DNA from: a virus
Strand: one strand, 5' to 3'
IMG/VR virus record: IMGVR_UViG_3300005253_000487
Coordinates: 24,001-88,000 of that record
Length of the DNA stretch: 64,000 nucleotides
The notes under the pieces are model-generated. The model was not told the DNA's origin. It ran no database searches and saw only the letters and a list, made by a program, of their open reading frames with translations. Position 1 is the stretch's first letter; every line of letters starts with the position of its first letter. A program made the translations under genes and the position numbers. Of the stretch, positions 1 through 64,000 are shown one piece after another.

Positions 1-1
1 A

Positions 2-178
2 GTGGCCGATGCTACAGCTAGTGTGCCTGCGGAGATTACAGGTCCCGCATTATTGGTGATGGATGTAATAACGCAGATGCAAACGGCGGGCGTGATGGCG
101 TTGCCGGTGCTAGATGAGATGCGGAACGTGGTAGGAATGATCCACTTGCATGATGCATTGAAGGCGAGGGTGATATGA
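2..178 (+). CDS. C-terminal CBS domain, probably of a KpsF/GutQ (KdsD-like) sugar-phosphate isomerase (partial, 5' end outside window)
   Basis: Frame 2 translated by hand: ...DVITQMQTAGVMALPVLDEMRNVVGMIHLHDALKARVI*; ending resembles the G-x-[IL]-H-[LM]-H-D-[LA]-L-[RK]-A-x-V terminus of KdsD/KpsF. Not in the ORF track. Confidence 0.65.
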   Translation: MADATASVPAEITGPALLVMDVITQMQTAGVMALPVLDEMRNVVGMIHLHDALKARVI

Positions 179-258
179 GGTATTTTATTGGGGTAGTGTT
201 TGTTCTATTGTGGAAATGGTGGGTGGGCTTGGTAGCGTTATTTGGCATGGTGCTGTGA
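175..258 (+). CDS. 27-aa hydrophobic membrane peptide
   Basis: MRYFIGVVFVLLWKWWVGLVALFGMVL*; ATGA overlap upstream and GTGA overlap downstream. Confidence 0.5.
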   Translation: MRYFIGVVFVLLWKWWVGLVALFGMVL

Positions 259-1019
259 GGTTACGTGATTTAGATCCAGGCGTCACTGTGGTATGCGTGC
301 TGCGAAGCGGCAAGGACTTTAAGCCTGCCCATGTCCGCCAGCTCTATGATGGCCTAGTAAGGTGGTGGCCGTTTCGCACCATGCCCTTCCGCTTCGAAGT
401 GCTATCTGACGTGCGCGAGGCGGACAACGACGTGCCCTTAGTCACCCCCATCCCGTTGAAGCATAATTGGCCGGGATGGTGGAGTAAGTTGGAACTCTTC
501 CGTCCGGACTTGGACTACCTTGGGGACATCCTCTACTTCGATCTCGACACGGTGGTGGTGGGTGACTTGACAGACATCGTGTTGGTCAATCAATTGACTA
601 TGCTCGATGACTTCTACAACCCAGGAATGTTGGGCAGTGGGCTGATGTATCTACCCATGGACGTGCGCCACGTGGTGTGGGACAAATGGATTAGAGACCC
701 ACGGACGCCGATGATGCGCGTGCGGGGGGACCAAGAGTTTATAGGCGGGGCGTTTGGGTATGACCGTCCGCGTCGGTGGCAGCGCTTACTCCCTGGGCAG
801 GTGATCAGTTACAAGGCAGACATACGTGAGCCCAAAGAGAAGACCATGCCCCAGGATGCCCGCGTCGTGTGCTTCCATGGACGTCCGCGTCCGTGGCAAG
901 TTACATTACCTAGAGGAGGGGGACAGCATGAAGCACATACCCAACGTCCCTCGCGCAGGTCTGCTTGTAAGACATCCGCCGTAAAGGGAAGTGGGTGCCT
1001 GCGTGAAACACAAGACTGA
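255..1019 (+). CDS. GT-A fold glycosyltransferase (GT8-like phage family)
   Basis: GWWSKLELF, LYFDLDTVV (DxD), GDQEFI and VVCFHGRPRPW motifs; GTG start at 255 overlaps the upstream stop. Confidence 0.8.
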   Translation: MRLRDLDPGVTVVCVLRSGKDFKPAHVRQLYDGLVRWWPFRTMPFRFEVLSDVREADNDVPLVTPIPLKHNWPGWWSKLELFRPDLDYLGDILYFDLDTVVVGDLTDIVLVNQLTMLDDFYNPGMLGSGLMYLPMDVRHVVWDKWIRDPRTPMMRVRGDQEFIGGAFGYDRPRRWQRLLPGQVISYKADIREPKEKTMPQDARVVCFHGRPRPWQVTLPRGGGQHEAHTQRPSRRSACKTSAVKGSGCLRETQD

Positions 1020-1437
1020 AGGGTGGGACGGCAACCCGGCGCGGATATTGCGGAGCTGGTTGAAGGAACAAGGCTTCACTATAGACCAGGCCCTTGCAGA
1101 GTACTTCGATGAGATGGAACGTTACTGCGATGAGCTGGTGGACATACCTGTGGAGACATACTGGAATGGGGAGAGGACGGAGTGTACGAAGGTAAGGGTG
1201 GTGGTTGGGAAGTCTGGAGCACCAACGTGGTGGTGTGCGGAGCTGGAAGGGCAAGAGCGTAATGCGGTCAAGGTGCGCTACAATAATCAGACGTTCTACT
1301 TGGACGATGATGCGTTTCCGGAAGATGCTTTCACACAAGAACATAAGGCGGGGGCGGGTTGGCGGAAGGTAACGGAGGGGCATGGGTGCCCGGACTACTA
1401 CCACGCAGAGTTACCTGTGAAGTGGGAAGTGCACTAG
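991..1437 (+). CDS. hypothetical protein
   Basis: ORF fits the operon; stop overlaps the next start. Confidence 0.55.
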   Translation: MGACVKHKTEGWDGNPARILRSWLKEQGFTIDQALAEYFDEMERYCDELVDIPVETYWNGERTECTKVRVVVGKSGAPTWWCAELEGQERNAVKVRYNNQTFYLDDDAFPEDAFTQEHKAGAGWRKVTEGHGCPDYYHAELPVKWEVH

Positions 1438-2036
1438 TGAGTAACCGAACGGCAGTGCTTCGTACGGACGCCGTGCTTAATCGCATCCGCTCGCGCCCCA
1501 GCCCAGTGGGTGTAGAGGTGGGAGTGTTCCAGGGTAGGATGTCTGCTGTGCTGCTTCGTGGTCATCCAGGGTTGCGACTCTACATGGTAGACAATTGGTT
1601 GCCAATGACTGCGCAACCTGTGGCATACGTAGCGTCCAAGGACTATCATGCTAGGCTAGATGAGAGTAGGCAGTATGGAAACAAGACACAGGCGCTTAAG
1701 GTGGTGCAACGGTACCGAGGACGTGCTATCCTATTGCATCAGACCTCGGTGCAAGCGGCGATGGGTTTCGAGGATGGACAATGTGACTTCGTGTTCCTGG
1801 ATGCAGACCACAGTTATGAAGGCGTGAAGGCGGACCTCGAAGCGTGGTGGCCTAAGGTAGCTTTTGGTGGGTGGTTATGTGGGCATGATTATTACAATGC
1901 GGAGCAAGAGGCGCGGAGTAGGGGTGCGGGGCAATGCTTCGGCGTGCGTGTTGCGGTGGATGAAGCGGCAGTGAGTATGGGTTGGGCAGTACAGAAGGAC
2001 GCAGACGGCACGTGGTTTGTGCAGAAAGAAGAGTGA
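1437..2036 (+). CDS. class I SAM-dependent methyltransferase (Methyltransf_24-like)
   Basis: GVEVGVFQG motif I; DFVFLDADHSYEGVKADL...GGWLCGHDY. Confidence 0.85.
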   Translation: MSNRTAVLRTDAVLNRIRSRPSPVGVEVGVFQGRMSAVLLRGHPGLRLYMVDNWLPMTAQPVAYVASKDYHARLDESRQYGNKTQALKVVQRYRGRAILLHQTSVQAAMGFEDGQCDFVFLDADHSYEGVKADLEAWWPKVAFGGWLCGHDYYNAEQEARSRGAGQCFGVRVAVDEAAVSMGWAVQKDADGTWFVQKEE

Positions 2037-2132
2037 TGCGGGAGACCGCGCAATGAAGAAAGTAAAAGTGTAAATGACCATTCACCTGGCTCATGACTCA
2101 TCTAACCGCGCGCCGGAAAGGAGTACAGAGTC

Positions 2133-2423
2133 ATGAAGACGTACCGTAAGACATACGTGGTCCTTGAGAAAGGGGATCACCTGGAGGTGGGTTGTGGTGA
2201 CGTCACGTTGCAAATTGAGATGGACCAGTTGGGAGCACTTGTGGAAGTGAGAGCCCAGCGTCCAGCAACGGACGGGCGTTTCATGTTGGCATCCTGTAGC
2301 ATATTGGACAGTGGTGGAGAAACGCGGAATCATTTGGTTCGTGTCAATGGCGTTCTAAGTCTCTCTCCCATTGCGGATTCGTGTAAGCTTGGTGCCGAGG
2401 TTGTAGGTTCAACTCGTCGTTAA
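2133..2423 (+). CDS. hypothetical protein
   Basis: AAGGAG RBS upstream of ATG. Confidence 0.5.
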   Translation: MKTYRKTYVVLEKGDHLEVGCGDVTLQIEMDQLGALVEVRAQRPATDGRFMLASCSILDSGGETRNHLVRVNGVLSLSPIADSCKLGAEVVGSTRR

Positions 2424-2493
2424 CTTAGACTCGGGCGTGAGCGGTTAAGTAGATCATGAGACCAGGTGAATGGTTATTTGGAAAGAGGGGTAG

Positions 2494-3039
2494 ATGAAGA
2501 AGCCTAAGAAGAAGACTGGACTGCTCCGCCATACCCTACCACGTCCGAAGGGTGTTATCGAGTGTGACGTGGTGATGGATGTAGGTGCAGGCATCCGTCC
2601 GTTCAATTGGTATAAACCGAAGCACCACGTTTGCATTGAGCCTTATGAGCCGTACTGCGAACTCCTCGAGGCGGCCCAGTTTGAGGTGTATCAGATGACG
2701 GCTGTGGAAGCATTGGACCTGCTTATGTTTGATCGCATCGACGCTGTGTACCTCTTGGATGTGATCGAGCACATGGAGAAGGAGCCTGCACTCCATGTCC
2801 TCGAGCAGGCGAAGGCGATGGCAAGGGTGCAAGTGGTCATCTATACGCCTTGGGGCTTCATGGAGCAGACGAAAGATGGTTGGGGGTTGGGTGGGCATAG
2901 CTGGCAGACGCATCGCAGTGGTTGGCTGCCCGAGGAGTTCACAGCAGCGGATGGATGGACCACGCAATCGTTCCGTCCGGATCGTCATCCACATCCACAA
3001 GGATTGTATGCCATATGGGACAATACTACTCAGAACTAA
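2494..3039 (+). CDS. class I SAM-dependent methyltransferase
   Basis: MDVGAG motif I; LLDVIEHMEKE; THRSGW. Confidence 0.8.
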   Translation: MKKPKKKTGLLRHTLPRPKGVIECDVVMDVGAGIRPFNWYKPKHHVCIEPYEPYCELLEAAQFEVYQMTAVEALDLLMFDRIDAVYLLDVIEHMEKEPALHVLEQAKAMARVQVVIYTPWGFMEQTKDGWGLGGHSWQTHRSGWLPEEFTAADGWTTQSFRPDRHPHPQGLYAIWDNTTQN

Positions 3040-4091
3040 AAGCGGCATGGCACATTGATCGCATCGCACAGCTACGCGCAGGGGAGCAGATCGCCCCGGT
3101 GGAGCTTCAATTCATTCTCTCTGATCTATGTAACCAGGCCTGTCACTTCTGTGCCTACCGTGCGGAAGCTGGTCTCTCCTCTGAAGGTTTCGTGGAGTGG
3201 GAAGATGGGAAGCGCAACCATAATCCTAACCGCATGATTGGGCGGGACAAGGCCTTGGAGATTTTGGACGATGCGGCGCGTATGGGGGTTCGGAGTATTA
3301 TCTTTACCGGCGGTGGTGAACCAACAGTGCATCCAAACCATTTGGAGATCTTCCAACATGCACTTGACTTGGGTCTCGAGTGCTCACTCAATACCAATGG
3401 TATTCTGTTGCGAAAGGGATGGGAAGAGGTGTTGAGCAGATTTACGTATGTGCGTTTCTCAATTGATGCGGGTACGGCGGATGAGTACGCTGCTATACGG
3501 CGTGTGCCTTCCGAACAATACCAGTGTGCTCTTACTAACCTGGCGCAGGTTGTGGAGGTGTGTGCTCTGCGGAGTTGTGTGGTAGGGGCGGGATATGTTG
3601 TAACACCGGAGAATTATAAGAATCTAGTGGAAGGGGTGCGTGCTATTCGTGCAACTCAGGCGCAGTACGTGAGGCTCGCTTCCATGCAATCTACCGCCCA
3701 GGGCGCGCCGTTTGCTCATGTGCTTTCCGAGGTACATCACTACTTGCATCTGGCGAAGGGGGAGGCGACGTCGGATTTTGAGGTTATTGATTTATTCGAT
3801 TTGGTCTTGGGACGTACACCCGCTGAATCCTTGTGCGGGATGCAGCATTTTGTGCTCTATATTGGTGGTAACCTCAGGGTCTATCGCTGTTGTTATACAG
3901 CGTATACGCAGCTTGGTGAGATTGGGGATCTACGTGAGCAATCCTTTGGTGATTGGTTCAAGAGCACTGCGAAGAAAGAAGCTATAGCAACGTTTGACGC
4001 AAGGGCGTGTGCGGTATGCCCACTTGAGCATAAGAACGAGACAATCAGATACATGGTTAATCAAAATCCTTCACACGTCAACTTCGTTTAA
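3015..4091 (+). CDS. radical SAM protein with C-terminal SPASM/twitch-like Cys cluster
   Basis: CNQACHFC (CX3CX2C), TGGGEP, NTNG, SIDAG; C-terminal LCG..VYRCC..CAVC; start moved to ATG 3015. Confidence 0.9.
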   Translation: MGQYYSELKAAWHIDRIAQLRAGEQIAPVELQFILSDLCNQACHFCAYRAEAGLSSEGFVEWEDGKRNHNPNRMIGRDKALEILDDAARMGVRSIIFTGGGEPTVHPNHLEIFQHALDLGLECSLNTNGILLRKGWEEVLSRFTYVRFSIDAGTADEYAAIRRVPSEQYQCALTNLAQVVEVCALRSCVVGAGYVVTPENYKNLVEGVRAIRATQAQYVRLASMQSTAQGAPFAHVLSEVHHYLHLAKGEATSDFEVIDLFDLVLGRTPAESLCGMQHFVLYIGGNLRVYRCCYTAYTQLGEIGDLREQSFGDWFKSTAKKEAIATFDARACAVCPLEHKNETIRYMVNQNPSHVNFV

Positions 4092-4105
4092 GGAAGGGAG
4101 CCTTT

Positions 4106-4435
4106 ATGTATCGTCGAACATGGTTAGGAAACATACTATTGGCATTGGTGGGTTGGTGGACAGGCCTTACCATTCGTCCACCATCGGCACCCGTTGTGAA
4201 GAAGCAGACAGTGCACGTAACAATACAGGCCCTAGGGGCAGAGAAGCTCCAGGCGACGTTGGAAGCTGCGGCCTCTACTAGCATCCGCGTGGCCATAGGT
4301 AGGTATCCGACAGCGGCAGAGATGACGATGGAGGAAGTAGACCTCAGCGGCAAGTCAATCTATTGGGGCAGCAAGCTCCCGCTGCCGATCGGTCCGGGGG
4401 AAACGGTATACGCGAGAGCGCAGGCCTACAAGTGA
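4106..4435 (+). CDS. hypothetical protein with twin-arginine-like signal/N-terminal TM segment
   Basis: MYRRTWLGNILLALVG; strong RBS. Confidence 0.55.
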   Translation: MYRRTWLGNILLALVGWWTGLTIRPPSAPVVKKQTVHVTIQALGAEKLQATLEAAASTSIRVAIGRYPTAAEMTMEEVDLSGKSIYWGSKLPLPIGPGETVYARAQAYK

Positions 4436-5148
4436 AATATTCCGTCTGTGTGCCTTACTGGAAGCGCCAAGGGGCGCTGGATAAGATGGTGGAACAGTAC
4501 GACCGCCTGTATTCGGACTTTGACCTCGAGTACTCGATTTGCGATGATGGATCACCTAAGCCTGCAATAGTGCCACGCATGACGCGGAGTGGACGACTGT
4601 GTGTTATGACAAGACTTTCGGAGAAGAAGCACGCGTTGAACCCGTGCGTGCCCATCAACAAGGCGGTGGAGAAGTCGACGGGGGACATCATCATCCTAAC
4701 GAATGCGGAGGTGGTACACCTAGAGGCCATCTTGCCTGAGATGCGTGGGTTGTTGACAGACGCCACGTCCTATGTGATAGCACGGTGTTGGGACACGCGG
4801 GGGAAGTGGATAGCAGGTCCGGAGACGGACTACTCCATACATGGTCCGCGGGAGCCCTGTCCACCTGGCGGACACATGCACTTCTTGACCATGCTGCGGC
4901 GGGAATTGTGGGAGGCGGCGGGTGGGTTCGATGAGGAGTATCGTAACGGGCAGGGCTGTGATGACAACGATTGGTTGTGGCGTCTATACGCTGTGGGCGC
5001 CCAATTCAAGACAACGCTTGGGCATGTGCAGCACGCTCCGAGTAAAAGTGTCCGGTGGGGCCTTCCGCACAACCGCGCTCTCTTCCATCGCAAGTGGCCC
5101 TCGGAGATGCGTACTCATCTCATTGCAGCAGGTGGAGGTTTGAGGTGA
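4432..5148 (+). CDS. glycosyltransferase family 2
   Basis: YSVCVPYW, ICDDGS, GGFDEEY..G.G.DDNDW; GTGA overlap start. Confidence 0.85.
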   Translation: MKYSVCVPYWKRQGALDKMVEQYDRLYSDFDLEYSICDDGSPKPAIVPRMTRSGRLCVMTRLSEKKHALNPCVPINKAVEKSTGDIIILTNAEVVHLEAILPEMRGLLTDATSYVIARCWDTRGKWIAGPETDYSIHGPREPCPPGGHMHFLTMLRRELWEAAGGFDEEYRNGQGCDDNDWLWRLYAVGAQFKTTLGHVQHAPSKSVRWGLPHNRALFHRKWPSEMRTHLIAAGGGLR

Positions 5149-5152
5149 AGGG

Positions 5153-5365
5153 ATGACGTTTATACGCGTGGGTTACGTGGGGTTTTCATATTGCCGCTGG
5201 TATCAGCCGGCGCTCGGCCTCACGAGATGGTGGCTCCCGACCTTCCGGATCTACCGATCGCTGTGGCTGGGAAAACTGGAGATCAGACTGTACCGTCCCA
5301 CCGCCCTGCGTGCGATTGGAGCTGTAATGAGCGTGCGGAATATATGGGAGACGACAGAACAATGA
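5153..5365 (+). CDS. hypothetical basic/aromatic protein
   Basis: RBS upstream; ATGA overlap with the next gene. Confidence 0.45.
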   Translation: MTFIRVGYVGFSYCRWYQPALGLTRWWLPTFRIYRSLWLGKLEIRLYRPTALRAIGAVMSVRNIWETTEQ

Positions 5366-6906
5366 CATTACTGGGTGGGGACTACCAGACCGCCGTGCGG
5401 ATGTCTGCAAAACTTGCAGCGATACCCTTGCCGAAGGACATGACAGGGATGCGTGTACTTGATGTTGGGTGTGATTTTGGTGCATTTTGTAAGTTGGCCA
5501 GTGACCGGGGGGCACGGGAGGTAGTAGGTGTAGACCGTGGACGCATTGTACGTGGTAAGGGTTTCGTAGACTTGGTTGCACATAACACAGCGCAAGGCTG
5601 GGAGCGGTGTACGTTTGTAGAAGCAGACTTGGGGGTGGAGTGGCCTGACTTGGGCAGTTTCGAACTGGTGCTGTGCTTCTCCCTGTATCATCACTGGTAT
5701 GGACAGTGCGCGGACCACTATCTTATTTGGCAATGGCTTGCACAACATACGGCGGCGGACGGACTATTACTGTGGGAGGGTCCGTTTAGCAGTCTGGACG
5801 GAACGGCGCGGCAGGTGACGCAACGCGTTGGTGATTACAATCGCAATGCCATCCTTGCCGCAGCCGAACAATTCTTCGACATCGAGGTGGTGGGACCAGC
5901 ACAGCATAGGGCTAATCGAGAAGTGTGGCGTGGGTTTCTGCGGAGGATGGATGTTATTACGAGTATGCGGGACGTTGAGGAGCGGCGCCGGGAAAGCCTC
6001 GGCCGCGTTCAGCGAACAGCGGATGCGCGAGGTGTACGAGATGATGGGGTGGTGGCCGTTCGCCGGCACACTGAACTTGCAGCCGAGGTGGCCAGAAGGG
6101 ACGAGGCCGAGCAACTTCGGGGAGCTGAAGCTCTTACTCGGACCCCCGCTGCGGGAAACGGAACACGACACCAAAATAGGACCGCTTCAGTGGTGGCCAG
6201 GAAAGTTAGAACTGCCGGAAGGCGACACAAGAAACGCCCTCCTGGTGCGGGGTGTACACACCGCAACCAACTACTTGGAATTAGTGACGCAGTTAGCAGT
6301 GAGATACTCGACAGACAACGGGATAAGGAACGGCGACAGGATTTGCTTTACCCATACCACGCTCTAATCTTAGGGGGTGGTCAGGGTGTGTGGGATGAAG
6401 TGTTGGCGTGGGAAGAGATGTACGGCGGGAGGTGGGACGGCCTTGTTGTAGCGGCGAATGATGTAGGCAGTCATTGGCCCCGGGCATTGGACCACTGGGT
6501 TACTCTCCATCCAAATAGACTTATCAGCTGGATAGCAATTCGCAAGAGCTACGGCTTCGTCGATGGGTTTGAGACGTGGGGTCGGCGCAAGTTGAATGCG
6601 ATTGACCATTACATCCAACCGTGGGCGGGTGGATCGAGTGGTATGCTCGCCGTCCAAGTTGCACGTCAGCTGGGATGTACGCGAGGGATATTGTGTGGGA
6701 TACCGATGACACCCTCGCCTCACTTCATAGAAAGTACGGTGCACCCGGGCACGAAGAACTGGAACGAGGTGGCGGGACATTGGCGCTCGTGGGCCCGGCA
6801 CATGAATCGTATGACGGGATGGGTGCGCTCGATGAGTGGGCGGACGGCGGACGTGTTGGGCGTACCTGACGTAGATTGGTTGTTGAGTGAAGAGGAGTGT
6901 GTGTGA
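5362..6906 (+). CDS. SAM methyltransferase (N-term) running without a stop into a DUF115/MptE-like (sialyltransferase-fold-like) C-terminal domain
   Basis: VLDVGCDFG motif I, CFSLYHH; C-term ALILGGG..VVAANDV..GGSSGMLAVQVA..LCGIPM; possible separate TTG start at 6343. Confidence 0.7.
   Translation: MTLLGGDYQTAVRMSAKLAAIPLPKDMTGMRVLDVGCDFGAFCKLASDRGAREVVGVDRGRIVRGKGFVDLVAHNTAQGWERCTFVEADLGVEWPDLGSFELVLCFSLYHHWYGQCADHYLIWQWLAQHTAADGLLLWEGPFSSLDGTARQVTQRVGDYNRNAILAAAEQFFDIEVVGPAQHRANREVWRGFLRRMDVITSMRDVEERRRESLGRVQRTADARGVRDDGVVAVRRHTELAAEVARRDEAEQLRGAEALTRTPAAGNGTRHQNRTASVVARKVRTAGRRHKKRPPGAGCTHRNQLLGISDAVSSEILDRQRDKERRQDLLYPYHALILGGGQGVWDEVLAWEEMYGGRWDGLVVAANDVGSHWPRALDHWVTLHPNRLISWIAIRKSYGFVDGFETWGRRKLNAIDHYIQPWAGGSSGMLAVQVARQLGCTRGILCGIPMTPSPHFIESTVHPGTKNWNEVAGHWRSWARHMNRMTGWVRSMSGRTADVLGVPDVDWLLSEEECV
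5951..6367 (+). CDS. CTP-dependent riboflavin kinase-like protein (DUF120 / archaeal RibK family), nested in the +1 frame
   Basis: GTLRSGAGKA, GWWPFAGTLNL and YLELV..R....I.NGD match the RibK motifs GxVxSGxGxG, PYPGTLN and LEII..LR..L.DGD; GGAGG at 5942-5946 precedes ATG 5951. Confidence 0.75.
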   Translation: MLLRVCGTLRSGAGKASAAFSEQRMREVYEMMGWWPFAGTLNLQPRWPEGTRPSNFGELKLLLGPPLRETEHDTKIGPLQWWPGKLELPEGDTRNALLVRGVHTATNYLELVTQLAVRYSTDNGIRNGDRICFTHTTL

Positions 6907-7085
6907 ACGACCTGGGTCTGCAATCCCTGGCATTTGCCAAGCGGTACGTGTCGTTGACAGACGCATTGATGTCCCAGGGTGTTGCCGAGGCCAAGGCGCG
7001 GGAGGAAGCGCGAGCTACGGCATTGATAATGATGTATCATGAGAATCCAGATAACCCTTGTCCTTTGTGTGGTGGTGATGCTTAG
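6903..7085 (+). CDS. small protein with C-terminal CPLC
   Basis: GAGGAG RBS; GTGA overlap. Confidence 0.5.
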   Translation: MNDLGLQSLAFAKRYVSLTDALMSQGVAEAKAREEARATALIMMYHENPDNPCPLCGGDA

Positions 7086-8070
7086 CCTCGCGGATGCGAT
7101 TGTTGTTAATCAAGGCGACAGCGAACACCTAATGTTCCGCTTCCACAATACGGCGCGCCGGATCGCGGATCAGTTTGGTCCGCAGACAGCGAGGGCGTGG
7201 GCGCGTGCAGTAGCCAATGTGCAGGACGCTATTGATGAGAAGGCCTTGCGCGCCGCGTTGGCTGCAAAGGATCTCGCGCAAGTGGACGCCGCTGTGAGTG
7301 CCTCCCGTTTCGGGAAGGCGTTGCAAGCACTGGAGGACCCATTTGCCCGCACGGCTGGTGCGACAGGGACAGCGAGTGCCGAGACGTTGGAGGAGGCGGG
7401 CTTCATCATGCAATTCAACGCCACGCATCCCAACGTGATTCTGTTTGCACGTGACCAGGCGGCGGCGCTAGTAGTGGACGTGACGGCAGATGTACGTGAA
7501 GCGATACGCACGGTGGTGGCGTTGGGGGCGCAAGAAGGGCTAACCATAGTAAAGCAAGCGCAGGCCATACGGCAGGTCGTAGGGCTACCCCCTCCCTGGG
7601 CTGAGGCACCCTTGCGCTTAGGTAAGGAGCTTAGGGAGGGACGGGCGGCAGCGGCCACAGGAAGGCGCTTATCTGCTACCACTAAGCAAGAGATCCGCCG
7701 TCGCATCTCTCGCGGGACAGTCACGGAGGCCTTCATCGAGCGGATGCAAGAGCGGTACAGTAAATCCCTTATCAATAGACGGGGTTTGAACATTGCGCGG
7801 ACCGAGAGTCTGCGTGCGGCCAATTTTGGACAGCAAGACAGTTGGGTGCAGGCGATGAGGCAGAAGGTCTTGCCACGGGACAGTAGGCGCTTCTGGATCG
7901 TTACCCCGGACGAGAAGCTCTCCGAAACACATGCACGCATTCCTGGTATGAATCCAAACGGGCGAAGTATGACCGAACCATTTCAAACAACTGAAGGTCC
8001 TTTTATGTTTCCACCTTCAAGGCCAAACTGCCGTTGCGGTATTGGCTTGGGGATAGGGCAGGGGCGATGA
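7078..8070 (+). CDS. phage head morphogenesis / minor capsid protein (SPP1 gp7 / Mu gpF family)
   Basis: IARTE motif; C-terminal PPSRPNCRC. Confidence 0.85.
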   Translation: MLSLADAIVVNQGDSEHLMFRFHNTARRIADQFGPQTARAWARAVANVQDAIDEKALRAALAAKDLAQVDAAVSASRFGKALQALEDPFARTAGATGTASAETLEEAGFIMQFNATHPNVILFARDQAAALVVDVTADVREAIRTVVALGAQEGLTIVKQAQAIRQVVGLPPPWAEAPLRLGKELREGRAAAATGRRLSATTKQEIRRRISRGTVTEAFIERMQERYSKSLINRRGLNIARTESLRAANFGQQDSWVQAMRQKVLPRDSRRFWIVTPDEKLSETHARIPGMNPNGRSMTEPFQTTEGPFMFPPSRPNCRCGIGLGIGQGR

Positions 8071-8315
8071 AGAAGAAGGAGACGGCGGCGGAGTTGGTGA
8101 CGAGACACATGAGTACCCTTACACGGTTGACGGACTTGTGGCCAAGTCTCTCGGTCTCGGCACAACAGATGTTGTTGAAGCAGGTGCAATTGTTGGTGGG
8201 TGAGAAGTATAATGGCGTTATGGAATTGCATTGTACGATGGGTGGTGTGCGCCTGTTGCGTGCACCACGGGACTTCCGTCCTACCAATGGCGAGGGGTCA
8301 AGCAAAGAAAGGTAG
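8067..8315 (+). CDS. hypothetical protein
   Basis: ATGA overlap start. Confidence 0.45.
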   Translation: MKKKETAAELVTRHMSTLTRLTDLWPSLSVSAQQMLLKQVQLLVGEKYNGVMELHCTMGGVRLLRAPRDFRPTNGEGSSKER

Positions 8316-8318
8316 GTC

Positions 8319-8347
8319 TTGTTCTCAGTGCAAGATGCTACTATTGT
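8319..8347 (+). promoter_or_regulatory. candidate sigma70-like promoter
   Basis: TTGTTC-17nt-TATTGT, or extended -10 TG-C-TACTAT, in an intergenic gap. Confidence 0.3.
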
Positions 8348-8396
8348 TCGTTTGAATGGAGCCGCAGTTTTCATCACAGAAGGGGAGAAGTAGACC

Positions 8397-8909
8397 ATGA
8401 CTACACAGACAAGGACGCTGGGTGTTGGGGAACCAGTGCTCCGCAATGGAGAGATGCATTTGGTTACTGACATGGTGAAGCGGTTTTCCCAGGAGGACGG
8501 GACACCCTTCATGCTGGTCGTGTATGAGAACACGGCCCACAAGGTCACAGCGCTTGCGAGCGATCAACGGTGGGACGATGAGCTGGGTTGTTGGTACTCG
8601 TGGGGTGTGGTGATTAGTAAAGCGGATCGTGCAATCGTGGCAGAGTTGCGCGATCGGGGTTTGTTACCTTGTCGTAAAACGCGCACACCAGGTAACCCAC
8701 CCGCCGGTGGAGAGCACCTCAATTTGTTCAAGGCGTTGTTCCACTTGAAGCCCGCGCAGTTTTGGAACGCTGCGATGGCGGAAGTGCGGAAGGGTGGCGA
8801 CCTCCCGGTTGAAGCACAGGCGGCCGTTGCGGCCTATACTGAACGTTACAAGCAACCTCTCAGCGAAGGTTACGCTGATCCAGATGCCGACGACTCGGTG
8901 GGGGAGTAA
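8397..8909 (+). CDS. hypothetical protein
   Basis: AAGGGGAG RBS; 170-aa ORF. Confidence 0.6.
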   Translation: MTTQTRTLGVGEPVLRNGEMHLVTDMVKRFSQEDGTPFMLVVYENTAHKVTALASDQRWDDELGCWYSWGVVISKADRAIVAELRDRGLLPCRKTRTPGNPPAGGEHLNLFKALFHLKPAQFWNAAMAEVRKGGDLPVEAQAAVAAYTERYKQPLSEGYADPDADDSVGE

Positions 8910-8912
8910 ACC

Positions 8913-9380
8913 ATGGCAGACTTTCATTACAACGAAGCGGCGAAGAAGGTTTACGACCAGACGTTGGATATGGTTGCCGACGCTGCGGTCAAGGTAGGCC
9001 TGTCTACGTCTGTACACGTTCCTATCAGGGACGACGACTTCCTGGACGAAGTGGGCGCCGATGATTTCATCGACGGCGAACTCACCGGTACGGGGTACAC
9101 CTCCGGTTTTGGTAACTCGGGGCGTAAGGCGTTGGCTTCTCGCGCCATTGTTGTTGACAAGCCCAACAACCGCGCCGAGTTTGATGCCGCTGATGTTACA
9201 TGGACTGGTATCGACGCAGGTACGGCAGCGCAAGCAACGATCATGAAAGAGATTACGAACGACGCTGCAAGTATAACGATTGCGAACATTGATTCGGGAG
9301 GCTTCCCAATTGTGACCAACGGCGGTGACCTCACGATTCAATGGAACGCGGAAGGCATCATTCAATTGCGGACCACTTAA
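8913..9380 (+). CDS. virion structural protein (fibre/whisker-associated family)
   Basis: FDAADVTW...FPIVTNGGDLTIQWNAEGI, a pattern typical of small phage virion proteins. Confidence 0.65.
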   Translation: MADFHYNEAAKKVYDQTLDMVADAAVKVGLSTSVHVPIRDDDFLDEVGADDFIDGELTGTGYTSGFGNSGRKALASRAIVVDKPNNRAEFDAADVTWTGIDAGTAAQATIMKEITNDAASITIANIDSGGFPIVTNGGDLTIQWNAEGIIQLRTT

Positions 9381-9400
9381 AAAGGCTAGATTGCCGAGGA

Positions 9401-10024
9401 ATGAAAATCTTCGTACAGTGGGCCAAGGCAACACGTCGGGCTTATCGGCAGATGGATTCTGCCGATTGGCCTAGCCTCCCCCGTAAGGCGGAACCCAAGG
9501 CGACTCGCACCCCGGTCTTTGATGAGGCTGGGCGTGTGGTGGACTTCAGCGGCGGTAAGGAAACCCTAGACGACGCGGACGGGTGGATTGATGGTGTGTG
9601 CGTCATGGGACGGCGGTGTTGGGGGGACCACGTTGCTGTTGAGGAAGTCGGGGATACGTTGCGGGTTATTATGTGGAACAACGATCCCGGCGACTACGCT
9701 CAGGATGAGATGACGGCGATGGTCTGGACATTTTATCCCGAGATCGTGGATTGGACTGTACGCTCAGGTGACGGAACGCTCCGCAACGTGGGGCCGCGTG
9801 AGGACCTCGATTGGTACATGAGTCCCACACGCAAGGCTGAGTTGGCAGCCGCAGGAACCTTGCCACTGCTAGTTGGTAGTGGTGAGTTTGCTCGCGTCCT
9901 TCCCTATGTTGATTTCGTGCCGCCTCCTCCTGCAAAAACACTTCACGGTATTTGGCTCCTTCAAGACGTGAGTGACGCTTTGGCGGCAGTACCGACTCCA
10001 GGTTATCGGGAGTGGTTCAAGTGA
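9401..10024 (+). CDS. hypothetical protein
   Basis: GAGGA RBS, ATG 9401. Confidence 0.55.
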   Translation: MKIFVQWAKATRRAYRQMDSADWPSLPRKAEPKATRTPVFDEAGRVVDFSGGKETLDDADGWIDGVCVMGRRCWGDHVAVEEVGDTLRVIMWNNDPGDYAQDEMTAMVWTFYPEIVDWTVRSGDGTLRNVGPREDLDWYMSPTRKAELAAAGTLPLLVGSGEFARVLPYVDFVPPPPAKTLHGIWLLQDVSDALAAVPTPGYREWFK

Positions 10025-10569
10025 CCATTACTTATGAGTTTGATGGTGCTACTGGTTTTGATAGTGGTTGTACACCGGCAACAGCTTTTAACAAAAATGC
10101 GCGCCTGGGGCGAATTGACTCGACCTTTTTAAGCCGACTCATTCCCCCGGCCACAACAGATGAAATCAGTATGTCTTGGACGACACCTGGGGGCGAGCCC
10201 GGCTTTGCCGACTGGCCTCTTGGTGCTTATGTCGCGCGCATTAATATCAATGCTATTGACTCCGTCGCCAGTATTAAGTTTCAGCTTTTACGCGTGCAGT
10301 CTGGGTGTACAGTAGACGAGACGTTGGGAACGTCCGGCTCTGTCTCTACAACAGGCAATAAGACTTTTACTGTTAACACGGACCCCACGTCTGGGGCGGC
10401 GGGTGATAGATTTCAGTGCCGGATCCTTGGTTCTAACAGCGACCTACACATGACCCAAAATTTCACTATTAACCCAGATATTTCGACCCGATCTGTGATC
10501 GAAGGGCCTTGGTCAGTCGGGGGCATTGCTATTCCTATTGTTTATCACCACCGCCAGAGGAATTTTTAG
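10021..10569 (+). CDS. putative beta-rich virion protein
   Basis: Ser/Thr/Gly-rich, GTGA overlap, context. Confidence 0.55.
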   Translation: MTITYEFDGATGFDSGCTPATAFNKNARLGRIDSTFLSRLIPPATTDEISMSWTTPGGEPGFADWPLGAYVARININAIDSVASIKFQLLRVQSGCTVDETLGTSGSVSTTGNKTFTVNTDPTSGAAGDRFQCRILGSNSDLHMTQNFTINPDISTRSVIEGPWSVGGIAIPIVYHHRQRNF

Positions 10570-12168
10570 ATGAGCTTCCAGGGTTTTCTAAGACAATCCA
10601 CAGCCGTAGATGTGAAGATTGGGCCGTTCGTTGATAGTGGTGACGGCGATGCGGAGGAAACTGGACTGACAATAGCTCAGGCCGATGTGCTTCTTAGTAA
10701 GAACGGGCAGACTGGGGCGCAAAAGAATGATGCGACTTCCTGTGCGCATGCCGAAGACGGGATGTATAACTGTGAGTTAGATGCGACTGACACGGACACC
10801 GTAGGGCAACTCACGCTGGGAGTTCATGTGGCAGGTGCTCTCTTCGTCCGTCACGATTGGCAGGTTGTTGAGGAGGCCGTGTATGGTCGGGATTACGCTT
10901 CTGGAGCAACTGGGGTTGATCCCGATTGGACAAACGCCGGTCGGTTGGATGCGATCTTGGACATTATCGCCGCCGATGTGGTCAATATCGACGGCGCGGC
11001 AATGCGGGGCACGGACGGTGCCAACACCACAACACCACCGACAGCCGGTACGATAGCCGACGCGGTACAGGATGAGCCTATTGAGGGTCATGTTGTACAA
11101 GGTACTACGGGTTGGGCAACGGCACTTGCTGTCTACGCCGGTCCCGATGGTCCAGGTATTTACATTGATAGCGGCGCGGGCAATACAAATACCGTTGTTG
11201 GTACAGACGGTACTGAGATCAATCCCGTCTCGACGTTTGCAGCAGCCCGCACACTGGCTAACGCATTGGGCTTGAAGATTTACTACCTGGAGGGTAATTC
11301 CGATATTACTCTCGCGGCCACACATGTTGACTGGGAATTTATAGGCATCGGTAGTGTGTCTGATAACGTTGTCAATCTCGGAAGCCAGGACGTGAGTCGG
11401 TCCTTGTTCCGAAACCTGACACTCGAAGGCATACAAGGCGGCACGGGTAGGATCACCGCCCGTGACTGCGCACTCCAAGACCCCGGTGCGGGTGCTACAA
11501 CACTACATATGTTCGCTGAGCGGTGTGGATTTGTTGACCGTATCGAAGTGGATACGAGTAACGACAACGTGTTCGATCAATGCTTTTCATTGGTCGCAGG
11601 CACCGCTGCTCCCGTGATTGTTGCGACGGGTGCAGCGGGTACAATATCGGTGAGACACTACAGCGGTGGACTAGAGTTTGAGTCGTTATCCGCCTCACAT
11701 AACGTCACGTGGGAGGGCATTGGTCAGATCATCTTCAACGCCAACTGCAACGTTAATGCAAATGTCAGTGTTCGTGGTGTTGGCGCGATTATCGACAACA
11801 CGGCCGGAATGGCTGCGCTGACCGAGACGTCATTGGTTAACATGACCAAGATCAACACCGAGTGTGATACAGCCCTCAGTGACATGGGGTTCTCTTCGCC
11901 TAGGAAGAACGTCGCGCTGGCGGACATCTCTGTCTTCATGGTGGCCTCAAGCGACCATGTTACGCCAAAGACGGGGCTAACCCTCACGGTAACCCGATCG
12001 CTCGACGGGGGTGCGTTTGGCGCGGGCACAGGGTCTGCTGCCGAGATCGCCAATGGCATGTACCAGTACGACGCCAGCCAGGCCGATATGAATGCCGATG
12101 TGGTGATCTTCCGGTTCACCGGCACTGACGCGGACGATACCTTCCTCACCATTCATACGCGCTCGTGA
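10570..12168 (+). CDS. putative virion fibre/spike protein with related N- and C-terminal domains around a beta-helix-like core
   Basis: TGLT..S.[ND]G...GMY....[AT]D motif at both ends; Gly/Asn/Thr-rich centre. Confidence 0.6.
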   Translation: MSFQGFLRQSTAVDVKIGPFVDSGDGDAEETGLTIAQADVLLSKNGQTGAQKNDATSCAHAEDGMYNCELDATDTDTVGQLTLGVHVAGALFVRHDWQVVEEAVYGRDYASGATGVDPDWTNAGRLDAILDIIAADVVNIDGAAMRGTDGANTTTPPTAGTIADAVQDEPIEGHVVQGTTGWATALAVYAGPDGPGIYIDSGAGNTNTVVGTDGTEINPVSTFAAARTLANALGLKIYYLEGNSDITLAATHVDWEFIGIGSVSDNVVNLGSQDVSRSLFRNLTLEGIQGGTGRITARDCALQDPGAGATTLHMFAERCGFVDRIEVDTSNDNVFDQCFSLVAGTAAPVIVATGAAGTISVRHYSGGLEFESLSASHNVTWEGIGQIIFNANCNVNANVSVRGVGAIIDNTAGMAALTETSLVNMTKINTECDTALSDMGFSSPRKNVALADISVFMVASSDHVTPKTGLTLTVTRSLDGGAFGAGTGSAAEIANGMYQYDASQADMNADVVIFRFTGTDADDTFLTIHTRS

Positions 12169-14198
12169 TCCTTTACTGGCAGAACCACGTCGCGGCTTTT
12201 GTAGGTGCTCACCGTTACCTGACGGTGGGCATTTTCACACAACCCTTGCAACATGCTTCCGCGCTTGCAGCGACCACCGTTACACCTTCACCAGTGGTCC
12301 TGACGTTGGTGCCAGCAACTCCGACCTTGGTGGCGGGCGCTGTAACCGTTACGCCTAGTCCGGTTGTGGCTACCATCACCCCCGTCGCGCCCACGTTGGT
12401 CGCAGGGGAAGTAACGTTGCTACCTGATCCAGTCATTGCTTCGTTTGTTGTTGGTATACCCACGTTGGTGGCGGGGGAAGCAACACTCTTACCTAATGCC
12501 GTCGTGGCCGCATTTGTTGTTGCCTCGCCCATCGTTACCAACGCGCAGACGATTAATCCCAGCGCCGTCATCGCAACCTTTGCGATAGGAGCACCAACGT
12601 TGGTGGCGGGAGTAGCAACGCTGACGCCGAGTGCTGTCGTGACTACGTTTGTAATTGCGGCACCCATATTAGTAGCGGGAGTAGTAACGTTGACACCTGA
12701 TGCTCTGGTTGCTACGTTTGCAATCGCAGCACCTACGTTGACCCCAGGTGTAGTGACGTTGACGCCCGATGCTGTGATTGCGACATTCGTAGTCACTGTG
12801 CCCACGGCTGTCTTTATCCAGTCACCCAGTCCAGTGATAGCAACGTTTGTTGTGGTGACACCGGCTATACTCACAGGTGGTGCGCTAACACCTAATGTGG
12901 TGGTCGCGTCATTCGTAATTACTGCGCCCACGACTATCTTTATTCAGACGCCTAGTCCAATCATTGCCACGTTTGCGCTAGCAGCACCTACTCTTGTTCC
13001 TGGAGGCATTACAGTTACACCGGATGCAGTGATCATAACACTTGTGATAGGGGTGCCAACTCTTGTTGTGGGGACTGTAACAATGGCACCGAACGCCGTG
13101 GTGGCCACGTTTGCGTTTGTGCCGCCCACCGTCCTCCTAGGTCAAACTGTAACGCCAGGCACCGTAGTCACAACATTCGCGCTCGCTACTCCGACGATGG
13201 TGGCAGGTCCCGTAACAATGATGCCCGCTGCGGTGGCCACTACGTTTGCTGTTGCAGGGCCAACACTCGCTGTAGGAGCAGTGACGTTGACGCCAAGTGC
13301 CATTGTGACAACGTTTGTGGTGCTTGCGCCTACTACAATCTTCATCCAACAACCTAGTGCCATTGTAATGACGTTTGCTATTACAGCGCCAGCATTGATA
13401 GCAGGTGAAGCCACGCTGTTACCCGATGCTGTAATAGTCACATTCGTTATCGCTGTACCGCAGCTCCGGGAGACGGTGAAACCCAGCGTCGTTGTTGCGA
13501 CGTGGTTTGTTGCTGCACCTACTACAGTGCTTGGAACAGCACTTACCCCTTCCGTTGTGTCTGCCACACTTGCCATCACTGCTCCCGCTTTAGTGGCGGG
13601 AGCAGTGACGTTGACGCCCAATGCAGCGATTGCGCCTTTTCCCATTGTCACCCCATAACCCTTTGTTGATTTTACCGCCACACCTTCGCCCGTGCTAGCG
13701 AGCTTCACTGTAGCATCCCCAACATTGGCGCTCGGTGCGGTAACACTCACACCCACACCCGTGTCAGCGGTATTTGCAGTCACCTCCCCCACGCCTAAAG
13801 TTACAACAACCCCGGGCACAGTGATTACGCGTTTTGTTGTCACAACACCAATTGCCCGTCTTACAGTAAAGCCCGCGGCGGTGGTAGCAACGTGGACGGT
13901 AGCAAGTCCGACATTGGTGCCCGGAGGGGCGACACTATCCCCGGGTGCTGTGGTCATGCGTCTTGTGGTCACGACGCCTACGTTAGTATATCATATCATT
14001 ATCTTTGGAGGTGTAGCTGCCGCTGTTCCTTGTTTCGGTGGGAGTGTGGCAGTATCGGCGGCCTGCTTTGGGGGTAATGTGTTAGAGGCGGTGGCCTGCT
14101 TCGGCGGTAGTGTGGCAGTATCGGCAGCCGTAGAGGGGGGTGGAGTGGCGGCATCTGCCGGCGTACAAGGTGGTGGTGTAGCGGTGCCAGAACCTTAG
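12165..14198 (+). CDS. Val/Thr/Ala/Pro-rich repeat fibre-like protein, interrupted by an in-frame TAA at 13656-13658
   Basis: ORFs 12165-13658 and 13692-14198 are in the same frame; the 20-23-aa repeats continue across the stop. Confidence 0.7.
12280..13990 (+). repeat. degenerate tandem repeat, 20-23-aa unit (TPxAVxATFxxxxPTLVAGxVTL)
   Basis: Seen in translation; codons diverged between units. Confidence 0.85.
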
Positions 14199-14207
14199 GA
14201 GAGGTTG

Positions 14208-14522
14208 ATGACTATATATCGTACTAATGACACCAATTTAGTTACCGATGTGCTGACGGACCCGGCTGGCGATCCTATCACCGTTGGTACGGTGAACGCC
14301 GAAGTTTTCAATGAGGCGGGAACGGAGAGCTTGATTGCTAGTGCAGCGATGGTGCATGACGCGGGCGGGGTGTGGAAGAGGAAGTTGGAAGCGGACGTGG
14401 TTGATACCATACCCGTAGGCACCAAGCGTGTTCTTGTTCGGGTCACCGTTGGGAGCCCAGTAGACGCCACGTTTGAACGTATCGAACAGGTGCGTGACAG
14501 ACGTGCAGCAGAAGTGGTATAG
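14208..14522 (+). CDS. small putative virion protein
   Basis: AGGAGAGG RBS; beta-rich. Confidence 0.6.
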   Translation: MTIYRTNDTNLVTDVLTDPAGDPITVGTVNAEVFNEAGTESLIASAAMVHDAGGVWKRKLEADVVDTIPVGTKRVLVRVTVGSPVDATFERIEQVRDRRAAEVV

Positions 14523-14556
14523 CTTTAACGAAGGGACATTGGACAATCCCTACGAC

Positions 14557-14586
14557 TTGCACAGTAGGCACGTATCATACTATGTT
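14557..14586 (+). promoter_or_regulatory. candidate promoter for the head operon
   Basis: TTGCAC followed by TACTATGTT in the 175-nt intergenic gap. Confidence 0.35.
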
Positions 14587-14634
14587 CACGTCCTGGGCGT
14601 AGTTAAACGATAGGACAGCCTGCCAACTCCTTGA

Positions 14635-16514
<1,880 letters not shown>

Positions 16515-16515
<1 letters not shown>

Positions 16516-16973
16516 TGCCGAACACCATCCTGGTGAAAGGCGATTTGGTTGCGAAGGAGGCGGAGGCGTCCAGCGCCATCACCCCGGGCGACCTTGTGGA
16601 GTACGGGGGCGTCAATGACCTGCAGACGCACGGCACAGCGGGTGGGCCGGCGCGTAAGGCATTCGCCCTCGAGAACGATCTTGTCGGTAAGGGCGTCGGC
16701 CTCACGGGCGACGACTATGCGGCCGGTGAGACCGTGCGGTACGGGATTCCTCAGCCTGGCGCGGAGGTCAACGCCATCCTGAACTACCCCGAGAATGTAA
16801 CCAAGGGTGATCCCTTGGTCAGTGGAGGCGACGGCGGACTGGTTGCCTTCATCGAGTCCACCCACGAAGCGGGTGTCATTGTGGCATACGCGGCGGAAGA
16901 CAAAGACAATTCGGCCGGTGGTGCGGCGGTTCGCATCATTGCTGAAGGAGCGGAGGCGGAAGGGGGATCTGTC
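16515..16973 (+). CDS. head decoration / cement protein (no stop; in frame with major capsid)
   Basis: AITPGDLVE..FALE..DDYAAGETV..VTKGDPLVSGGDG..VAYAAE; position between scaffold and capsid. Confidence 0.7.
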
Positions 16974-17966
16974 ATGGAACAACAGTTTAGACTAGTTGGC
17001 GCAGAGGATCTGCTCGCTCGAGGCGTAACTAACCTCGCACAGCTACGGCCGATCCTTGCAGCAAACGCCGATCCGCTTCAAGTCCATAACGCTACCCTGC
17101 GGAAGGACGAGTGGGAACAGATCGACGAGCGGGTCAATCAGGTGATGCGGGAACGCCTCACCGTCGCAGACGACCTGCGCGCCAAGGGGCTTGTGACGCC
17201 TGTTGGCTTGGGCACCACGTTGCGTGTAACGGAGCGGTTGGAAGACTTCGAAGACGCGGACGTTTCCTACGATGGCGACACAGCACCGACGAAGGACCGT
17301 CCCAGTTTCCTGCGGGACACCATCCCGGTGCCTGTTGTGTCGAAGGACTTCTCAGTCAGTTGGAGGCAACTCGAAGCGTCTCGCACGCGTGGAGAGCCTC
17401 TCGACACCACGGCCGCAGGTCTTGCGACCCGCAAGGTGCGGGATAAGTTGCAGGACTTGATCGTGAACGGGTTTGGACACGGACCGGACGGGTCCACCAT
17501 CCCCGGGCTTGCTAACGCGGCCAATAGGCAACAGGTGTCGTTGACCATCGATTGGGACGCGTCGGGCGCAACGATCATCGCCGATGTACTGCGGATGTTG
17601 GAAGCAGCATACGCGGTCAGCCTCTTCGGACCCTTCACCCTGTACGTACCCAAGAACTACTGGGCGACGTTGCAGGATGACTACAGTACGGACAAGGGTG
17701 AGAAGACGTTCATCCAGCGCATCCTGGCTTTCGAAGATATCGAAGCCGTGCGGCCGCTGGACACGTTGGCGGATGACAACGTGATCATGGTGCAGATGAC
17801 CGAGGACGTGATCGACTTGTCCGAGGCGCAGTCCATCACCACCGTGCAGTGGGAGAAGAACCCGTTCGTAACGATGTTCCGGGTTCTGATGGTTGGAGGT
17901 CCGCACATCAAGTCGATCGAGAACGAAGCGGGCACCACCATTCATGGAATTATACATCTTTCGTAA
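16974..17966 (+). CDS. major capsid protein (HK97 fold, encapsulin/linocin-like type)
   Basis: NATLRKDEWEQID, PVVSKDFSVSWRQL..SR..G.PLDT; own RBS AAGGGGG before ATG 16974. Confidence 0.85.
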   Translation: MEQQFRLVGAEDLLARGVTNLAQLRPILAANADPLQVHNATLRKDEWEQIDERVNQVMRERLTVADDLRAKGLVTPVGLGTTLRVTERLEDFEDADVSYDGDTAPTKDRPSFLRDTIPVPVVSKDFSVSWRQLEASRTRGEPLDTTAAGLATRKVRDKLQDLIVNGFGHGPDGSTIPGLANAANRQQVSLTIDWDASGATIIADVLRMLEAAYAVSLFGPFTLYVPKNYWATLQDDYSTDKGEKTFIQRILAFEDIEAVRPLDTLADDNVIMVQMTEDVIDLSEAQSITTVQWEKNPFVTMFRVLMVGGPHIKSIENEAGTTIHGIIHLS

Positions 17967-17977
17967 ACGGGCGGACG

Positions 17978-18322
17978 ATGCCGCGGTATAAGAACATTGG
18001 GCATTCCTTGTGGCGGCGGCCGACTGGTGAGGCGGTCCCGCCTGGGGGAACCTTTGAGGCAACACCCCGAGAGCACCAACGGATTAAACGCCGTGGGTAT
18101 CACGGGCGATTGCAGCGGGTGGAGGATGTACCCGCTGCCTCCTCAAGTGGTAGTGACAAGCCCACAGATCAATCACCTGCTACAAGCTCCGCTGCCAAAG
18201 AGTTGCGCGCCGAGTGGACGTTGCGTATGGAGCCCGCAAAGTATTTGAAGTTGCACGGCAGCGGAGGACATGCACCACTCGCCCGGCAGATCGTGGCCGC
18301 GGAGGAAGAGGGCGCCTCATGA
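17978..18322 (+). CDS. hypothetical protein, paralog of the next gene
   Basis: C-term EWTLRMEPAKYLKLHGSGGHAPLAR. Confidence 0.6.
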   Translation: MPRYKNIGHSLWRRPTGEAVPPGGTFEATPREHQRIKRRGYHGRLQRVEDVPAASSSGSDKPTDQSPATSSAAKELRAEWTLRMEPAKYLKLHGSGGHAPLARQIVAAEEEGAS

Positions 18323-18657
18323 CGCTATACCGGAATCGAGGCGCCCGCTTCCCGCGGGATGATGAACAAGGTCATTGGGAGACGGACGCTGTGCACGAGC
18401 CCACGGAACATGAGTTGCGGACGCGTGCGCACAAATTGGTTGCCGTCTCCGCACTGGACCCCGAGTATGTAGAATCAGTATCGGCAACACTCGCAGAGGA
18501 GGTTATTGATCCCTCAACGGGGCTTGCCGAATGGCCTATACAGATGCGCCCGGAGATGTATGTGCGTCTGCATCCTGAAGGCAAACATGCTGACCTTGCT
18601 CGTGCCCACGTGGCGCAGGCTGAGGAGGATGCAGACCCTGATGCCGAGGACATCTGA
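18319..18657 (+). CDS. hypothetical protein, paralog of the previous gene
   Basis: C-term EWPIQMRPEMYVRLHPEGKHADLAR. Confidence 0.6.
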   Translation: MTLYRNRGARFPRDDEQGHWETDAVHEPTEHELRTRAHKLVAVSALDPEYVESVSATLAEEVIDPSTGLAEWPIQMRPEMYVRLHPEGKHADLARAHVAQAEEDADPDAEDI

Positions 18658-19042
18658 GACAGCCGTCAAGGCTGTAATATCCACGTCGTTGACCACGACG
18701 CAGGTTGAACAGTTTATCGGTGACGCCTCGTTGTGGGTGGATGAGGAGTTAACCTCCTCGGGCCTATCCGCAGGACGCCTGGAGTTGATTGAACGCTACT
18801 TGACCTGTGCGCTCATACGTCTACGTGACCTTGGGTTGACGCAAGCCAAGTTCGATGACATCACTGAGCACTATCAGGTGGACAAAGAAGTCACGGACTA
18901 CCTGTTACGTGCTGCGGCAATGGATCCTACAGGTACAGTGCGCCGCTACTTCATGGCGCCCGCAGATGTGCGCCCAGTGCAGTACCGCGTAGCCACACGC
19001 TTCGTGGACGACACGGCCACTAGCCCGGCAGATGATGTATGA
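18641..19042 (+). CDS. head-tail adaptor
   Basis: Position after capsid; FI.DA..V...IERYL..ALI...MDPTG pattern. Confidence 0.65.
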   Translation: MPRTSETAVKAVISTSLTTTQVEQFIGDASLWVDEELTSSGLSAGRLELIERYLTCALIRLRDLGLTQAKFDDITEHYQVDKEVTDYLLRAAAMDPTGTVRRYFMAPADVRPVQYRVATRFVDDTATSPADDV

Positions 19043-19368
19043 GTGTCCTACTCAGTCGGCACGCGACACTGGAAACAGTGGGTGTAGAAGCACGCTCCGG
19101 TGTTGATGGGGAAGGTGCGCCTAATTACGCTGCTTCCGTAGACATAAAGTCACGTGTCACTCGATCGGAGAAAGTAGTTCTTAACGAAGAGGGCACGGAG
19201 GTCCGCACGGTGTTGAATGTGTGGACGCCCTCAACGTCAGACACACTACCCGGACGTAAGGCTCGTCTAACGTTTGGTGGTGAGAAATTCATTGTCGTTG
19301 ACCTAAAGGATGTGAAGGGGCTTGATGCCACTGCTGAACACCGACGCGTGCGTTGTCGCCGCGAATAA
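19039..19368 (+). CDS. head closure (stopper) protein
   Basis: Size, beta-rich, synteny. Confidence 0.6.
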   Translation: MSVLLSRHATLETVGVEARSGVDGEGAPNYAASVDIKSRVTRSEKVVLNEEGTEVRTVLNVWTPSTSDTLPGRKARLTFGGEKFIVVDLKDVKGLDATAEHRRVRCRRE

Positions 19369-19382
19369 CCTTGGGGGTGTAG

Positions 19383-19619
19383 GTGGGCACAGAGCAATGG
19401 ATGGTGGTCGCGGTGCTTTTCGGTCCTTTGGTTGGGGCGGGCATAGGAACATTCTTTGGGTTACGTGGGGCCATTAACGGTCTTGCACAACGTTCGAAGC
19501 GGATGGAAGGGACGTTGGTTGAGGTGCGTGACTACACGCGCGACACGTCCAGGTTGCTGGAAGGAACACTTGGTAAGCAAGTCGGTGAAATCCATACGGA
19601 GGTCACGCGGGGTGACTAG
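19383..19619 (+). CDS. small single-TM protein with coiled coil
   Basis: WMVVAVLFGPLVGAGIGTFFGL then amphipathic helix. Confidence 0.55.
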   Translation: MGTEQWMVVAVLFGPLVGAGIGTFFGLRGAINGLAQRSKRMEGTLVEVRDYTRDTSRLLEGTLGKQVGEIHTEVTRGD

Positions 19620-20092
19620 TGGCTAGAGGTGCCCAGAAGACGCGCAAGAGTTTTAAGGCTGCCGCAAAGCAGATTGAGAAACTGCGAAAGAACCTTGGGA
19701 AGAGAATGGCCTCGGGTCTTAGACTCATTGGTGAAGAGATCATGTTGGATGTGAAAGCTTCTCGGCCGGGCGCTGGAGTACCAGTGGACAAAGGACCATT
19801 GCGTGCAAGCGGTAGAGTGGAAGGTCCGGTGGCGGATCAAGTGTTCTTGGACTTTGGGGGCAGTGCGGCGCCTTACGCTGTGGTGCAGCATGAAGATACA
19901 ACGTTGCAGCATAGCGTTGGTGAACCGCGCTATTTGGTACGAGGCATTGAACGGTGGAAGAGAAATGGGGAGAGTGTGCGGCGGGCAATGGCTCATTTGA
20001 AAGTGGCCGTAGACCGGGTGGCTAAGGGGCAGCGTGCATCCACGCGTGGTGTGGGTATAGGAAGTGTGCGGCGAAGAGGAAGGGTGCGTTAA
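19619..20092 (+). CDS. HK97 gp10-like neck/tail-completion protein
   Basis: VPVDKGPLRAS, PYAVVQHE, PRYL. Confidence 0.8.
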   Translation: MARGAQKTRKSFKAAAKQIEKLRKNLGKRMASGLRLIGEEIMLDVKASRPGAGVPVDKGPLRASGRVEGPVADQVFLDFGGSAAPYAVVQHEDTTLQHSVGEPRYLVRGIERWKRNGESVRRAMAHLKVAVDRVAKGQRASTRGVGIGSVRRRGRVR

Positions 20093-20511
20093 TGGGTGCC
20101 GTCGTTGATGTCTATCAACATCTCATCACCCAGGGACATGCGGAAGGTTCTACAGGCTGGGACATTGTGAAGCGGATGTTGTCGGATGTGGATGTCAATG
20201 ATCAATTGATCGTTGTGACAGATGATGGGGGGGCACTTCCGGAGATTAAAGAAATCTTAGGCATTGGTGACAGTGCCTTGCATGATATTGGTGTGTTGGT
20301 GTTGGTGCGTGGTGCACCCTTCAAGGGTGATGCAAATTTGACGAAAGCATTGGACATCTTTATTGAGTTACACGGTAAGCGCGACGTGACGTTGAACGGA
20401 ACGCAGTACATGCGGATTAAGGCCATGACGCCTGAGCCTATCTTTATTGGCTTTGACGATAAGAATCGTCCGCGCCATACGACAGGCTATATGCTATTGG
20501 TAGACGCATGA
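20092..20511 (+). CDS. tail terminator / minor capsid protein
   Basis: P..IGFD.KNRPR motif; synteny. Confidence 0.7.
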   Translation: MGAVVDVYQHLITQGHAEGSTGWDIVKRMLSDVDVNDQLIVVTDDGGALPEIKEILGIGDSALHDIGVLVLVRGAPFKGDANLTKALDIFIELHGKRDVTLNGTQYMRIKAMTPEPIFIGFDDKNRPRHTTGYMLLVDA

Positions 20512-20546
20512 GAAACCATTCAGGTAGGAGGAGGGGGTAAAGTAAA

Positions 20547-20975
20547 ATGCCAAAATATCTTCCGCACGGCACTACGTTCAGCATCGGGAGCAAGTTGGTG
20601 GGGGGCCTTATTTCCATCGGCGTTCCCGATCGCTCGCGCGGAGAGGCAGAAACAACGGACACCGATTCTGCAGGGGACCGGGAGTGGATAGCCGGTCTAA
20701 GAGAAGGCGGCGGTGTGGAGTTGACATTTCGGCACGATCCGGATGACGTTGGTCAGCTTCAATTGGAAACCAACTTCAATGCGTCTGTGGCTGCATCGAA
20801 GGAAGAGTGTATCATCACCCTACCGGAGGTGGCTACTGCGGCGTCGGGATCGCGCACGTACACCTTCGACGGTTTCGTAACCCAGCCGCCAACCGGTGAC
20901 TTGGGTCTAGCGGATGATGACGCGGCCGAGCAGACAGCGGTTATCAAGCTGTCTGATAAAGTCACCATCGCATAA
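20547..20975 (+). CDS. tail tube protein (siphovirus)
   Basis: ETTD.DS...EWIAGLREGG..YTFDGFVT. Confidence 0.8.
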   Translation: MPKYLPHGTTFSIGSKLVGGLISIGVPDRSRGEAETTDTDSAGDREWIAGLREGGGVELTFRHDPDDVGQLQLETNFNASVAASKEECIITLPEVATAASGSRTYTFDGFVTQPPTGDLGLADDDAAEQTAVIKLSDKVTIA

Positions 20976-21003
20976 GTGAAAGGGAAGAAAGGAAAGGCTT
21001 AGG

Positions 21004-21447
21004 ATGAGTAAGGTAACGCAGTCTACGCCAACCCCAACCCCAACCCCAACCCCAACCAGGGGTGTAGTGATCGTCCTTGATAAGGAGCGCAGGTTACGCT
21101 ACTCGTTGGGCACTATTAGAAAGATGCGCGAGGAGTTTGGCGATAACGTCCTCGAATCAGGTTTACCCCACGACGCTATAGGCAAGCTGTTGTGGTTTGG
21201 ACTTGTCCATGACGATGAGAACCTCACGCCTGGAGATGTAGAAGAGCTTGTGGATCTCGAACACCTGGATGAGATCATGAAGGCTGTGACTAAGGCGACG
21301 GGGGGGCGGTCTCGAATTGAATTGATCGAGGCGGGTACGAAGTTGAGTCCCGCCCCCCCTCCTCAGCAGCCCGTAGCCAAGACGACGGAGGCTACGGGCG
21401 AGGAGACGAAGGACGAGGAAGTGACAGTGTCGACGCCGCAGAGCTGA
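21004..21447 (+). CDS. tail assembly chaperone (gpG-like)
   Basis: LDKERRLRYS..GLVHDDE.LT; synteny. Confidence 0.75.
   Translation: MSKVTQSTPTPTPTPTPTRGVVIVLDKERRLRYSLGTIRKMREEFGDNVLESGLPHDAIGKLLWFGLVHDDENLTPGDVEELVDLEHLDEIMKAVTKATGGRSRIELIEAGTKLSPAPPPQQPVAKTTEATGEETKDEEVTVSTPQS
21028..21057 (+). repeat. perfect (CCAACC)5 tandem repeat encoding (PT)5
   Basis: Read directly from sequence. Confidence 0.95.
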
Positions 21448-21758
21448 AGTGGTGGGCCGGAGCAATGGCTTGCGGCATTTCTGATGCATTGTATTGGAGT
21501 CTGACACGTGAAGAATTGGTGGCAGTGCTTAAGGTTCACGCGGCACGGGAAAGGTCTGCAAATCTGCGGGCGGGTTTGGTTGCGGCTACAATTTGTAATA
21601 CGAACCCGTATAGGAAGAAGGGTGCAAGGCGCATACAGCCTGGAGACTTCTTCCGTTCTGCAAAACGGGAACACATGTCTGTAGCAGAAGCACAGAAGTT
21701 CATGAATGGATGGGCTAGCACTATTAACAAAGACGCCGCTGCTCAAGGGGGCAAATGA
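21321..21758 (+). CDS. tail assembly chaperone gpT-like segment (-1 frame; ATG at 21465)
   Basis: YWSLT.EEL motif; -1 frame open from 21321; slippery C CCC CCT at 21354-21360. Confidence 0.65.
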   Translation: MDRGGYEVESRPPSSAARSQDDGGYGRGDEGRGSDSVDAAELKWWAGAMACGISDALYWSLTREELVAVLKVHAARERSANLRAGLVAATICNTNPYRKKGARRIQPGDFFRSAKREHMSVAEAQKFMNGWASTINKDAAAQGGK

Positions 21759-24412
21759 CTGTTCTTGCAGTAGCCCGTATCGTTCTTACGGGAGACACGA
21801 TTGCGTTAACCAAATCGCTCCATGGTGCGTCGGCAGCCATGGAGCAAGCTGGACGGCGCATGACGAAGATTGGCAAGAGCTTAACTACTAAAGTCACGCT
21901 GCCTATTATAGCGATCGGTGGCGTGAGTGTGAAGATGGCTGCAACCTTCGACGCCTCCATGCGAAAGATTGTAGGTCTGGTGGGTGTGCAAAGGGATGTT
22001 GTGGATGGGTGGCGCGATGACGTCCGAAAGTTGGCCGTGCAGTATGGCTCTTCTGCTAATGAAGCAGCGGAAGCGTTGTTCTTCATCACCTCCGCAGGCT
22101 TGCGTGGCTCCGATGCAATGGAAGCCCTCGAGGCGTCACTGAAGGGCACGGCGGCGGGCATGGGGCAGACGGCAACATTGGCGGATGCTGCCACCTCGGC
22201 AATGAACGCGTATGGTGCTGCCAACGTAAGCGCGGAACGGGCGGTGGAGATCCTCACCGCTGCCGTGCGGGCTGGTAAGCTAGAGACGGCCGCGTTGGCG
22301 CCTGTCATTGGTAGATTGTTGCCTACAGCATCTGCCATGAAGATTGGCTTCGCAGAGATTGCGGGCATTTTGGCCGTATTCTCCCGTACCGGTTTGCAGG
22401 CGGCGGAGGGTGCGACGTCTTTGAATAGTGTTATGACAACACTACTCAAACCTAGTCAGTTGGCGACGGAAGCGTTGGCGGAAGTTGGGCTTACGATGGC
22501 GCAACTCCGTGAGACGGCCGCAGGTCCGCAGGGTCTTATTGGAGTGATGCGGTTGTTGGCTGATACGTTTGCGGATGATGATGAGAAGTTGACTGCCATT
22601 ATTCCAAACATTCGTGCGTTCCGTGGCGTGATGAATGTGTTGGCGCAAGATGCAGACATCGTTGATCAAGTGATGTCTGATGTAGCAAACTCCCAGGGTA
22701 TCTTGTCAGAGGCGTTCATCGCATCCATGGGCCCACTCTTCCGGATGAGGCGGGCGTGGGAACAGTTTAAGGAACTCCTACTCAGTGTAGGCTTTGCAAT
22801 CATTCCCGTCATCGTGCCCATCTTTGTAAAGATGGGGAAGGCGTTTGATGTGGTGGCGCATGAGATAGGGAATATGTCTACGACCACCAAGACGGCCGGT
22901 GTGGCCTTAGTAGGGGCGGCTGCCGCCATAGGTCCCGTCCTTGTTGGTCTGGGGTCTGCCGTGTTGGTGATGAAAGCGTTGGGTGTTGCAACGTTGACAG
23001 TGACGACTAGGTTGTTTGGGCTTAGCGCGGTAATGGGAGCAGGTAGTATACTACTCGTTGCTCTTGGCTTGACGGCGGCGGCGATGCTGAAAGTTAAACT
23101 TGCTGCTATTGAAATGGAAGCGTCAACGTTGCGTGCCACTGATAGCATAAAAGCGGGTTTCGCTGATTTAGAACCGGAGGCTGCGGCGCGTAAGGTCGCA
23201 CGCCTTAACATGGTCATAAAGACGATGGAAGGCGATGTAGACAATCTACGCACCCAGGCTGTGATGGCGCAGGCTGCGATGGTGGGTGTAGCGGATGCAA
23301 CAGCAACACAGGCTACCCCGGCGTTTCGTGAGAGTGCAGACTCTTTGCTTGCGGAGGCGGATGCGATAGAAGAAACTATTGCTAGGACGAAAGCGTTTCG
23401 TACTGCATTGCAGGCGGTGGCAAACACAGCGGTTGAGACGGCGAAGGTAGTTGATAAAGGGGCAGGTGGTGGTACTGCACCCGCCGCTTGGATGGTGGCT
23501 GCGAAAGAAGCTATGGAGCTGTTGTCAGCCTCATTACGTGAAACGGTGGTGTTGAATGAGTTGATGGGTGAGAGTTTTGATCTACCCGCTGCACAGGCTG
23601 AGGCCTACGAAGCGGCTATCGTGTCTATGGTTGAGGCAGGTGTGGACCTTGACGTGGCGGTTGGCCAGAATGGAGAAAACCTCCGAGTACTGACTGAACG
23701 TTATTTGGTATTGGCGGCGGGCGTGGACGAGGCAGAAAAGAAGACGAACGCGTTGACGGCAGCACAGGAAGACGCGAAGCGTATTATTGAAGGCATCCGC
23801 ACGCCGACAGAACAGTACGATGCGACGGTAGCAAATCTGCAAAAACACTTGGATGCAACACTGCTCACGCAAGTAGAATTCGATCGGGCGGTAGGGTTGG
23901 CAAAGACTACGTTGGCGGAGGCAACGGCAAGTGGGCTTGAATGGGGTGAGACAATGGAGCGCGCGAGTGCGCATGCATTGGACAGCTTTATTCAGTTCGC
24001 AACGACAGCCGGTGGTGAGTTTAGCGACTTTGTGAACGGGGTTATCCGAGACCTTGTACGTATGGCTGCTAAGATGGCCATTACAGGCGCCTTCAAAAGC
24101 CTTACGGCGAGCCCAATACCCGAGCTGGCGCACGGTGGGTTCCTCCCTGGAGGTAGCCTAGGGTTGGTGGGGGAGCAGGGCCCGGAGTTGGTGCAAGCGG
24201 GGAGGCAAGGGGTGACGGTGCAACCGATGAGTGGCTTGGTGGCGGCAGGAGCGGCGGACACGGGCGGTAACATTCGATTGGCGGTGACAATCCAGGCCAA
24301 TGATGCTAAGAGCTTTAAGGAGATGGTTGAAGCGCATCCGGATGTTGTCACAGCGCCTGTGATGCAGGCGCTTGCGCGTGGCCAAAATCTACGAAGACGT
24401 CTACAAGGGTGA
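21755..24412 (+). CDS. tail tape measure protein (TP901-like)
   Basis: 885 aa, Ala-rich helical, central hydrophobic block, C-terminal AHGG..VGEQGPE. Confidence 0.9.
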   Translation: MTVLAVARIVLTGDTIALTKSLHGASAAMEQAGRRMTKIGKSLTTKVTLPIIAIGGVSVKMAATFDASMRKIVGLVGVQRDVVDGWRDDVRKLAVQYGSSANEAAEALFFITSAGLRGSDAMEALEASLKGTAAGMGQTATLADAATSAMNAYGAANVSAERAVEILTAAVRAGKLETAALAPVIGRLLPTASAMKIGFAEIAGILAVFSRTGLQAAEGATSLNSVMTTLLKPSQLATEALAEVGLTMAQLRETAAGPQGLIGVMRLLADTFADDDEKLTAIIPNIRAFRGVMNVLAQDADIVDQVMSDVANSQGILSEAFIASMGPLFRMRRAWEQFKELLLSVGFAIIPVIVPIFVKMGKAFDVVAHEIGNMSTTTKTAGVALVGAAAAIGPVLVGLGSAVLVMKALGVATLTVTTRLFGLSAVMGAGSILLVALGLTAAAMLKVKLAAIEMEASTLRATDSIKAGFADLEPEAAARKVARLNMVIKTMEGDVDNLRTQAVMAQAAMVGVADATATQATPAFRESADSLLAEADAIEETIARTKAFRTALQAVANTAVETAKVVDKGAGGGTAPAAWMVAAKEAMELLSASLRETVVLNELMGESFDLPAAQAEAYEAAIVSMVEAGVDLDVAVGQNGENLRVLTERYLVLAAGVDEAEKKTNALTAAQEDAKRIIEGIRTPTEQYDATVANLQKHLDATLLTQVEFDRAVGLAKTTLAEATASGLEWGETMERASAHALDSFIQFATTAGGEFSDFVNGVIRDLVRMAAKMAITGAFKSLTASPIPELAHGGFLPGGSLGLVGEQGPELVQAGRQGVTVQPMSGLVAAGAADTGGNIRLAVTIQANDAKSFKEMVEAHPDVVTAPVMQALARGQNLRRRLQG

Positions 24413-24419
24413 TGCTTAG

Positions 24420-25040
24420 ATGCCTGCCTTTCCGCGTGCGATAGCTTCGAGGCTTAGTACCCCGCCAGAATTCCCTGAAGGGTTTGCAAGTTGGGGACAG
24501 TCAGGGAAGGGACAGTTCCGCTCCTTCGAAAACGTGGGTAGGATTTGGACGGAGATTTATCCGTCCTGGAATTACCTGACGACGGAAGGACGAGCACTTA
24601 TTCGCGCCATCAATTTAGCGCGGCGTGAATTAACGATCTGGACCATTCAACATCCGCACCTTATTGCCAACTATGGTGCACAAGGCGGATCTCCTTTGGT
24701 GGACGGTGCAAGCCAGGCAGGAGACACTATTCTTATTGATGGTGCGCCTGCGAGCACCCTCAATTGGTTGCGGGATGGGGACATCATTCTCATTGCAGGT
24801 AGCACACTCATCCTCGATGTCAAGGCGGACGTGGACACAGATAGTGCGGGGGATGCAACCATTCCCATCCATCCGCCCATCTTCACTGGTGGTAGTCCTA
24901 GTAATAATGCCGTCGTTACTATTGACGCATCCGCCATCAACTTCACTGCCGTGTTAGTAGGCACACAGATGCCCGACATTGAGGCGCACGGGGTGGTGGC
25001 AGCAGGCATGACGCTAACGTGGCGAGAACAACCATCATGA
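24420..25040 (+). CDS. distal tail protein
   Basis: Directly follows tape measure; LRDGD, IPIHPP. Confidence 0.65.
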   Translation: MPAFPRAIASRLSTPPEFPEGFASWGQSGKGQFRSFENVGRIWTEIYPSWNYLTTEGRALIRAINLARRELTIWTIQHPHLIANYGAQGGSPLVDGASQAGDTILIDGAPASTLNWLRDGDIILIAGSTLILDVKADVDTDSAGDATIPIHPPIFTGGSPSNNAVVTIDASAINFTAVLVGTQMPDIEAHGVVAAGMTLTWREQPS

Positions 25041-25050
25041 GGGTGTTAGC

Positions 25051-25704
25051 ATGAGTCCAGGTACACGCACACTCGGCTCAGGCATCGCTGCGGAGCTTAC
25101 CAGTCTCAATGCGGAAGCAGTGCACCTTGTGGAGATTGTATTCTCCAGCGGTACTGAGCGTCTCAGTACGGGCACACGTGATATTGATTGGGATGGGTTT
25201 ACGTGGAGTGCAGTAGGTGGGATACTGCAGATTGGTGCTGTTGAAGAGGCGCAGTCGCCGAAGAATGCAGGCATGGATATTGCGCTCGCAGGTATTGACC
25301 AAACGATTGTCAGTGCTCTGCTGAGTGCTCACTACCGGGGACGCTCCCTTAAGTTATGGCGGGCGTATCTTGACCAAGCGACTGGCCTCATTATTGTGGA
25401 CCCCGTTCCTTTGATAGACCACTTGCAACTTGAGGGCTATCGGATTGAGGAAAACATCAGTCGTGGGAGTCCGTTGACTGTTACGATTAAGACGCGGGTA
25501 TCCTTACGTGCAAGTATCCCGGAGCGGCGGGGTATCCAGTGCAATCTGATAAGTCATCAGAGTGTACACACGGATGAGACGTTCATGCAACACGTTGCAG
25601 GTCTTAAAGGGAAGTTAAACTATTGGGGCACGGAAGCGCCAACGCGCATTGGTGGTGGGGGTGGTGGTGGAAACCAAGACGATGGTCCGGATGAGAGGCT
25701 GTAA
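25051..25704 (+). CDS. tail tip / hub protein (DUF2163 / gpL-like)
   Basis: WDG.TW..VG.., YWG; synteny. Confidence 0.65.
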   Translation: MSPGTRTLGSGIAAELTSLNAEAVHLVEIVFSSGTERLSTGTRDIDWDGFTWSAVGGILQIGAVEEAQSPKNAGMDIALAGIDQTIVSALLSAHYRGRSLKLWRAYLDQATGLIIVDPVPLIDHLQLEGYRIEENISRGSPLTVTIKTRVSLRASIPERRGIQCNLISHQSVHTDETFMQHVAGLKGKLNYWGTEAPTRIGGGGGGGNQDDGPDERL

Positions 25705-26154
25705 ATGATTCTTCCCCGCGTACTGGATTGGCGTAGCAGGCTTGTCCCTTGGGCGGAGGGGCTACGTGGGGAACCCTACGAATGGGGGCTTACGGACTGT
25801 GGTAAGATAGCGTGCGCCGCATTGGCTGAGATGTTTGGACAGGACATCGCAGCGCTGCCCCCGTACACTACGGCCGCGGAGGCTGTCCGTGTACTGTCCG
25901 CTGCCGGTGGCGCGGGAGGAATCATGCAACGCCTCGGTGCGGAGCCCGTCACATCCATGTTCCTACAGTCAGGTGCGATTGTAGTGGACCCCGACAAGGG
26001 TGATGAACATTTTCCAGGTATCTATGTCTACGTTGAACCAATATTGATAACAAGTCATCTAGAGACGGGTGTTGAGTGGTACGAACGGGAGGGCGTGCTG
26101 GGAGCTAACGCCGTCGTCTTCAATCTTTGGGAGGCACTACTCCCCGATGGGTAG
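25705..26154 (+). CDS. NlpC/P60-like tail assembly protein
   Basis: PYEWG.TDC. Confidence 0.7.
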   Translation: MILPRVLDWRSRLVPWAEGLRGEPYEWGLTDCGKIACAALAEMFGQDIAALPPYTTAAEAVRVLSAAGGAGGIMQRLGAEPVTSMFLQSGAIVVDPDKGDEHFPGIYVYVEPILITSHLETGVEWYEREGVLGANAVVFNLWEALLPDG

Positions 26155-29100
26155 TAAAGTTGGAAGAATTGTTGCGGGCGTAATTCTCACGGCAGGAAGT
26201 GTCGTTGCTCTTGCGTTTGGGCAACCACAGCTTGCCTACGCGTTGGGTTCGATCGGCCTTGGGATGCTTTACAACGAGGCTTTTGGTGCACGTGGCCTCA
26301 ATGATCGTCAAGCTACGGTGATGGAAAACCGGACGGACGTGCGCGAACATATCCCGCTCATCTACGGAGAGACGCGTGTCGGCGCGAACATGATTGACAT
26401 CCGGGTGGATGATGCAAGCCCCGATAACAAGAGATTGGCACTCGTGGCAGCCTTTTGCTTGGGCTCTTCTGATGGTGGGGACATTGAAGGCGTCCAGACT
26501 ATCTACTTGGATGATAAGATTGCGTGGACAAAAGGCGCCGGTTTGGCGGGAGTGTACAACGGTTTCCTGCCAGTCAGTGATACCATTCAGTCAAAGTTCT
26601 TAAAGGTAACGGTGCACGAAGGTGCTACATCACAGACAGTAGATGCTGATTTAACTGCTCTATTCCCAACGGAGCATCCTAGCACGTCACGTGGGCGTAG
26701 TGTGTGCTATGTTACACTATTGGCGTGGGCAGATTCAGATGTCTATCCAAATGGTATTCCACGCATCAATGCCTTGATTCGCGGGCAACGGTGTTTCGAT
26801 CCACGCACATCCACAACGATCTATACGCAGAACCCTGCGGTCATTATTCGAGACTATCTTGTTTCCACGGTCTATGGGTTTGGAGTACCGACAGCTGACA
26901 TCATTGAGCAGACCTTCATAGACATGGCGAATTACTGTGACGAGATCGTCTCACTCCCTTCAGCTGGATCGCAGAAGCGTTTTGTGGCCAATGGTTGGGT
27001 TGACACGTCGAAGTCCTTGTCTAGTAACCTCGCAGACCTCGCCACATCTTGCCGCGCCCAGGTCTTTGAAACGGGCGGGAAGTGGCAAATCCATATTCGG
27101 CGCACGCTTGCTGTTAGCGGTCTCAAGTTGGACAAGGGCAACACGGTGGAGGGAAGCTGGAACTTCTTCCTCCCAGGTTCGCGGGATGTACCGAATGTCA
27201 TGCGTGCAACGTACCTGGATCCCGCGAGGGACTACCGCCCGGATACAGTGCAGTGGCCTGACCCAGGTGCAGCTAACCCCGCACTGACAAACGACAACGA
27301 TTTCGAGAGTCGGTTTGCAATAGACCTACCGTATACGGACAACCGACTGCGGGCGCAACAATTTTGCTTGACGTTGACGAAGGAAATGCGCGAAGGGATT
27401 ATGGTTACCCTGACCGCGAAAGGAGAATTGCTCCAAGGCAAGATTGGTGACATTGTCGAATTGACATACTTGACGCCAGGGTGGGTGGATAAGCCCTTCT
27501 GGATTATTGCAATGAACATCAAGTCTGATTTCAACATAGATATGGTTCTTGTTGAATATGAGTCTACGGTCTACGACTTGGATGCGCAGGTAGACCAACC
27601 TGCCATTCCCAATACTAATCTTCCTGATCCGCATGCCGCACCACCACCTACAAGCCTTGTGCTTACCGCTGATGCCTCAGTGGCGCAGGAAACAAATGCT
27701 GGTGTTTATATCCCACGCATCCGGGCGACCTGGGTTGATGCTGATCATAACTTTGTGGCCCAATACGACCTTGAAGCCAAGCCATCAAGCGTCAGTGAAC
27801 TGTGGGATTCTTTTGGTCCGGTTCCTGTAGGTGAGGAATACTTTCTAGTCTATCCTGTTGATGAACAATCGTGGGACGTTCGTATACGCACGGTGACAAA
27901 GAGTGGGGTTAAAAGCGACTGGGTAGAAGAAACTGTTTCTGTAGACCTTGGTCCACACGCGCAGATTGGGGCGCTTGGTACGACGGTTAAGCGTACAGAT
28001 GGGTCGGCGGTAGTTCGTGCAGAGCTTGATCCTGCTGTAAAGTCGGTTCGTTATGTCGCGATTGTAGGTGTCGCTCCCTCGTGGCCAAATGATGCTGCGG
28101 TTGAGGCTGGTACAATTATTACTCCAACAGCAACCTTTGTTGATATCGCTTTTGGCGCGGGCACCGTTCTTCCTGGCGAGCGGCTGCTCATTCGTATGGT
28201 GCCCTATGCTGCTATTAACGGCATTGGGCCCGATGGGTCTGCGGCGACACATGGATCTATTGTTGCTGACCTCGATGGGACGGATCAACCTGAAGTACGG
28301 TCGATTGCGTTTCGTGTGAGCGCTTTAGGTGTTGTTGATCTTATAATTCGGACGATGCAAGCGAAGTCAATTAAGTGGGCAGTATCAAACTCCTCTTTCC
28401 CAACACCTGTTACAAACGCTAATACGGACAGCGAAGGTGTTGTTGAACTCTTAGGTGTAGACACCCTCATTACTGGCGAGACTTTGTTTGTTGCAGTTCT
28501 CGCCTATGAGGCAATCAATCAGGGCGGTGTTGTTGGTACAGTGGAGGGGCGTGATAAGTATCTCTATGCACTCGAACCCACGGTCGAGAGCGTTGGGACG
28601 ACGGTTCACACCGCTGACGGATCGGCTACGGTCCGCATGGAACTCTCGCCGCTTGTGTTGTCGATTCGCTATGCAACGGCGGTTGGTGCGAACCCCAGCT
28701 TTCCAAACGATGCTGCGGTAGAAGCAGGCACGATCGTTAACACAACCGACACCGAGGAACTTACGTTTGCGCCGGGTACCGTAGCCCCAGGAGAGCGCCT
28801 CTTAATTCGAATCGCGCCTTATGCAGCAACTGGTGGTGTTGGGCCAGACTCTTCTGCAGCGACACACGGTAAGATAGTTGCCGACCTGGATGGCGAGGAT
28901 CAGCCAGAGGTATTCGGACTTGAGATAGAGATTGACGACAGCGGTGTTGCGGATCTCGCGGTTCGCACAAGCAAGACCGGTAGTGTTAAGTGGGTAGAAA
29001 ATACCACGGGTTTTGTGTCGAAGGCCACGGTACGGTCCTCCGGGACAACGAGTAACGTAGATGCTGATGGGCTGTTTGAGACGGCGGGGTATCGCACACT

Positions 29101-30958
29101 TACTGCAGCTCAGACAAGTTATATCTCGATGCTTGCCTTTGCCGCCTCGGGTGCGGGTGGCGTAGAAGGTCCAGTTCTAACGAAGCGGAAGCGGGCGTAT
29201 GAGGGTGGCGGTGGAGGATCAAGTATCAATGCGCCGCGGGCGACGGCCGAGGTTACGTCGCAAACGACTACTGACGAGACCTTCACGCTGAAAGCGATCG
29301 CCGGCCCCGGGGGATCTTCCAACCTCCAAGTGAAGCACCGGACCCAAGTATCGGGTTCAGCCTTTGGGGGCTTTAGTGCGTGGTTCACCGCACCGAGAAC
29401 CAACGTCACCATTACCCGGCACGCCCGGTTGACGACTATCCTTGAAGTTGTGGCACGCGATGTTAACCGCGGCAACATCGAGTCATTCCCCTATCAATAT
29501 CAGGTGCGTGGGGCAGAACAGCATGTCTTAGACACCGGCAAGAAAAAGCGTGATTGGCAGTTCGACGACAATGAATATGCCGTTATGGCGAGTGCCTCAG
29601 ACGGGAAGACCGCCAACGCGGCTGTCAAGGAGTCCGGTGGTAGGGCCGTCAACCTCCTTTACGCGAAGGCCCTCATCGGCGACCCCGACACGGCCGACGC
29701 AATTGCTAACGGTGCAGTAGCTAGGGTTACTACGAATAATGAAGCGACGGGCGGAGGTCGGGGATTCACTGGGTTAGACTCGTCCGCCAGGTTGGTGACG
29801 GGAACGGTTGTAAAAACGGTGGCGGAGATTGATGACGGTGTCGGTCGTTCTGTAACAGGGCTCTCGGTCTCAGGTGAGGTTACGGTAGGCACCGTTGCAA
29901 AGTCAGTATCTGAAATAGATGATGCTGTTGTTCGGGCAACAGATGGGCTTGATAATGTTGGGCAAGTTAGAAAAGGCTTTCAGTTTGATGAGCGTGTAAT
30001 GGCGCTTACGGTGGAGAACAACGACGATGTGGCAACAGGTACCGTTACGCTTCAGCGCCTCACGACAGTCCACCCCGACACTAAAATTAGCGGCTTCGCG
30101 GGTGGTGCTGCTGGACGCGTGATTGTCATATACCATGCGTCAGGGCCTCCCGCAATACTTCTGAATCTTACAACTTCTGCGGCTGCCAATCAACTACGAC
30201 TCCCGGACAGCCTGCACCACCACATAGAACCGAACACGGCGGCCTGGCTCCACTACGACACCTCCGATTCCAAGTGGCATGTTCTGGGCGTGAGAACACA
30301 CGTCTTCACCGATGACATCCGAGCGGGACAATTTGGTGGCGGAGCCTATTCGTTTGCAGGCGCCTTAACCGTTAATGGAGACTTATTCGCTGGTGCATTC
30401 TTAGACGTTGTTAACGACATAACTGGGGATAGAGTCTTTGCTCTGTCCGACGGTTCCGTGCTCAAAGACACGACTGTTGACCGACTTACTGCTGAAAGTA
30501 TTGTTAAGGTCACAGTTCCGAAAGCTAGTTCTGGTGGTCCACAGGCTGATCTAAGTTGGCATCGGTTCTTTCGGTTTGAGAAAACCGGTCTTGCTGAAAA
30601 TGCCACCCACAACATCTTCAAGATTACTCTTGGAGGTATTAGAAGATCCGTTCATGTCAGAGCTGTAGCTGTCTGGCGATCTCCTGGAGGGTTTGTTTTC
30701 GGTCGTGAGTCTGGTGTTCAAGAGGGAACCATCTGGACCAATGACGGCCCAACCGCAGCCTTTATCCAACTGTCGAATCTTAACTCTGGTACGGGCTCGG
30801 GTGACTCCTACTGGGCAACGCCATCTATTTTCGGGGCAGTGTGTACGTTCAAATTCCATATTAGAGACAACGGTGGGAGCACCACAAACAGCGTAGTAGG
30901 TGCCTATGTCGAGATATGGGACGACGATGTAGACCAGGCAACCGTAGCAATAGTATAG
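26147..30958 (+). CDS. central tail fibre / host specificity protein (lambda gpJ-like)
   Basis: IPLIYGETRVG, NPAVIIRDYL, FN3-like segment, long variable C-terminus; start moved to ATG 26147. Confidence 0.9.
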   Translation: MGSKVGRIVAGVILTAGSVVALAFGQPQLAYALGSIGLGMLYNEAFGARGLNDRQATVMENRTDVREHIPLIYGETRVGANMIDIRVDDASPDNKRLALVAAFCLGSSDGGDIEGVQTIYLDDKIAWTKGAGLAGVYNGFLPVSDTIQSKFLKVTVHEGATSQTVDADLTALFPTEHPSTSRGRSVCYVTLLAWADSDVYPNGIPRINALIRGQRCFDPRTSTTIYTQNPAVIIRDYLVSTVYGFGVPTADIIEQTFIDMANYCDEIVSLPSAGSQKRFVANGWVDTSKSLSSNLADLATSCRAQVFETGGKWQIHIRRTLAVSGLKLDKGNTVEGSWNFFLPGSRDVPNVMRATYLDPARDYRPDTVQWPDPGAANPALTNDNDFESRFAIDLPYTDNRLRAQQFCLTLTKEMREGIMVTLTAKGELLQGKIGDIVELTYLTPGWVDKPFWIIAMNIKSDFNIDMVLVEYESTVYDLDAQVDQPAIPNTNLPDPHAAPPPTSLVLTADASVAQETNAGVYIPRIRATWVDADHNFVAQYDLEAKPSSVSELWDSFGPVPVGEEYFLVYPVDEQSWDVRIRTVTKSGVKSDWVEETVSVDLGPHAQIGALGTTVKRTDGSAVVRAELDPAVKSVRYVAIVGVAPSWPNDAAVEAGTIITPTATFVDIAFGAGTVLPGERLLIRMVPYAAINGIGPDGSAATHGSIVADLDGTDQPEVRSIAFRVSALGVVDLIIRTMQAKSIKWAVSNSSFPTPVTNANTDSEGVVELLGVDTLITGETLFVAVLAYEAINQGGVVGTVEGRDKYLYALEPTVESVGTTVHTADGSATVRMELSPLVLSIRYATAVGANPSFPNDAAVEAGTIVNTTDTEELTFAPGTVAPGERLLIRIAPYAATGGVGPDSSAATHGKIVADLDGEDQPEVFGLEIEIDDSGVADLAVRTSKTGSVKWVENTTGFVSKATVRSSGTTSNVDADGLFETAGYRTLTAAQTSYISMLAFAASGAGGVEGPVLTKRKRAYEGGGGGSSINAPRATAEVTSQTTTDETFTLKAIAGPGGSSNLQVKHRTQVSGSAFGGFSAWFTAPRTNVTITRHARLTTILEVVARDVNRGNIESFPYQYQVRGAEQHVLDTGKKKRDWQFDDNEYAVMASASDGKTANAAVKESGGRAVNLLYAKALIGDPDTADAIANGAVARVTTNNEATGGGRGFTGLDSSARLVTGTVVKTVAEIDDGVGRSVTGLSVSGEVTVGTVAKSVSEIDDAVVRATDGLDNVGQVRKGFQFDERVMALTVENNDDVATGTVTLQRLTTVHPDTKISGFAGGAAGRVIVIYHASGPPAILLNLTTSAAANQLRLPDSLHHHIEPNTAAWLHYDTSDSKWHVLGVRTHVFTDDIRAGQFGGGAYSFAGALTVNGDLFAGAFLDVVNDITGDRVFALSDGSVLKDTTVDRLTAESIVKVTVPKASSGGPQADLSWHRFFRFEKTGLAENATHNIFKITLGGIRRSVHVRAVAVWRSPGGFVFGRESGVQEGTIWTNDGPTAAFIQLSNLNSGTGSGDSYWATPSIFGAVCTFKFHIRDNGGSTTNSVVGAYVEIWDDDVDQATVAIV

Positions 30959-30970
30959 GGGGGGATTTTA

Positions 30971-31231
30971 ATGAGTCTCAGAGAAGAACTTCTCAGTGAA
31001 CCCGTCAATATCGTACGGGATAAAGAAAGATTGGTTGATGTAACCATTCGGAGTTTACCGGATGGTGACTCTTTGGTGGGTAGTTGGGAGGCACCCGACG
31101 TCCACGGCCAGATGCTGCGCTATAACCGCACGGTAGACGAAGTGTTGGCCGCGGATCTCATACGACGATTCGACACACTTACAGTGACAGCATTGATAGA
31201 CGCGGTGGCAGAGGACACTAAACAAAAGTAG
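30971..31231 (+). CDS. hypothetical protein (possible fibre chaperone)
   Basis: RBS; follows the fibre gene. Confidence 0.5.
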   Translation: MSLREELLSEPVNIVRDKERLVDVTIRSLPDGDSLVGSWEAPDVHGQMLRYNRTVDEVLAADLIRRFDTLTVTALIDAVAEDTKQK

Positions 31232-31238
31232 GGGTGTT

Positions 31239-31787
31239 ATGGCTGATCGAATTGGGAAACTGTGCGACGATTGTCAGAAATGCGGCGAGGAGAAGGTGAT
31301 CGGACTTTGCAGTTGCCCGGTGATGTATATGGTGGTTGGGACGTTCGAGAGCGGCTATATCGAGGATGATGTTGTACTGCCGCGGTTTGGCTGGGAAATC
31401 TTTGCCGACTACCACGAAGATACCGATCGCCTGGTGCAGCTGAATTTGACCCGTGTGGAATTGTGTGGGTGCTGTTGGGTCAAACGGCTCTCGCGACCCA
31501 AGGCGCTCGAGGAGGTCACGGGGGCACAATACTGTGTGGAGCGGAGGGCGGCTTACTGGAAAGCGAATCCGGCGGCGGCGAAAGCAAAGGCGGAGAGAGA
31601 AGCGGCGGCGGAGGCGGAGGTGGAGAGGGTGGAGGCGCATAGGGTGGCAGTGGCGAGGGCGGCAGCAATGGCAGAGTTGGAAAAAGAGGCGTACGCCGAA
31701 GCACGCGAGCGGGTGGCGCTGGAGGCAGCGACAGAGGAGTCTACAGAGGGAGGAGACGATGGCACGGAAGATCAAGGCGACGGTTGA
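31239..31787 (+). CDS. Cys-rich hypothetical protein with Glu/Ala-rich helix
   Basis: CDDCQKC, CSC, CGCC. Confidence 0.55.
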   Translation: MADRIGKLCDDCQKCGEEKVIGLCSCPVMYMVVGTFESGYIEDDVVLPRFGWEIFADYHEDTDRLVQLNLTRVELCGCCWVKRLSRPKALEEVTGAQYCVERRAAYWKANPAAAKAKAEREAAAEAEVERVEAHRVAVARAAAMAELEKEAYAEARERVALEAATEESTEGGDDGTEDQGDG

Positions 31788-32022
31788 GACGAACGACGGC
31801 GCCGGCCCGCGCGATGTCGTACACTGCGAGGCGTGTGGTCGGGATGTTGTTATAGATGTTGATGGAAGCCCTGTTGGTTGTGAAATAGACCGCCGCACAA
31901 AGCTACGTGCTCTAGTGGACCGTGGTAAGTATCATCTGCAAAAGGATCTCACTTGCCTAGAATCTGCACTACCTGCGCATTGTGAAACGTGTGATTTTAA
32001 AGAAGGCGAAGAAGAGGGATAA
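31759..32022 (+). CDS. small Zn-finger-like protein
   Basis: GGAGGAG RBS; CEAC...C...C...CETC. Confidence 0.55.
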   Translation: MARKIKATVETNDGAGPRDVVHCEACGRDVVIDVDGSPVGCEIDRRTKLRALVDRGKYHLQKDLTCLESALPAHCETCDFKEGEEEG

Positions 32023-32075
32023 CTATTCCGTGGGGGGTCCTTAATGCGCCTGCACAGTCTGGGGGGAAGTGAAAA

Positions 32076-32420
32076 ATGAGCACAGCAAACGAACAGTGGT
32101 GGGAACGCCTCGGTCGTATGATAGGTGGCTGGGCACTCGCGCTTCTTGTGATTTGGAAGTATCCTGTGCCACCTGATGGTATTGAGTTCATGGAAGCCAC
32201 GGTGCGGTGGGGCTTCCTTGCCTCACTCATCGCCTTGGGTGTCGGCATGGCGCACAGTACTGTCTTTGGTATTGTGTTGGGTTATATGGGCCGTTGGTAT
32301 TCTTTCTTGCGCCGGGGTAAGCGTAACGGTGGACCCGTGGCGCCCACATCTGTAGAGGAAGGCACGCGTGTCCAATCTGCTGTTACAGGCAGTGACAAGA
32401 AACAACGAGGGAGCAAATGA
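32076..32420 (+). CDS. holin (putative)
   Basis: 2-3 TM segments, basic C-terminus, coupled to endolysin. Confidence 0.65.
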   Translation: MSTANEQWWERLGRMIGGWALALLVIWKYPVPPDGIEFMEATVRWGFLASLIALGVGMAHSTVFGIVLGYMGRWYSFLRRGKRNGGPVAPTSVEEGTRVQSAVTGSDKKQRGSK

Positions 32421-32995
32421 CACCTCCGACAATCATAGAGCAGCTGGTCGAGTGGCATGGTATTCGTCATCGCAACGTCGAAGGCATTGTGACGCACGCG
32501 ATGGGTGAGTATATCGTCGTGCCAGGTAAAGGGACCTTCCATGCTACGGAATTCCTCGAACGCTCCCCGGAGCTGGTTGGGAAGACGCTATCGGCACATT
32601 GTCTTGGGCAGCCCAACGGTGAGATTGTTCGCCTGGTGCCTGATGATAGACTTGCCTGGCACGCAGGTGAGTCGCGCTTGGGTGACTTGATTGGGTTGAA
32701 CAAAACATTCCTTGGGTACGAGTGGTTGGTGCCCGGAGAGTGGCACATTACAGCGTTCAACGACGCCATGCGAACAGGGAAGGCGCAGTTTACGCCCGAG
32801 CAGTATGAGAGTGGTGGATGGCAATACGCTCAGTGGATGAACGCCTACGATTTTGGGAGGCACCGTGTAGTAACGCACGCGCAGGTCGCCGGTGATGATG
32901 TGCGTGGACCTGGTCGGGGGAAGCTAGACCCCGGCGTTGGTTTCAACCAAGGGCGCTTGTCCATTGCCATTGACCGTATACGTGCAAACGATTAG
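32417..32995 (+). CDS. endolysin, N-acetylmuramoyl-L-alanine amidase (Amidase_2/AmpD-like)
   Basis: IVTH, SAH, AWHAGES, VVTHAQVA, KLDPG. Confidence 0.9.
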   Translation: MTPPTIIEQLVEWHGIRHRNVEGIVTHAMGEYIVVPGKGTFHATEFLERSPELVGKTLSAHCLGQPNGEIVRLVPDDRLAWHAGESRLGDLIGLNKTFLGYEWLVPGEWHITAFNDAMRTGKAQFTPEQYESGGWQYAQWMNAYDFGRHRVVTHAQVAGDDVRGPGRGKLDPGVGFNQGRLSIAIDRIRAND

Positions 32996-33003
32996 GAGGT
33001 AAC

Positions 33004-33747
33004 ATGACAGGGCAACAAAAGGTCATCGTTGGGTTCACTATCGTGCTCGTGCTTCTAAGCACAGTGCTGGGTCTCGCGCTTCGTGCCAAGCAACGTGCAG
33101 AACGTGACCTGGATGTTGCTGTAGCTAACACCGCGGCGGCCCAGACGGCACAGCTACGCATGGAGGAGGAGGGTCGGGCAACGGTCCTTCGGTTGCAGCT
33201 ACAGCACGACTCGGACAGCATTGCACAATTGGCGCTCGCTAATGTATCGGCAGCACTCCTGCGGATGAATGATTCCTTGGGTGTGCAGGTCAAGGCGTTG
33301 ACGGAGGTGAAGGTAACGTTCGAAGCGCGGATGCAAGAGTTTGATGAAGCGTTAGTAGAGATGGCGGACGCGGTAACGCCGCAAGGGGATACGGTGCGGA
33401 TAGCAGCCTTCGTAGAAGAGGGGCCGCCCGTGGAAGGTGAGATCGTGGTCGAGGTACCCAAGAACCCCGCCGCTCCCATCATGTTGACGACAGTGCTGCG
33501 GCCCACGCCATGGGACGCCACGCTTCAGTTAGGCTGTACGAAAGACAACGTAGCCAGCTTTGCATTAGACTCCCCGGACTGGGTCCCGTTAACAATTGAG
33601 TTAGGTGTAGTAGACCAGGAAGTGTGCCTGCCCCTCGCCAACACTACCTTCGCGGGCAAGTTGTTCAGCCTGGACGTGTCGAAGGTAGTGTGGGCAGGCG
33701 CCGGAGGGTTAGTGGCCCTATTACTCCTTGGCACGTTGGGTAATTAG
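33004..33747 (+). CDS. spanin-like protein (N-terminal TM, coiled coil, C-terminal hydrophobic segment)
   Basis: Directly after endolysin; AGGAGG RBS. Confidence 0.55.
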   Translation: MTGQQKVIVGFTIVLVLLSTVLGLALRAKQRAERDLDVAVANTAAAQTAQLRMEEEGRATVLRLQLQHDSDSIAQLALANVSAALLRMNDSLGVQVKALTEVKVTFEARMQEFDEALVEMADAVTPQGDTVRIAAFVEEGPPVEGEIVVEVPKNPAAPIMLTTVLRPTPWDATLQLGCTKDNVASFALDSPDWVPLTIELGVVDQEVCLPLANTTFAGKLFSLDVSKVVWAGAGGLVALLLLGTLGN

Positions 33748-33751
33748 AGCG

Positions 33752-34177
33752 CTACCGGTGGGTGCTAACAATGGACCGGCCCATACGCGTAGTGGTTGCT
33801 CCACGGGGTATGGGCGTGTCGTCCGTGCCCGCCACCATCAACTTACCATTAAGGAAGAACACCGCGCATTTATAACGCGGGTGTCTGTCTGATAGTAATG
33901 CGTACCAATACAAGCCAGGCTTCGTTGGCGGTGTTGCTGTCCATCTGGGTGTCCTAGTCCTAGCTGGCGGTATTGCTGCCTCACTTGTGTAACCATCTAA
34001 GCGTAAGGCTTCCTCGAGGTCGTCTGAGAATTCTGCGTCCACGGGTCGACGCCACACAGCATAGGTGGCTAGAATATCCTGGGCCATGGGATCCTTAGTA
34101 CTCAGTGGTACCTTACCCGCGGGACATCCTGGATACTTGTCACTCTTAAACTCGCCGTTGACTAAATGTGCGCCCAT
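33752..34177 (-). CDS. hypothetical protein (possible frameshift near 3' end)
   Basis: WT..PPTKPGLYWY motif. Confidence 0.55.
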   Translation of the reverse strand: MGAHLVNGEFKSDKYPGCPAGKVPLSTKDPMAQDILATYAVWRRPVDAEFSDDLEEALRLDGYTSEAAIPPARTRTPRWTATPPTKPGLYWYALLSDRHPRYKCAVFFLNGKLMVAGTDDTPIPRGATTTRMGRSIVSTHR

Positions 34178-34180
34178 GAA

Positions 34181-34432
34181 TTACTCTCCAGGCTTATGGT
34201 CAATACAGTAACAACAATACTTCCCAATCTGTGCCACGGATACGTCACACACGATACACCAACGCTTTCCTATGCGTGCTACCTCACGCGTGTGATAGAC
34301 CTTACCTTCAGGTAGCCTACGGTGACAGAATTTGCACAGGGTATAGAGTGTGGGGTTGTCTGGTAGCTCTACTGCATTGCTCTCCTCCAGCTTGCACCTT
34401 GCACAGATCACCGAGGCGCCCCCGCGGACCAT
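34181..34432 (-). CDS. small Cys-rich Zn-finger protein
   Basis: Four CxxC pairs. Confidence 0.5.
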   Translation of the reverse strand: MVRGGASVICARCKLEESNAVELPDNPTLYTLCKFCHRRLPEGKVYHTREVARIGKRWCIVCDVSVAQIGKYCCYCIDHKPGE

Positions 34433-34526
34433 AGCTTAAATCCAAGGAACCCCCCATATAGCGCGGCATTGGACGCGGGTGGGGGGAACACACTGTAGAT
34501 GTACTGTACATGGGAAGCGCATGGGT

Positions 34527-34682
34527 TCACGCTTCCCAACCGTACCAGAACGTTCGGCCGAACAATGCAAACCAACGTTCCCATTGACGAGCATGACGAG
34601 TGAACCCAACCCCAAAGAACTTGCCCCAACCATTGGTCCTTTCAACCTCATTGTGGAAACGAGACCCGGCGTAGAAACCCAT
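34527..34682 (-). CDS. small aromatic-rich protein
   Basis: ATG 2 nt after queD stop; MGFYAGSRF...WEA*. Confidence 0.35.
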   Translation of the reverse strand: MGFYAGSRFHNEVERTNGWGKFFGVGFTRHARQWERWFALFGRTFWYGWEA

Positions 34683-34684
34683 TG

Positions 34685-35188
34685 CTACTCCGCGGGGATC
34701 AAATACGTGGCTGTGCAATTGGGCGTTTCCCACACCTCGACAGACGTGAGGCGTGCGCCCTTGATGGTTGTGTTGAGCGCCGTGTGCAAGGGGCCGGCGA
34801 TCAGACCTGCCCAATACTTCGCCAACTCCTCGGCGGTCGGGATGCATGGGACGGGTACAATACTGTTTCCTAGAAGGGCAACCCTCCTGTCGAGGTAGCT
34901 CACCAGTCGGTCTTCAGGATGTCTTGCCATTACTAATGGGTCAAGCTCCCATAGCATGAAGCAGTGATCAAACTTGGCATGAATGTGTTCCATCATTACG
35001 CGTTTGATGGCGCCGAAGTCTATTATCATACCACTGTCAGGTGCGTTGGTGCTGGGCGACACAAGACTGAGTGCGGACACGCTGGCGATGATCTTGTAGC
35101 GATGCCCATGTAGGTGTCGGCACCGGGAGTCGTGGAAAGGAACGCGGTGCCCAGCGTCGATCTCAATTGTGCGACGGACGACGTACAT
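34685..35188 (-). CDS. queD: 6-carboxytetrahydropterin synthase
   Basis: DAGHR, CRHLHGHRY, IDFG.IK, FDH, PTAE.LA, VWETP; AAGGAG RBS before ATG 35188. Confidence 0.92.
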   Translation of the reverse strand: MYVVRRTIEIDAGHRVPFHDSRCRHLHGHRYKIIASVSALSLVSPSTNAPDSGMIIDFGAIKRVMMEHIHAKFDHCFMLWELDPLVMARHPEDRLVSYLDRRVALLGNSIVPVPCIPTAEELAKYWAGLIAGPLHTALNTTIKGARLTSVEVWETPNCTATYLIPAE

Positions 35189-35204
35189 GAATGCTCCTTT
35201 TGTG

Positions 35205-35768
35205 TTATGTGACATCAAACATGTCTGGGACACTAGGTAGTCTGTCAAACAATTCATCTGGTGTGTAGTACTCCAGTAACAAGTCGAGGCGGATGATACC
35301 GAAACCCATCGTCTCATCACGATACGTAATGAGGCGGCCTAGTGTTGGACGGTATGCCCACAATGCTTCTGCCAGCCACGTGGGCATGATTGCTAGAACG
35401 GGGCGCACGTTTTGTCTGCAGATGAGGAGTGGGATAAACGTGTTGGAAAGCTTCGCTGCTTCCGCCTCCAACTTGCGCCACCAACCACGGATGTTCTGTG
35501 CGGGTTTCATGGTGTAGAGTTCCCACAGCAGATCGCCCTTTCGATGTTTGCATTCCACAATGAAGCGTCGACGGAACTTCTCCCCCTCAGGTCCATTAGG
35601 CGCAAGGTCTCCAGCTTGTCTCCACTCCTCACCTGCCGCCCACCCTCCACTTAGTCTTGTTGGGATGAGTTGCTTGGCATCCTCCCCATAGGTAAGCCAC
35701 TTGGATAGCTGACGCCCAATGAAATTCTCGAAGCGATTGCCTTTAGACTTGCCCCGTCCTGGTTTCAT
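35205..35768 (-). CDS. PD-(D/E)XK nuclease, Holliday junction resolvase-like
   Basis: KSKGNRFE, GDL, IVECK. Confidence 0.75.
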   Translation of the reverse strand: MKPGRGKSKGNRFENFIGRQLSKWLTYGEDAKQLIPTRLSGGWAAGEEWRQAGDLAPNGPEGEKFRRRFIVECKHRKGDLLWELYTMKPAQNIRGWWRKLEAEAAKLSNTFIPLLICRQNVRPVLAIMPTWLAEALWAYRPTLGRLITYRDETMGFGIIRLDLLLEYYTPDELFDRLPSVPDMFDVT

Positions 35769-35924
35769 ATCGTGTCCTTGTAACCACAGTCACAGAAGTC
35801 ACGGCCGCTTCCATTGTTCACGCCCATCAACTTCTCCCGCGTACCAGCGTGCCGTACACCAACGATGGGGCGGGTCGGCAAAGCATTCGCCATAAACAAT
35901 GCCACCAAATCTTAATAATGGTTT

Positions 35925-36380
35925 TCACACTACCCCATCACTTTCACGTACGACGTAAGGCCACACGTTGCCAACAAGACCGTCTGGGCCTTGCAGCGCC
36001 ATGGGGATGAGCCAGCGGAGGTTGGGCATGATGGGCCAATTGTGCAGCACCTTGATAGGCGTCCAGAGTACCTGTTCGTCCGTCATGCTACGAATGTTGA
36101 CCTGAGCAAATGAACGGTAGAAGTGGACTACTCCTTGCGTCTCATGTCCTGTATCATGGATGGTGCAGAAATGTTCCCAGTCTATAACGTCTGCCTCGGC
36201 TTCCTCGCGGAACTCTCGGCGCATGGCTTCGAGTCCAGACTCCCCGGGTTCTATCTTCCCGCCTATACCGTTACGATGCCCTGCCTGCCACTCGGGATGG
36301 TTTTTGGTAATGAGAACAACCCGTGCGTCGTGTAACGGGCTGTCGAATAGGAAGCCGACGACGTACTCGATAGTCTTCAT
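35925..36380 (-). CDS. NUDIX hydrolase
   Basis: GGKIEPGESGLEAMRREFREE Nudix box. Confidence 0.9.
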   Translation of the reverse strand: MKTIEYVVGFLFDSPLHDARVVLITKNHPEWQAGHRNGIGGKIEPGESGLEAMRREFREEAEADVIDWEHFCTIHDTGHETQGVVHFYRSFAQVNIRSMTDEQVLWTPIKVLHNWPIMPNLRWLIPMALQGPDGLVGNVWPYVVRESDGVV

Positions 36381-37285
36381 ACAGCAATGTCTGCCTTGAT
36401 GGGTGGGTGTGGATTGTAATTGTGCAGGATGATGTCCGTGGCTGTGAAGTCGTCAATCTGTTCCACGTTCACGTTCAGGGACACCTTGGGCAATTGCCTA
36501 CTTCCGCGCTCGATTTGTGTCTCCGCTTGTTCAAAATGATTGTGGTAGAGATGCACATCTCCGAATGAGATGGTCAATGTGTTAGCCTTCAGCCCTGTCA
36601 CACGCGCCACCATCATTGTTAGCAGTGCATAGCTGGCAATGTTGAAGGGGACACCGAGGAATACGTCGGCGCTCCGCATATACATATGGCAATTGAGGTA
36701 GACGGGGTGTGGTCCGCCAGCCTGATACGCGTCCGCGGCCTCTGGTGACACTAGCACTGCGGCCCTCATGCGTTCCTCTTCGTGTGCAACTCCAGGGGTT
36801 ACTTGGAATTGGAAGAGTAGATGGCAGGGTGGTAGACCCATCCGTGGGATGAGTGGAACGTTCCATGCATTGACAATGAGTCTGCGGGACCATGGATTGT
36901 TTTTGATCTCATCGATTACTTGTGCAAGTTGGTCAATGCCTTCTTGCCTCCCCACGGTGTAGTCAGGCCAATGCCTCCATTGATAACCGTAGACTGGTCC
37001 AACATTGCCAACATTGTCTGCCCACTCATCCCAAATACGGACGCCCTTGTCTTGTAGGGATGTGATGTTCTGCTCCCCGCGGATGAACCACAGCAACTCC
37101 TCGACGACGCCCTTCCACCAAACCTTCTTGGTGGTGAGGAGTGGGAAGTTGTTGCCAATGTGGGTGAGGTTTAACTGTTCGCCGAAGAGGGATCGGCGCC
37201 CGGTACCCGTGCGGTCGGGCATGTCGTAACCGCGACTCATGATCCGGCGGATAAGATAGAGGTATCCTTGGTCAGCATAATTCAT
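36377..37285 (-). CDS. thyA: thymidylate synthase
   Basis: DRTGTG, PLLTTK, IWDEW, LPPCH, RSAD.FLG.PFN, HLY. Confidence 0.95.
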   Translation of the reverse strand: MNYADQGYLYLIRRIMSRGYDMPDRTGTGRRSLFGEQLNLTHIGNNFPLLTTKKVWWKGVVEELLWFIRGEQNITSLQDKGVRIWDEWADNVGNVGPVYGYQWRHWPDYTVGRQEGIDQLAQVIDEIKNNPWSRRLIVNAWNVPLIPRMGLPPCHLLFQFQVTPGVAHEEERMRAAVLVSPEAADAYQAGGPHPVYLNCHMYMRSADVFLGVPFNIASYALLTMMVARVTGLKANTLTISFGDVHLYHNHFEQAETQIERGSRQLPKVSLNVNVEQIDDFTATDIILHNYNPHPPIKADIAV

Positions 37286-38439
37286 GATACGTCTTCCTTG
37301 AAATGTTGTCGTGTAGGATTAAATGTGCGTTTGAGGCGGGAGGTGCCGAAACGGGTTAGCACGTCATCCACTACTGTACCTCCCCATGTTGCAAACTCAT
37401 TTACCGTAATCTCTTCTTGACCTTGTTTGCCAAGTAATGTGGCATGGTGACCTGTAGTTGTCTCTTCATGTCCTTCCGTAGCAACAGCGATGATAGTAAA
37501 GTCTTGTGCCACGCTAAGGATGGGCTGCCTCTTGCCATGTAGTAGTACGTAGCCTTGCTCAGGGTCATGTAAGTGATCCCGCCGCCGCCCAAGTCTTTGT
37601 GGCACACCGTCTGCATATCCAATCCCAAGGACGGCGATGCGGACGCGTTGTTGTAGGTAGGGTGCGTGGTTGTAATAGCCTACCCACTCCCCCCCTTCTG
37701 CTTCGTGCACACTAACGACGCGAGCGTTGACAGACATAACAGGCCACGGTTTTGGAATCTCAGGGCTGGGCCGTCCGCCGTATAAAAACGAACCTGGGCG
37801 TACAAGGTTGCATTCCCGTAGCGCTGGAGCACGCCATACGCCCGCGCTGTTGGCGATGTGGAGGTAGTGGGGCAGTGGCTTGAGATGTTCTAGCGCTAAC
37901 TCGAAGTAAGAGGCTTGGTGTGTTGTGATGCCGTGGTTGCAATCCGCCGCCGCAAGATGAGTGAATGCCCCATCACAGTGTTGGGCAGCGCACACGGCCA
38001 ACTTCCGCTTGTCTTTCCAGTGGATGCCGTTGCGGTTAAGTCCGGTGTCAATCTCGATGTGGAACGGCAGTCCTTTGTGCCACACCATAGCAACCGCAGG
38101 GTCGTCTATTACAGCCCGGAGCTTCCAGTGTGCGTAGGTGTCTAGGTTGGCAGGGACGGCGGGTGTTAGGACGAGGATGGGATCGTGGACGTAATGCCGC
38201 AGTACAATCCCTTCGTCTAACGTTGCTACACCATAACCCCATACTGGGCCGAAGCTGTTGGAGAGTGCTCTGGCAACCTCCTGCGCGCCGCAGCCGTAGG
38301 CATCTGCTTTGACCATAACAAGGAGTTGTATGTCAACCTTCCCGCGCTCTTCTGCTACCGCGTGGAGTATCTTGGCGTTGGCAACAACGTTGCCTATGTC
38401 GATGGACACCCACGCCTGTGGCCATGCTTGGTGCATCAT
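37282..38439 (-). CDS. alr: alanine racemase-family PLP enzyme (divergent substrate pocket)
   Basis: VKADAYG, GVATLDEG, IDTG..R.G, THLA.AD, ANSAG, VRPG, VGY, GYADG. Confidence 0.88.
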   Translation of the reverse strand: MMHQAWPQAWVSIDIGNVVANAKILHAVAEERGKVDIQLLVMVKADAYGCGAQEVARALSNSFGPVWGYGVATLDEGIVLRHYVHDPILVLTPAVPANLDTYAHWKLRAVIDDPAVAMVWHKGLPFHIEIDTGLNRNGIHWKDKRKLAVCAAQHCDGAFTHLAAADCNHGITTHQASYFELALEHLKPLPHYLHIANSAGVWRAPALRECNLVRPGSFLYGGRPSPEIPKPWPVMSVNARVVSVHEAEGGEWVGYYNHAPYLQQRVRIAVLGIGYADGVPQRLGRRRDHLHDPEQGYVLLHGKRQPILSVAQDFTIIAVATEGHEETTTGHHATLLGKQGQEEITVNEFATWGGTVVDDVLTRFGTSRLKRTFNPTRQHFKEDVS

Positions 38440-39425
38440 AATCCGTGTCCGTGCAACAGTGCCTCCCGCTGTTCACGGAACTCTTGTTGGAACAAAGCAT
38501 ACCCAAGCCCAACATCCCACAGTGCTAGGCCCATGGGGTTCACGATGATGGGATATTTATACTGGAGCTTGGGGTTGACGTCAGAGAACTGTGTGACGTT
38601 GGGCGTGAGTGTTGTTTGCGCTTGCCACGCGTCGTGGTAAGGTGTGTGCTGCGACGCGGCGAATTCCAAATCGTCTACCACGATCCACTTGAACCGATTG
38701 AAGAACCCAGGCGTTACGTCCCGCAAGGATGTATTGATCCATAGGAAGGCATCGAACTTGACATCTGTGGGTACCCACTGTCCTGCGCCCGCAGTGGCAA
38801 GGGAAACAATGTTCGCTACATCTACAACCTCCTGCCACGTATCGAAACAATTGGCCTGTTGGCATTGTTCTACGAAGCGTTGCGCCCGTTCCTTATCGGG
38901 ATCGTAGACAAAGAGTTGCGTGTTAGGCCAAAGTTGGTTGATGTAATGTGCCTGCCACTCATGTACGCGCCCAGCTCCAATGAGTGCGATAGCCGGGGGA
39001 GGGACGCCTCGGCAGAATTCCAAGATGGTCATGATAGCAAAGCCCGCCGTGCGTGCATTGCTCAGGTCCGTGCCGTCGAAGACCAGCAGAGGTAATCCTG
39101 TGTGGGCGCAATTCAAAATCGTTATCGCTTGTCCACGGGGTAACCCACGGGAAGTGTTTGGTGGATGGGACGAAACCCACTTCGCACCGAACACTCCTTC
39201 GGGTTCATCTGGATGCCCAACCCACGCGGACATAGTGATGGCGCGTGAGAAGCCAAAGCCCCCGGTCGTTTCCGGGTGACTAAGGTAACCCTCTTCGCCG
39301 AGGCGCGCCTCACCCGTTCGCTGTAAGGCGAGGAGGAGTTCCATCTGCTTCACCATCCAATGGGCATCCCGCAGGTTGACATACTCCGGCGTCCCTGGGG
39401 CCATCGAAACCCATTTGACGTTCAT
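38436..39425 (-). CDS. sbnB: ornithine cyclodeaminase/mu-crystallin family, SbnB-like
   Basis: GAKWVSSHPPN..RGLPR..A..ILN...TG.P....G..LS.ARTA; IGAG; NTSLRD; NPMGLA..D. Confidence 0.82.
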   Translation of the reverse strand: MNVKWVSMAPGTPEYVNLRDAHWMVKQMELLLALQRTGEARLGEEGYLSHPETTGGFGFSRAITMSAWVGHPDEPEGVFGAKWVSSHPPNTSRGLPRGQAITILNCAHTGLPLLVFDGTDLSNARTAGFAIMTILEFCRGVPPPAIALIGAGRVHEWQAHYINQLWPNTQLFVYDPDKERAQRFVEQCQQANCFDTWQEVVDVANIVSLATAGAGQWVPTDVKFDAFLWINTSLRDVTPGFFNRFKWIVVDDLEFAASQHTPYHDAWQAQTTLTPNVTQFSDVNPKLQYKYPIIVNPMGLALWDVGLGYALFQQEFREQREALLHGHGL

Positions 39426-39442
39426 GGTCTATGCTCCGTGCG

Positions 39443-39655
39443 TCAATCCACCATTGCTGTGGCACACGCACGGGCTTCATCAATCTTCCCGCCGTCCATA
39501 TCATCCTCAGGCCTTCCGTGCAACTGACGCAGGTTGGCCCACAACTCAACTAAGGCTGGGGCATGTGGGTCGCGCGCGAGTAAGATGAACATGGGTTCAT
39601 CTGGTTCTGCTTTGTCGTAGCAGTCGTTTGGTGTGGGGTTATTCTTCGTTCCCAT
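39443..39655 (-). CDS. hypothetical phage protein
   Basis: AEPDEPMFILLARD motif. Confidence 0.6.
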   Translation of the reverse strand: MGTKNNPTPNDCYDKAEPDEPMFILLARDPHAPALVELWANLRQLHGRPEDDMDGGKIDEARACATAMVD

Positions 39656-39657
39656 TA

Positions 39658-39867
39658 TCACTGCCCCCAGGCAGTGGCATTTGCTGCAGAGCCACGTTCT
39701 GTATCATACCAGTCAGTGACAGCGCTTTGGGCAGCGTTGAGTGCGTTAAGTGCATCTGTCTGACGAGACCGTGCAAGGCTTGCCGTCTGCGCCGCTGCCT
39801 CATAGTCGCTCTGCGCGTCAACCAATTCGGCGGCGAGTGTGGCGATGGACTTCTTATCATCTGTCAT
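39658..39867 (-). CDS. small coiled-coil protein
   Basis: ATGA overlap with the sbnA-like stop. Confidence 0.5.
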   Translation of the reverse strand: MTDDKKSIATLAAELVDAQSDYEAAAQTASLARSRQTDALNALNAAQSAVTDWYDTERGSAANATAWGQ

Positions 39868-40874
39868 GGTGTTAACTCTGGAAAGCCTTTCTGCCGTAAC
39901 CAGGCAGGAGAATAGATAGTCTCCTCGTACATGCGTCCACCGTCTGGGAATAGTGCAATTACAATGTCTTGGGCAACGAAGTGGTGGGCCTTCTTGTGAA
40001 TGGCTGCCCACACGGCGCCACTAGATCCGCCCACGTAAAAATCTGCATGACGAAGACCGTAGCAGGCAGCAAACGCTTCGGCGTCTGACACAATCACGAC
40101 ATCATCGATGAGGGAGCGTTGTAGGTTGGGTGGTTGGTTGAGGCTGGAGCCGATGCCATTAAGGTTGCGTAGGCGGGCGGGGCGGCCAAAGATGGCGGAC
40201 CCTTCCGCGTCTACTGCCACGATGCGGAGTTCCTTAATAGGCAGTCTGCGGCAAAGGCGCCGCAATGCCCGGGCCGAGCCGGAGAGTGATCCACCTGTAG
40301 ATACGGAAGCGAAGTACCACAGTGTCGTATTGCTATGCAGATGCACATTCTTGTTAAGGTCCCGTACGATTTCAATTGCAATGGATTCGAAGGCTAGCGG
40401 GTTGAGGGGATTGCTATATTGATTAACCCAAAACCAATCCGGGTGCTCTTCACACAACGTTTCTACTTTCTTTAGGCGTGTTAGAAGATAGCCTCCCGTC
40501 TTGTCTATGGTTGTTACTTGTATAGTTGTAGCGCCCAACTGACGCATTTCAATACCATGACTTGGCGAGAGTTTTGGATCTGTCACTAAGATTACCCTGA
40601 GACCTAGTTGCCTTCCTACATACGCAAGCGCCACACCCATGTTACCCGATGTGGATTCTATCACCGTGCTTCCCACTCGGAGTTGTGCTTCGGTTAGGAT
40701 CTTGTAGGCGGAGCGTAGCTTCATGGACCCCATTTCATTATGCGATTCCAATTTAGCATACCAACGTCCTGTACCTGTTGCGGAACGTGGCATTGCAACG
40801 AGTGGGGTGTTGCCGACGCCTAAGCATTCCTCCGTACTGGCGCCGTCCTTGATGGTAACAGGGTGTAAGATCAT
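39864..40874 (-). CDS. sbnA: PLP-dependent cysteine synthase-family enzyme, SbnA-like
   Basis: VGNTPLV, KLE, GSMK, ESTSGN.G.ALA, DPK.S, GGYLLTR, NQY.N, VSTGG, DA.GS.IFG, GIGSS, GGSSG, PDGG..Y. Confidence 0.85.
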   Translation of the reverse strand: MILHPVTIKDGASTEECLGVGNTPLVAMPRSATGTGRWYAKLESHNEMGSMKLRSAYKILTEAQLRVGSTVIESTSGNMGVALAYVGRQLGLRVILVTDPKLSPSHGIEMRQLGATTIQVTTIDKTGGYLLTRLKKVETLCEEHPDWFWVNQYSNPLNPLAFESIAIEIVRDLNKNVHLHSNTTLWYFASVSTGGSLSGSARALRRLCRRLPIKELRIVAVDAEGSAIFGRPARLRNLNGIGSSLNQPPNLQRSLIDDVVIVSDAEAFAACYGLRHADFYVGGSSGAVWAAIHKKAHHFVAQDIVIALFPDGGRMYEETIYSPAWLRQKGFPELTP

Positions 40875-41591
40875 TTAGCTAAGACCGCCTGTACGATAAT
40901 GAATACGACGTACATCGGGTGGGTTTAGGTACGGCGTCGGGTCAGGTATTTCTGCGAGGCGGTAAGCTAGCTGCCGCTCGTCGCAGTTATGACATACCCC
41001 ACACTGCTCTTCCAGCGCGTCGTGGCAGGACCAGGACAGGTGCAGTGGCAGCCCCAGGCGCGTGCCTTCCTTTACCACCTCGTCCTTGCCTAAGTGGCCG
41101 ATGGGAGACCACACAAGCCACGGGTCCGTTTTCCGTTCCATGGAGAAGCCCCAGTGGAATGCCTGTGTGATGGCCTCACGGAACTCAGGCAAGCAATCGC
41201 CCGCGTGGACCCACTTGTGGGGGGAGTAGGCAATCTCACGGCACCCGTGGCCGTAGCCTAGGATGGCCGCGTAGAGTAGGAAGATGATGTTACGCCCGGG
41301 TACGAAGTACCCTTCGGGGTCTTCGTCCTTGGTGGGAATGTGCCCGCCGCCTACAATGGACACACCCTTCACGTACTCTTTGTAGTCCGTGAGACGTCGA
41401 CGGATGAGAGTGATACGTTCCGGCGGGAAGTGGGCGATGCACTGTTGCGATCGTTTCCATTCAATCTCTGCCGTGTGTTGGTCGTAGTCGAAGAACACAC
41501 ACGTCACCACCTTCTCCGGGGACTTTTCCAGGAGTAGTCCTGCACTGACGAGTGAGTCCATGCCACCTGAGAATAACAGTATCGTGTCCAT
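40875..41591 (-). CDS. queC: 7-cyano-7-deazaguanine synthase-like ATP pyrophosphatase (possible N-terminal extension to 41720)
   Basis: SGGMDS, FDY.Q, VPGRN.IFL, DC..EF, SC..CGVCHNC..R; AGGAG RBS before ATG 41591. Confidence 0.9.
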   Translation of the reverse strand: MDTILLFSGGMDSLVSAGLLLEKSPEKVVTCVFFDYDQHTAEIEWKRSQQCIAHFPPERITLIRRRLTDYKEYVKGVSIVGGGHIPTKDEDPEGYFVPGRNIIFLLYAAILGYGHGCREIAYSPHKWVHAGDCLPEFREAITQAFHWGFSMERKTDPWLVWSPIGHLGKDEVVKEGTRLGLPLHLSWSCHDALEEQCGVCHNCDERQLAYRLAEIPDPTPYLNPPDVRRIHYRTGGLS

Positions 41592-41682
41592 GCGCCTTAA
41601 TATCTCCTGGTGATGGTAGAGTTTCCACTTCGCTTCCATGTATTCGAAAAGCTCTTCGAGGCTGTCTTCGTTTACTTCATCT

Positions 41683-44600
41683 TCATACGATATGGGATAT
41701 TCCGTCTGCGCCTTGTTCAACTTGAATGATCTCTGGCACCATGGCCTGTAAATGTGTGTCGTGTGTTATTACAAAGATAGTCGGGATCTGTTCCACTACC
41801 TGGCCTAGTGCAGCAACTAATCCTTCTGCCCCACTCGCATCGAGGAAGCTGAACACCTCATCCAGAATAAGTAGACCCAACACCCCGCGCACGCCCATCC
41901 ACTGTGCAACGGACTGGGTGAGGACAAGCATGATGCCTATGTCAACGCGTCTACGCTGTCCGCCGGACAGAGAGTTGTAGGGTACAGGCTTGCCATGCGC
42001 ATACACAACGAACTTGGTCTTCTCACGTAGCTCTCCACCCCGTGTCGTAGAGAGGGTGCTGAACTGAACGTCGTAGATGCCCTGTGTTAGCAGCGGGAAA
42101 ATATCTGCACGGCTGGCATTGAAACGCGTTGCGACTTCTTCGACCAGGAGCGACTGGAGTCCTTGCTTGGAGAAGCCCACGCGCCAGTACTCGTACATCG
42201 CAATCGTAACTTCGATCTCTTCTAAGGCAACGGCGGCGAGTGCGATTTCTTGTGCCGCGGTGCCCGCCGCTTGGCGTGTTGCTTGCATGAGGGCAGTGTG
42301 GGGATTCTGTTCTGCGTGATAACGATTCAGTGTTGCTTGTGCTTCATCAATAGCTACAGCTCTTGCCGCGTGCCGTTCTTCTATTGCTTGTCGTACAAGG
42401 TCTACGCGTGCAAGCTGCTTCTGTTGGAAGGCGCGCAACTCCAATTCTTGTTGGTAGTCCACACGCTCTGCCAACAAGCTCTTTGGAATAGTGGCGTCCG
42501 TAGTGTGGGTAATCTCCGCGGAAGTGATTGCTACTTCTTGCACGAGTTCCGCTGTACGATGTAGGCGCGCAAGGAGTGTCCGGCGTTCTTGGAGCGCGGT
42601 CGCTGACTTAGCGAATGTCTCTTCTGCTACTTGGTGACGTGCGGACACGCCATCTAACTCAGCTTCGTGTGCTGCACACTGCGCCTTAGCTTCGTCCAAT
42701 TGCTTACGTAAGGGTGCGAGGCATTGTTCGCGGTGTGCGTCCGTTACAGGTTGTTGGCACGTTGGACACACCCCTGCTAGCAATGCTGCTTCCGCTTCCG
42801 CAAGCTGCCCTGATAAGTTGAGCGTCGTTGGCCTCCAATGCCCGAGCGTGGATTCGAGTGTGGATTGCGCAACGCGTAAGTCTGTACGGTCTTGATTGTC
42901 CTGGGTGTGTTGTTCCTCTAGCCCTGTGAGGCGTTGTTGGTGTTGTGGGAGTTTGGTGACCGCCTGTTGCGCAGAGGTTAAGGAAGGGAAACCCGCGCCC
43001 GCTGAAATGCTTTGGGTGTGCAACTTACTTACCAACGCCTCAAGCTTCTGTTGGTGTTCCGCTAACAAGGCTGTCCGCACGCGTTCCGTTATTGCATCAC
43101 GCTCCGTTGCCTGTCGAGTGGTGTAATGGTCTACAAGAGCTGCGGCGCTAGCGCCAATGTGGATGTGGCGTGCCGCTTCGTGTTCAGACACTAGGATGTT
43201 GGTAGCGAGCAGATCCTCCAGCTGAACTTCGCTGTGTTTAATCCACTGCGCTAACGTCTGTTCCCAAGCGTCTGATGCTCTTTGGTGTGCTTCCGTCTCA
43301 CGTTCTGCTTCGTCTTGCTGCTTCACTAACATCTCGGCACGCGTGTCCCACCGCACGCGCTCCATGTCCTGCTTAGACACCTCAGCTTGTGCAGCACTAG
43401 ACGCGTCTTGGTAACCGTTGAGTCCAATCAAGTCCGACAGCACATCCTTACGCTGCCCATCCGTGGCGGAAGAGAAGAGCAAGAGTTTCTCTTGTGAGAA
43501 GTAGGCAAGGTTCTGGAAGATCTCCGGGGTGATGCCTAAGTAATGGCCCAACAAAGTTGTCATCTCCGTAACGGATGTTGCTTCCCATGCTACGCCCGCA
43601 GAGGTAACTTCGAGGGTGTGTCCATCGGGCCCACGCCGTCTCCACACATGTAATAAGTCTTCGCCATCTGTGAAGTCTGCGGACACTTCACACGTCTTCG
43701 TACCCCAACGAATGACATCTTCAGCTGCTAGGTCTTTGGTAGTGCGCCCAAAGAGTAACCAGTACAGCGGCTCTCCGATAAGGGAACTCTTGCCCGCACC
43801 ATTGGATGTGAAGTCTCGCCCGCGTCCTTGGATGAGGCGGACGCCCTGATGGATTGTAATGTTCTCTCGTTCAAAGCAACAAAAGTTATAGAGGCGGAGT
43901 TGCGTGAGGCGGACGTCTCGTAACTGTGTTGGGTCCTGCATTACCAACAACTCACGGCCTGCGGTAAGGTAGACAGCGTTGTCTGCGCCCTTCGGAGGCG
44001 CTTGCGTAGACAACCACACCTGCAAGATCTGATCTACCTCTGTCACGCCCCGCAACAGGTCACGGTGCTTAACGGTTGTGGGTGTGGGTGCAACAGCGAT
44101 GACCCCATCCGGGAGCACTGCGCCCTTGGGCATGGAACGGATGCGATAGAAGTGTCCGTCGTTCTTGCCAATATCTGCAGGTGTGTCCACGGTGAGGAAC
44201 TGTGGAGAGCCTCCGGACACAAACTCCAGGTCTGGATCTATAGCAGCACCGCAGTCACAACCCCCGCCTAGTCCCATTGCACAGTCGTCCGAATGATCTT
44301 CCTCAGGTAGTGTTATGACCCACCACCCGTGGTCTCCGGTGTCTCCAAAGTTATGATGCTCCGGGGATCCTGGAATGAGAATGCCTTGCCCTAACGGTGC
44401 GTCAATTTCTTGTAGGTGGTGGACGTGTCCAACAATGGACAGCCTGTGCCTAGCGAGAAGTTCTTGTGGATCCAAATCACCTTCGAGTTCAAAGTTAGTG
44501 GCGGTTGTGGAACCGCGGACCGTTTGGTGATAGATGCCCACATCTGCTGGAGGTGGGAATATTAGTGACTTGGTATGGGGTTGATAACCCGCACCTGCAA

Positions 44601-45003
44601 ATGTTAGTCCACCTGCTTCTACTTTGGGTATGACAGTAGGATCCAATACCGTCATGGGAACAGCGTGCGCGAGGGCAGCGAAGACGGTCTGGTCGATTGT
44701 AATGAGACCACCAATGCCCCGCGCATCGTGGTTGCCCCACACAACAATCTTCCGCACGTCTTTGTAGTCGTGGAGCACTTGCGTAACACCGGAGAGCACA
44801 GTGTTCAACGCATAACCTGCGGTGTGGACAAGGTCGCCGGCGAACACCCAGGGGATGTCCTCGTCCCTCGCACGCTGGAGGGAGGCGCCCAGGATGTTGA
44901 GGGAGCGGCGGAGGCGCGTGTTCTGTAGTCCTGTGTGCTGTGCGAAGGCGCTCCAGGGGTGGGCGTGCAGATCGGAGAGAAGTACGAAGCGTGGGTCACT
45001 CAT
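41683..45003 (-). CDS. fused Mre11/SbcD nuclease - Rad50/SbcC ATPase
   Basis: SDLH, AGDL, GNHD, GHVH; NGAGKSS, CPTC hook, LSGGQ, LILDEVF, ITHD in one frame. Confidence 0.9.
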   Translation of the reverse strand: MSDPRFVLLSDLHAHPWSAFAQHTGLQNTRLRRSLNILGASLQRARDEDIPWVFAGDLVHTAGYALNTVLSGVTQVLHDYKDVRKIVVWGNHDARGIGGLITIDQTVFAALAHAVPMTVLDPTVIPKVEAGGLTFAGAGYQPHTKSLIFPPPADVGIYHQTVRGSTTATNFELEGDLDPQELLARHRLSIVGHVHHLQEIDAPLGQGILIPGSPEHHNFGDTGDHGWWVITLPEEDHSDDCAMGLGGGCDCGAAIDPDLEFVSGGSPQFLTVDTPADIGKNDGHFYRIRSMPKGAVLPDGVIAVAPTPTTVKHRDLLRGVTEVDQILQVWLSTQAPPKGADNAVYLTAGRELLVMQDPTQLRDVRLTQLRLYNFCCFERENITIHQGVRLIQGRGRDFTSNGAGKSSLIGEPLYWLLFGRTTKDLAAEDVIRWGTKTCEVSADFTDGEDLLHVWRRRGPDGHTLEVTSAGVAWEATSVTEMTTLLGHYLGITPEIFQNLAYFSQEKLLLFSSATDGQRKDVLSDLIGLNGYQDASSAAQAEVSKQDMERVRWDTRAEMLVKQQDEAERETEAHQRASDAWEQTLAQWIKHSEVQLEDLLATNILVSEHEAARHIHIGASAAALVDHYTTRQATERDAITERVRTALLAEHQQKLEALVSKLHTQSISAGAGFPSLTSAQQAVTKLPQHQQRLTGLEEQHTQDNQDRTDLRVAQSTLESTLGHWRPTTLNLSGQLAEAEAALLAGVCPTCQQPVTDAHREQCLAPLRKQLDEAKAQCAAHEAELDGVSARHQVAEETFAKSATALQERRTLLARLHRTAELVQEVAITSAEITHTTDATIPKSLLAERVDYQQELELRAFQQKQLARVDLVRQAIEERHAARAVAIDEAQATLNRYHAEQNPHTALMQATRQAAGTAAQEIALAAVALEEIEVTIAMYEYWRVGFSKQGLQSLLVEEVATRFNASRADIFPLLTQGIYDVQFSTLSTTRGGELREKTKFVVYAHGKPVPYNSLSGGQRRRVDIGIMLVLTQSVAQWMGVRGVLGLLILDEVFSFLDASGAEGLVAALGQVVEQIPTIFVITHDTHLQAMVPEIIQVEQGADGISHIV

Positions 45004-45380
45004 GTAAGGAACGTGGGCTCCACGCCCAAGATCTTGCCCGTGTTCTCCTCTACCTGCACGCACCGGTCATCGTAGAGGACAAGCATGCTTAAATCCTTCT
45101 CAGCCACAATAGGTAATGTGTGTTTGAGATGCTCACGGCACCATGCGTTAATGAGACCAACGTGAGCCATAACTGTAGAGTGGCCACAGGGTGCAGCAAC
45201 ACGGGCGGTTACTATCTTGATACGGACGCCCGCTGCTAGCCAACGGCGCACGCGCTTGACCATGGGCATAATTGGGGCACCCACTTCCCAGGCACCATCA
45301 TCACGTTGTATACTGGACCACTCCCCCTCCGGAGCCATCACAGCAAGTGTGCCGTCGAGGTCAACTCCTATCCATTCCAT
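45000..45380 (-). CDS. HAD-superfamily phosphatase-like protein
   Basis: IGVDLDGTLA, VTAR, YDDR. Confidence 0.8.
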   Translation of the reverse strand: MEWIGVDLDGTLAVMAPEGEWSSIQRDDGAWEVGAPIMPMVKRVRRWLAAGVRIKIVTARVAAPCGHSTVMAHVGLINAWCREHLKHTLPIVAEKDLSMLVLYDDRCVQVEENTGKILGVEPTFLT

Positions 45381-45631
45381 ATCACCTTCTTTCGCTTTCG
45401 CTTTACTGTAACTGGTTCTCGGTTGCGGTAAGTGCCATCCTCCAACGCAAAAGGCGCCCGACGTTTGATGGGGGAGAAGTTGCCACAGTTATCGCACCGG
45501 ACGCCTGCTCGTCCCATACCGTCTGTACTCGCCACGCCTGTTGCCCTGCACTTAGGACAGGAGAGCTTCCAAGCGCTGCCTGCACTACCGTAAGGCCATC
45601 CGACTACGCGGATGGAGTATTCGGTGGGCAC
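45368..45631 (-). CDS. small Zn-ribbon protein
   Basis: CPKC..CDNC; GTG start after recA stop. Confidence 0.5.
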   Translation of the reverse strand: MPTEYSIRVVGWPYGSAGSAWKLSCPKCRATGVASTDGMGRAGVRCDNCGNFSPIKRRAPFALEDGTYRNREPVTVKRKRKKVIWNG

Positions 45632-45635
45632 AGCG

Positions 45636-46706
45636 TTACTCGTCCTCGCCCTCTGAACCTTCAGGGATGCTCCCCTGGATGGTGGGTGTGTATTCTTCCA
45701 AGTACTCATCCGCCTCATCAAGGACCTCTGGTATCATATCCAACAGGCGCTCCGCTTCCTCGTCTTGGCGAAGGACGGATTGCTTGGACTTGAAAGTACG
45801 GAGTTGTGTTTTCTTGCCCTTGTAGCGGAGGAACTGTCCTGCCTCTTCTAGAATGCCCAAGTCAAGTAGGCAGGGAATGAGACCTGAGGCAGGAGAGATT
45901 GTCTGGTGGAAGGGGATGGCGAGGCGTACTTCTTTCCATGGAGCAGCGATGCGGTTCTTGTCTACGACGGCACGGCACAGCACACCGACATAACCTACGT
46001 CGTCCTTTTTGAGGCGTATGACGCTCCGGAGGTCAATACGGACTGAGGCTTGAAACTTGGGTCCACCCCCGCCGGGTGTCGTGCGCTTTTGAAAACCTGG
46101 ACCGATGTTGGCAATGGTATGGTTGGCGGAGAGGTGCACGACAGGCAATTTGTTAATGTCCCCGCCAACCATACGGAAGAACGCTTTGAGTTCCGCCGCC
46201 TTGCTCATGTCCTTCTTCTCCAACCGTACTTCTAACTCGTGTGTGGTGGACAACAAGGCGAGTGAGTCACAGCACAACAACCCAGGCCCTTTCACCTTGC
46301 CAGCAGCGGCAAGGCTGCTATAAGCGTTGAGGAAGGCGGTTGCGACCTCGAGATGATCTTTCACCGTACGGCTTTGGTAGTAGGCAAGGTGGTCTGGGTT
46401 GACGCCTAATGATGCCATCCATTCCACGTTGTATGCACCTTCTGTGTCATCCAGAAGCGCTACACCCTTCATCGCTTGCACCATTGCCATTGCGCGAGCG
46501 AGAAGGAAGCTCTTACCGGTGGACGGATCCCCAAACACTTCTACCGTGTGCCCGAGTGGGTACCCACGGCCGAAGCGCCCAGAGATGGCCCAGTTGAGTG
46601 CGTAGTTACCTGTGTCCAACCAACCTACTACCTCAGCCGCATCGCGTGCCGTGCGAACCGCTAGCTTTTCCTTCTCGAGGGCTTTGAACCAAAGCGTTTG
46701 TCCCAT
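45636..46706 (-). CDS. recA: RecA/UvsX-like recombinase
   Basis: GDPSTGKS, DTE, DSLA, PGG...KFQASVRI, KNR. Confidence 0.9.
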   Translation of the reverse strand: MGQTLWFKALEKEKLAVRTARDAAEVVGWLDTGNYALNWAISGRFGRGYPLGHTVEVFGDPSTGKSFLLARAMAMVQAMKGVALLDDTEGAYNVEWMASLGVNPDHLAYYQSRTVKDHLEVATAFLNAYSSLAAAGKVKGPGLLCCDSLALLSTTHELEVRLEKKDMSKAAELKAFFRMVGGDINKLPVVHLSANHTIANIGPGFQKRTTPGGGGPKFQASVRIDLRSVIRLKKDDVGYVGVLCRAVVDKNRIAAPWKEVRLAIPFHQTISPASGLIPCLLDLGILEEAGQFLRYKGKKTQLRTFKSKQSVLRQDEEAERLLDMIPEVLDEADEYLEEYTPTIQGSIPEGSEGEDE

Positions 46707-46707
46707 G

Positions 46708-48111
46708 CTAGTCTGCCACGCCTACCATTAACATCTGGCAGCCCGCAATCACTGGGCACGGGGCACACCTGTGCGTCTGTGGCAAGTAATCCCCGTAACA
46801 CCTAGGCACACCCGCCGGGCGCTTGTCATCAGCGAACTTGGGCGTGTACTCTGCACCCGGATCATAGTGCAACGTACCTGGGGGTGCCGTAGTGGGCGCC
46901 ACTGCCGCAGGTGCGACGGGTGCTACTGCGACGGGAGCGGGTGCCACTGTCGCTGGAGCGGGTGTCGCGGGTGCTGTTATTGGCATCGGCCCTGGTGGTG
47001 CCGTTACAGCAACCGCAGGGGCGGGGGCGGGTGCCACTGGTGCTGCTGCCACTGGTGCCGCAGCGACGGGCGCTACGGCAGCGGGTAACGCTACGGGTGC
47101 CGCTGCCATGGGAGCAGCCACAGGCGCTACTGCCCCGGGTACCACAACGGGCGTCGCTACAGGCGGTGGCGCTACTGGAGCAGCGGGGGGTAGAGCAACC
47201 GCAGGTGGTGCGATTGCTGCCGCTATCGGTGCAACGGGTGCGGCGACTGCTGGTGCGGCGACTGCTGGTGCAACGGCAGCGACGAGTGCGTTTGGAGCTG
47301 GCGCACCCGCCGGGGTCAGCGGTGTGGCAGGTGCAATGGTAGCGGGTGTGTAGCCCGGGAAGCCCATGTCGCCCAAGAGACCTTTGATCTCTTCCGCTTC
47401 CTTGGGCTCTGCCTTCTGTTCCGGTAGCAGATCGAGTGACGCTTGCCATCCTTCGATCTGGTCTAGGATTGCCATCACCGTTGTGCGTTGCCCACCATTG
47501 GGTACGACATTGTAAGCGTTGTATCCACTACGAGATTGCCCCTTGGGCGTCATGATGACATTGAAGTCAATACCGTTTGCGGGGTCAACAACATTCCCCC
47601 ACGCAGGGTTGGACGCAATGTCCATGATCTTATCCCAACTGGTCCAGTTCGCGCCCCACCGCTGGATGCCTGTGGAGACATTGCCAAGGTCGATGATGTT
47701 CATGAGGTACGAGTCGGCGGGTGCGATTTGCTTTGCCATCTCCTTCAGTCCAAGGTCTTCGGACTTGTGGTGTATCCGCCACGCTTCGCACGCCGGACAG
47801 CGTTGCTTGTTCTCTTCCAAACACAAGCTCACTTCCGTCGGGCGCCCCTCGATGCGGAAGTAATGCAACTTGTAAGCTAGCGCGAGGTTTTCCAGCTCTT
47901 CCCAGTTCTGCAGGACAGCTGAGTTGGGTGGCAGGATGCGAATGATGTTGTCCCCGGCCTTAGGCTTCCATCCACTGCCGGCGCGTGCTCCTGCCTTTGC
48001 TTGTTTCAGTTTTCCATGATCCAGTCCCATTGTCTTCTTAGCTCCTGTTCCGGTTCCGATTCCAATTCCGTTACTGCTGGTAGTTGGTCTAGCTCTTTTT
48101 CTTTCTTCCAT
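46708..48111 (-). CDS. gp32-like single-stranded DNA-binding protein with long Ala/Pro linker and Cys-rich tail
   Basis: GDNIIRILPP, HY, CPACE, DP..G.DF; next to recA and uvsY-like genes. Confidence 0.75.
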   Translation of the reverse strand: MEERKRARPTTSSNGIGIGTGTGAKKTMGLDHGKLKQAKAGARAGSGWKPKAGDNIIRILPPNSAVLQNWEELENLALAYKLHYFRIEGRPTEVSLCLEENKQRCPACEAWRIHHKSEDLGLKEMAKQIAPADSYLMNIIDLGNVSTGIQRWGANWTSWDKIMDIASNPAWGNVVDPANGIDFNVIMTPKGQSRSGYNAYNVVPNGGQRTTVMAILDQIEGWQASLDLLPEQKAEPKEAEEIKGLLGDMGFPGYTPATIAPATPLTPAGAPAPNALVAAVAPAVAAPAVAAPVAPIAAAIAPPAVALPPAAPVAPPPVATPVVVPGAVAPVAAPMAAAPVALPAAVAPVAAAPVAAAPVAPAPAPAVAVTAPPGPMPITAPATPAPATVAPAPVAVAPVAPAAVAPTTAPPGTLHYDPGAEYTPKFADDKRPAGVPRCYGDYLPQTHRCAPCPVIAGCQMLMVGVAD

Positions 48112-48589
48112 ATTTTAATCCATTCGCACGAGCTAGATTTGGATGATATTTGTGTACAGCCTTGCCACCTTTCCGCCCGGTTATTGATAATTGCATGGGT
48201 GTTGATGCTGCTATACGTGCGCGTCCTCCTAAACGTCCCGCCCGGGCTCTGGCCTCATGGCTTACTTTTTTAGCAGCAGCCTGTATCTTTTCACGGGGCC
48301 ACAATGCAAATCCAACCTTACCTTTAGCCTTGGGTCCACCCCGTAATCCGCCTAATCTACAGGCAACGGTTAGCAAAGAGGCTTGCCCGTCGCCTCCATG
48401 TTCAAGTACGTGGCAATCTGAGCATCGTGGTATGACATTACCCACGACATATTGTCCCCCATCACAACCTGGAATAATGCGGTGTGGATGACATCTACTA
48501 CCGTCGGGGAAAGGCGGTCGATTACCACAACGCCCGCAAGGTGATTCACGGATGGTGTTAAGTTCCTTATGACTTAATCGACGTGTCAA
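48089..48589 (-). CDS. HNH endonuclease (probable homing endonuclease)
   Basis: CGRC..HRIIPG..GG.Y...N....C..CH; C-terminal GR[LK]GG repeats. Confidence 0.75.
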   Translation of the reverse strand: MTRRLSHKELNTIRESPCGRCGNRPPFPDGSRCHPHRIIPGCDGGQYVVGNVIPRCSDCHVLEHGGDGQASLLTVACRLGGLRGGPKAKGKVGFALWPREKIQAAAKKVSHEARARAGRLGGRARIAASTPMQLSITGRKGGKAVHKYHPNLARANGLKYGRKKKS

Positions 48590-49059
48590 CGATAATCCTC
48601 TATTTCTCGCCGTTGCTTCGCCGCAATTTGAATCAACATGTCCTTGCGGTCCTCCAGCCCCTTAGTCATTGCGCCCAGGGCGGCACGCATTTCACCTTGT
48701 GTGTGCAGGCGCTTTGTTACGTTTTCCACTAATGGGTCATTGTCTACCTCCGCGTTTAAGACGGCTATGGTTTTGGGTTTGTCTGTTACTGGGTCGTTGA
48801 CACGACTAGCGCTGTAGGTAAGGGAGGCGCGTGTCTTTGTTAATTCCCACTTGAGCTTCTCTTCCCCAATGCGGGCAACCTCGTATGATGCGTTGACCCA
48901 TGCACGAAGGGAAGCGTGTTGCTGGAGTGTTGTGTCGAGATCTACTAAATCAATTGCACATATCTGGGCAGCGAGCGCGGCAGGTTCTTTCGTTAACCGT
49001 GTCCAGAACGCCGCCGTTCCTAGCTCCAGTGGTGCATGGGTAGTCTTTGCCTTTGCCAT
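48586..49059 (-). CDS. UvsY-like recombination mediator (putative)
   Basis: Helical protein, LEDRKDML; upstream of SSB/recA. Confidence 0.5.
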   Translation of the reverse strand: MAKAKTTHAPLELGTAAFWTRLTKEPAALAAQICAIDLVDLDTTLQQHASLRAWVNASYEVARIGEEKLKWELTKTRASLTYSASRVNDPVTDKPKTIAVLNAEVDNDPLVENVTKRLHTQGEMRAALGAMTKGLEDRKDMLIQIAAKQRREIEDYR

Positions 49060-49060
49060 T

Positions 49061-49261
49061 TTACATCTCACCTTCTACTGTCCTACCTCGCTCGTTTGTC
49101 ATTAGGTCCCAGTACGCATACGTGGTTGGACGTGCACCGTCACCCTCCCGTCCGGGGACATATAGCCACACACGGCCTTGGGCGTCGAGTGCACATAGAC
49201 CGGCAGTGCCTGATGTGATTTGAATAAACTGTTCGCCTGGTTTTGGATTATCTGTGCTCAC
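49061..49261 (-). CDS. hypothetical protein
   Basis: ALDAQGRVW; GGAG RBS, GTG start. Confidence 0.5.
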   Translation of the reverse strand: MSTDNPKPGEQFIQITSGTAGLCALDAQGRVWLYVPGREGDGARPTTYAYWDLMTNERGRTVEGEM

Positions 49262-49427
49262 GTTGCTCCGCTTCCCGTATGTAAGTCTGCAGACTGCGAG
49301 GCTCCGGGCAGTCCTCATGCCACACGCCTACGTTTTTTACCCACCACACACTGTCGTCAACTTCAATACCCTCATCACAGGACAAGCATGAAGTTGCGTA
49401 CTGGGTTGTGATTAGTAGTGCGCTCAT
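49248..49427 (-). CDS. 59-aa Zn-finger protein (below ORF-track cutoff)
   Basis: MSALLITTQYATSCLSCDEGIEVDDSVWWVKNVGVWHEDC...; ATGA overlap with the polymerase stop. Confidence 0.6.
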   Translation of the reverse strand: MSALLITTQYATSCLSCDEGIEVDDSVWWVKNVGVWHEDCPEPRSLQTYIREAEQREHR

Positions 49428-51781
49428 AGTTTATACTCTTCCAGGCTGCCCCACGATTCACCCACACTGTACTCCACTTCTAAGGGTACAACGAACCAAG
49501 GCTTTACCCACTCAAACACAATCGCCCTTGCCTGTTCCATAATGTGCACCACCTCCGGAACGAGCTTTGGATCGGGCGCTTCGATGAGCACGGAGTCATG
49601 GACAGTGTTGATGAAGCGCACACGTTGTAAGTTGCGGTCGTTTAACAGGCGGCGTGCGTGCACCATAATTGCAAACATTATCTGGGCGCAGGGTCCTTGG
49701 GCATGACTGTTGAGATAAGAGCGGAACGCGTGTTCTTGTCTGCCTCGGTTTGGATTGTCCCAATCACGATAGTGATAGATGTGCCCCAAGATGCTTTCGA
49801 ACCACCCACGGTTCTGGATGAATGCAACTTGGCATTCTGTGTGGTATTGGGGCAGGCGTTGGTATGTGTCGAAGAAGATAGTGGTAAAGCCCTCACACAT
49901 CGTTTGCGACCAGTCTAAGTCATACTCATTACGCGCCTGTCGTTGCACGTTCTCCCAACCCCCGCCGTACAAGAGTGCGAAGTTGATGGGCTTGGCGCGC
50001 GTGCGTTGCTCCTTCGTGGGGGTCGGTGCAAAGTTCCTGGCCGTTATTGTGTGCGCGTCGTCCCCGTTTATGTAACCTTGGATGCCTGTGGGATCCTTTG
50101 CAAGGCAGACCATGATGCGAAATTCCATCTGACTAAGATCTGCTTCAATCATTACACTGCCAGGGGGGACGCCAAATAGATCTCGTATCGCTGGTACCCG
50201 GGCGATGTTTTGCATGTTGGGCTTACGGGAGGAGGAGCGCCCAGTGTCTGTCCACGTCATTGGGTATTGGGAATGGATGCGGTTGTTAGGTTCGACTAGC
50301 TTGTCATACGCTTCAAGGTAGGTTGATAGCAGCTTGTCTACTTCCCGCACGTCCAAGAGGTGTGTTAGGAAGCCCGCACCGTCTCGAATCCATTTCTTTA
50401 TCGTCGACTTATCAGTTGAGGGTTCTCCCTTGTCTGTTGTGCCCATCGACTCGAGACGATGAATTGTGAATAGATATTCTTTAAGACCATTACCTGATTC
50501 GTGTACAGTGGGAATGAATGCAGGGTCCGCCGCCTGCCACGCTATGATGGAGGCCTTGCGTCTAGCCTTGTGCTCTTCAATTTGTGCCGCACGATACTCT
50601 TGACGTAAGTAGATGCCGGTGGTTTGGATGTGGCGAAGGACGAGGCTGCTAGGCCCGAGGACGCGGAGACAGAGGTCGCGTGTCCGGGGTTTGAGTAACT
50701 TGATGCCCTTGTAGAAAAGAAGGAGAGCCTGTACGACGTCCTCTCCGTTGTAAAGCGTATTGAGATTAGCGTCGGTATTCTTATGGGGCTGGTAGACGAG
50801 GTAGCGGTAGCCATCCAGTTCGTTTGCCGACAGCTCCTTGAGTGAGGGCATTTTGTACTGTCCGGCGTGGTACCAGATGACACCGATGTCGTAGACACCT
50901 GTGCAGCGTACATCAAAATCCAATTCGTACTCGTGCCAATCAAGATCGAAGCCTATGTTATTACTCACCACCGCCTTCTCAGGCTTACGCAGATAATCTT
51001 TGATCCGGTCAAGGAATGCAACGAACCAACTATCCTCTTCGCTTGCTGCAATGACAGTCTTGGCGTCTGCTGTAAGTGCGACACTCTTCATCTGTGCATG
51101 TGGATCCCATGAACGTAAGGTTGGTGTTTCAACGTCCAGGGAAATCAGTGGAGCAGCAAGCGCCTTGTCCAACGCTGCCCACATCTCAGCGCCCCCACCT
51201 TGCAGCACCTTCCACGGGAGCGGAGGTTCCCCGGCAGCGATGCGCGCCAATCGTTCGATGTGCTGCCTGAAGCGGGGCTCCAGGTCTGGACGCCGGAGCA
51301 TGTAGGCGGGGTGATAGATGTGATAGAAAACTTGACCGGGGAAGTCTGGGTGGTGGGCAACGTTACCACGGAAGCGATTGCTCTTTGCTCCGGGGAACAG
51401 GGCCGTGAGGGGCACGTTCCCAGCGAGCACTACAATGGGGTAGCCTCGTATCTCGTCGAGGACGAACTGCGACAGGCAGCACGCTACAGCCTTGGGCTTG
51501 GGTGTGGCATTGTTAGGTGGACGGCAGTGTAGGACATTGGAGTACGCGAACTCTGTAATGCCTACAGCGGCAAAGTGTGTGCGGAGTTTCTCACCCGCTC
51601 TGCCTGCCCAACCATAACCCTTCTCAACTTCCGTTGCACCTGGTGCTTCTCCTAAGACTAAGATGCGGGCGGTTGGCAGAGTAGCGGGTACAAAGTCCAC
51701 TAGCTTCATTGGACAATTGTGGCAACCCCCGGAAGGGTTGAGCAACTTGCTCTGGACGCCGATCTCTTCTAGTAGCGTCAT
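49424..51781 (-). CDS. polA: family A DNA polymerase with N-terminal family-4 uracil-DNA-glycosylase-like domain and 3'-5' exonuclease
   Basis: CHNC, GEAPG, CRPP.N, YHPAY; LDVET, FD; TGR.SS..PNMQN, DLSQME.R, R..AK.INF...YG, VHDS. Confidence 0.93.
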   Translation of the reverse strand: MTLLEEIGVQSKLLNPSGGCHNCPMKLVDFVPATLPTARILVLGEAPGATEVEKGYGWAGRAGEKLRTHFAAVGITEFAYSNVLHCRPPNNATPKPKAVACCLSQFVLDEIRGYPIVVLAGNVPLTALFPGAKSNRFRGNVAHHPDFPGQVFYHIYHPAYMLRRPDLEPRFRQHIERLARIAAGEPPLPWKVLQGGGAEMWAALDKALAAPLISLDVETPTLRSWDPHAQMKSVALTADAKTVIAASEEDSWFVAFLDRIKDYLRKPEKAVVSNNIGFDLDWHEYELDFDVRCTGVYDIGVIWYHAGQYKMPSLKELSANELDGYRYLVYQPHKNTDANLNTLYNGEDVVQALLLFYKGIKLLKPRTRDLCLRVLGPSSLVLRHIQTTGIYLRQEYRAAQIEEHKARRKASIIAWQAADPAFIPTVHESGNGLKEYLFTIHRLESMGTTDKGEPSTDKSTIKKWIRDGAGFLTHLLDVREVDKLLSTYLEAYDKLVEPNNRIHSQYPMTWTDTGRSSSRKPNMQNIARVPAIRDLFGVPPGSVMIEADLSQMEFRIMVCLAKDPTGIQGYINGDDAHTITARNFAPTPTKEQRTRAKPINFALLYGGGWENVQRQARNEYDLDWSQTMCEGFTTIFFDTYQRLPQYHTECQVAFIQNRGWFESILGHIYHYRDWDNPNRGRQEHAFRSYLNSHAQGPCAQIMFAIMVHARRLLNDRNLQRVRFINTVHDSVLIEAPDPKLVPEVVHIMEQARAIVFEWVKPWFVVPLEVEYSVGESWGSLEEYKL

Positions 51782-51785
51782 TGGT

Positions 51786-53015
51786 CTATATAAAATCTAA
51801 AAGGGAACGTTCCATTCCTTCTGGGTGATCTTGTTGGGGGTGTCCATCAAAGGCGCGCAGCACTGGTCCATAATCAGTGCCCAGCACCTCGTGGAGTAAC
51901 GCGTCTGGGTTGGTGTCCGCTTCGTGTTGGAGTCGTGCAATGAGGCGGAAGAGCATGATGTGATTGTGAAAAACGAAGCGGTGGGTCCAATACTCACTAT
52001 ACTTCCCGCTCACAAGGTCAGGGTACTTCTCTTCGTCTTCTAAGATCTGGGTGCATGAATAGCAATCGCATTGCCGCAGGAACATGCGTCCTACATTGTT
52101 GTCCCCACGCTCCTCCAAGGGTTTTGTAGCTAGTCCGTCCTGCACGGTTTGGATGACATGCCGATTGCGTGCTGCGATGTCTGCCGTCTGCGCGTCAGAC
52201 GTAAGGAACTCTAAGCTCGTCTGTGGACCGAGAACCATCAGTGTGGCGGCCGCTTGTGGTGCGACCGCGGCAAGGAAGTGCGCCCGCTTCATGTTGTGTT
52301 GCTTGATAAAGTGAAGGCAGTAGGCTACCGCTTTAGCATTAGAGGATGGGTCACGAGCCTTGAATGCCCAACCTTCTCCCTCGTCCTCGAACGGATAGAT
52401 CCTGGCCATGTCACTCCACCAACGCTCCATGTGCTTCGCGGTCCACCCATGCACTGCACCCCACCAACGGAAAGCGGTATCACCTTTACGAAGGCGGAGG
52501 TACGCGGGAAGCGCCCGCTTCGTGTTCGCCAGTGTAGTCTCAAGCGCAAACTCCCAGATGCGCTTGCCCTCCATGTCCACGGGTGGGATGTCCAACACAA
52601 CGCCCACAGTGCAGAGCGCCTCTTGCCATTTTAACACGTCCACGGGGTCCAGCTTTTGTTGGTGCGGTGCACCAGCGAAGCCCTTGAGCAGGGAGCAAGA
52701 CACTCCGCCCACTTCGTAGAAGGGCACGGAGTTGGACATACCATAGCGCATGGCAGAGAAGCCCCCGGAGTCTCCAAACACATACGCATCCTTTGGTAGC
52801 GCTATCGCCTTGTCACGGAAGTAGTAATACGTGATAAGAGTATGGGGATAGTAGGCGTCTGTTCCCTTCACCTCGTCATCCATCCAATTGACGAAGCTGA
52901 GATCCTGCAATGGGTTACGCGAGGTTGTCTTGCCAAGGAATTGCCGTGAGGCTTTCCCCCCAGGGATCCAACGCGTCGTCCCATCTGCTAGCGCCGGGAG
53001 GTACAAGAACTTCAT
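51786..53015 (-). CDS. dpdA: TGT-fold 7-deazaguanine DNA transglycosylase (DpdA-like)
   Basis: DSGGFS, LDIPP, VHG, HFL, SD..T, Zn motif CDCYSC...HN; between folE and polA. Confidence 0.8.
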   Translation of the reverse strand: MKFLYLPALADGTTRWIPGGKASRQFLGKTTSRNPLQDLSFVNWMDDEVKGTDAYYPHTLITYYYFRDKAIALPKDAYVFGDSGGFSAMRYGMSNSVPFYEVGGVSCSLLKGFAGAPHQQKLDPVDVLKWQEALCTVGVVLDIPPVDMEGKRIWEFALETTLANTKRALPAYLRLRKGDTAFRWWGAVHGWTAKHMERWWSDMARIYPFEDEGEGWAFKARDPSSNAKAVAYCLHFIKQHNMKRAHFLAAVAPQAAATLMVLGPQTSLEFLTSDAQTADIAARNRHVIQTVQDGLATKPLEERGDNNVGRMFLRQCDCYSCTQILEDEEKYPDLVSGKYSEYWTHRFVFHNHIMLFRLIARLQHEADTNPDALLHEVLGTDYGPVLRAFDGHPQQDHPEGMERSLLDFI

Positions 53016-53656
53016 AGTGGATGCTCCGTGCGGACCAATTGTAGGAACTCCGCACGCGCCTCAGGCTTCGTTAGGAACACCCCGCGGAGTGCTGAAGTGG
53101 AGAGATCGCCTTTGTGTTCCACCCCACGTAGTTCCATGCACATGTGGCGGGCGTGGATAACGACGCCTACTCCCCCCCGTGGCCCAAGATTGCGTGCCCG
53201 CTTACGCCACCCAGGGCCGCCTTTGTCCTCTTCCTTACCGGGGTCCTTGTCCACTACAAGGCTGGCGACGTAGTCTGCGATCTGTGCCGTCAGCTCCTCT
53301 TGCACCTGAGGGCGTCTTGCAAACCAATCTGTAATGCGTGAGAGTTTGGACAGTCCCACCAACTTGCCTGTACCTGGAACGTAACCAATTGTAGCTTCTC
53401 CGAGGAAGGGTAGTAGGTGGTGGGCACACATAGAGCGTATGGGAATGTGACGTAGCACTATCATCTCATCTACGTCCGTATCGAACGTCGTGACCTTTGG
53501 ACCGTGCTCATTTAGTCCACGGCACAGTTCGTGCGTCCATGCTTTGGCGGCCCGCTTTGGTGTATCCTCCAGATGCCCCTCTAGCTTTTCGTAGCCAAGG
53601 CAGCGTAAAACCTCGGCGAAGGCAGTTGCCAATCCTTCCTCGTCTATCTTGTGCAT
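53012..53656 (-). CDS. folE: GTP cyclohydrolase I
   Basis: DTPKR, SMCAHHLLPF, GLSKL.R, RRPQVQE, HMCM..RG. Confidence 0.93.
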   Translation of the reverse strand: MHKIDEEGLATAFAEVLRCLGYEKLEGHLEDTPKRAAKAWTHELCRGLNEHGPKVTTFDTDVDEMIVLRHIPIRSMCAHHLLPFLGEATIGYVPGTGKLVGLSKLSRITDWFARRPQVQEELTAQIADYVASLVVDKDPGKEEDKGGPGWRKRARNLGPRGGVGVVIHARHMCMELRGVEHKGDLSTSALRGVFLTKPEARAEFLQLVRTEHPL

Positions 53657-54462
53657 TAACGTACTCCTATCACCTTGTGGATTTGAACGCTGATGCGCCA
53701 ACGTGGATCATTACGTGTGATTTCCAGACAGCGGTCCACGGCGCCTGGAGCGAAGCCCGGGAAGCCTTTGCGCCACTCTTCGCCACTGCCGTCACTAAGC
53801 ACGGCGGGACTGACGTAGTGCTTGGGTGCCGCGTAGTAGATTGGGTGTCCGGTATTCTCGTCTGCGATAACGTAACGATACTCTCCACCACGCCCGTGGG
53901 TCATTGCACGTTTTGATAGTAGTGTTATGACTTCGCGTGAGAGCTTAGACGATTGTGGATTGTGATTGTGGGCAAGTGCGGTTGATGTTTGGGCAATCTG
54001 GTCCTTAGGACTTACGGTAATCCAATCCACGGTCTCGAGCGTCTCCCGGTACGTCGTACCGTTTGTTTCAACAGCGACGTAGAAAGTGGGAGTATGTTGC
54101 ATGGCGCGTAACACGACGGCGTCGAACTGCGGAGAGGCGGTGGGTTCCCCCCCGGTAAGGATGAGCATGGGTGCATCCTCCAAGCGTGCTCTGCCAAATG
54201 TGCGTACCTTGGGTATGAGTGGTGCAATCATGTCGTCAAACAATGCGTCGAGTGTTACTTTATGCCTAGCTTTCATGTAAGGGGTGTCGCACACGACACC
54301 GGGTGCAAACTCGCACGCGAGTGGACAGCCGGCAAAGCGCACAAAGATGGCCCAACGCCCAGCATTACGTCCCTCACCTTGTGGAGCAGCAAAGACTTCG
54401 ACCAGTGAGACTGTTGGTTCCAGTTTAGGGGCCCCTCCACGGTCTCGAGCGTCTCTCGGCAC
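53656..54462 (-). CDS. queE: 7-carboxy-7-deazaguanine synthase (radical SAM); exact start uncertain
   Basis: EVF...QGEG, FVRFAGC, CDT, LTGGEP, ETNG, TVSPK, S.Q.HK. Confidence 0.92.
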   Translation of the reverse strand: MPRDARDRGGAPKLEPTVSLVEVFAAPQGEGRNAGRWAIFVRFAGCPLACEFAPGVVCDTPYMKARHKVTLDALFDDMIAPLIPKVRTFGRARLEDAPMLILTGGEPTASPQFDAVVLRAMQHTPTFYVAVETNGTTYRETLETVDWITVSPKDQIAQTSTALAHNHNPQSSKLSREVITLLSKRAMTHGRGGEYRYVIADENTGHPIYYAAPKHYVSPAVLSDGSGEEWRKGFPGFAPGAVDRCLEITRNDPRWRISVQIHKVIGVR

Positions 54463-54467
54463 GTCGT
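54026..54467. repeat. 32-bp direct repeat (54026-54057 and 54436-54467), 30/32 identical
   Basis: TCCACGGTCTCGAGCGTCTC[C/T]CGG[T/C]ACGTCGT. Confidence 0.9.
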
Positions 54468-54592
54468 GTGTTCTGCGGTCTCTTTACGCCTCGCGCCTTG
54501 TCCTCTTTCTTCCAATGAGTATCTTGACGCTCGAACAGTAGCACTACGAAGAGTACGAAGAGAATACCTCCTCCAATGATTGCAGGTACCAT
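54425..54592 (-). CDS. 55-aa single-TM protein
   Basis: MVPAIIGGGILFVLFVVLLFERQ...; GAGGAAAGGA RBS. Confidence 0.5.
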   Translation of the reverse strand: MVPAIIGGGILFVLFVVLLFERQDTHWKKEDKARGVKRPQNTRRAERRSRPWRGP

Positions 54593-54627
54593 AGAGTAAT
54601 TCCTTTCCTCAATACAATAGTCGGATG

Positions 54628-55062
54628 TTAGATGTTGTCGAGCAGTCCACCTGTGGGTTTTGCAGCTTCCACCTTTGCTGGTGCTGGAGGTTCAACACCG
54701 AAATGGATGTACAACGCATCCGTGCCACCTGCAAGGTCGATGATCTCTTGCATCTCTTCTACCACGTGTCGGGGTTCTCCCAACACCTTCACCATCCGTT
54801 CTGTTAATGCTTCTGCCGCCTTGGGCTTTTTGGGCGCCACATAGGGTAGACGGGGTGCACCAGCGCCCTTGGGCAGTAACGCTTGCCAGGTACCGACGAT
54901 GAGTGCAGGTTCCCGCCGGAGATCCATTTGCAGATAGCGTGCGGCAATGGCGTAGTGCTTATTCCCCGCCAGGAAACGGTGCATCATGTACGTGGGTGCA
55001 GTACCCGAGAGCTTTGTCTTGGTCCATAGGCTATCTAGCCACGCGAATAAATTAGATGCCAT
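54628..55062 (-). CDS. clamp loader small subunit (T4 gp62-like), putative
   Basis: LF.WL..L...K......YMMHRFL pattern; TAAGGA RBS. Confidence 0.5.
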   Translation of the reverse strand: MASNLFAWLDSLWTKTKLSGTAPTYMMHRFLAGNKHYAIAARYLQMDLRREPALIVGTWQALLPKGAGAPRLPYVAPKKPKAAEALTERMVKVLGEPRHVVEEMQEIIDLAGGTDALYIHFGVEPPAPAKVEAAKPTGGLLDNI

Positions 55063-55112
55063 AATATCCTTATCTCGTATGAAGGCGTTGAAATCTATCA
55101 CCCGTCCTTGTT

Positions 55113-55607
55113 CTACCACCCTTCGGGTAGATGTTCTAGGAAGTGATAGATTATTTTAGCAGCACAATCCAAAGTGACTGTATTCTGATCATCGCCCGAG
55201 AATGTGATTGATGCAATGACACGTCGATCATTGTAACGACCATATAGTAAATCGATTCTGTCTATGGCAGCGTCTTCAACCAAACGGGTTGCGTGCTGGA
55301 CAAACATATTAAATTTGTGTTGGCCAAACCATAGCCATAGATTTGCAGGAGCGCTCCAATGCTGCTCGTCGCTACGTTGGTGCCCGGCGCAAGACTGTAG
55401 AGTGCATATTCCCTTCAGATCATTTATCGCAGCGCATAAAGGGATAATGCGGTCATCTGGGTAGCCCATACCACCTGGTCCACGTGGTCCCTTTATCTTC
55501 CCGTGCCACAAATGTAGCTCACGCGTCTTGTCCTTGCGTGTCATGTGTGTAATATGGTTTGGCGTGTGAAGCATGTTGTCCAGTAACGCCATCAATGCGT
55601 TGGGCAT
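55113..55607 (-). CDS. TYW3/Taw3-like domain protein
   Basis: PDDRIIPLCAAIN...ICTLQSCAGH resembles the TYW3 D..I..L...IN.....T.SSC.G motif. Confidence 0.5.
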   Translation of the reverse strand: MPNALMALLDNMLHTPNHITHMTRKDKTRELHLWHGKIKGPRGPGGMGYPDDRIIPLCAAINDLKGICTLQSCAGHQRSDEQHWSAPANLWLWFGQHKFNMFVQHATRLVEDAAIDRIDLLYGRYNDRRVIASITFSGDDQNTVTLDCAAKIIYHFLEHLPEGW

Positions 55608-56189
55608 TTATACGGGTTCCCCGCTAATGCCGCGGGGCTTTGTTTCGTCGATGCGCGTAATGTAAGGGAGGTGTCGATATCCTTCCGCGTGGTCCATACC
55701 GTATCCCACAACGAAGGCGGGTTGGGACATACAGAAGCCTGTGAAACGCGGATGGTTGAGTCGTCCCGCCTTCGTGTTCTTGTTCAATAGCACGCACGCC
55801 TCCACACTCTTGGGTTCTTGTGCTTTGATAATATCGAACACGCGCCGGAGCGTAGTACCGCTGTCCAGTATGTCGTCCACCACCAAGACGTGCTTCCCGC
55901 GGTAAATGGTGTCTGGTGGTACGTAACCAAGCTTCACCCAACCTGGCGACTCCATCCCCGATCCATACGATGCGACAATCATAAAGTCTACCGTGTGGGG
56001 TAGTGTGATGTGCCGCATCAAGTCTGCCAAGAAGATAAAGCTGCCTTTGAGCAGTCCGATGAGTAGTAGTGGCGCATACTCCGCTTGCTTGTAATGCTCC
56101 TCGATGTCAGAACCTAGCTGCACTACACGCTCATGTAGCAGACTTTGGCTTATGAATTGTGCGTCGGGGGTGTAGGGCACGTCTGTCAT
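55608..56189 (-). CDS. hpt: hypoxanthine/guanine phosphoribosyltransferase
   Basis: LLKGSFIFLADL, VASYG, VLVVDDILDSGTTL, FVVGYGMD...YR.LP. Confidence 0.92.
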   Translation of the reverse strand: MTDVPYTPDAQFISQSLLHERVVQLGSDIEEHYKQAEYAPLLLIGLLKGSFIFLADLMRHITLPHTVDFMIVASYGSGMESPGWVKLGYVPPDTIYRGKHVLVVDDILDSGTTLRRVFDIIKAQEPKSVEACVLLNKNTKAGRLNHPRFTGFCMSQPAFVVGYGMDHAEGYRHLPYITRIDETKPRGISGEPV

Positions 56190-56497
56190 TCTTGGTCTCC
56201 TCGCAGGAGTTGAAGCTCTGCTGCCTGGTCTGCTATTCGTGTCTCTAGAACTATAATCCGCTGCCGCTCCTTGTGGAGTGTCTCGCGGTAGGCTTGATTG
56301 GTGGCGTAAACGATTTGGTAGGCGAGTTTCATGGACATGGGAAGTCCATCTAGTATCACGGTGAATGCTATGTTCGTGTTAAGGTCTTCGAAGTCATGGC
56401 GGTTACCTTCGAAGACGATGTGGTCAGGATAGATCTCAATTTTGATCGCAGGATCGCCGTCCGGTCCGGTGGGTAGAATGTTTTGTGGAGGAGTCAT
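56186..56497 (-). CDS. hypothetical protein
   Basis: ATGA-coupled at both ends. Confidence 0.5.
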   Translation of the reverse strand: MTPPQNILPTGPDGDPAIKIEIYPDHIVFEGNRHDFEDLNTNIAFTVILDGLPMSMKLAYQIVYATNQAYRETLHKERQRIIVLETRIADQAAELQLLRGDQE

Positions 56498-57045
56498 GCG
56501 TAGTATCTCTTAAGTCTGTCTTGCACGTCCATTTGACGACGGATCCTTTCCATGGCGATGAGGAGTGTGTCGTGCCCGCCGCCCGTGGGTGTTCCAACAA
56601 CTCTGCACAGTTCGGCGTTGTCTACAGCGAACTCGAATGTCTCACCGTCTACCCCGTGGTTGATGAGGCCTTTGCCTATACACTCGAAGAACTTATTCCA
56701 ACCAGCGACGGTTATAATCCAACCGTCGCTTAAGATCTGCTGCCGTGGATGCGTGAGTGACTTTTTACGAAGACGTACAAGACCCGCACGTACAAGACCC
56801 GTACGCGCAAGAGCTGTGAGTGCGAAGCGTCCGTTCGTAAAGCTGCTGTGCTTCTGCACTTCCGCTTCACGCCCCGCAGGCACCCTCCACCACATCATAC
56901 ACACATCTTCTATCTGATGCATGGTGATGGGTGTTGCGTAGTCATCTGCCAGTATTAAGCAGTACGCTAACGCCCGGAAGCGCCATCCGGGTTGTTCCTT
57001 GCGCTGGTTTGGTATCCAGAGTCCGATGCTTGGTTGTCCCCCCAT
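56494..57045 (-). CDS. hypothetical protein (possibly winged-helix)
   Basis: GGAGG RBS; operon fit. Confidence 0.5.
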   Translation of the reverse strand: MGGQPSIGLWIPNQRKEQPGWRFRALAYCLILADDYATPITMHQIEDVCMMWWRVPAGREAEVQKHSSFTNGRFALTALARTGLVRAGLVRLRKKSLTHPRQQILSDGWIITVAGWNKFFECIGKGLINHGVDGETFEFAVDNAELCRVVGTPTGGGHDTLLIAMERIRRQMDVQDRLKRYYA

Positions 57046-57048
57046 GGT

Positions 57049-57978
57049 TTATAACCCCTCCATTGCTTCAGAGCAGACGCCGAGGAAGTGCACAATGGGG
57101 TCCGGTGTGAATCCGCTTTCGTGTACACCCTTGCCGAGGATGTGCCGCAAGAAGCCTGCGCGTGCGTGTGTGTCTGGTACGGCCCAAAACAATTCGACCA
57201 GTCCGTCGAGGACGTCGAAGGTGTCTTGGGTGGTGAGCTGGCGTAGTCCCGTAAAGTTCTTCCCCTCCAGCAAGGCGAATAATGCCACACCATCGACGGT
57301 GTTGGCTTCGGTGGCAGGCGCAAGTTCCCCCCTCGCAAGATACATACGTTGGGCCTGCCAGAGCATCCGCCTCATGTCTGGGTAGCGCTCTGCGTAGGTA
57401 AGGATGGCGGGGACTTCTGCTGTGATACCCTCGCGCTCCAGCACACTTGCAAGAATACGGTATCGTTCTTTGAACGGTGGGGGTCCGAGCGTTAACAACT
57501 GGCAGCGGCTTTGGATGGCGCCGATGATGCGGAACAGCTTGTTGGCGGTGAGGATAAAGCGCGCCCGGTCTGCATACGCCTCGATGAGATTGCGTAACCC
57601 CGTCTGTGCGTCTGAGGTCATTGCGTCAGCCTCATCCAGGAACACAATGTTGAAGCGTGCATCTGTCATCGCTGTGACGAAGGTACCAATCTTGCCACGC
57701 ACAACGTCGATGCCCCGCTCCACGCTGGCATTCAGTACCAGGTAACGACAGTCTAGAGCGCGGTATAGAATGCGTGCGATCGTTGTCTTGCCCGCACCAG
57801 GTGGACCCGCCATGAGGAGGTGAGGTATTTCCCCGGCCGCGAGGTAGGCGCTAAGAACGGCGCGGTTGTCGCTTTCGAGTGCCAGTTCTTCGAGCTTTGT
57901 TGGCCGGTACTTTTCGGTCCACAGTATGTCTGTTAGGACGTCTGGAGCCTTTGCCTTTGCCGCCTTTCCTTTTGCCAT
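57049..57978 (-). CDS. clamp loader AAA+ subunit (RFC small / T4 gp44-like)
   Basis: WTEKYRP, GPPGAGKTT, NAS.ERGIDVVR, DEAD, SRC. Confidence 0.93.
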   Translation of the reverse strand: MAKGKAAKAKAPDVLTDILWTEKYRPTKLEELALESDNRAVLSAYLAAGEIPHLLMAGPPGAGKTTIARILYRALDCRYLVLNASVERGIDVVRGKIGTFVTAMTDARFNIVFLDEADAMTSDAQTGLRNLIEAYADRARFILTANKLFRIIGAIQSRCQLLTLGPPPFKERYRILASVLEREGITAEVPAILTYAERYPDMRRMLWQAQRMYLARGELAPATEANTVDGVALFALLEGKNFTGLRQLTTQDTFDVLDGLVELFWAVPDTHARAGFLRHILGKGVHESGFTPDPIVHFLGVCSEAMEGL

Positions 57979-58165
57979 CAGTCTTCTCCGCTTGTTCCGT
58001 TGCTATATGATCTAGGAGTGTGTCGTTCTGCAGGTACGTCAACAAGCCTGCGTCCGGACGGTGAAGCCCGTGGTGCTCGCCGCCGCACGCACACCTACAA
58101 CTCTTGGCGGGCGACGCTGCACGCCGGCAACGGCGAGCATGGCCACGGGAACAGACTTCAGGCAT
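57851..58165 (-). CDS. small Cys/His-rich protein
   Basis: CRCACGGEHHG; long overlap with the clamp loader start lowers confidence. Confidence 0.35.
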   Translation of the reverse strand: MPEVCSRGHARRCRRAASPAKSCRCACGGEHHGLHRPDAGLLTYLQNDTLLDHIATEQAEKTDGKRKGGKGKGSRRPNRHTVDRKVPANKARRTGTRKRQPRRS

Positions 58166-58901
58166 CTGCGCCTGGACTACGTGGGCTGAGCAGGTATTGA
58201 TACCCATCGTCGTCGATGAGGACCATCTTCTTGGGTCCGCCCAAGACCAACACCGCTTCGCTGTAGTTGGTAATGATGCTCAGCACGTCGACAAACGCTT
58301 CGCCGAACAGCAACGAGTAGTCTGTCTTCGCCGTCAATTCTGCAGATTCAAACACTGCCATGTCGGAGTTGTCATTACCCACGCGCACCTTCCCACCCCT
58401 TGGGCCCACGGTTAGTTCCAACTCCGAGGCCTTGTAGAGTGCAAAGGTGGAGCGGATGCCCTCGACGAGGGCACGCGTAAGAGGCAGACCGCCGCTATCA
58501 GCCTTTGGTCCCTTGGCTAGTAACTTCGCAACGGACTCCGCCTCAAGATTGGAGCCGATGGTCTTGGGCGCCGCTGTCAGCAGGCTCAAGACCCCGCGTG
58601 CGCCCTCGTCTATAACCAGGCGGTTGTCGACGAGCTTTATTTCTACGTCGACGGCCTCGTTGCCTGTACCAGCAAGCACGCCGAGAGACTTCATCAGCTT
58701 GGTCAACTCGGAGACGCCCACCTCCTCCCCTTTCTTGACCAGCACTCCACGCGTCTTGATCGCAGGTGCAACAACCAGCAGGAGGTGGTCCGGTGTCAAT
58801 GCCGCAGTGGCAAAGGCGCCGGTGAACACTACTTCCGTTACTTGCCCGTTGCATGCTATCCGTTGGAGGTGCTGAATCAACGTGTCGCGTTTGATCTTCA
58901 C
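58158..58901 (-). CDS. sliding clamp (PCNA/gp45-like), putative
   Basis: 247 aa, C-terminal YLLSPR, next to clamp loader. Confidence 0.7.
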   Translation of the reverse strand: MKIKRDTLIQHLQRIACNGQVTEVVFTGAFATAALTPDHLLLVVAPAIKTRGVLVKKGEEVGVSELTKLMKSLGVLAGTGNEAVDVEIKLVDNRLVIDEGARGVLSLLTAAPKTIGSNLEAESVAKLLAKGPKADSGGLPLTRALVEGIRSTFALYKASELELTVGPRGGKVRVGNDNSDMAVFESAELTAKTDYSLLFGEAFVDVLSIITNYSEAVLVLGGPKKMVLIDDDGYQYLLSPRSPGADA

Positions 58902-58920
58902 AGTCCGCCCTTTCGGTCCC

Positions 58921-59640
58921 TTACTTCTTGGACGGTGAGGGTGAGGTGGACGGAGTATACCACTTCACTCCGCCGGTGTCGTTGCGGATGGCGTCGAGTG
59001 CCGCCGCGTGCGACTTGGCGTACACTTCGCCCCACTTCTTGGCCCGCTTGGCACCCAACTTCTTGGCGCGTGCCGGCGCGAAGTGTCCCGTGCGGCTGAC
59101 CCAGATACCACTCACTTTGCCCTTCGTGCCCTTGATGAGGGCGAATCGGAACAGTGTCTTGCCATCGCTACGCCGTGCCGTGGCCTTCCTCGTGGCCTTC
59201 TTCTTCGTGGTCTTTTTGGCTACGACCTTCTTCTTCGCAACCTTCTTCTTCGCGGCCTTTTTGGCTACGACCTTCTTCTTCGCGGCCTTTTTGGCTACGA
59301 CCTTCTTCTTCGCGGCCTTCTTCTTCGTGGCCTTGTCTGGCATGGAGGTGCTCCCTTCCTTGGGTGATGCCTCTTCCGGGAATGGACGTGACATCGGATC
59401 TGTGGTTGGTGTTGACGGGGCCTCCGCCTCCTCTTCTTTTTCTGGGGCGGGCGCGGCGTCGGGTTGAGGTGGTTCTGCTACCTGTTTACTGCGGCACGAC
59501 TTTCGATGGTCTTTGTAAGACCGTCGTGCCGTTTCCCGCCCATCCTTGCCGAAGTTCTCTTCCGACTCAGTCTCGCATACATAACAATGCCAAGCCCAGC
59601 CTTCGGCGTTGAGGTACACTCCAGATTTCTGCATCGGCAC
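58921..59640 (-). CDS. histone H1-like Lys/Ala-rich DNA-binding protein with N-terminal Zn-finger extension; internal start at 59343
   Basis: CYVC..HRKSC; KKAAKKKVVA repeats; AAGGAAGGGAG RBS before in-frame ATG 59343. Confidence 0.7.
   Translation of the reverse strand: MPMQKSGVYLNAEGWAWHCYVCETESEENFGKDGRETARRSYKDHRKSCRSKQVAEPPQPDAAPAPEKEEEAEAPSTPTTDPMSRPFPEEASPKEGSTSMPDKATKKKAAKKKVVAKKAAKKKVVAKKAAKKKVAKKKVVAKKTTKKKATRKATARRSDGKTLFRFALIKGTKGKVSGIWVSRTGHFAPARAKKLGAKRAKKWGEVYAKSHAAALDAIRNDTGGVKWYTPSTSPSPSKK
59241..59319. repeat. perfect 30-bp tandem repeat (about 2.6 copies) in the histone-like gene
   Basis: CCTTCTTCTTCGCGGCCTTTTTGGCTACGA. Confidence 0.9.
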
Positions 59641-59691
59641 ATCCTTGATATTGTGGTCACACTAATAGTCTGCTGGCACCAGTTACTGAAC

Positions 59692-60549
59692 CTAGAGCAC
59701 ACACCGCTGCTCTATTAAGCGGGTGAGTACTATGGGGATGAACGTTGCAGGGTCATGCCCTACCGGCAGCGTAATCAAGTGGACAGGCGTGGTGCGGACT
59801 GTCTGTAACATCCAGTGTAGGCGCGTAGCTTCTTCCAGTGCTGCTCCGTCAAGTAGGATGACGATGGGTGTGTCAGGATTGAGGCGTGCTGCCCAATCCT
59901 TTGCCCATGGCGCCGCTGTGCCCAGGAGCACGGCCGTTTGAAAACCTGCGCGGTGGACTGCGATACCATCGAGTATCCCTTCTACCAAGATACAAGGCGT
60001 AGTTAATTTACGCACACGGTACCCGGAGGCAACGTGACGGGAGGGTAGAGTATGCAGGTACTTTGGGTAGCCGTTAGTGTAGGTGCGCCCAACGTGCCCT
60101 ATCAACTCTCCGGTCCAAAAGTCTCGCACGGGTAGTACGATGCGGCTGAATAATAAATGGTCATGTTCTGTGCAGACGACGAGACCATAATGCGCGGACG
60201 TCCTTGTATCAATGCCACGTTTTGCTAAGAAGTGTGCAGCCGAGGGGACGTCCACAATCGCTTCGGATGCGAACTCCGTAGGCTTGGGTACGACGTGAGG
60301 TTTGCGTGCGCCCCCGGACATGACTGGGATGTATAACGTGGGATCATTTAACCAGTCCCGCAGTAATGTGTCTAATCTACCACCCACTCCGCACGACCAA
60401 CAATGATATAACCCGCGAATGGGATTGAGTTCTAGGTTCCACCTAGGATTGGCACACTCGCGGCAGATTTCCACCACCACTTCATCGCGTGCAATGCGGC
60501 AGGAGACGCCCATGACGGCAAGCTGCTGGCGGAGATCTTCAGGCGTCAT
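59692..60549 (-). CDS. DNA primase (Zn finger + TOPRIM)
   Basis: CREC..CWSC, GR, KY, LVEGILD; ATG 60549 via ATGA overlap. Confidence 0.85.
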   Translation of the reverse strand: MTPEDLRQQLAVMGVSCRIARDEVVVEICRECANPRWNLELNPIRGLYHCWSCGVGGRLDTLLRDWLNDPTLYIPVMSGGARKPHVVPKPTEFASEAIVDVPSAAHFLAKRGIDTRTSAHYGLVVCTEHDHLLFSRIVLPVRDFWTGELIGHVGRTYTNGYPKYLHTLPSRHVASGYRVRKLTTPCILVEGILDGIAVHRAGFQTAVLLGTAAPWAKDWAARLNPDTPIVILLDGAALEEATRLHWMLQTVRTTPVHLITLPVGHDPATFIPIVLTRLIEQRCVL

Positions 60550-60731
60550 TTCTTCTGGTGAGGCCAACGCCCATGAAGGGCAGCAACTTTTTGGTGAGAT
60601 GTCATTATAGATAGTGGGATGGGTGGTGGCAATAACCAATAGGAATGACCACTATAATTTAAATCTGTCGTTGCCCAATGACGGATCATTTCTGCATCAG
60701 TTGGTCGGCGTAACCGCTTCTGCTTTTTCAT
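60546..60731 (-). CDS. hypothetical protein
   Basis: ATGA-coupled at both ends. Confidence 0.45.
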   Translation of the reverse strand: MKKQKRLRRPTDAEMIRHWATTDLNYSGHSYWLLPPPIPLSIMTSHQKVAALHGRWPHQKK

Positions 60732-62062
60732 TTAGTGGTAGCGGTGTTGAGTTTACGATCGTCCTTGGTGGGGACGGGTTGCATGTGTCCAAGCCGTTGC
60801 CGCAGTTCCAGGGTGTTAACAGTATCAAGTTCTTGGATGATGGCAAGCTCTCGGTTAACGTAGACTTGGATCTCTTGCCCACGCCCGCCGGAATCTCGTA
60901 GCTTGAGTAATCCAATCCGTCCTTGGTGCACTTCTGCTTCCTCTGGAAGTTGGTTAAGGGACAGTAGACCATCCACCCCACGGACCTTTTGGTAGCTGTC
61001 TCCCATGTCTCGCGTTGTCAAGTGTCCCGCACGTTCTGGGCGTTTCACGGCCTGTGATGCAGTGAGTACGGTTATGTCGAACGCCGGGCATAGAGCACGC
61101 ACCTCATGGGTGATGCGGCCGAGGTCTGTGTAACCATGCTTTGCTGATGCGCGGTCGGAGAGTGTAAGTAGATCGAGATAGTCTAATGTCAGTACATCAA
61201 TCTCTCCCATGCTACGGGAAAGCCTTTCTATAATGCGCTTCAGTTCGTCAGGTTCTAGACTGTAGGCAGGAAGCTCCAAAAGGATGACTTCCCCTTGCGC
61301 TAATCTAAACCAATGCTTCAGGCGTCGTGTCACTTCAGCGATGCCTGTGTTGAACTCAGCGCGTTCCGCTTGGGCAATTGCGCGGTAGTACCTTTGGATT
61401 TGCGGGCGCACACCCAGCTCAAGGCTGAGGTGTAGACAACGGGCACCACGCCGCGCAAGGTTGGTGGTGGCGTTTTGAAGCCACATGGATTTGCCTATAC
61501 CTGTATCAGCAAACATCATCCACAACTCATTCCCCCATCCACCAATGTGTCTGTCTAGGGTGGGGTAGCCTGTCGTTAACAACTCATCTTCCCGCGCCGG
61601 TTTCACCCACGACTTTAGGTCGTTGAGGTACGCGAGCCCTTTGATGCCCGCACTCTGCACACTGCCTACTTGTTCTGCTAGGCTGACGAAGGTGTCTACA
61701 GATACATCCCCCGCCTCGTTTAGTCTTGCGCGTGCTACTTGGACGGCAGCCTGTTGAAGCTGCTTCAATGCCTCTGCGCCGAAGTAGGCGGGGGTGAACG
61801 TTGACAAGTCCATTGCGAGCAGACGTCCTAAGTTCTCACGCGTGCCGTCATGCAGTCCTTTCTCCAATGAGGACAACCACATGTCCCAGTCTCCGGGCGC
61901 CGGAAGCTTGCGGTGCTGGAGTACAAAGTCATCTGCGAAGGTAGCGATGCGCCGGAAGTATGGGTTGGCGAGAACAAGGTCGCTCCGGAGTGCTTCACCC
62001 AACTCGTCCAGCACACCCATGTCTCGTATGGCCATTGCGACAACGTGCTCGACAGTGATCAT
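60728..62062 (-). CDS. DnaB-like replicative helicase
   Basis: ADTGIGKS, SLE, LDYLD, TASQ, K.RD; start at ATG 62062. Confidence 0.9.
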   Translation of the reverse strand: MITVEHVVAMAIRDMGVLDELGEALRSDLVLANPYFRRIATFADDFVLQHRKLPAPGDWDMWLSSLEKGLHDGTRENLGRLLAMDLSTFTPAYFGAEALKQLQQAAVQVARARLNEAGDVSVDTFVSLAEQVGSVQSAGIKGLAYLNDLKSWVKPAREDELLTTGYPTLDRHIGGWGNELWMMFADTGIGKSMWLQNATTNLARRGARCLHLSLELGVRPQIQRYYRAIAQAERAEFNTGIAEVTRRLKHWFRLAQGEVILLELPAYSLEPDELKRIIERLSRSMGEIDVLTLDYLDLLTLSDRASAKHGYTDLGRITHEVRALCPAFDITVLTASQAVKRPERAGHLTTRDMGDSYQKVRGVDGLLSLNQLPEEAEVHQGRIGLLKLRDSGGRGQEIQVYVNRELAIIQELDTVNTLELRQRLGHMQPVPTKDDRKLNTATTK

Positions 62063-62382
62063 ATTTTTATTAGTGGTAGATGTGCTACAGGACCACCAAT
62101 ACGCCTTATTAAACTTCGTCTCGCTGTGGCAAAAAGTTGTGGTGTTGTGTTGTGCATCTTTTTTTGTATTGATGTGATGGCAAGTTGGCGTGTTTTGTAT
62201 GCACCGCAAACGCGTCCCCCGCTTACTTCTTCAGAGATTGTCCACACACTATGTTTCCAAGGTACACGGTGTACAAAAAGATTAGCATCTGGTAAGTGTG
62301 CAATAATTACTGGGTAACATTGGGTCGTTACACTTAGTCGAAAGAATTTTTGGTTTCTGCGGTAATGGATAAAGCGCGGCAT
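62059..62382 (-). CDS. hypothetical basic protein
   Basis: Fills the gap between loader and helicase with coupled start/stop. Confidence 0.45.
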   Translation of the reverse strand: MPRFIHYRRNQKFFRLSVTTQCYPVIIAHLPDANLFVHRVPWKHSVWTISEEVSGGRVCGAYKTRQLAITSIQKKMHNTTPQLFATARRSLIRRIGGPVAHLPLIKI

Positions 62383-63000
62383 TTATCTTCGCCTCCAATC
62401 TTGTTCTGCTTCCATGGGCACGATGCTTGCTCCCGCTAACACCCTGGACAGTTCGTGGGGTGGTAGTGCGGCAGTAAGTTCTTGGGGTGATTGATTCATC
62501 GTGATGAGCATACCGGCGCCGTTTTGATATGCAATGTCTATGAGGCGGTACACGATTTGTTGGCCCTCGTGGGTTGTAAGGACGCGTCCAAACAAATCGT
62601 CCAGCACTACAAGGCGGCGGGCTTCCTCGTAATCTTGCATGGGGTTATACGTGTTGTCCCCATAAGACGCCTTCACTTTGTCACAGAAGTCTGGAACGTT
62701 TAGCCACAGCGCCTGCACTGTGCCCACCCGTCGCACCATCCACCGATACGCTGCCACGCTTAAGTGGGACTTACCAACCCCCGGGCGTCCTGTGAGGAGT
62801 AGATGAGGTGCTCCGCCCGCTTCGCAGTCCTTAAGAAACTGTTCGAAGTGCTGACGTGTGGCTTTGGGACGCACGGTGTTCCAGTCGAAGTTGTCCGGGG
62901 CACAGTGCCAATGTGACCGTGGAAGGCCAAAGACGGTACTGCTATAATCAATGTCCAAGGCGTTTGAGCATTTCTTTTCTTGGTTGCCAACTAACGACAC
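62383..63000 (-). CDS. DnaC/IstB-like AAA+ helicase loader (start may be TTG 62958)
   Basis: LLLTGRPGVGKSHL, VLDDL, IT.N, SR. Confidence 0.85.
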   Translation of the reverse strand: MSLVGNQEKKCSNALDIDYSSTVFGLPRSHWHCAPDNFDWNTVRPKATRQHFEQFLKDCEAGGAPHLLLTGRPGVGKSHLSVAAYRWMVRRVGTVQALWLNVPDFCDKVKASYGDNTYNPMQDYEEARRLVVLDDLFGRVLTTHEGQQIVYRLIDIAYQNGAGMLITMNQSPQELTAALPPHELSRVLAGASIVPMEAEQDWRRR

Positions 63001-63520
63001 ATTGTGGGAAGTGCGGAGCGATGTCCCAGCATTGGTGGGCGAAGCGGATTAGGCGTGGGTTTTGACAACGCCACCTCCCATTGAACTGATTGACAATGAG
63101 TTGAGAGTCTGAGTAGATTTGAATGTGTTCTTGTGGATGGAACTGTCGTGCGAAGCGTAACGTGGCGCGTAGTGCTAACCACTCCGCTTCGTTGTTGGTA
63201 AAGTGTTCGCGGCTCTTTTCACGTACGATAACCAATCCAGATACACCGGACGGAAGGGCGCGGAATGTGGACCAGTATACTCCCTCCGTGCTAGGGTTCT
63301 TCCCGCCCAGCATACCCCCGTCTGTCCAGAAGCGTATGGGTGGGTTAGGGCTTACGGCATTGGCTAAGAGGTCATCAGCGCGTTGTTGTGCACATACAAC
63401 GGCCTGTCCAACCGCAGGACCTTTTATTTTGTCCTGCAATTCCAAGCGCACCGTGCCCAGTACGTCCGTAATCAGTTCACGCACCTGTGCCACAGGCAAG
63501 TGTGTATGGTCCTTAGTCAT
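62948..63520 (-). CDS. ribonuclease HI-like protein
   Basis: WTDGG, TNNEAEW.A, SDSQLIVNQ..G.W. Confidence 0.85.
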   Translation of the reverse strand: MTKDHTHLPVAQVRELITDVLGTVRLELQDKIKGPAVGQAVVCAQQRADDLLANAVSPNPPIRFWTDGGMLGGKNPSTEGVYWSTFRALPSGVSGLVIVREKSREHFTNNEAEWLALRATLRFARQFHPQEHIQIYSDSQLIVNQFNGRWRCQNPRLIRFAHQCWDIAPHFPQCVVSWQPRKEMLKRLGH

Positions 63521-63795
63521 TTATCCATCGCGCACCATTCTTCGATGGTGGGTAGCGGACCGAACAATACCTTTTCGAGGTCATCAAGTTCCTTACGCGC
63601 CTGTTCCAACGCAAGAGCACGACGCTTCAGGGAGTTCGTGTCCGTTGCACGTAATGCGTTGCGTATACGCTCCAACCTCCACCTGACAGGAGAAGCCTCA
63701 GCAAAGGTTATTGGTTGGTCGCGTATCAGTTGGCGGAGTAGACCCTTAGCCTTCATCATCAACCTCCTCGGCTGCGAAAGTATCGCGGTGGGCAA
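63517..63795 (-). CDS. hypothetical protein
   Basis: ATGA overlap with the RNase H start. Confidence 0.4.
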   Translation of the reverse strand: MPTAILSQPRRLMMKAKGLLRQLIRDQPITFAEASPVRWRLERIRNALRATDTNSLKRRALALEQARKELDDLEKVLFGPLPTIEEWCAMDK

Positions 63796-64000
63796 TAACG
63801 GCCTCCGCTGCTTTCTTTACTTCGGATGGGTCCTTTTGCAACGACAACATCATGTCTATTACGAGTCGTTCGTGTTCTGCTAGCCCACTTGGCGTCCCAC
63901 CCTCCAGTAATTCAGTCACACCAAGGATGTTTTTTAGAGCATCCTGCGTTGGCGGCTCTCCAGTAGGGGCGGGCTGTGGGAGCAACCTACGTCCATGCAC
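63746..64000 (-). CDS. hypothetical protein (probably partial)
   Basis: Open to the window edge. Confidence 0.4.
   Translation of the reverse strand: MHGRRLLPQPAPTGEPPTQDALKNILGVTELLEGGTPSGLAEHERLVIDMMLSLQKDPSEVKKAAEAVIAHRDTFAAEEVDDEG

Follow-up and report, generated by a model that had tools for sequence, protein, structure and literature searches.

An uncultured phage genome of 88 kb (IMG/VR record IMGVR_UViG_3300005253_000487) carries a queC-sbnA-sbnB block on its minus strand, in which a gene related to 7-deazaguanine synthesis directly precedes genes resembling those for 2,3-diaminopropionate (Dap). This raises the question of what Dap might serve for in a phage. The original prediction held that it is made by the phage and joined to the deazaguanine by QueC. 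The window denotes here the whole stretch of DNA that was analysed, i.e. 64,000 nucleotides corresponding to positions 24,001 to 88,000 of the record, and all coordinates refer to it.

Organization of the locus

Direct reading of the junctions confirmed that the TAA stop codon of queC (40877-40875) abuts the ATG start codon of sbnA (40874) with no gap, as had been noted. ATGA overlaps were read in the same way at the sbnA/orf1, sbnB/alr and alr/thyA junctions. The order first noted after sbnA, with two small ORFs followed by sbnB-like, racemase, thyA, NUDIX and queD genes, was borne out by profile matches (Table 1). The same holds for folE, queE and the TGT-fold dpdA, which are located 11 kb further on from the queC block and were identified by PF01227, TIGR04508 and AF2/Foldseek, respectively. 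An excess of promoters or terminators was looked for inside the block and not found. Both small ORFs gave no family match in profile searches and are missing from the related phage locus L002; they are outside the conserved module. The structural (head) arm of the phage harbours genes for a KdsB-like cytidylyltransferase, a KdsD-like SIS/CBS isomerase, a radical SAM enzyme and methyltransferases.

Table 1. Genes of the queC block and of the 7-deazaguanine pathway in the window.
Feature	Position	Strand	Evidence
QueD (6-carboxytetrahydropterin synthase)	34685..35320	-	PF01242, 87.7 bits
NUDIX hydrolase	35925..36380	-	PF00293, 32.7 bits
ThyA, canonical thymidylate synthase	36377..37285	-	NF002497, 347.9 bits (cut-off 327); TIGR03284, 309.6 bits; above equivalog cut-offs
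Alanine/serine-racemase-family PLP enzyme	37282..38439	-	Ala_racemase N and C domains; TIGR00492, 176.5 bits
SbnB-like NAD-dependent dehydrogenase	38436..39425	-	OCD/mu-crystallin; best NCBIfam TIGR03944, 142.5 bits
Small ORF 2, 70 aa	39443..39655	-	Read from sequence
Small ORF 1, 69 aa, Ala/Gln-rich, probably helical	39658..39867	-	ATGA overlap with sbnA stop
SbnA-like PLP enzyme	39864..40874	-	PALP; best NCBIfam TIGR03945 (SbnA family), 274.5 bits
QueC* (divergent QueC-family ATP-dependent ligase)	40875..41591	-	PF06508, 100.6 bits
DpdA-like DNA guanine transglycosylase, TGT fold, 409 aa	51786..53015	-	Invariant motifs and structure match
FolE, GTP cyclohydrolase I	53012..53701	-	PF01227, 172.8 bits
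QueE (7-carboxy-7-deazaguanine synthase)	53656..54462	-	TIGR04508, 85.8 bits (best hit); radical SAM
Hypoxanthine-guanine phosphoribosyltransferase (HGPRT)	55608..56189	-	TIGR01203, 156.3 bits (cut-off 150)

The likely start of QueD is a Met at about 35188. QueD was also considered as a DpdL and this was ruled out, since the catalytic Cys and the HGH motif are kept. The DpdA-like ORF was not matched by Pfam TGT. The motifs GDSGG and CxCxxC...H are invariant among 33 of its homologues, the top Foldseek matches of its AF2 model (pLDDT 89.7) are all tRNA-guanine transglycosylases, and the ESM Atlas likewise points towards clusters of viral TGT. The absence of QueF, Gat-QueC and ArcS, as first noted, was upheld: the whole 88-kb record contains a single QueC-family gene and no QueF was found in it, nor was an amidotransferase seen among the ORFs of the arm that were scanned. 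Because QueC* is the sole gene of its family and QueF is missing, no other phage gene would be at hand to turn the 7-carboxy-7-deazaguanine (CDG) made by the phage into a DpdA substrate.

A QueC clade with a remodelled pocket

QueC* reached 81.7 bits against the QueC equivalog profile, which is under the cut-off of 150.3. The SGGxDS and VPGRN motifs and the Zn cysteines are kept, while YPDC has lost its Tyr-Pro and YxQxHxxE has become YxQxT(A/V)xxE, both changes being present in 12/12 clade members. In contrast, [YF]xDC is found in every preQ0-type QueC examined, including those of four characterised phages, and the Tyr of YPDC is essential to preQ0 synthesis by E. coli QueC (PMC13329287). The Y/H/E motif corresponds to the amine pocket of RoyL (bioRxiv 10.64898/2026.04.15.718813), a QueC homologue ligating Lys, Orn, Dab or D-Ala-D-Ala to adenylated CDG (same preprint and its ref. 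16). A search among 5.8 billion proteins delineated 12 clusters at 56-87% identity with bit scores of 265-572, followed by a drop to ~30% identity and 71 bits for the next protein. Judged by sequence, QueC* belongs to a rare clade of its own, in which the pocket for substrate and amine is remodelled. We infer that loss of the Tyr goes along with amide-synthetase function, a link drawn in the present analysis and not a signature taken from the literature. QueC* itself is predicted, with roughly even confidence, to be a CDG:diaminopropionate amide synthetase feeding DpdA.

Streptomyces QueC homologues in peptidyl-deazapurine-like clusters also lack the YPDC Tyr. Those at L200/L201 fit the residue numbering of RoyL and have an ATP-grasp ligase and a SARP regulator as neighbours. 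Those at L205/L206 carry the motif changes of QueC* and belong to a folE-queE cluster (with a queD-sized ORF between both genes) beside an SbnA-signature gene; this cluster also holds genes for an ABC exporter and a glycosyltransferase. In the trees, L205/L206 come out as the sister group of the phage clade (FastTree 0.947, UFBoot 100), a placement that unites two long branches. At these Streptomyces loci no SbnB was found within 8 kb, suggesting that the partner product common to both may not be free Dap.

Predicted enzymes of diaminopropionate synthesis

The top PDB matches of the SbnA-like protein are SbnA and CmnB, and those of the SbnB-like protein are SbnB (4M54) and CmnK. SbnA/SbnB and CmnB/CmnK are both known Dap synthase pairs, and they are structurally closest to the phage pair. 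Both phage proteins score below the equivalog threshold of their best family model (349.95 for TIGR03945 and 326.9 for TIGR03944). The SbnA-like protein displays ~40% identity to bacterial SbnA, falls in a phage-only clade and has K47, R132, Y152 and S185 conserved (numbering of S. aureus SbnA). It is predicted to convert O-phosphoserine and glutamate to ACEGA, from which the SbnB-like enzyme is predicted to release L-Dap and 2-oxoglutarate.

The racemase clears the alanine racemase equivalog cut-off of TIGR00492 (168) and contains the catalytic Lys and Tyr; its best PDB match is the serine racemase VanT (VanTG). The position determining side-chain specificity (BsAlr Tyr354 / VanTG Asn696) is Tyr in Alr and Asn in VanT (PMC4542195), and is Asp in the phage enzyme. 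This Asp was detected in 5/126 sequences (the query plus the 125 representatives closest to it), the nearest relative included. The enzyme is a candidate Dap racemase with an accessory role.

Conservation and exchange of the module

The gene order SbcC-QueC*-SbnA-SbnB-ThyA was found in L002, with 52-64% identity for QueC*, SbnA and SbnB. ThyA directly follows SbnB in that locus and the racemase is absent, so that its inclusion in the module, as originally proposed, was not sustained. QueC* and SbnA were shown together on only four contigs of one phage lineage, most clade members being on contigs too short to judge. A 68,812-bp contig carries SbnA P0002 and QueC* P0300, and one of 90,792 bp carries SbnA P0004, QueC* P0127 and the DpdA-like P0255. 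The SbnA fingerprint was not seen on a 62,277-bp contig with QueC* P0126, which counts neither way. Occurrence of SbnA-SbnB independently of deazaguanine genes, named beforehand as a finding that would speak against the proposal, was partly observed: L003, from another phage lineage, shows phage-clade SbnA-SbnB beside a PurA/PurZ-like gene, and no QueC was found within 17 kb. SbnB accompanies SbnA in all three phage loci and is conserved as its neighbour in L002 and L003.

A syntenic relative of 99 kb (L213/G403) has a canonical QueC (194.7 bits, YGQKH, IYPDC) that occupies a site different from that of QueC*, between folE and dpdA. No SbnA was found in its record by the same search that recovered SbnA in G000 as positive control. 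QueC* is exchanged for canonical QueC in this relative, where SbnA is missing. As the usual QueC is swapped for a version wired to Dap genes, the phage probably carries a new amino-acid-bearing DNA base.

Proposed pathway and alternative explanations

In the proposed pathway, GTP would be converted to CDG by the phage FolE, QueD and QueE. CDG would be adenylated by QueC* and then condensed with Dap, replacing the ammonia route to preQ0, while the SbnA-like and SbnB-like enzymes would supply Dap from O-phosphoserine and glutamate. In the present phage, the Asp-pocket racemase may turn Dap into the D form. The TGT-fold DpdA would subsequently exchange guanine in phage DNA for the CDG-Dap carboxamide base, with the phage HGPRT probably salvaging the guanine released. 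The resulting 7-deazaguanine would be charged and would shield the DNA from host nucleases; if true, an amino-acid-bearing 7-deazaguanine, so far undescribed, is present in phage DNA. We know of no precedent for a DpdA accepting so bulky a base. Taken as a whole, this reading has about an even chance of being correct. The sequence evidence makes Dap synthesis and its joining by QueC more likely than when first proposed, in view of the clade, the SbnA-SbnB linkage, the swap and the RoyL precedent, with the non-conserved racemase weighing against it.

The strongest alternative, although rather improbable, is that a fast-evolving QueC* still makes preQ0 (or ends at ADG) from ammonia, and that SbnA-SbnB-racemase is an independent auxiliary module whose Dap or D-amino acids serve host manipulation at the level of the cell wall, of siderophores or otherwise. 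The five known pathway genes are indeed all present, phage early regions often gather auxiliary genes, L003 has SbnA-SbnB of the same clade with no QueC nearby, and the racemase scores as an alanine racemase. Against this, the Tyr essential to preQ0 is gone from the entire clade and kept in all preQ0-type QueCs examined (PMC13329287). Moreover, queC and sbnA abut and remain adjacent in L002, QueC* gives way to canonical QueC exactly where SbnA is absent, and the nearest non-phage relatives of QueC* also adjoin an SbnA-like gene.

A role of Dap (or of the SbnA product) as an only transient carrier of nitrogen, or in a different chemistry, is unlikely. The adduct could be cleaved, e.g. by PLP-dependent beta-elimination through the racemase-like enzyme, leaving ADG or an amidine, which is paralleled by the ArcS/RaSEA synthesis of archaeosine, where lysine plays this part, and by aspartate in PurA/PurB; alternatively, the SbnA-like enzyme could directly alkylate a deazaguanine amine, CysK-fold enzymes accepting many nucleophiles. 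The PurA/PurZ-like neighbour in L003, whose known relatives use an amino acid as removable amine donor, and the Streptomyces sister loci, where the shared intermediate may be something other than free Dap, are in line with this. However, it is hard to see what a costly carrier would bring, since QueC normally takes free ammonia; the candidate cleaving enzyme is missing from L002, and the retention of SbnB with SbnA fits the classical two-step Dap route.

Slightly less probable still, QueC*, SbnA and SbnB could make a free peptidyl-deazapurine-like CDG-Dap acting as infection inhibitor or signal, with DpdA inserting CDG or host preQ0. RoyL-type enzymes yield secondary metabolites (bioRxiv 10.64898/2026.04.15.718813), the sister homologues L205/L206 are clustered with glycosyltransferase and exporter genes, and dCDG is already known as a phage DNA base (PMC10516641). 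Yet DpdA is kept without another enzyme finishing a substrate for it, the position of canonical QueC between folE and dpdA in lineage B argues that DpdA uses the QueC product, and neither an exporter nor further tailoring genes were seen among the ORFs scanned in the arm.

Attachment of Dap or a D-amino acid to virion glycans or the host envelope, via the sugar-type genes of the head arm (KdsB-like, KdsD-like SIS/CBS, radical SAM, methyltransferases) or via peptidoglycan, is very improbable, as the genes for Dap lie in the replication/nucleotide arm and on the other strand, are translationally coupled to queC and have no sugar or muropeptide ligase next to them, and as the remodelled QueC and the module swap would be left unexplained.

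Comparison with known systems

Known phage 7-deazaguanine systems consist of FolE-QueD-QueE-QueC and DpdA, and none of their eight described derivatives (dPreQ0, dADG, dG+, dPreQ1, mdPreQ1, fdPreQ1, dDG and dCDG) bears an amino acid (PMC6884629, PMC10516641). The five-gene core and the post-replicative TGT-fold transglycosylase are shared by the present phage, and the ordinary form is found in its syntenic relative L213. In contrast, QueC belongs here to the Tyr-Pro-less clade coupled to SbnA-SbnB, and the DpdA-like family has diverged beyond the reach of Pfam TGT. Equivalents of QueF, Gat-QueC, ArcS, DpdL, DpdM and DpdN were not found for this phage.

With the bacterial L-Dap pairs SbnA/SbnB (staphyloferrin B), CmnB/CmnK and VioB/VioK (capreomycin, viomycin), the phage pair has substrate residues and gene adjacency in common; its neighbour is a QueC homologue instead of a siderophore synthetase or NRPS. 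The racemase shares the fold and catalytic Lys and Tyr with VanT and alanine racemase, but differs by the Asp at the specificity position and by the absence of a membrane domain and a van operon.

In CBASS type IV and Qat defence, Cap9 and QatC couple CDG to the N-terminus of a protein (PMC13279940, PMC13329287), so that ATP-dependent ligation of CDG to a non-ammonia amine would be common to them and the phage enzyme. Cap9 keeps YxDC, while QatC (~400 aa) replaces all canonical motifs (PMC13329287); the phage protein retains VPGRN and the QueC zinc motif. Its match to QatC is only weak and partial (27.7 bits for a cut-off of 280), and none of the partners CD-NTase, QatA, QatB and QatD is present with QueC*. 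By analogy, RoyL is the closer precedent for the proposed ligation. In both cases a QueC scaffold stands beside genes for CDG formation. Dap, as the proposed nucleophile, continues the homologous series of Lys, Orn and Dab downwards by one step, and the YPDC aromatic residue is lost in the phage as in L200/L201, as assigned by RoyL residue numbering. The phage clade nevertheless lies outside the RoyL-like branch, as sister to the other Streptomyces type (L205/L206), and its amine-pocket motif differs, with Thr in place of His and an additional residue. While the RoyL-type product is a secreted metabolite, that of the phage is proposed to enter DNA through DpdA.

Genome layout and gene content

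The window spans bases 24001–88000 of an IMG/VR virus record of 88,000 bases, estimated by CheckV to be 83% complete. Bases 41–140 recur as its last 100 bases (87901–88000, G000:C1, G000 being this same record), and the first 40 bases are non-recurring. From this end repeat, the genome is probably about 87.9 kb long and circular or circularly permuted, or terminally redundant. Structural genes occupy the plus strand, and the minus strand holds a long arm of replication and nucleotide-metabolism genes that wraps around the record ends. In this arm beyond the window (locus L163, 12607–13500, minus strand), a 297-aa methyltransferase-fold protein gave a weak spermidine-synthase-like match (22.9 bits).

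No close cultured phage was found, PolA identity being at most 26%. Megablast of the gene block against 50,697 phage records returned no close relatives, and tblastn of SbnA against these records returned cysteine synthases of at most 35% identity, several in short records (a few kb) that carry no annotation. Scans of IMG/VR with single proteins (SbnA, PolA, QueC) and with profiles of the SbnA and QueC* clades (QueC* being the divergent phage QueC-family clade of the window gene) gave no relatives. A GTDB genome scan with the SbnA-clade profile recovered bacterial SbnA only, at no more than 43% identity.

The genes named in the original prediction (queC, sbnA-like, sbnB-like, racemase, thyA, NUDIX, queD, folE and queE) were all borne out. 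The proposed junction, in which the queC stop codon TAA abuts the sbnA ATG, was seen in the sequence, and ATGA overlaps connect sbnA with orf1, sbnB with alr and alr with thyA. Promoter- or terminator-like sites showed no excess within the block. The arm that carries queC also contains folE, queD and queE; the entire record harbours a single QueC-family gene and, as had been claimed for the window, no QueF.

Features located in the window, with their assignments
Feature	Position	Strand	Assignment
racemase	37282-38439	-	TIGR00492
sbnB-like	38436-39425	-	TIGR03944 best
sbnA-like	39864-40874	-	SbnA family TIGR03945 best
queC	40875-41591	-	PF06508 family
SbcCD-type ORF	41683-45063	-	one 1126-aa ORF fusing a calcineurin-like phosphoesterase (SbcD/Mre11-like) N-terminus with an SbcC/Rad50-like ATPase; C-terminus 82% identical to its counterpart in metagenome contig L002
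family A DNA polymerase	49424-51781	-	N-terminal uracil-DNA-glycosylase-superfamily domain (PF03167, residues 36-173), then exonuclease and polymerase domains
HGPRT	55608-56189	-	TIGR01203, 156.3 bits, above cut-off; adjoins queE and folE

Several other assignments were rejected. The 163-aa ORF adjoining queE was tried as QueF; it had no family match and led in the Atlas to phage clamp-loader-like clusters. QueD as the decarboxylase DpdL, acting on 7-carboxy-7-deazaguanine (CDG), was ruled out, its catalytic Cys being kept. ThyA as a hydroxymethylase for a thymidine hypermodification with 2,3-diaminopropionate (Dap) was discarded: its scores exceed the equivalog cut-offs for thymidylate synthase, and neither a kinase nor an aGPT-Pplase was seen. 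A 281-aa QueC with a TTG start was dismissed, as the extension runs into the SbcCD gene and the homologues begin at the ATG.

The likeliest function of this gene set, to which an even chance may be given and for which the comparative evidence is good, is the synthesis of a Dap-bearing DNA base. FolE, QueD and QueE would produce CDG, SbnA and SbnB would produce L-Dap, QueC* would join the two as a carboxamide, and the DpdA-like transglycosylase would insert the resulting base into DNA. Guanine displaced by DpdA would be recycled by HGPRT, which could return it to GMP/GTP, from which the deazaguanine pathway starts.

A divergent QueC

The QueC* clade comprises 12 clusters (56–87% identity, 265–572 bits), the score then dropping to 71 bits, at about 30% identity, for all others. 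The window protein is above the Pfam gathering score (PF06508, 100.6 against 22 bits) and below the equivalog cut-offs (TIGR00364, 81.7 against 150.3 bits; NF008317, 39.4 against 378). The ATP loop SGGxDS is present as FSGGMDS and is invariant across the clade, and the VPxRN motif is present as FVPGRN. The zinc motif is kept with C189, C197, C200 and C203 invariant, its first spacing being 7 against 8 in the canonical C(x)8CxxCxxC.

Two further motifs are altered. YPDC is lost in 12 of 12 clade members, which read (A/S)G--DC after a two-residue deletion that removes Tyr and Pro. The 50 tabulated homologues that are canonical, come from characterised phages or belong to the upper Streptomyces tier all keep [YF]xDC, and the QueC proteins of the characterised phages CPt10, Arbiter, nt-1 and Mufasa8 display aromatic-x-D-C. 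YxQxHxxE has become Yx(Q/H)xT(A/V/T)xxE, with His replaced by Thr and one extra residue before Glu. Queuosine synthesis through preQ0 by E. coli QueC was shown in 2026 to require both the Tyr of YPDC and that of YxQxHxxE (PMC13329287); PF06508 cluster 1 of the same study served as the canonical reference class. The phage QueC is distinct from ordinary QueC.

Linkage of QueC* with SbnA and SbnB

The 4-kb contig L002 shows the order SbcC-QueC*-SbnA-SbnB-ThyA, with 52–64% identity for QueC*, SbnA and SbnB. Because the racemase and both small ORFs are missing from L002, the conserved core is QueC*-SbnA-SbnB. The ORF following SbnB in this contig was tried as a racemase and displayed thymidylate synthase motifs instead. 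Member-level contig fingerprints placed SbnA P0002 and QueC* P0300 together on a 68,812-bp contig, and SbnA P0004, QueC* P0127 and DpdA-like P0255 on one of 90,792 bp; these fingerprints derive from cluster-member listings and count as positive evidence only, a missing fingerprint being left out of account.

Three IMG/VR relatives (L211–L213) were recovered with the profile of the DpdA-like family. In L213, a 99-kb record, the whole replication arm is syntenic with the window. A canonical QueC (194.7 bits, YGQKH, IYPDC) lies there between folE and dpdA, and SbnA is absent throughout the record, the same search being positive in the window's own record. L211 and L212 are devoid of QueC at the folE/dpdA junction, as is the window, and both contigs stop short of the SbcCD site. 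This is a module swap: one lineage has canonical QueC, and its counterpart has QueC*-SbnA-SbnB.

A second sub-lineage of the phage SbnA clade (P0019 cluster) is represented by L003 (Ga0335071_10000764), an unrelated phage-like contig. Positions 9920–14039 encode SbnA-SbnB, a phrog_2971 protein and a divergent PurA/PurZ-like synthetase, with no QueC within 17 kb. Upstream of them, an InPase-domain protein and a GDP-mannose dehydratase are encoded. The occurrence of phage sbnAB without deazaguanine genes had been named at the outset as a refuting case; L003 provides it in part. An ordinary deazaguanine pathway that happens to neighbour an unrelated Dap module would agree with L003, and would have to accommodate both the altered QueC* motifs and the order conserved in L002; it is considered unlikely. 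Yet in L003, too, the neighbouring enzyme is of a type that couples an amino-acid amine to a purine position which it has activated. Few relatives are informative.

Proposed Dap synthesis and the racemase

TIGR03945 was the best family for the SbnA-like protein by 120 bits (274.5 bits, cut-off 349.95), and the nearest solved structures were SbnA and CmnB (PDB 5D86 and 5D87 are distinct SbnA sequences). The PLP lysine as well as Arg132, Tyr152 and Ser185 (S. aureus SbnA numbering) align and are invariant or nearly so in the 21-member phage clade; the last three are substrate residues. The clade is represented by 20 metagenomic clusters at 45–67% identity among 5.8 billion proteins, bacterial SbnA lying at about 40%. 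The SbnB-like protein likewise had TIGR03944 as its best family (142.5 bits, cut-off 326.9), and its PDB matches were SbnB (1.4e-14), CmnK (5.9e-14) and alanine dehydrogenase (3e-13). Divergent as it is, the phage pair matches the two Dap synthase pairs that alone have been characterised structurally. The two genes are immediate neighbours in L002 and L003; in the window, only the two small ORFs come between them. Other SbnA chemistry, or a use of Dap as a transient nitrogen carrier, is regarded as quite unlikely.

The racemase has a two-domain fold with the catalytic Lys in VKADAYG (residue 43) and the Tyr in VGY (residue 253), and scored 176.5 against 168 bits for TIGR00492. Its closest match was the VanT serine racemase. 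The position equivalent to BsAlr-354 sets side-chain specificity and is Tyr in alanine racemases and Asn in VanT (PMC4542195). In the phage racemase it is Asp; in a set of 126 sequences, made up of the query and the 125 representatives nearest to it, 86 have Tyr and five have Asp, the nearest relative being one of the five. An acidic residue at this position would be well matched to the cationic Dap side chain. The enzyme itself would be an accessory specific to its lineage.

The DpdA-like transglycosylase

The 409-aa ORF adjoining folE had no match to Pfam TGT. In its family, GDSGG of the catalytic loop is invariant; in the zinc site CxCxxC...H, H350 is invariant and C316, C318 and C321 are nearly so. 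The AF2 model (pLDDT 89.7) retrieved tRNA-guanine transglycosylases (TGTs), TIM-barrel enzymes, exclusively among the top 49 Foldseek matches, with a probability of 1.00 and TM of about 0.55. On the basis of motifs and structural matches, the initial assignment as a TGT-fold dpdA stands. The window has one such gene; two paralogues were found in tandem in L211 (1831–3977) and in L213 (10001–12195).

A parallel gene neighbourhood in Streptomyces

RoyL and its relatives are divergent Streptomyces QueC homologues that join L-lysine, L-ornithine, L-diaminobutyrate or D-Ala-D-Ala to adenylated CDG, the amine pocket of RoyL consisting of Tyr41, His45 and Glu48 of YxQxHxxE (bioRxiv 10.64898/2026.04.15.718813). 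As for RoyL-like synthetases, the phage QueC homologue is accompanied by CDG-forming genes and shows no sign of preQ0 use. A survey of 401 Streptomyces genomes gave a QueC-family match in 50, from which 12 low-scoring loci (L199–L210) were taken. In all 12, folE and queE adjoin the QueC homologue and the aromatic residue of YPDC is lost. The published RoyL residue numbering fits L200 and L201, where the neighbours are an ATP-grasp amino-acid ligase, an Orn/DAP decarboxylase and a SARP regulator.

At L205 and L206 (genomes G029 and G372), an SbnA-like gene with the SbnA signature residues kept directly follows folE. The order in both (L205, 6445–16604) is SHMT-like, QueC-like, QueE, FolE, SbnA-signature PLP enzyme, GT4 glycosyltransferase, ABC transporter and PIG-L deacetylase, with a candidate QueD, identified by ORF size only, between QueE and FolE. 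No SbnB-like gene was found within 8 kb. The QueC proteins of these loci have in common with the phage clade the loss of Tyr and the replacement of His by Thr with one extra residue, and they form its sister group (FastTree 0.947; IQ-TREE UFBoot 100 for the split). Both branches are long and may be subject to long-branch attraction; a genuine relationship is favoured by the motif changes and the SbnA-like neighbour that the two sides have in common. By analogy with such clusters, the phage product could be a free metabolite, which is judged improbable; the phage arm includes the DpdA-like gene.

Alternative sink and implications

The head arm (window 1–8070 together with L164, 2013–4178) encodes a KdsB-like cytidylyltransferase, a KdsD-like SIS/CBS isomerase, a 389-aa radical SAM enzyme and three methyltransferases, a set which suggests virion sugar synthesis or modification. 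Decoration of the virion or envelope with Dap is very improbable, since these genes, a possible alternative sink, are encoded on the opposite strand, 30 kb from the Dap genes.

Taken as a whole, a broader proposal can be advanced tentatively: an uncultured phage lineage would replace guanine by CDG amide-linked to L- or D-Dap, through a subfamily of QueC that would have exchanged ammonia for Dap as its amine and is accompanied by a Dap synthase of its own; the QueC/SbnA partnership would recur in a Streptomyces deazapurine cluster, and SbnA-SbnB with a PurA/PurZ-like enzyme in a second phage lineage. The latter pairing hints that Dap made by phages serves generally as the amine donor when purines are hypermodified. 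Even if this proposal is false, the locus is still a rare phage-borne Dap pathway on record.

No literature linking diaminopropionate to DpdA or deazaguanine was found. Of the eight 7-deazaguanine derivatives described from viral DNA, none is an amino-acid conjugate (PMC10516641). If the proposal is true, the Dap conjugate would be the first amino-acid-bearing viral deazaguanine, equipping the major groove with a primary amine and a carboxylate and giving a new nuclease-resistant DNA chemistry, and the ligase and transglycosylase would form a pair that places a reactive handle on DNA. The loss of the YPDC tyrosine together with a YxQxT..E pocket would be a sequence signature predicting the nucleophile switch. 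The QueC scaffold would then have switched its nucleophile in phages too, besides Streptomyces metabolism and the Cap9/QatC defence systems. Dap is the next lower homologue of the diamino acids used by RoyL-type enzymes; in the tree, built with candidate loci in place of authentic RoyL, the RoyL-like candidates among L199–L210 form a branch separate from phage QueC*.
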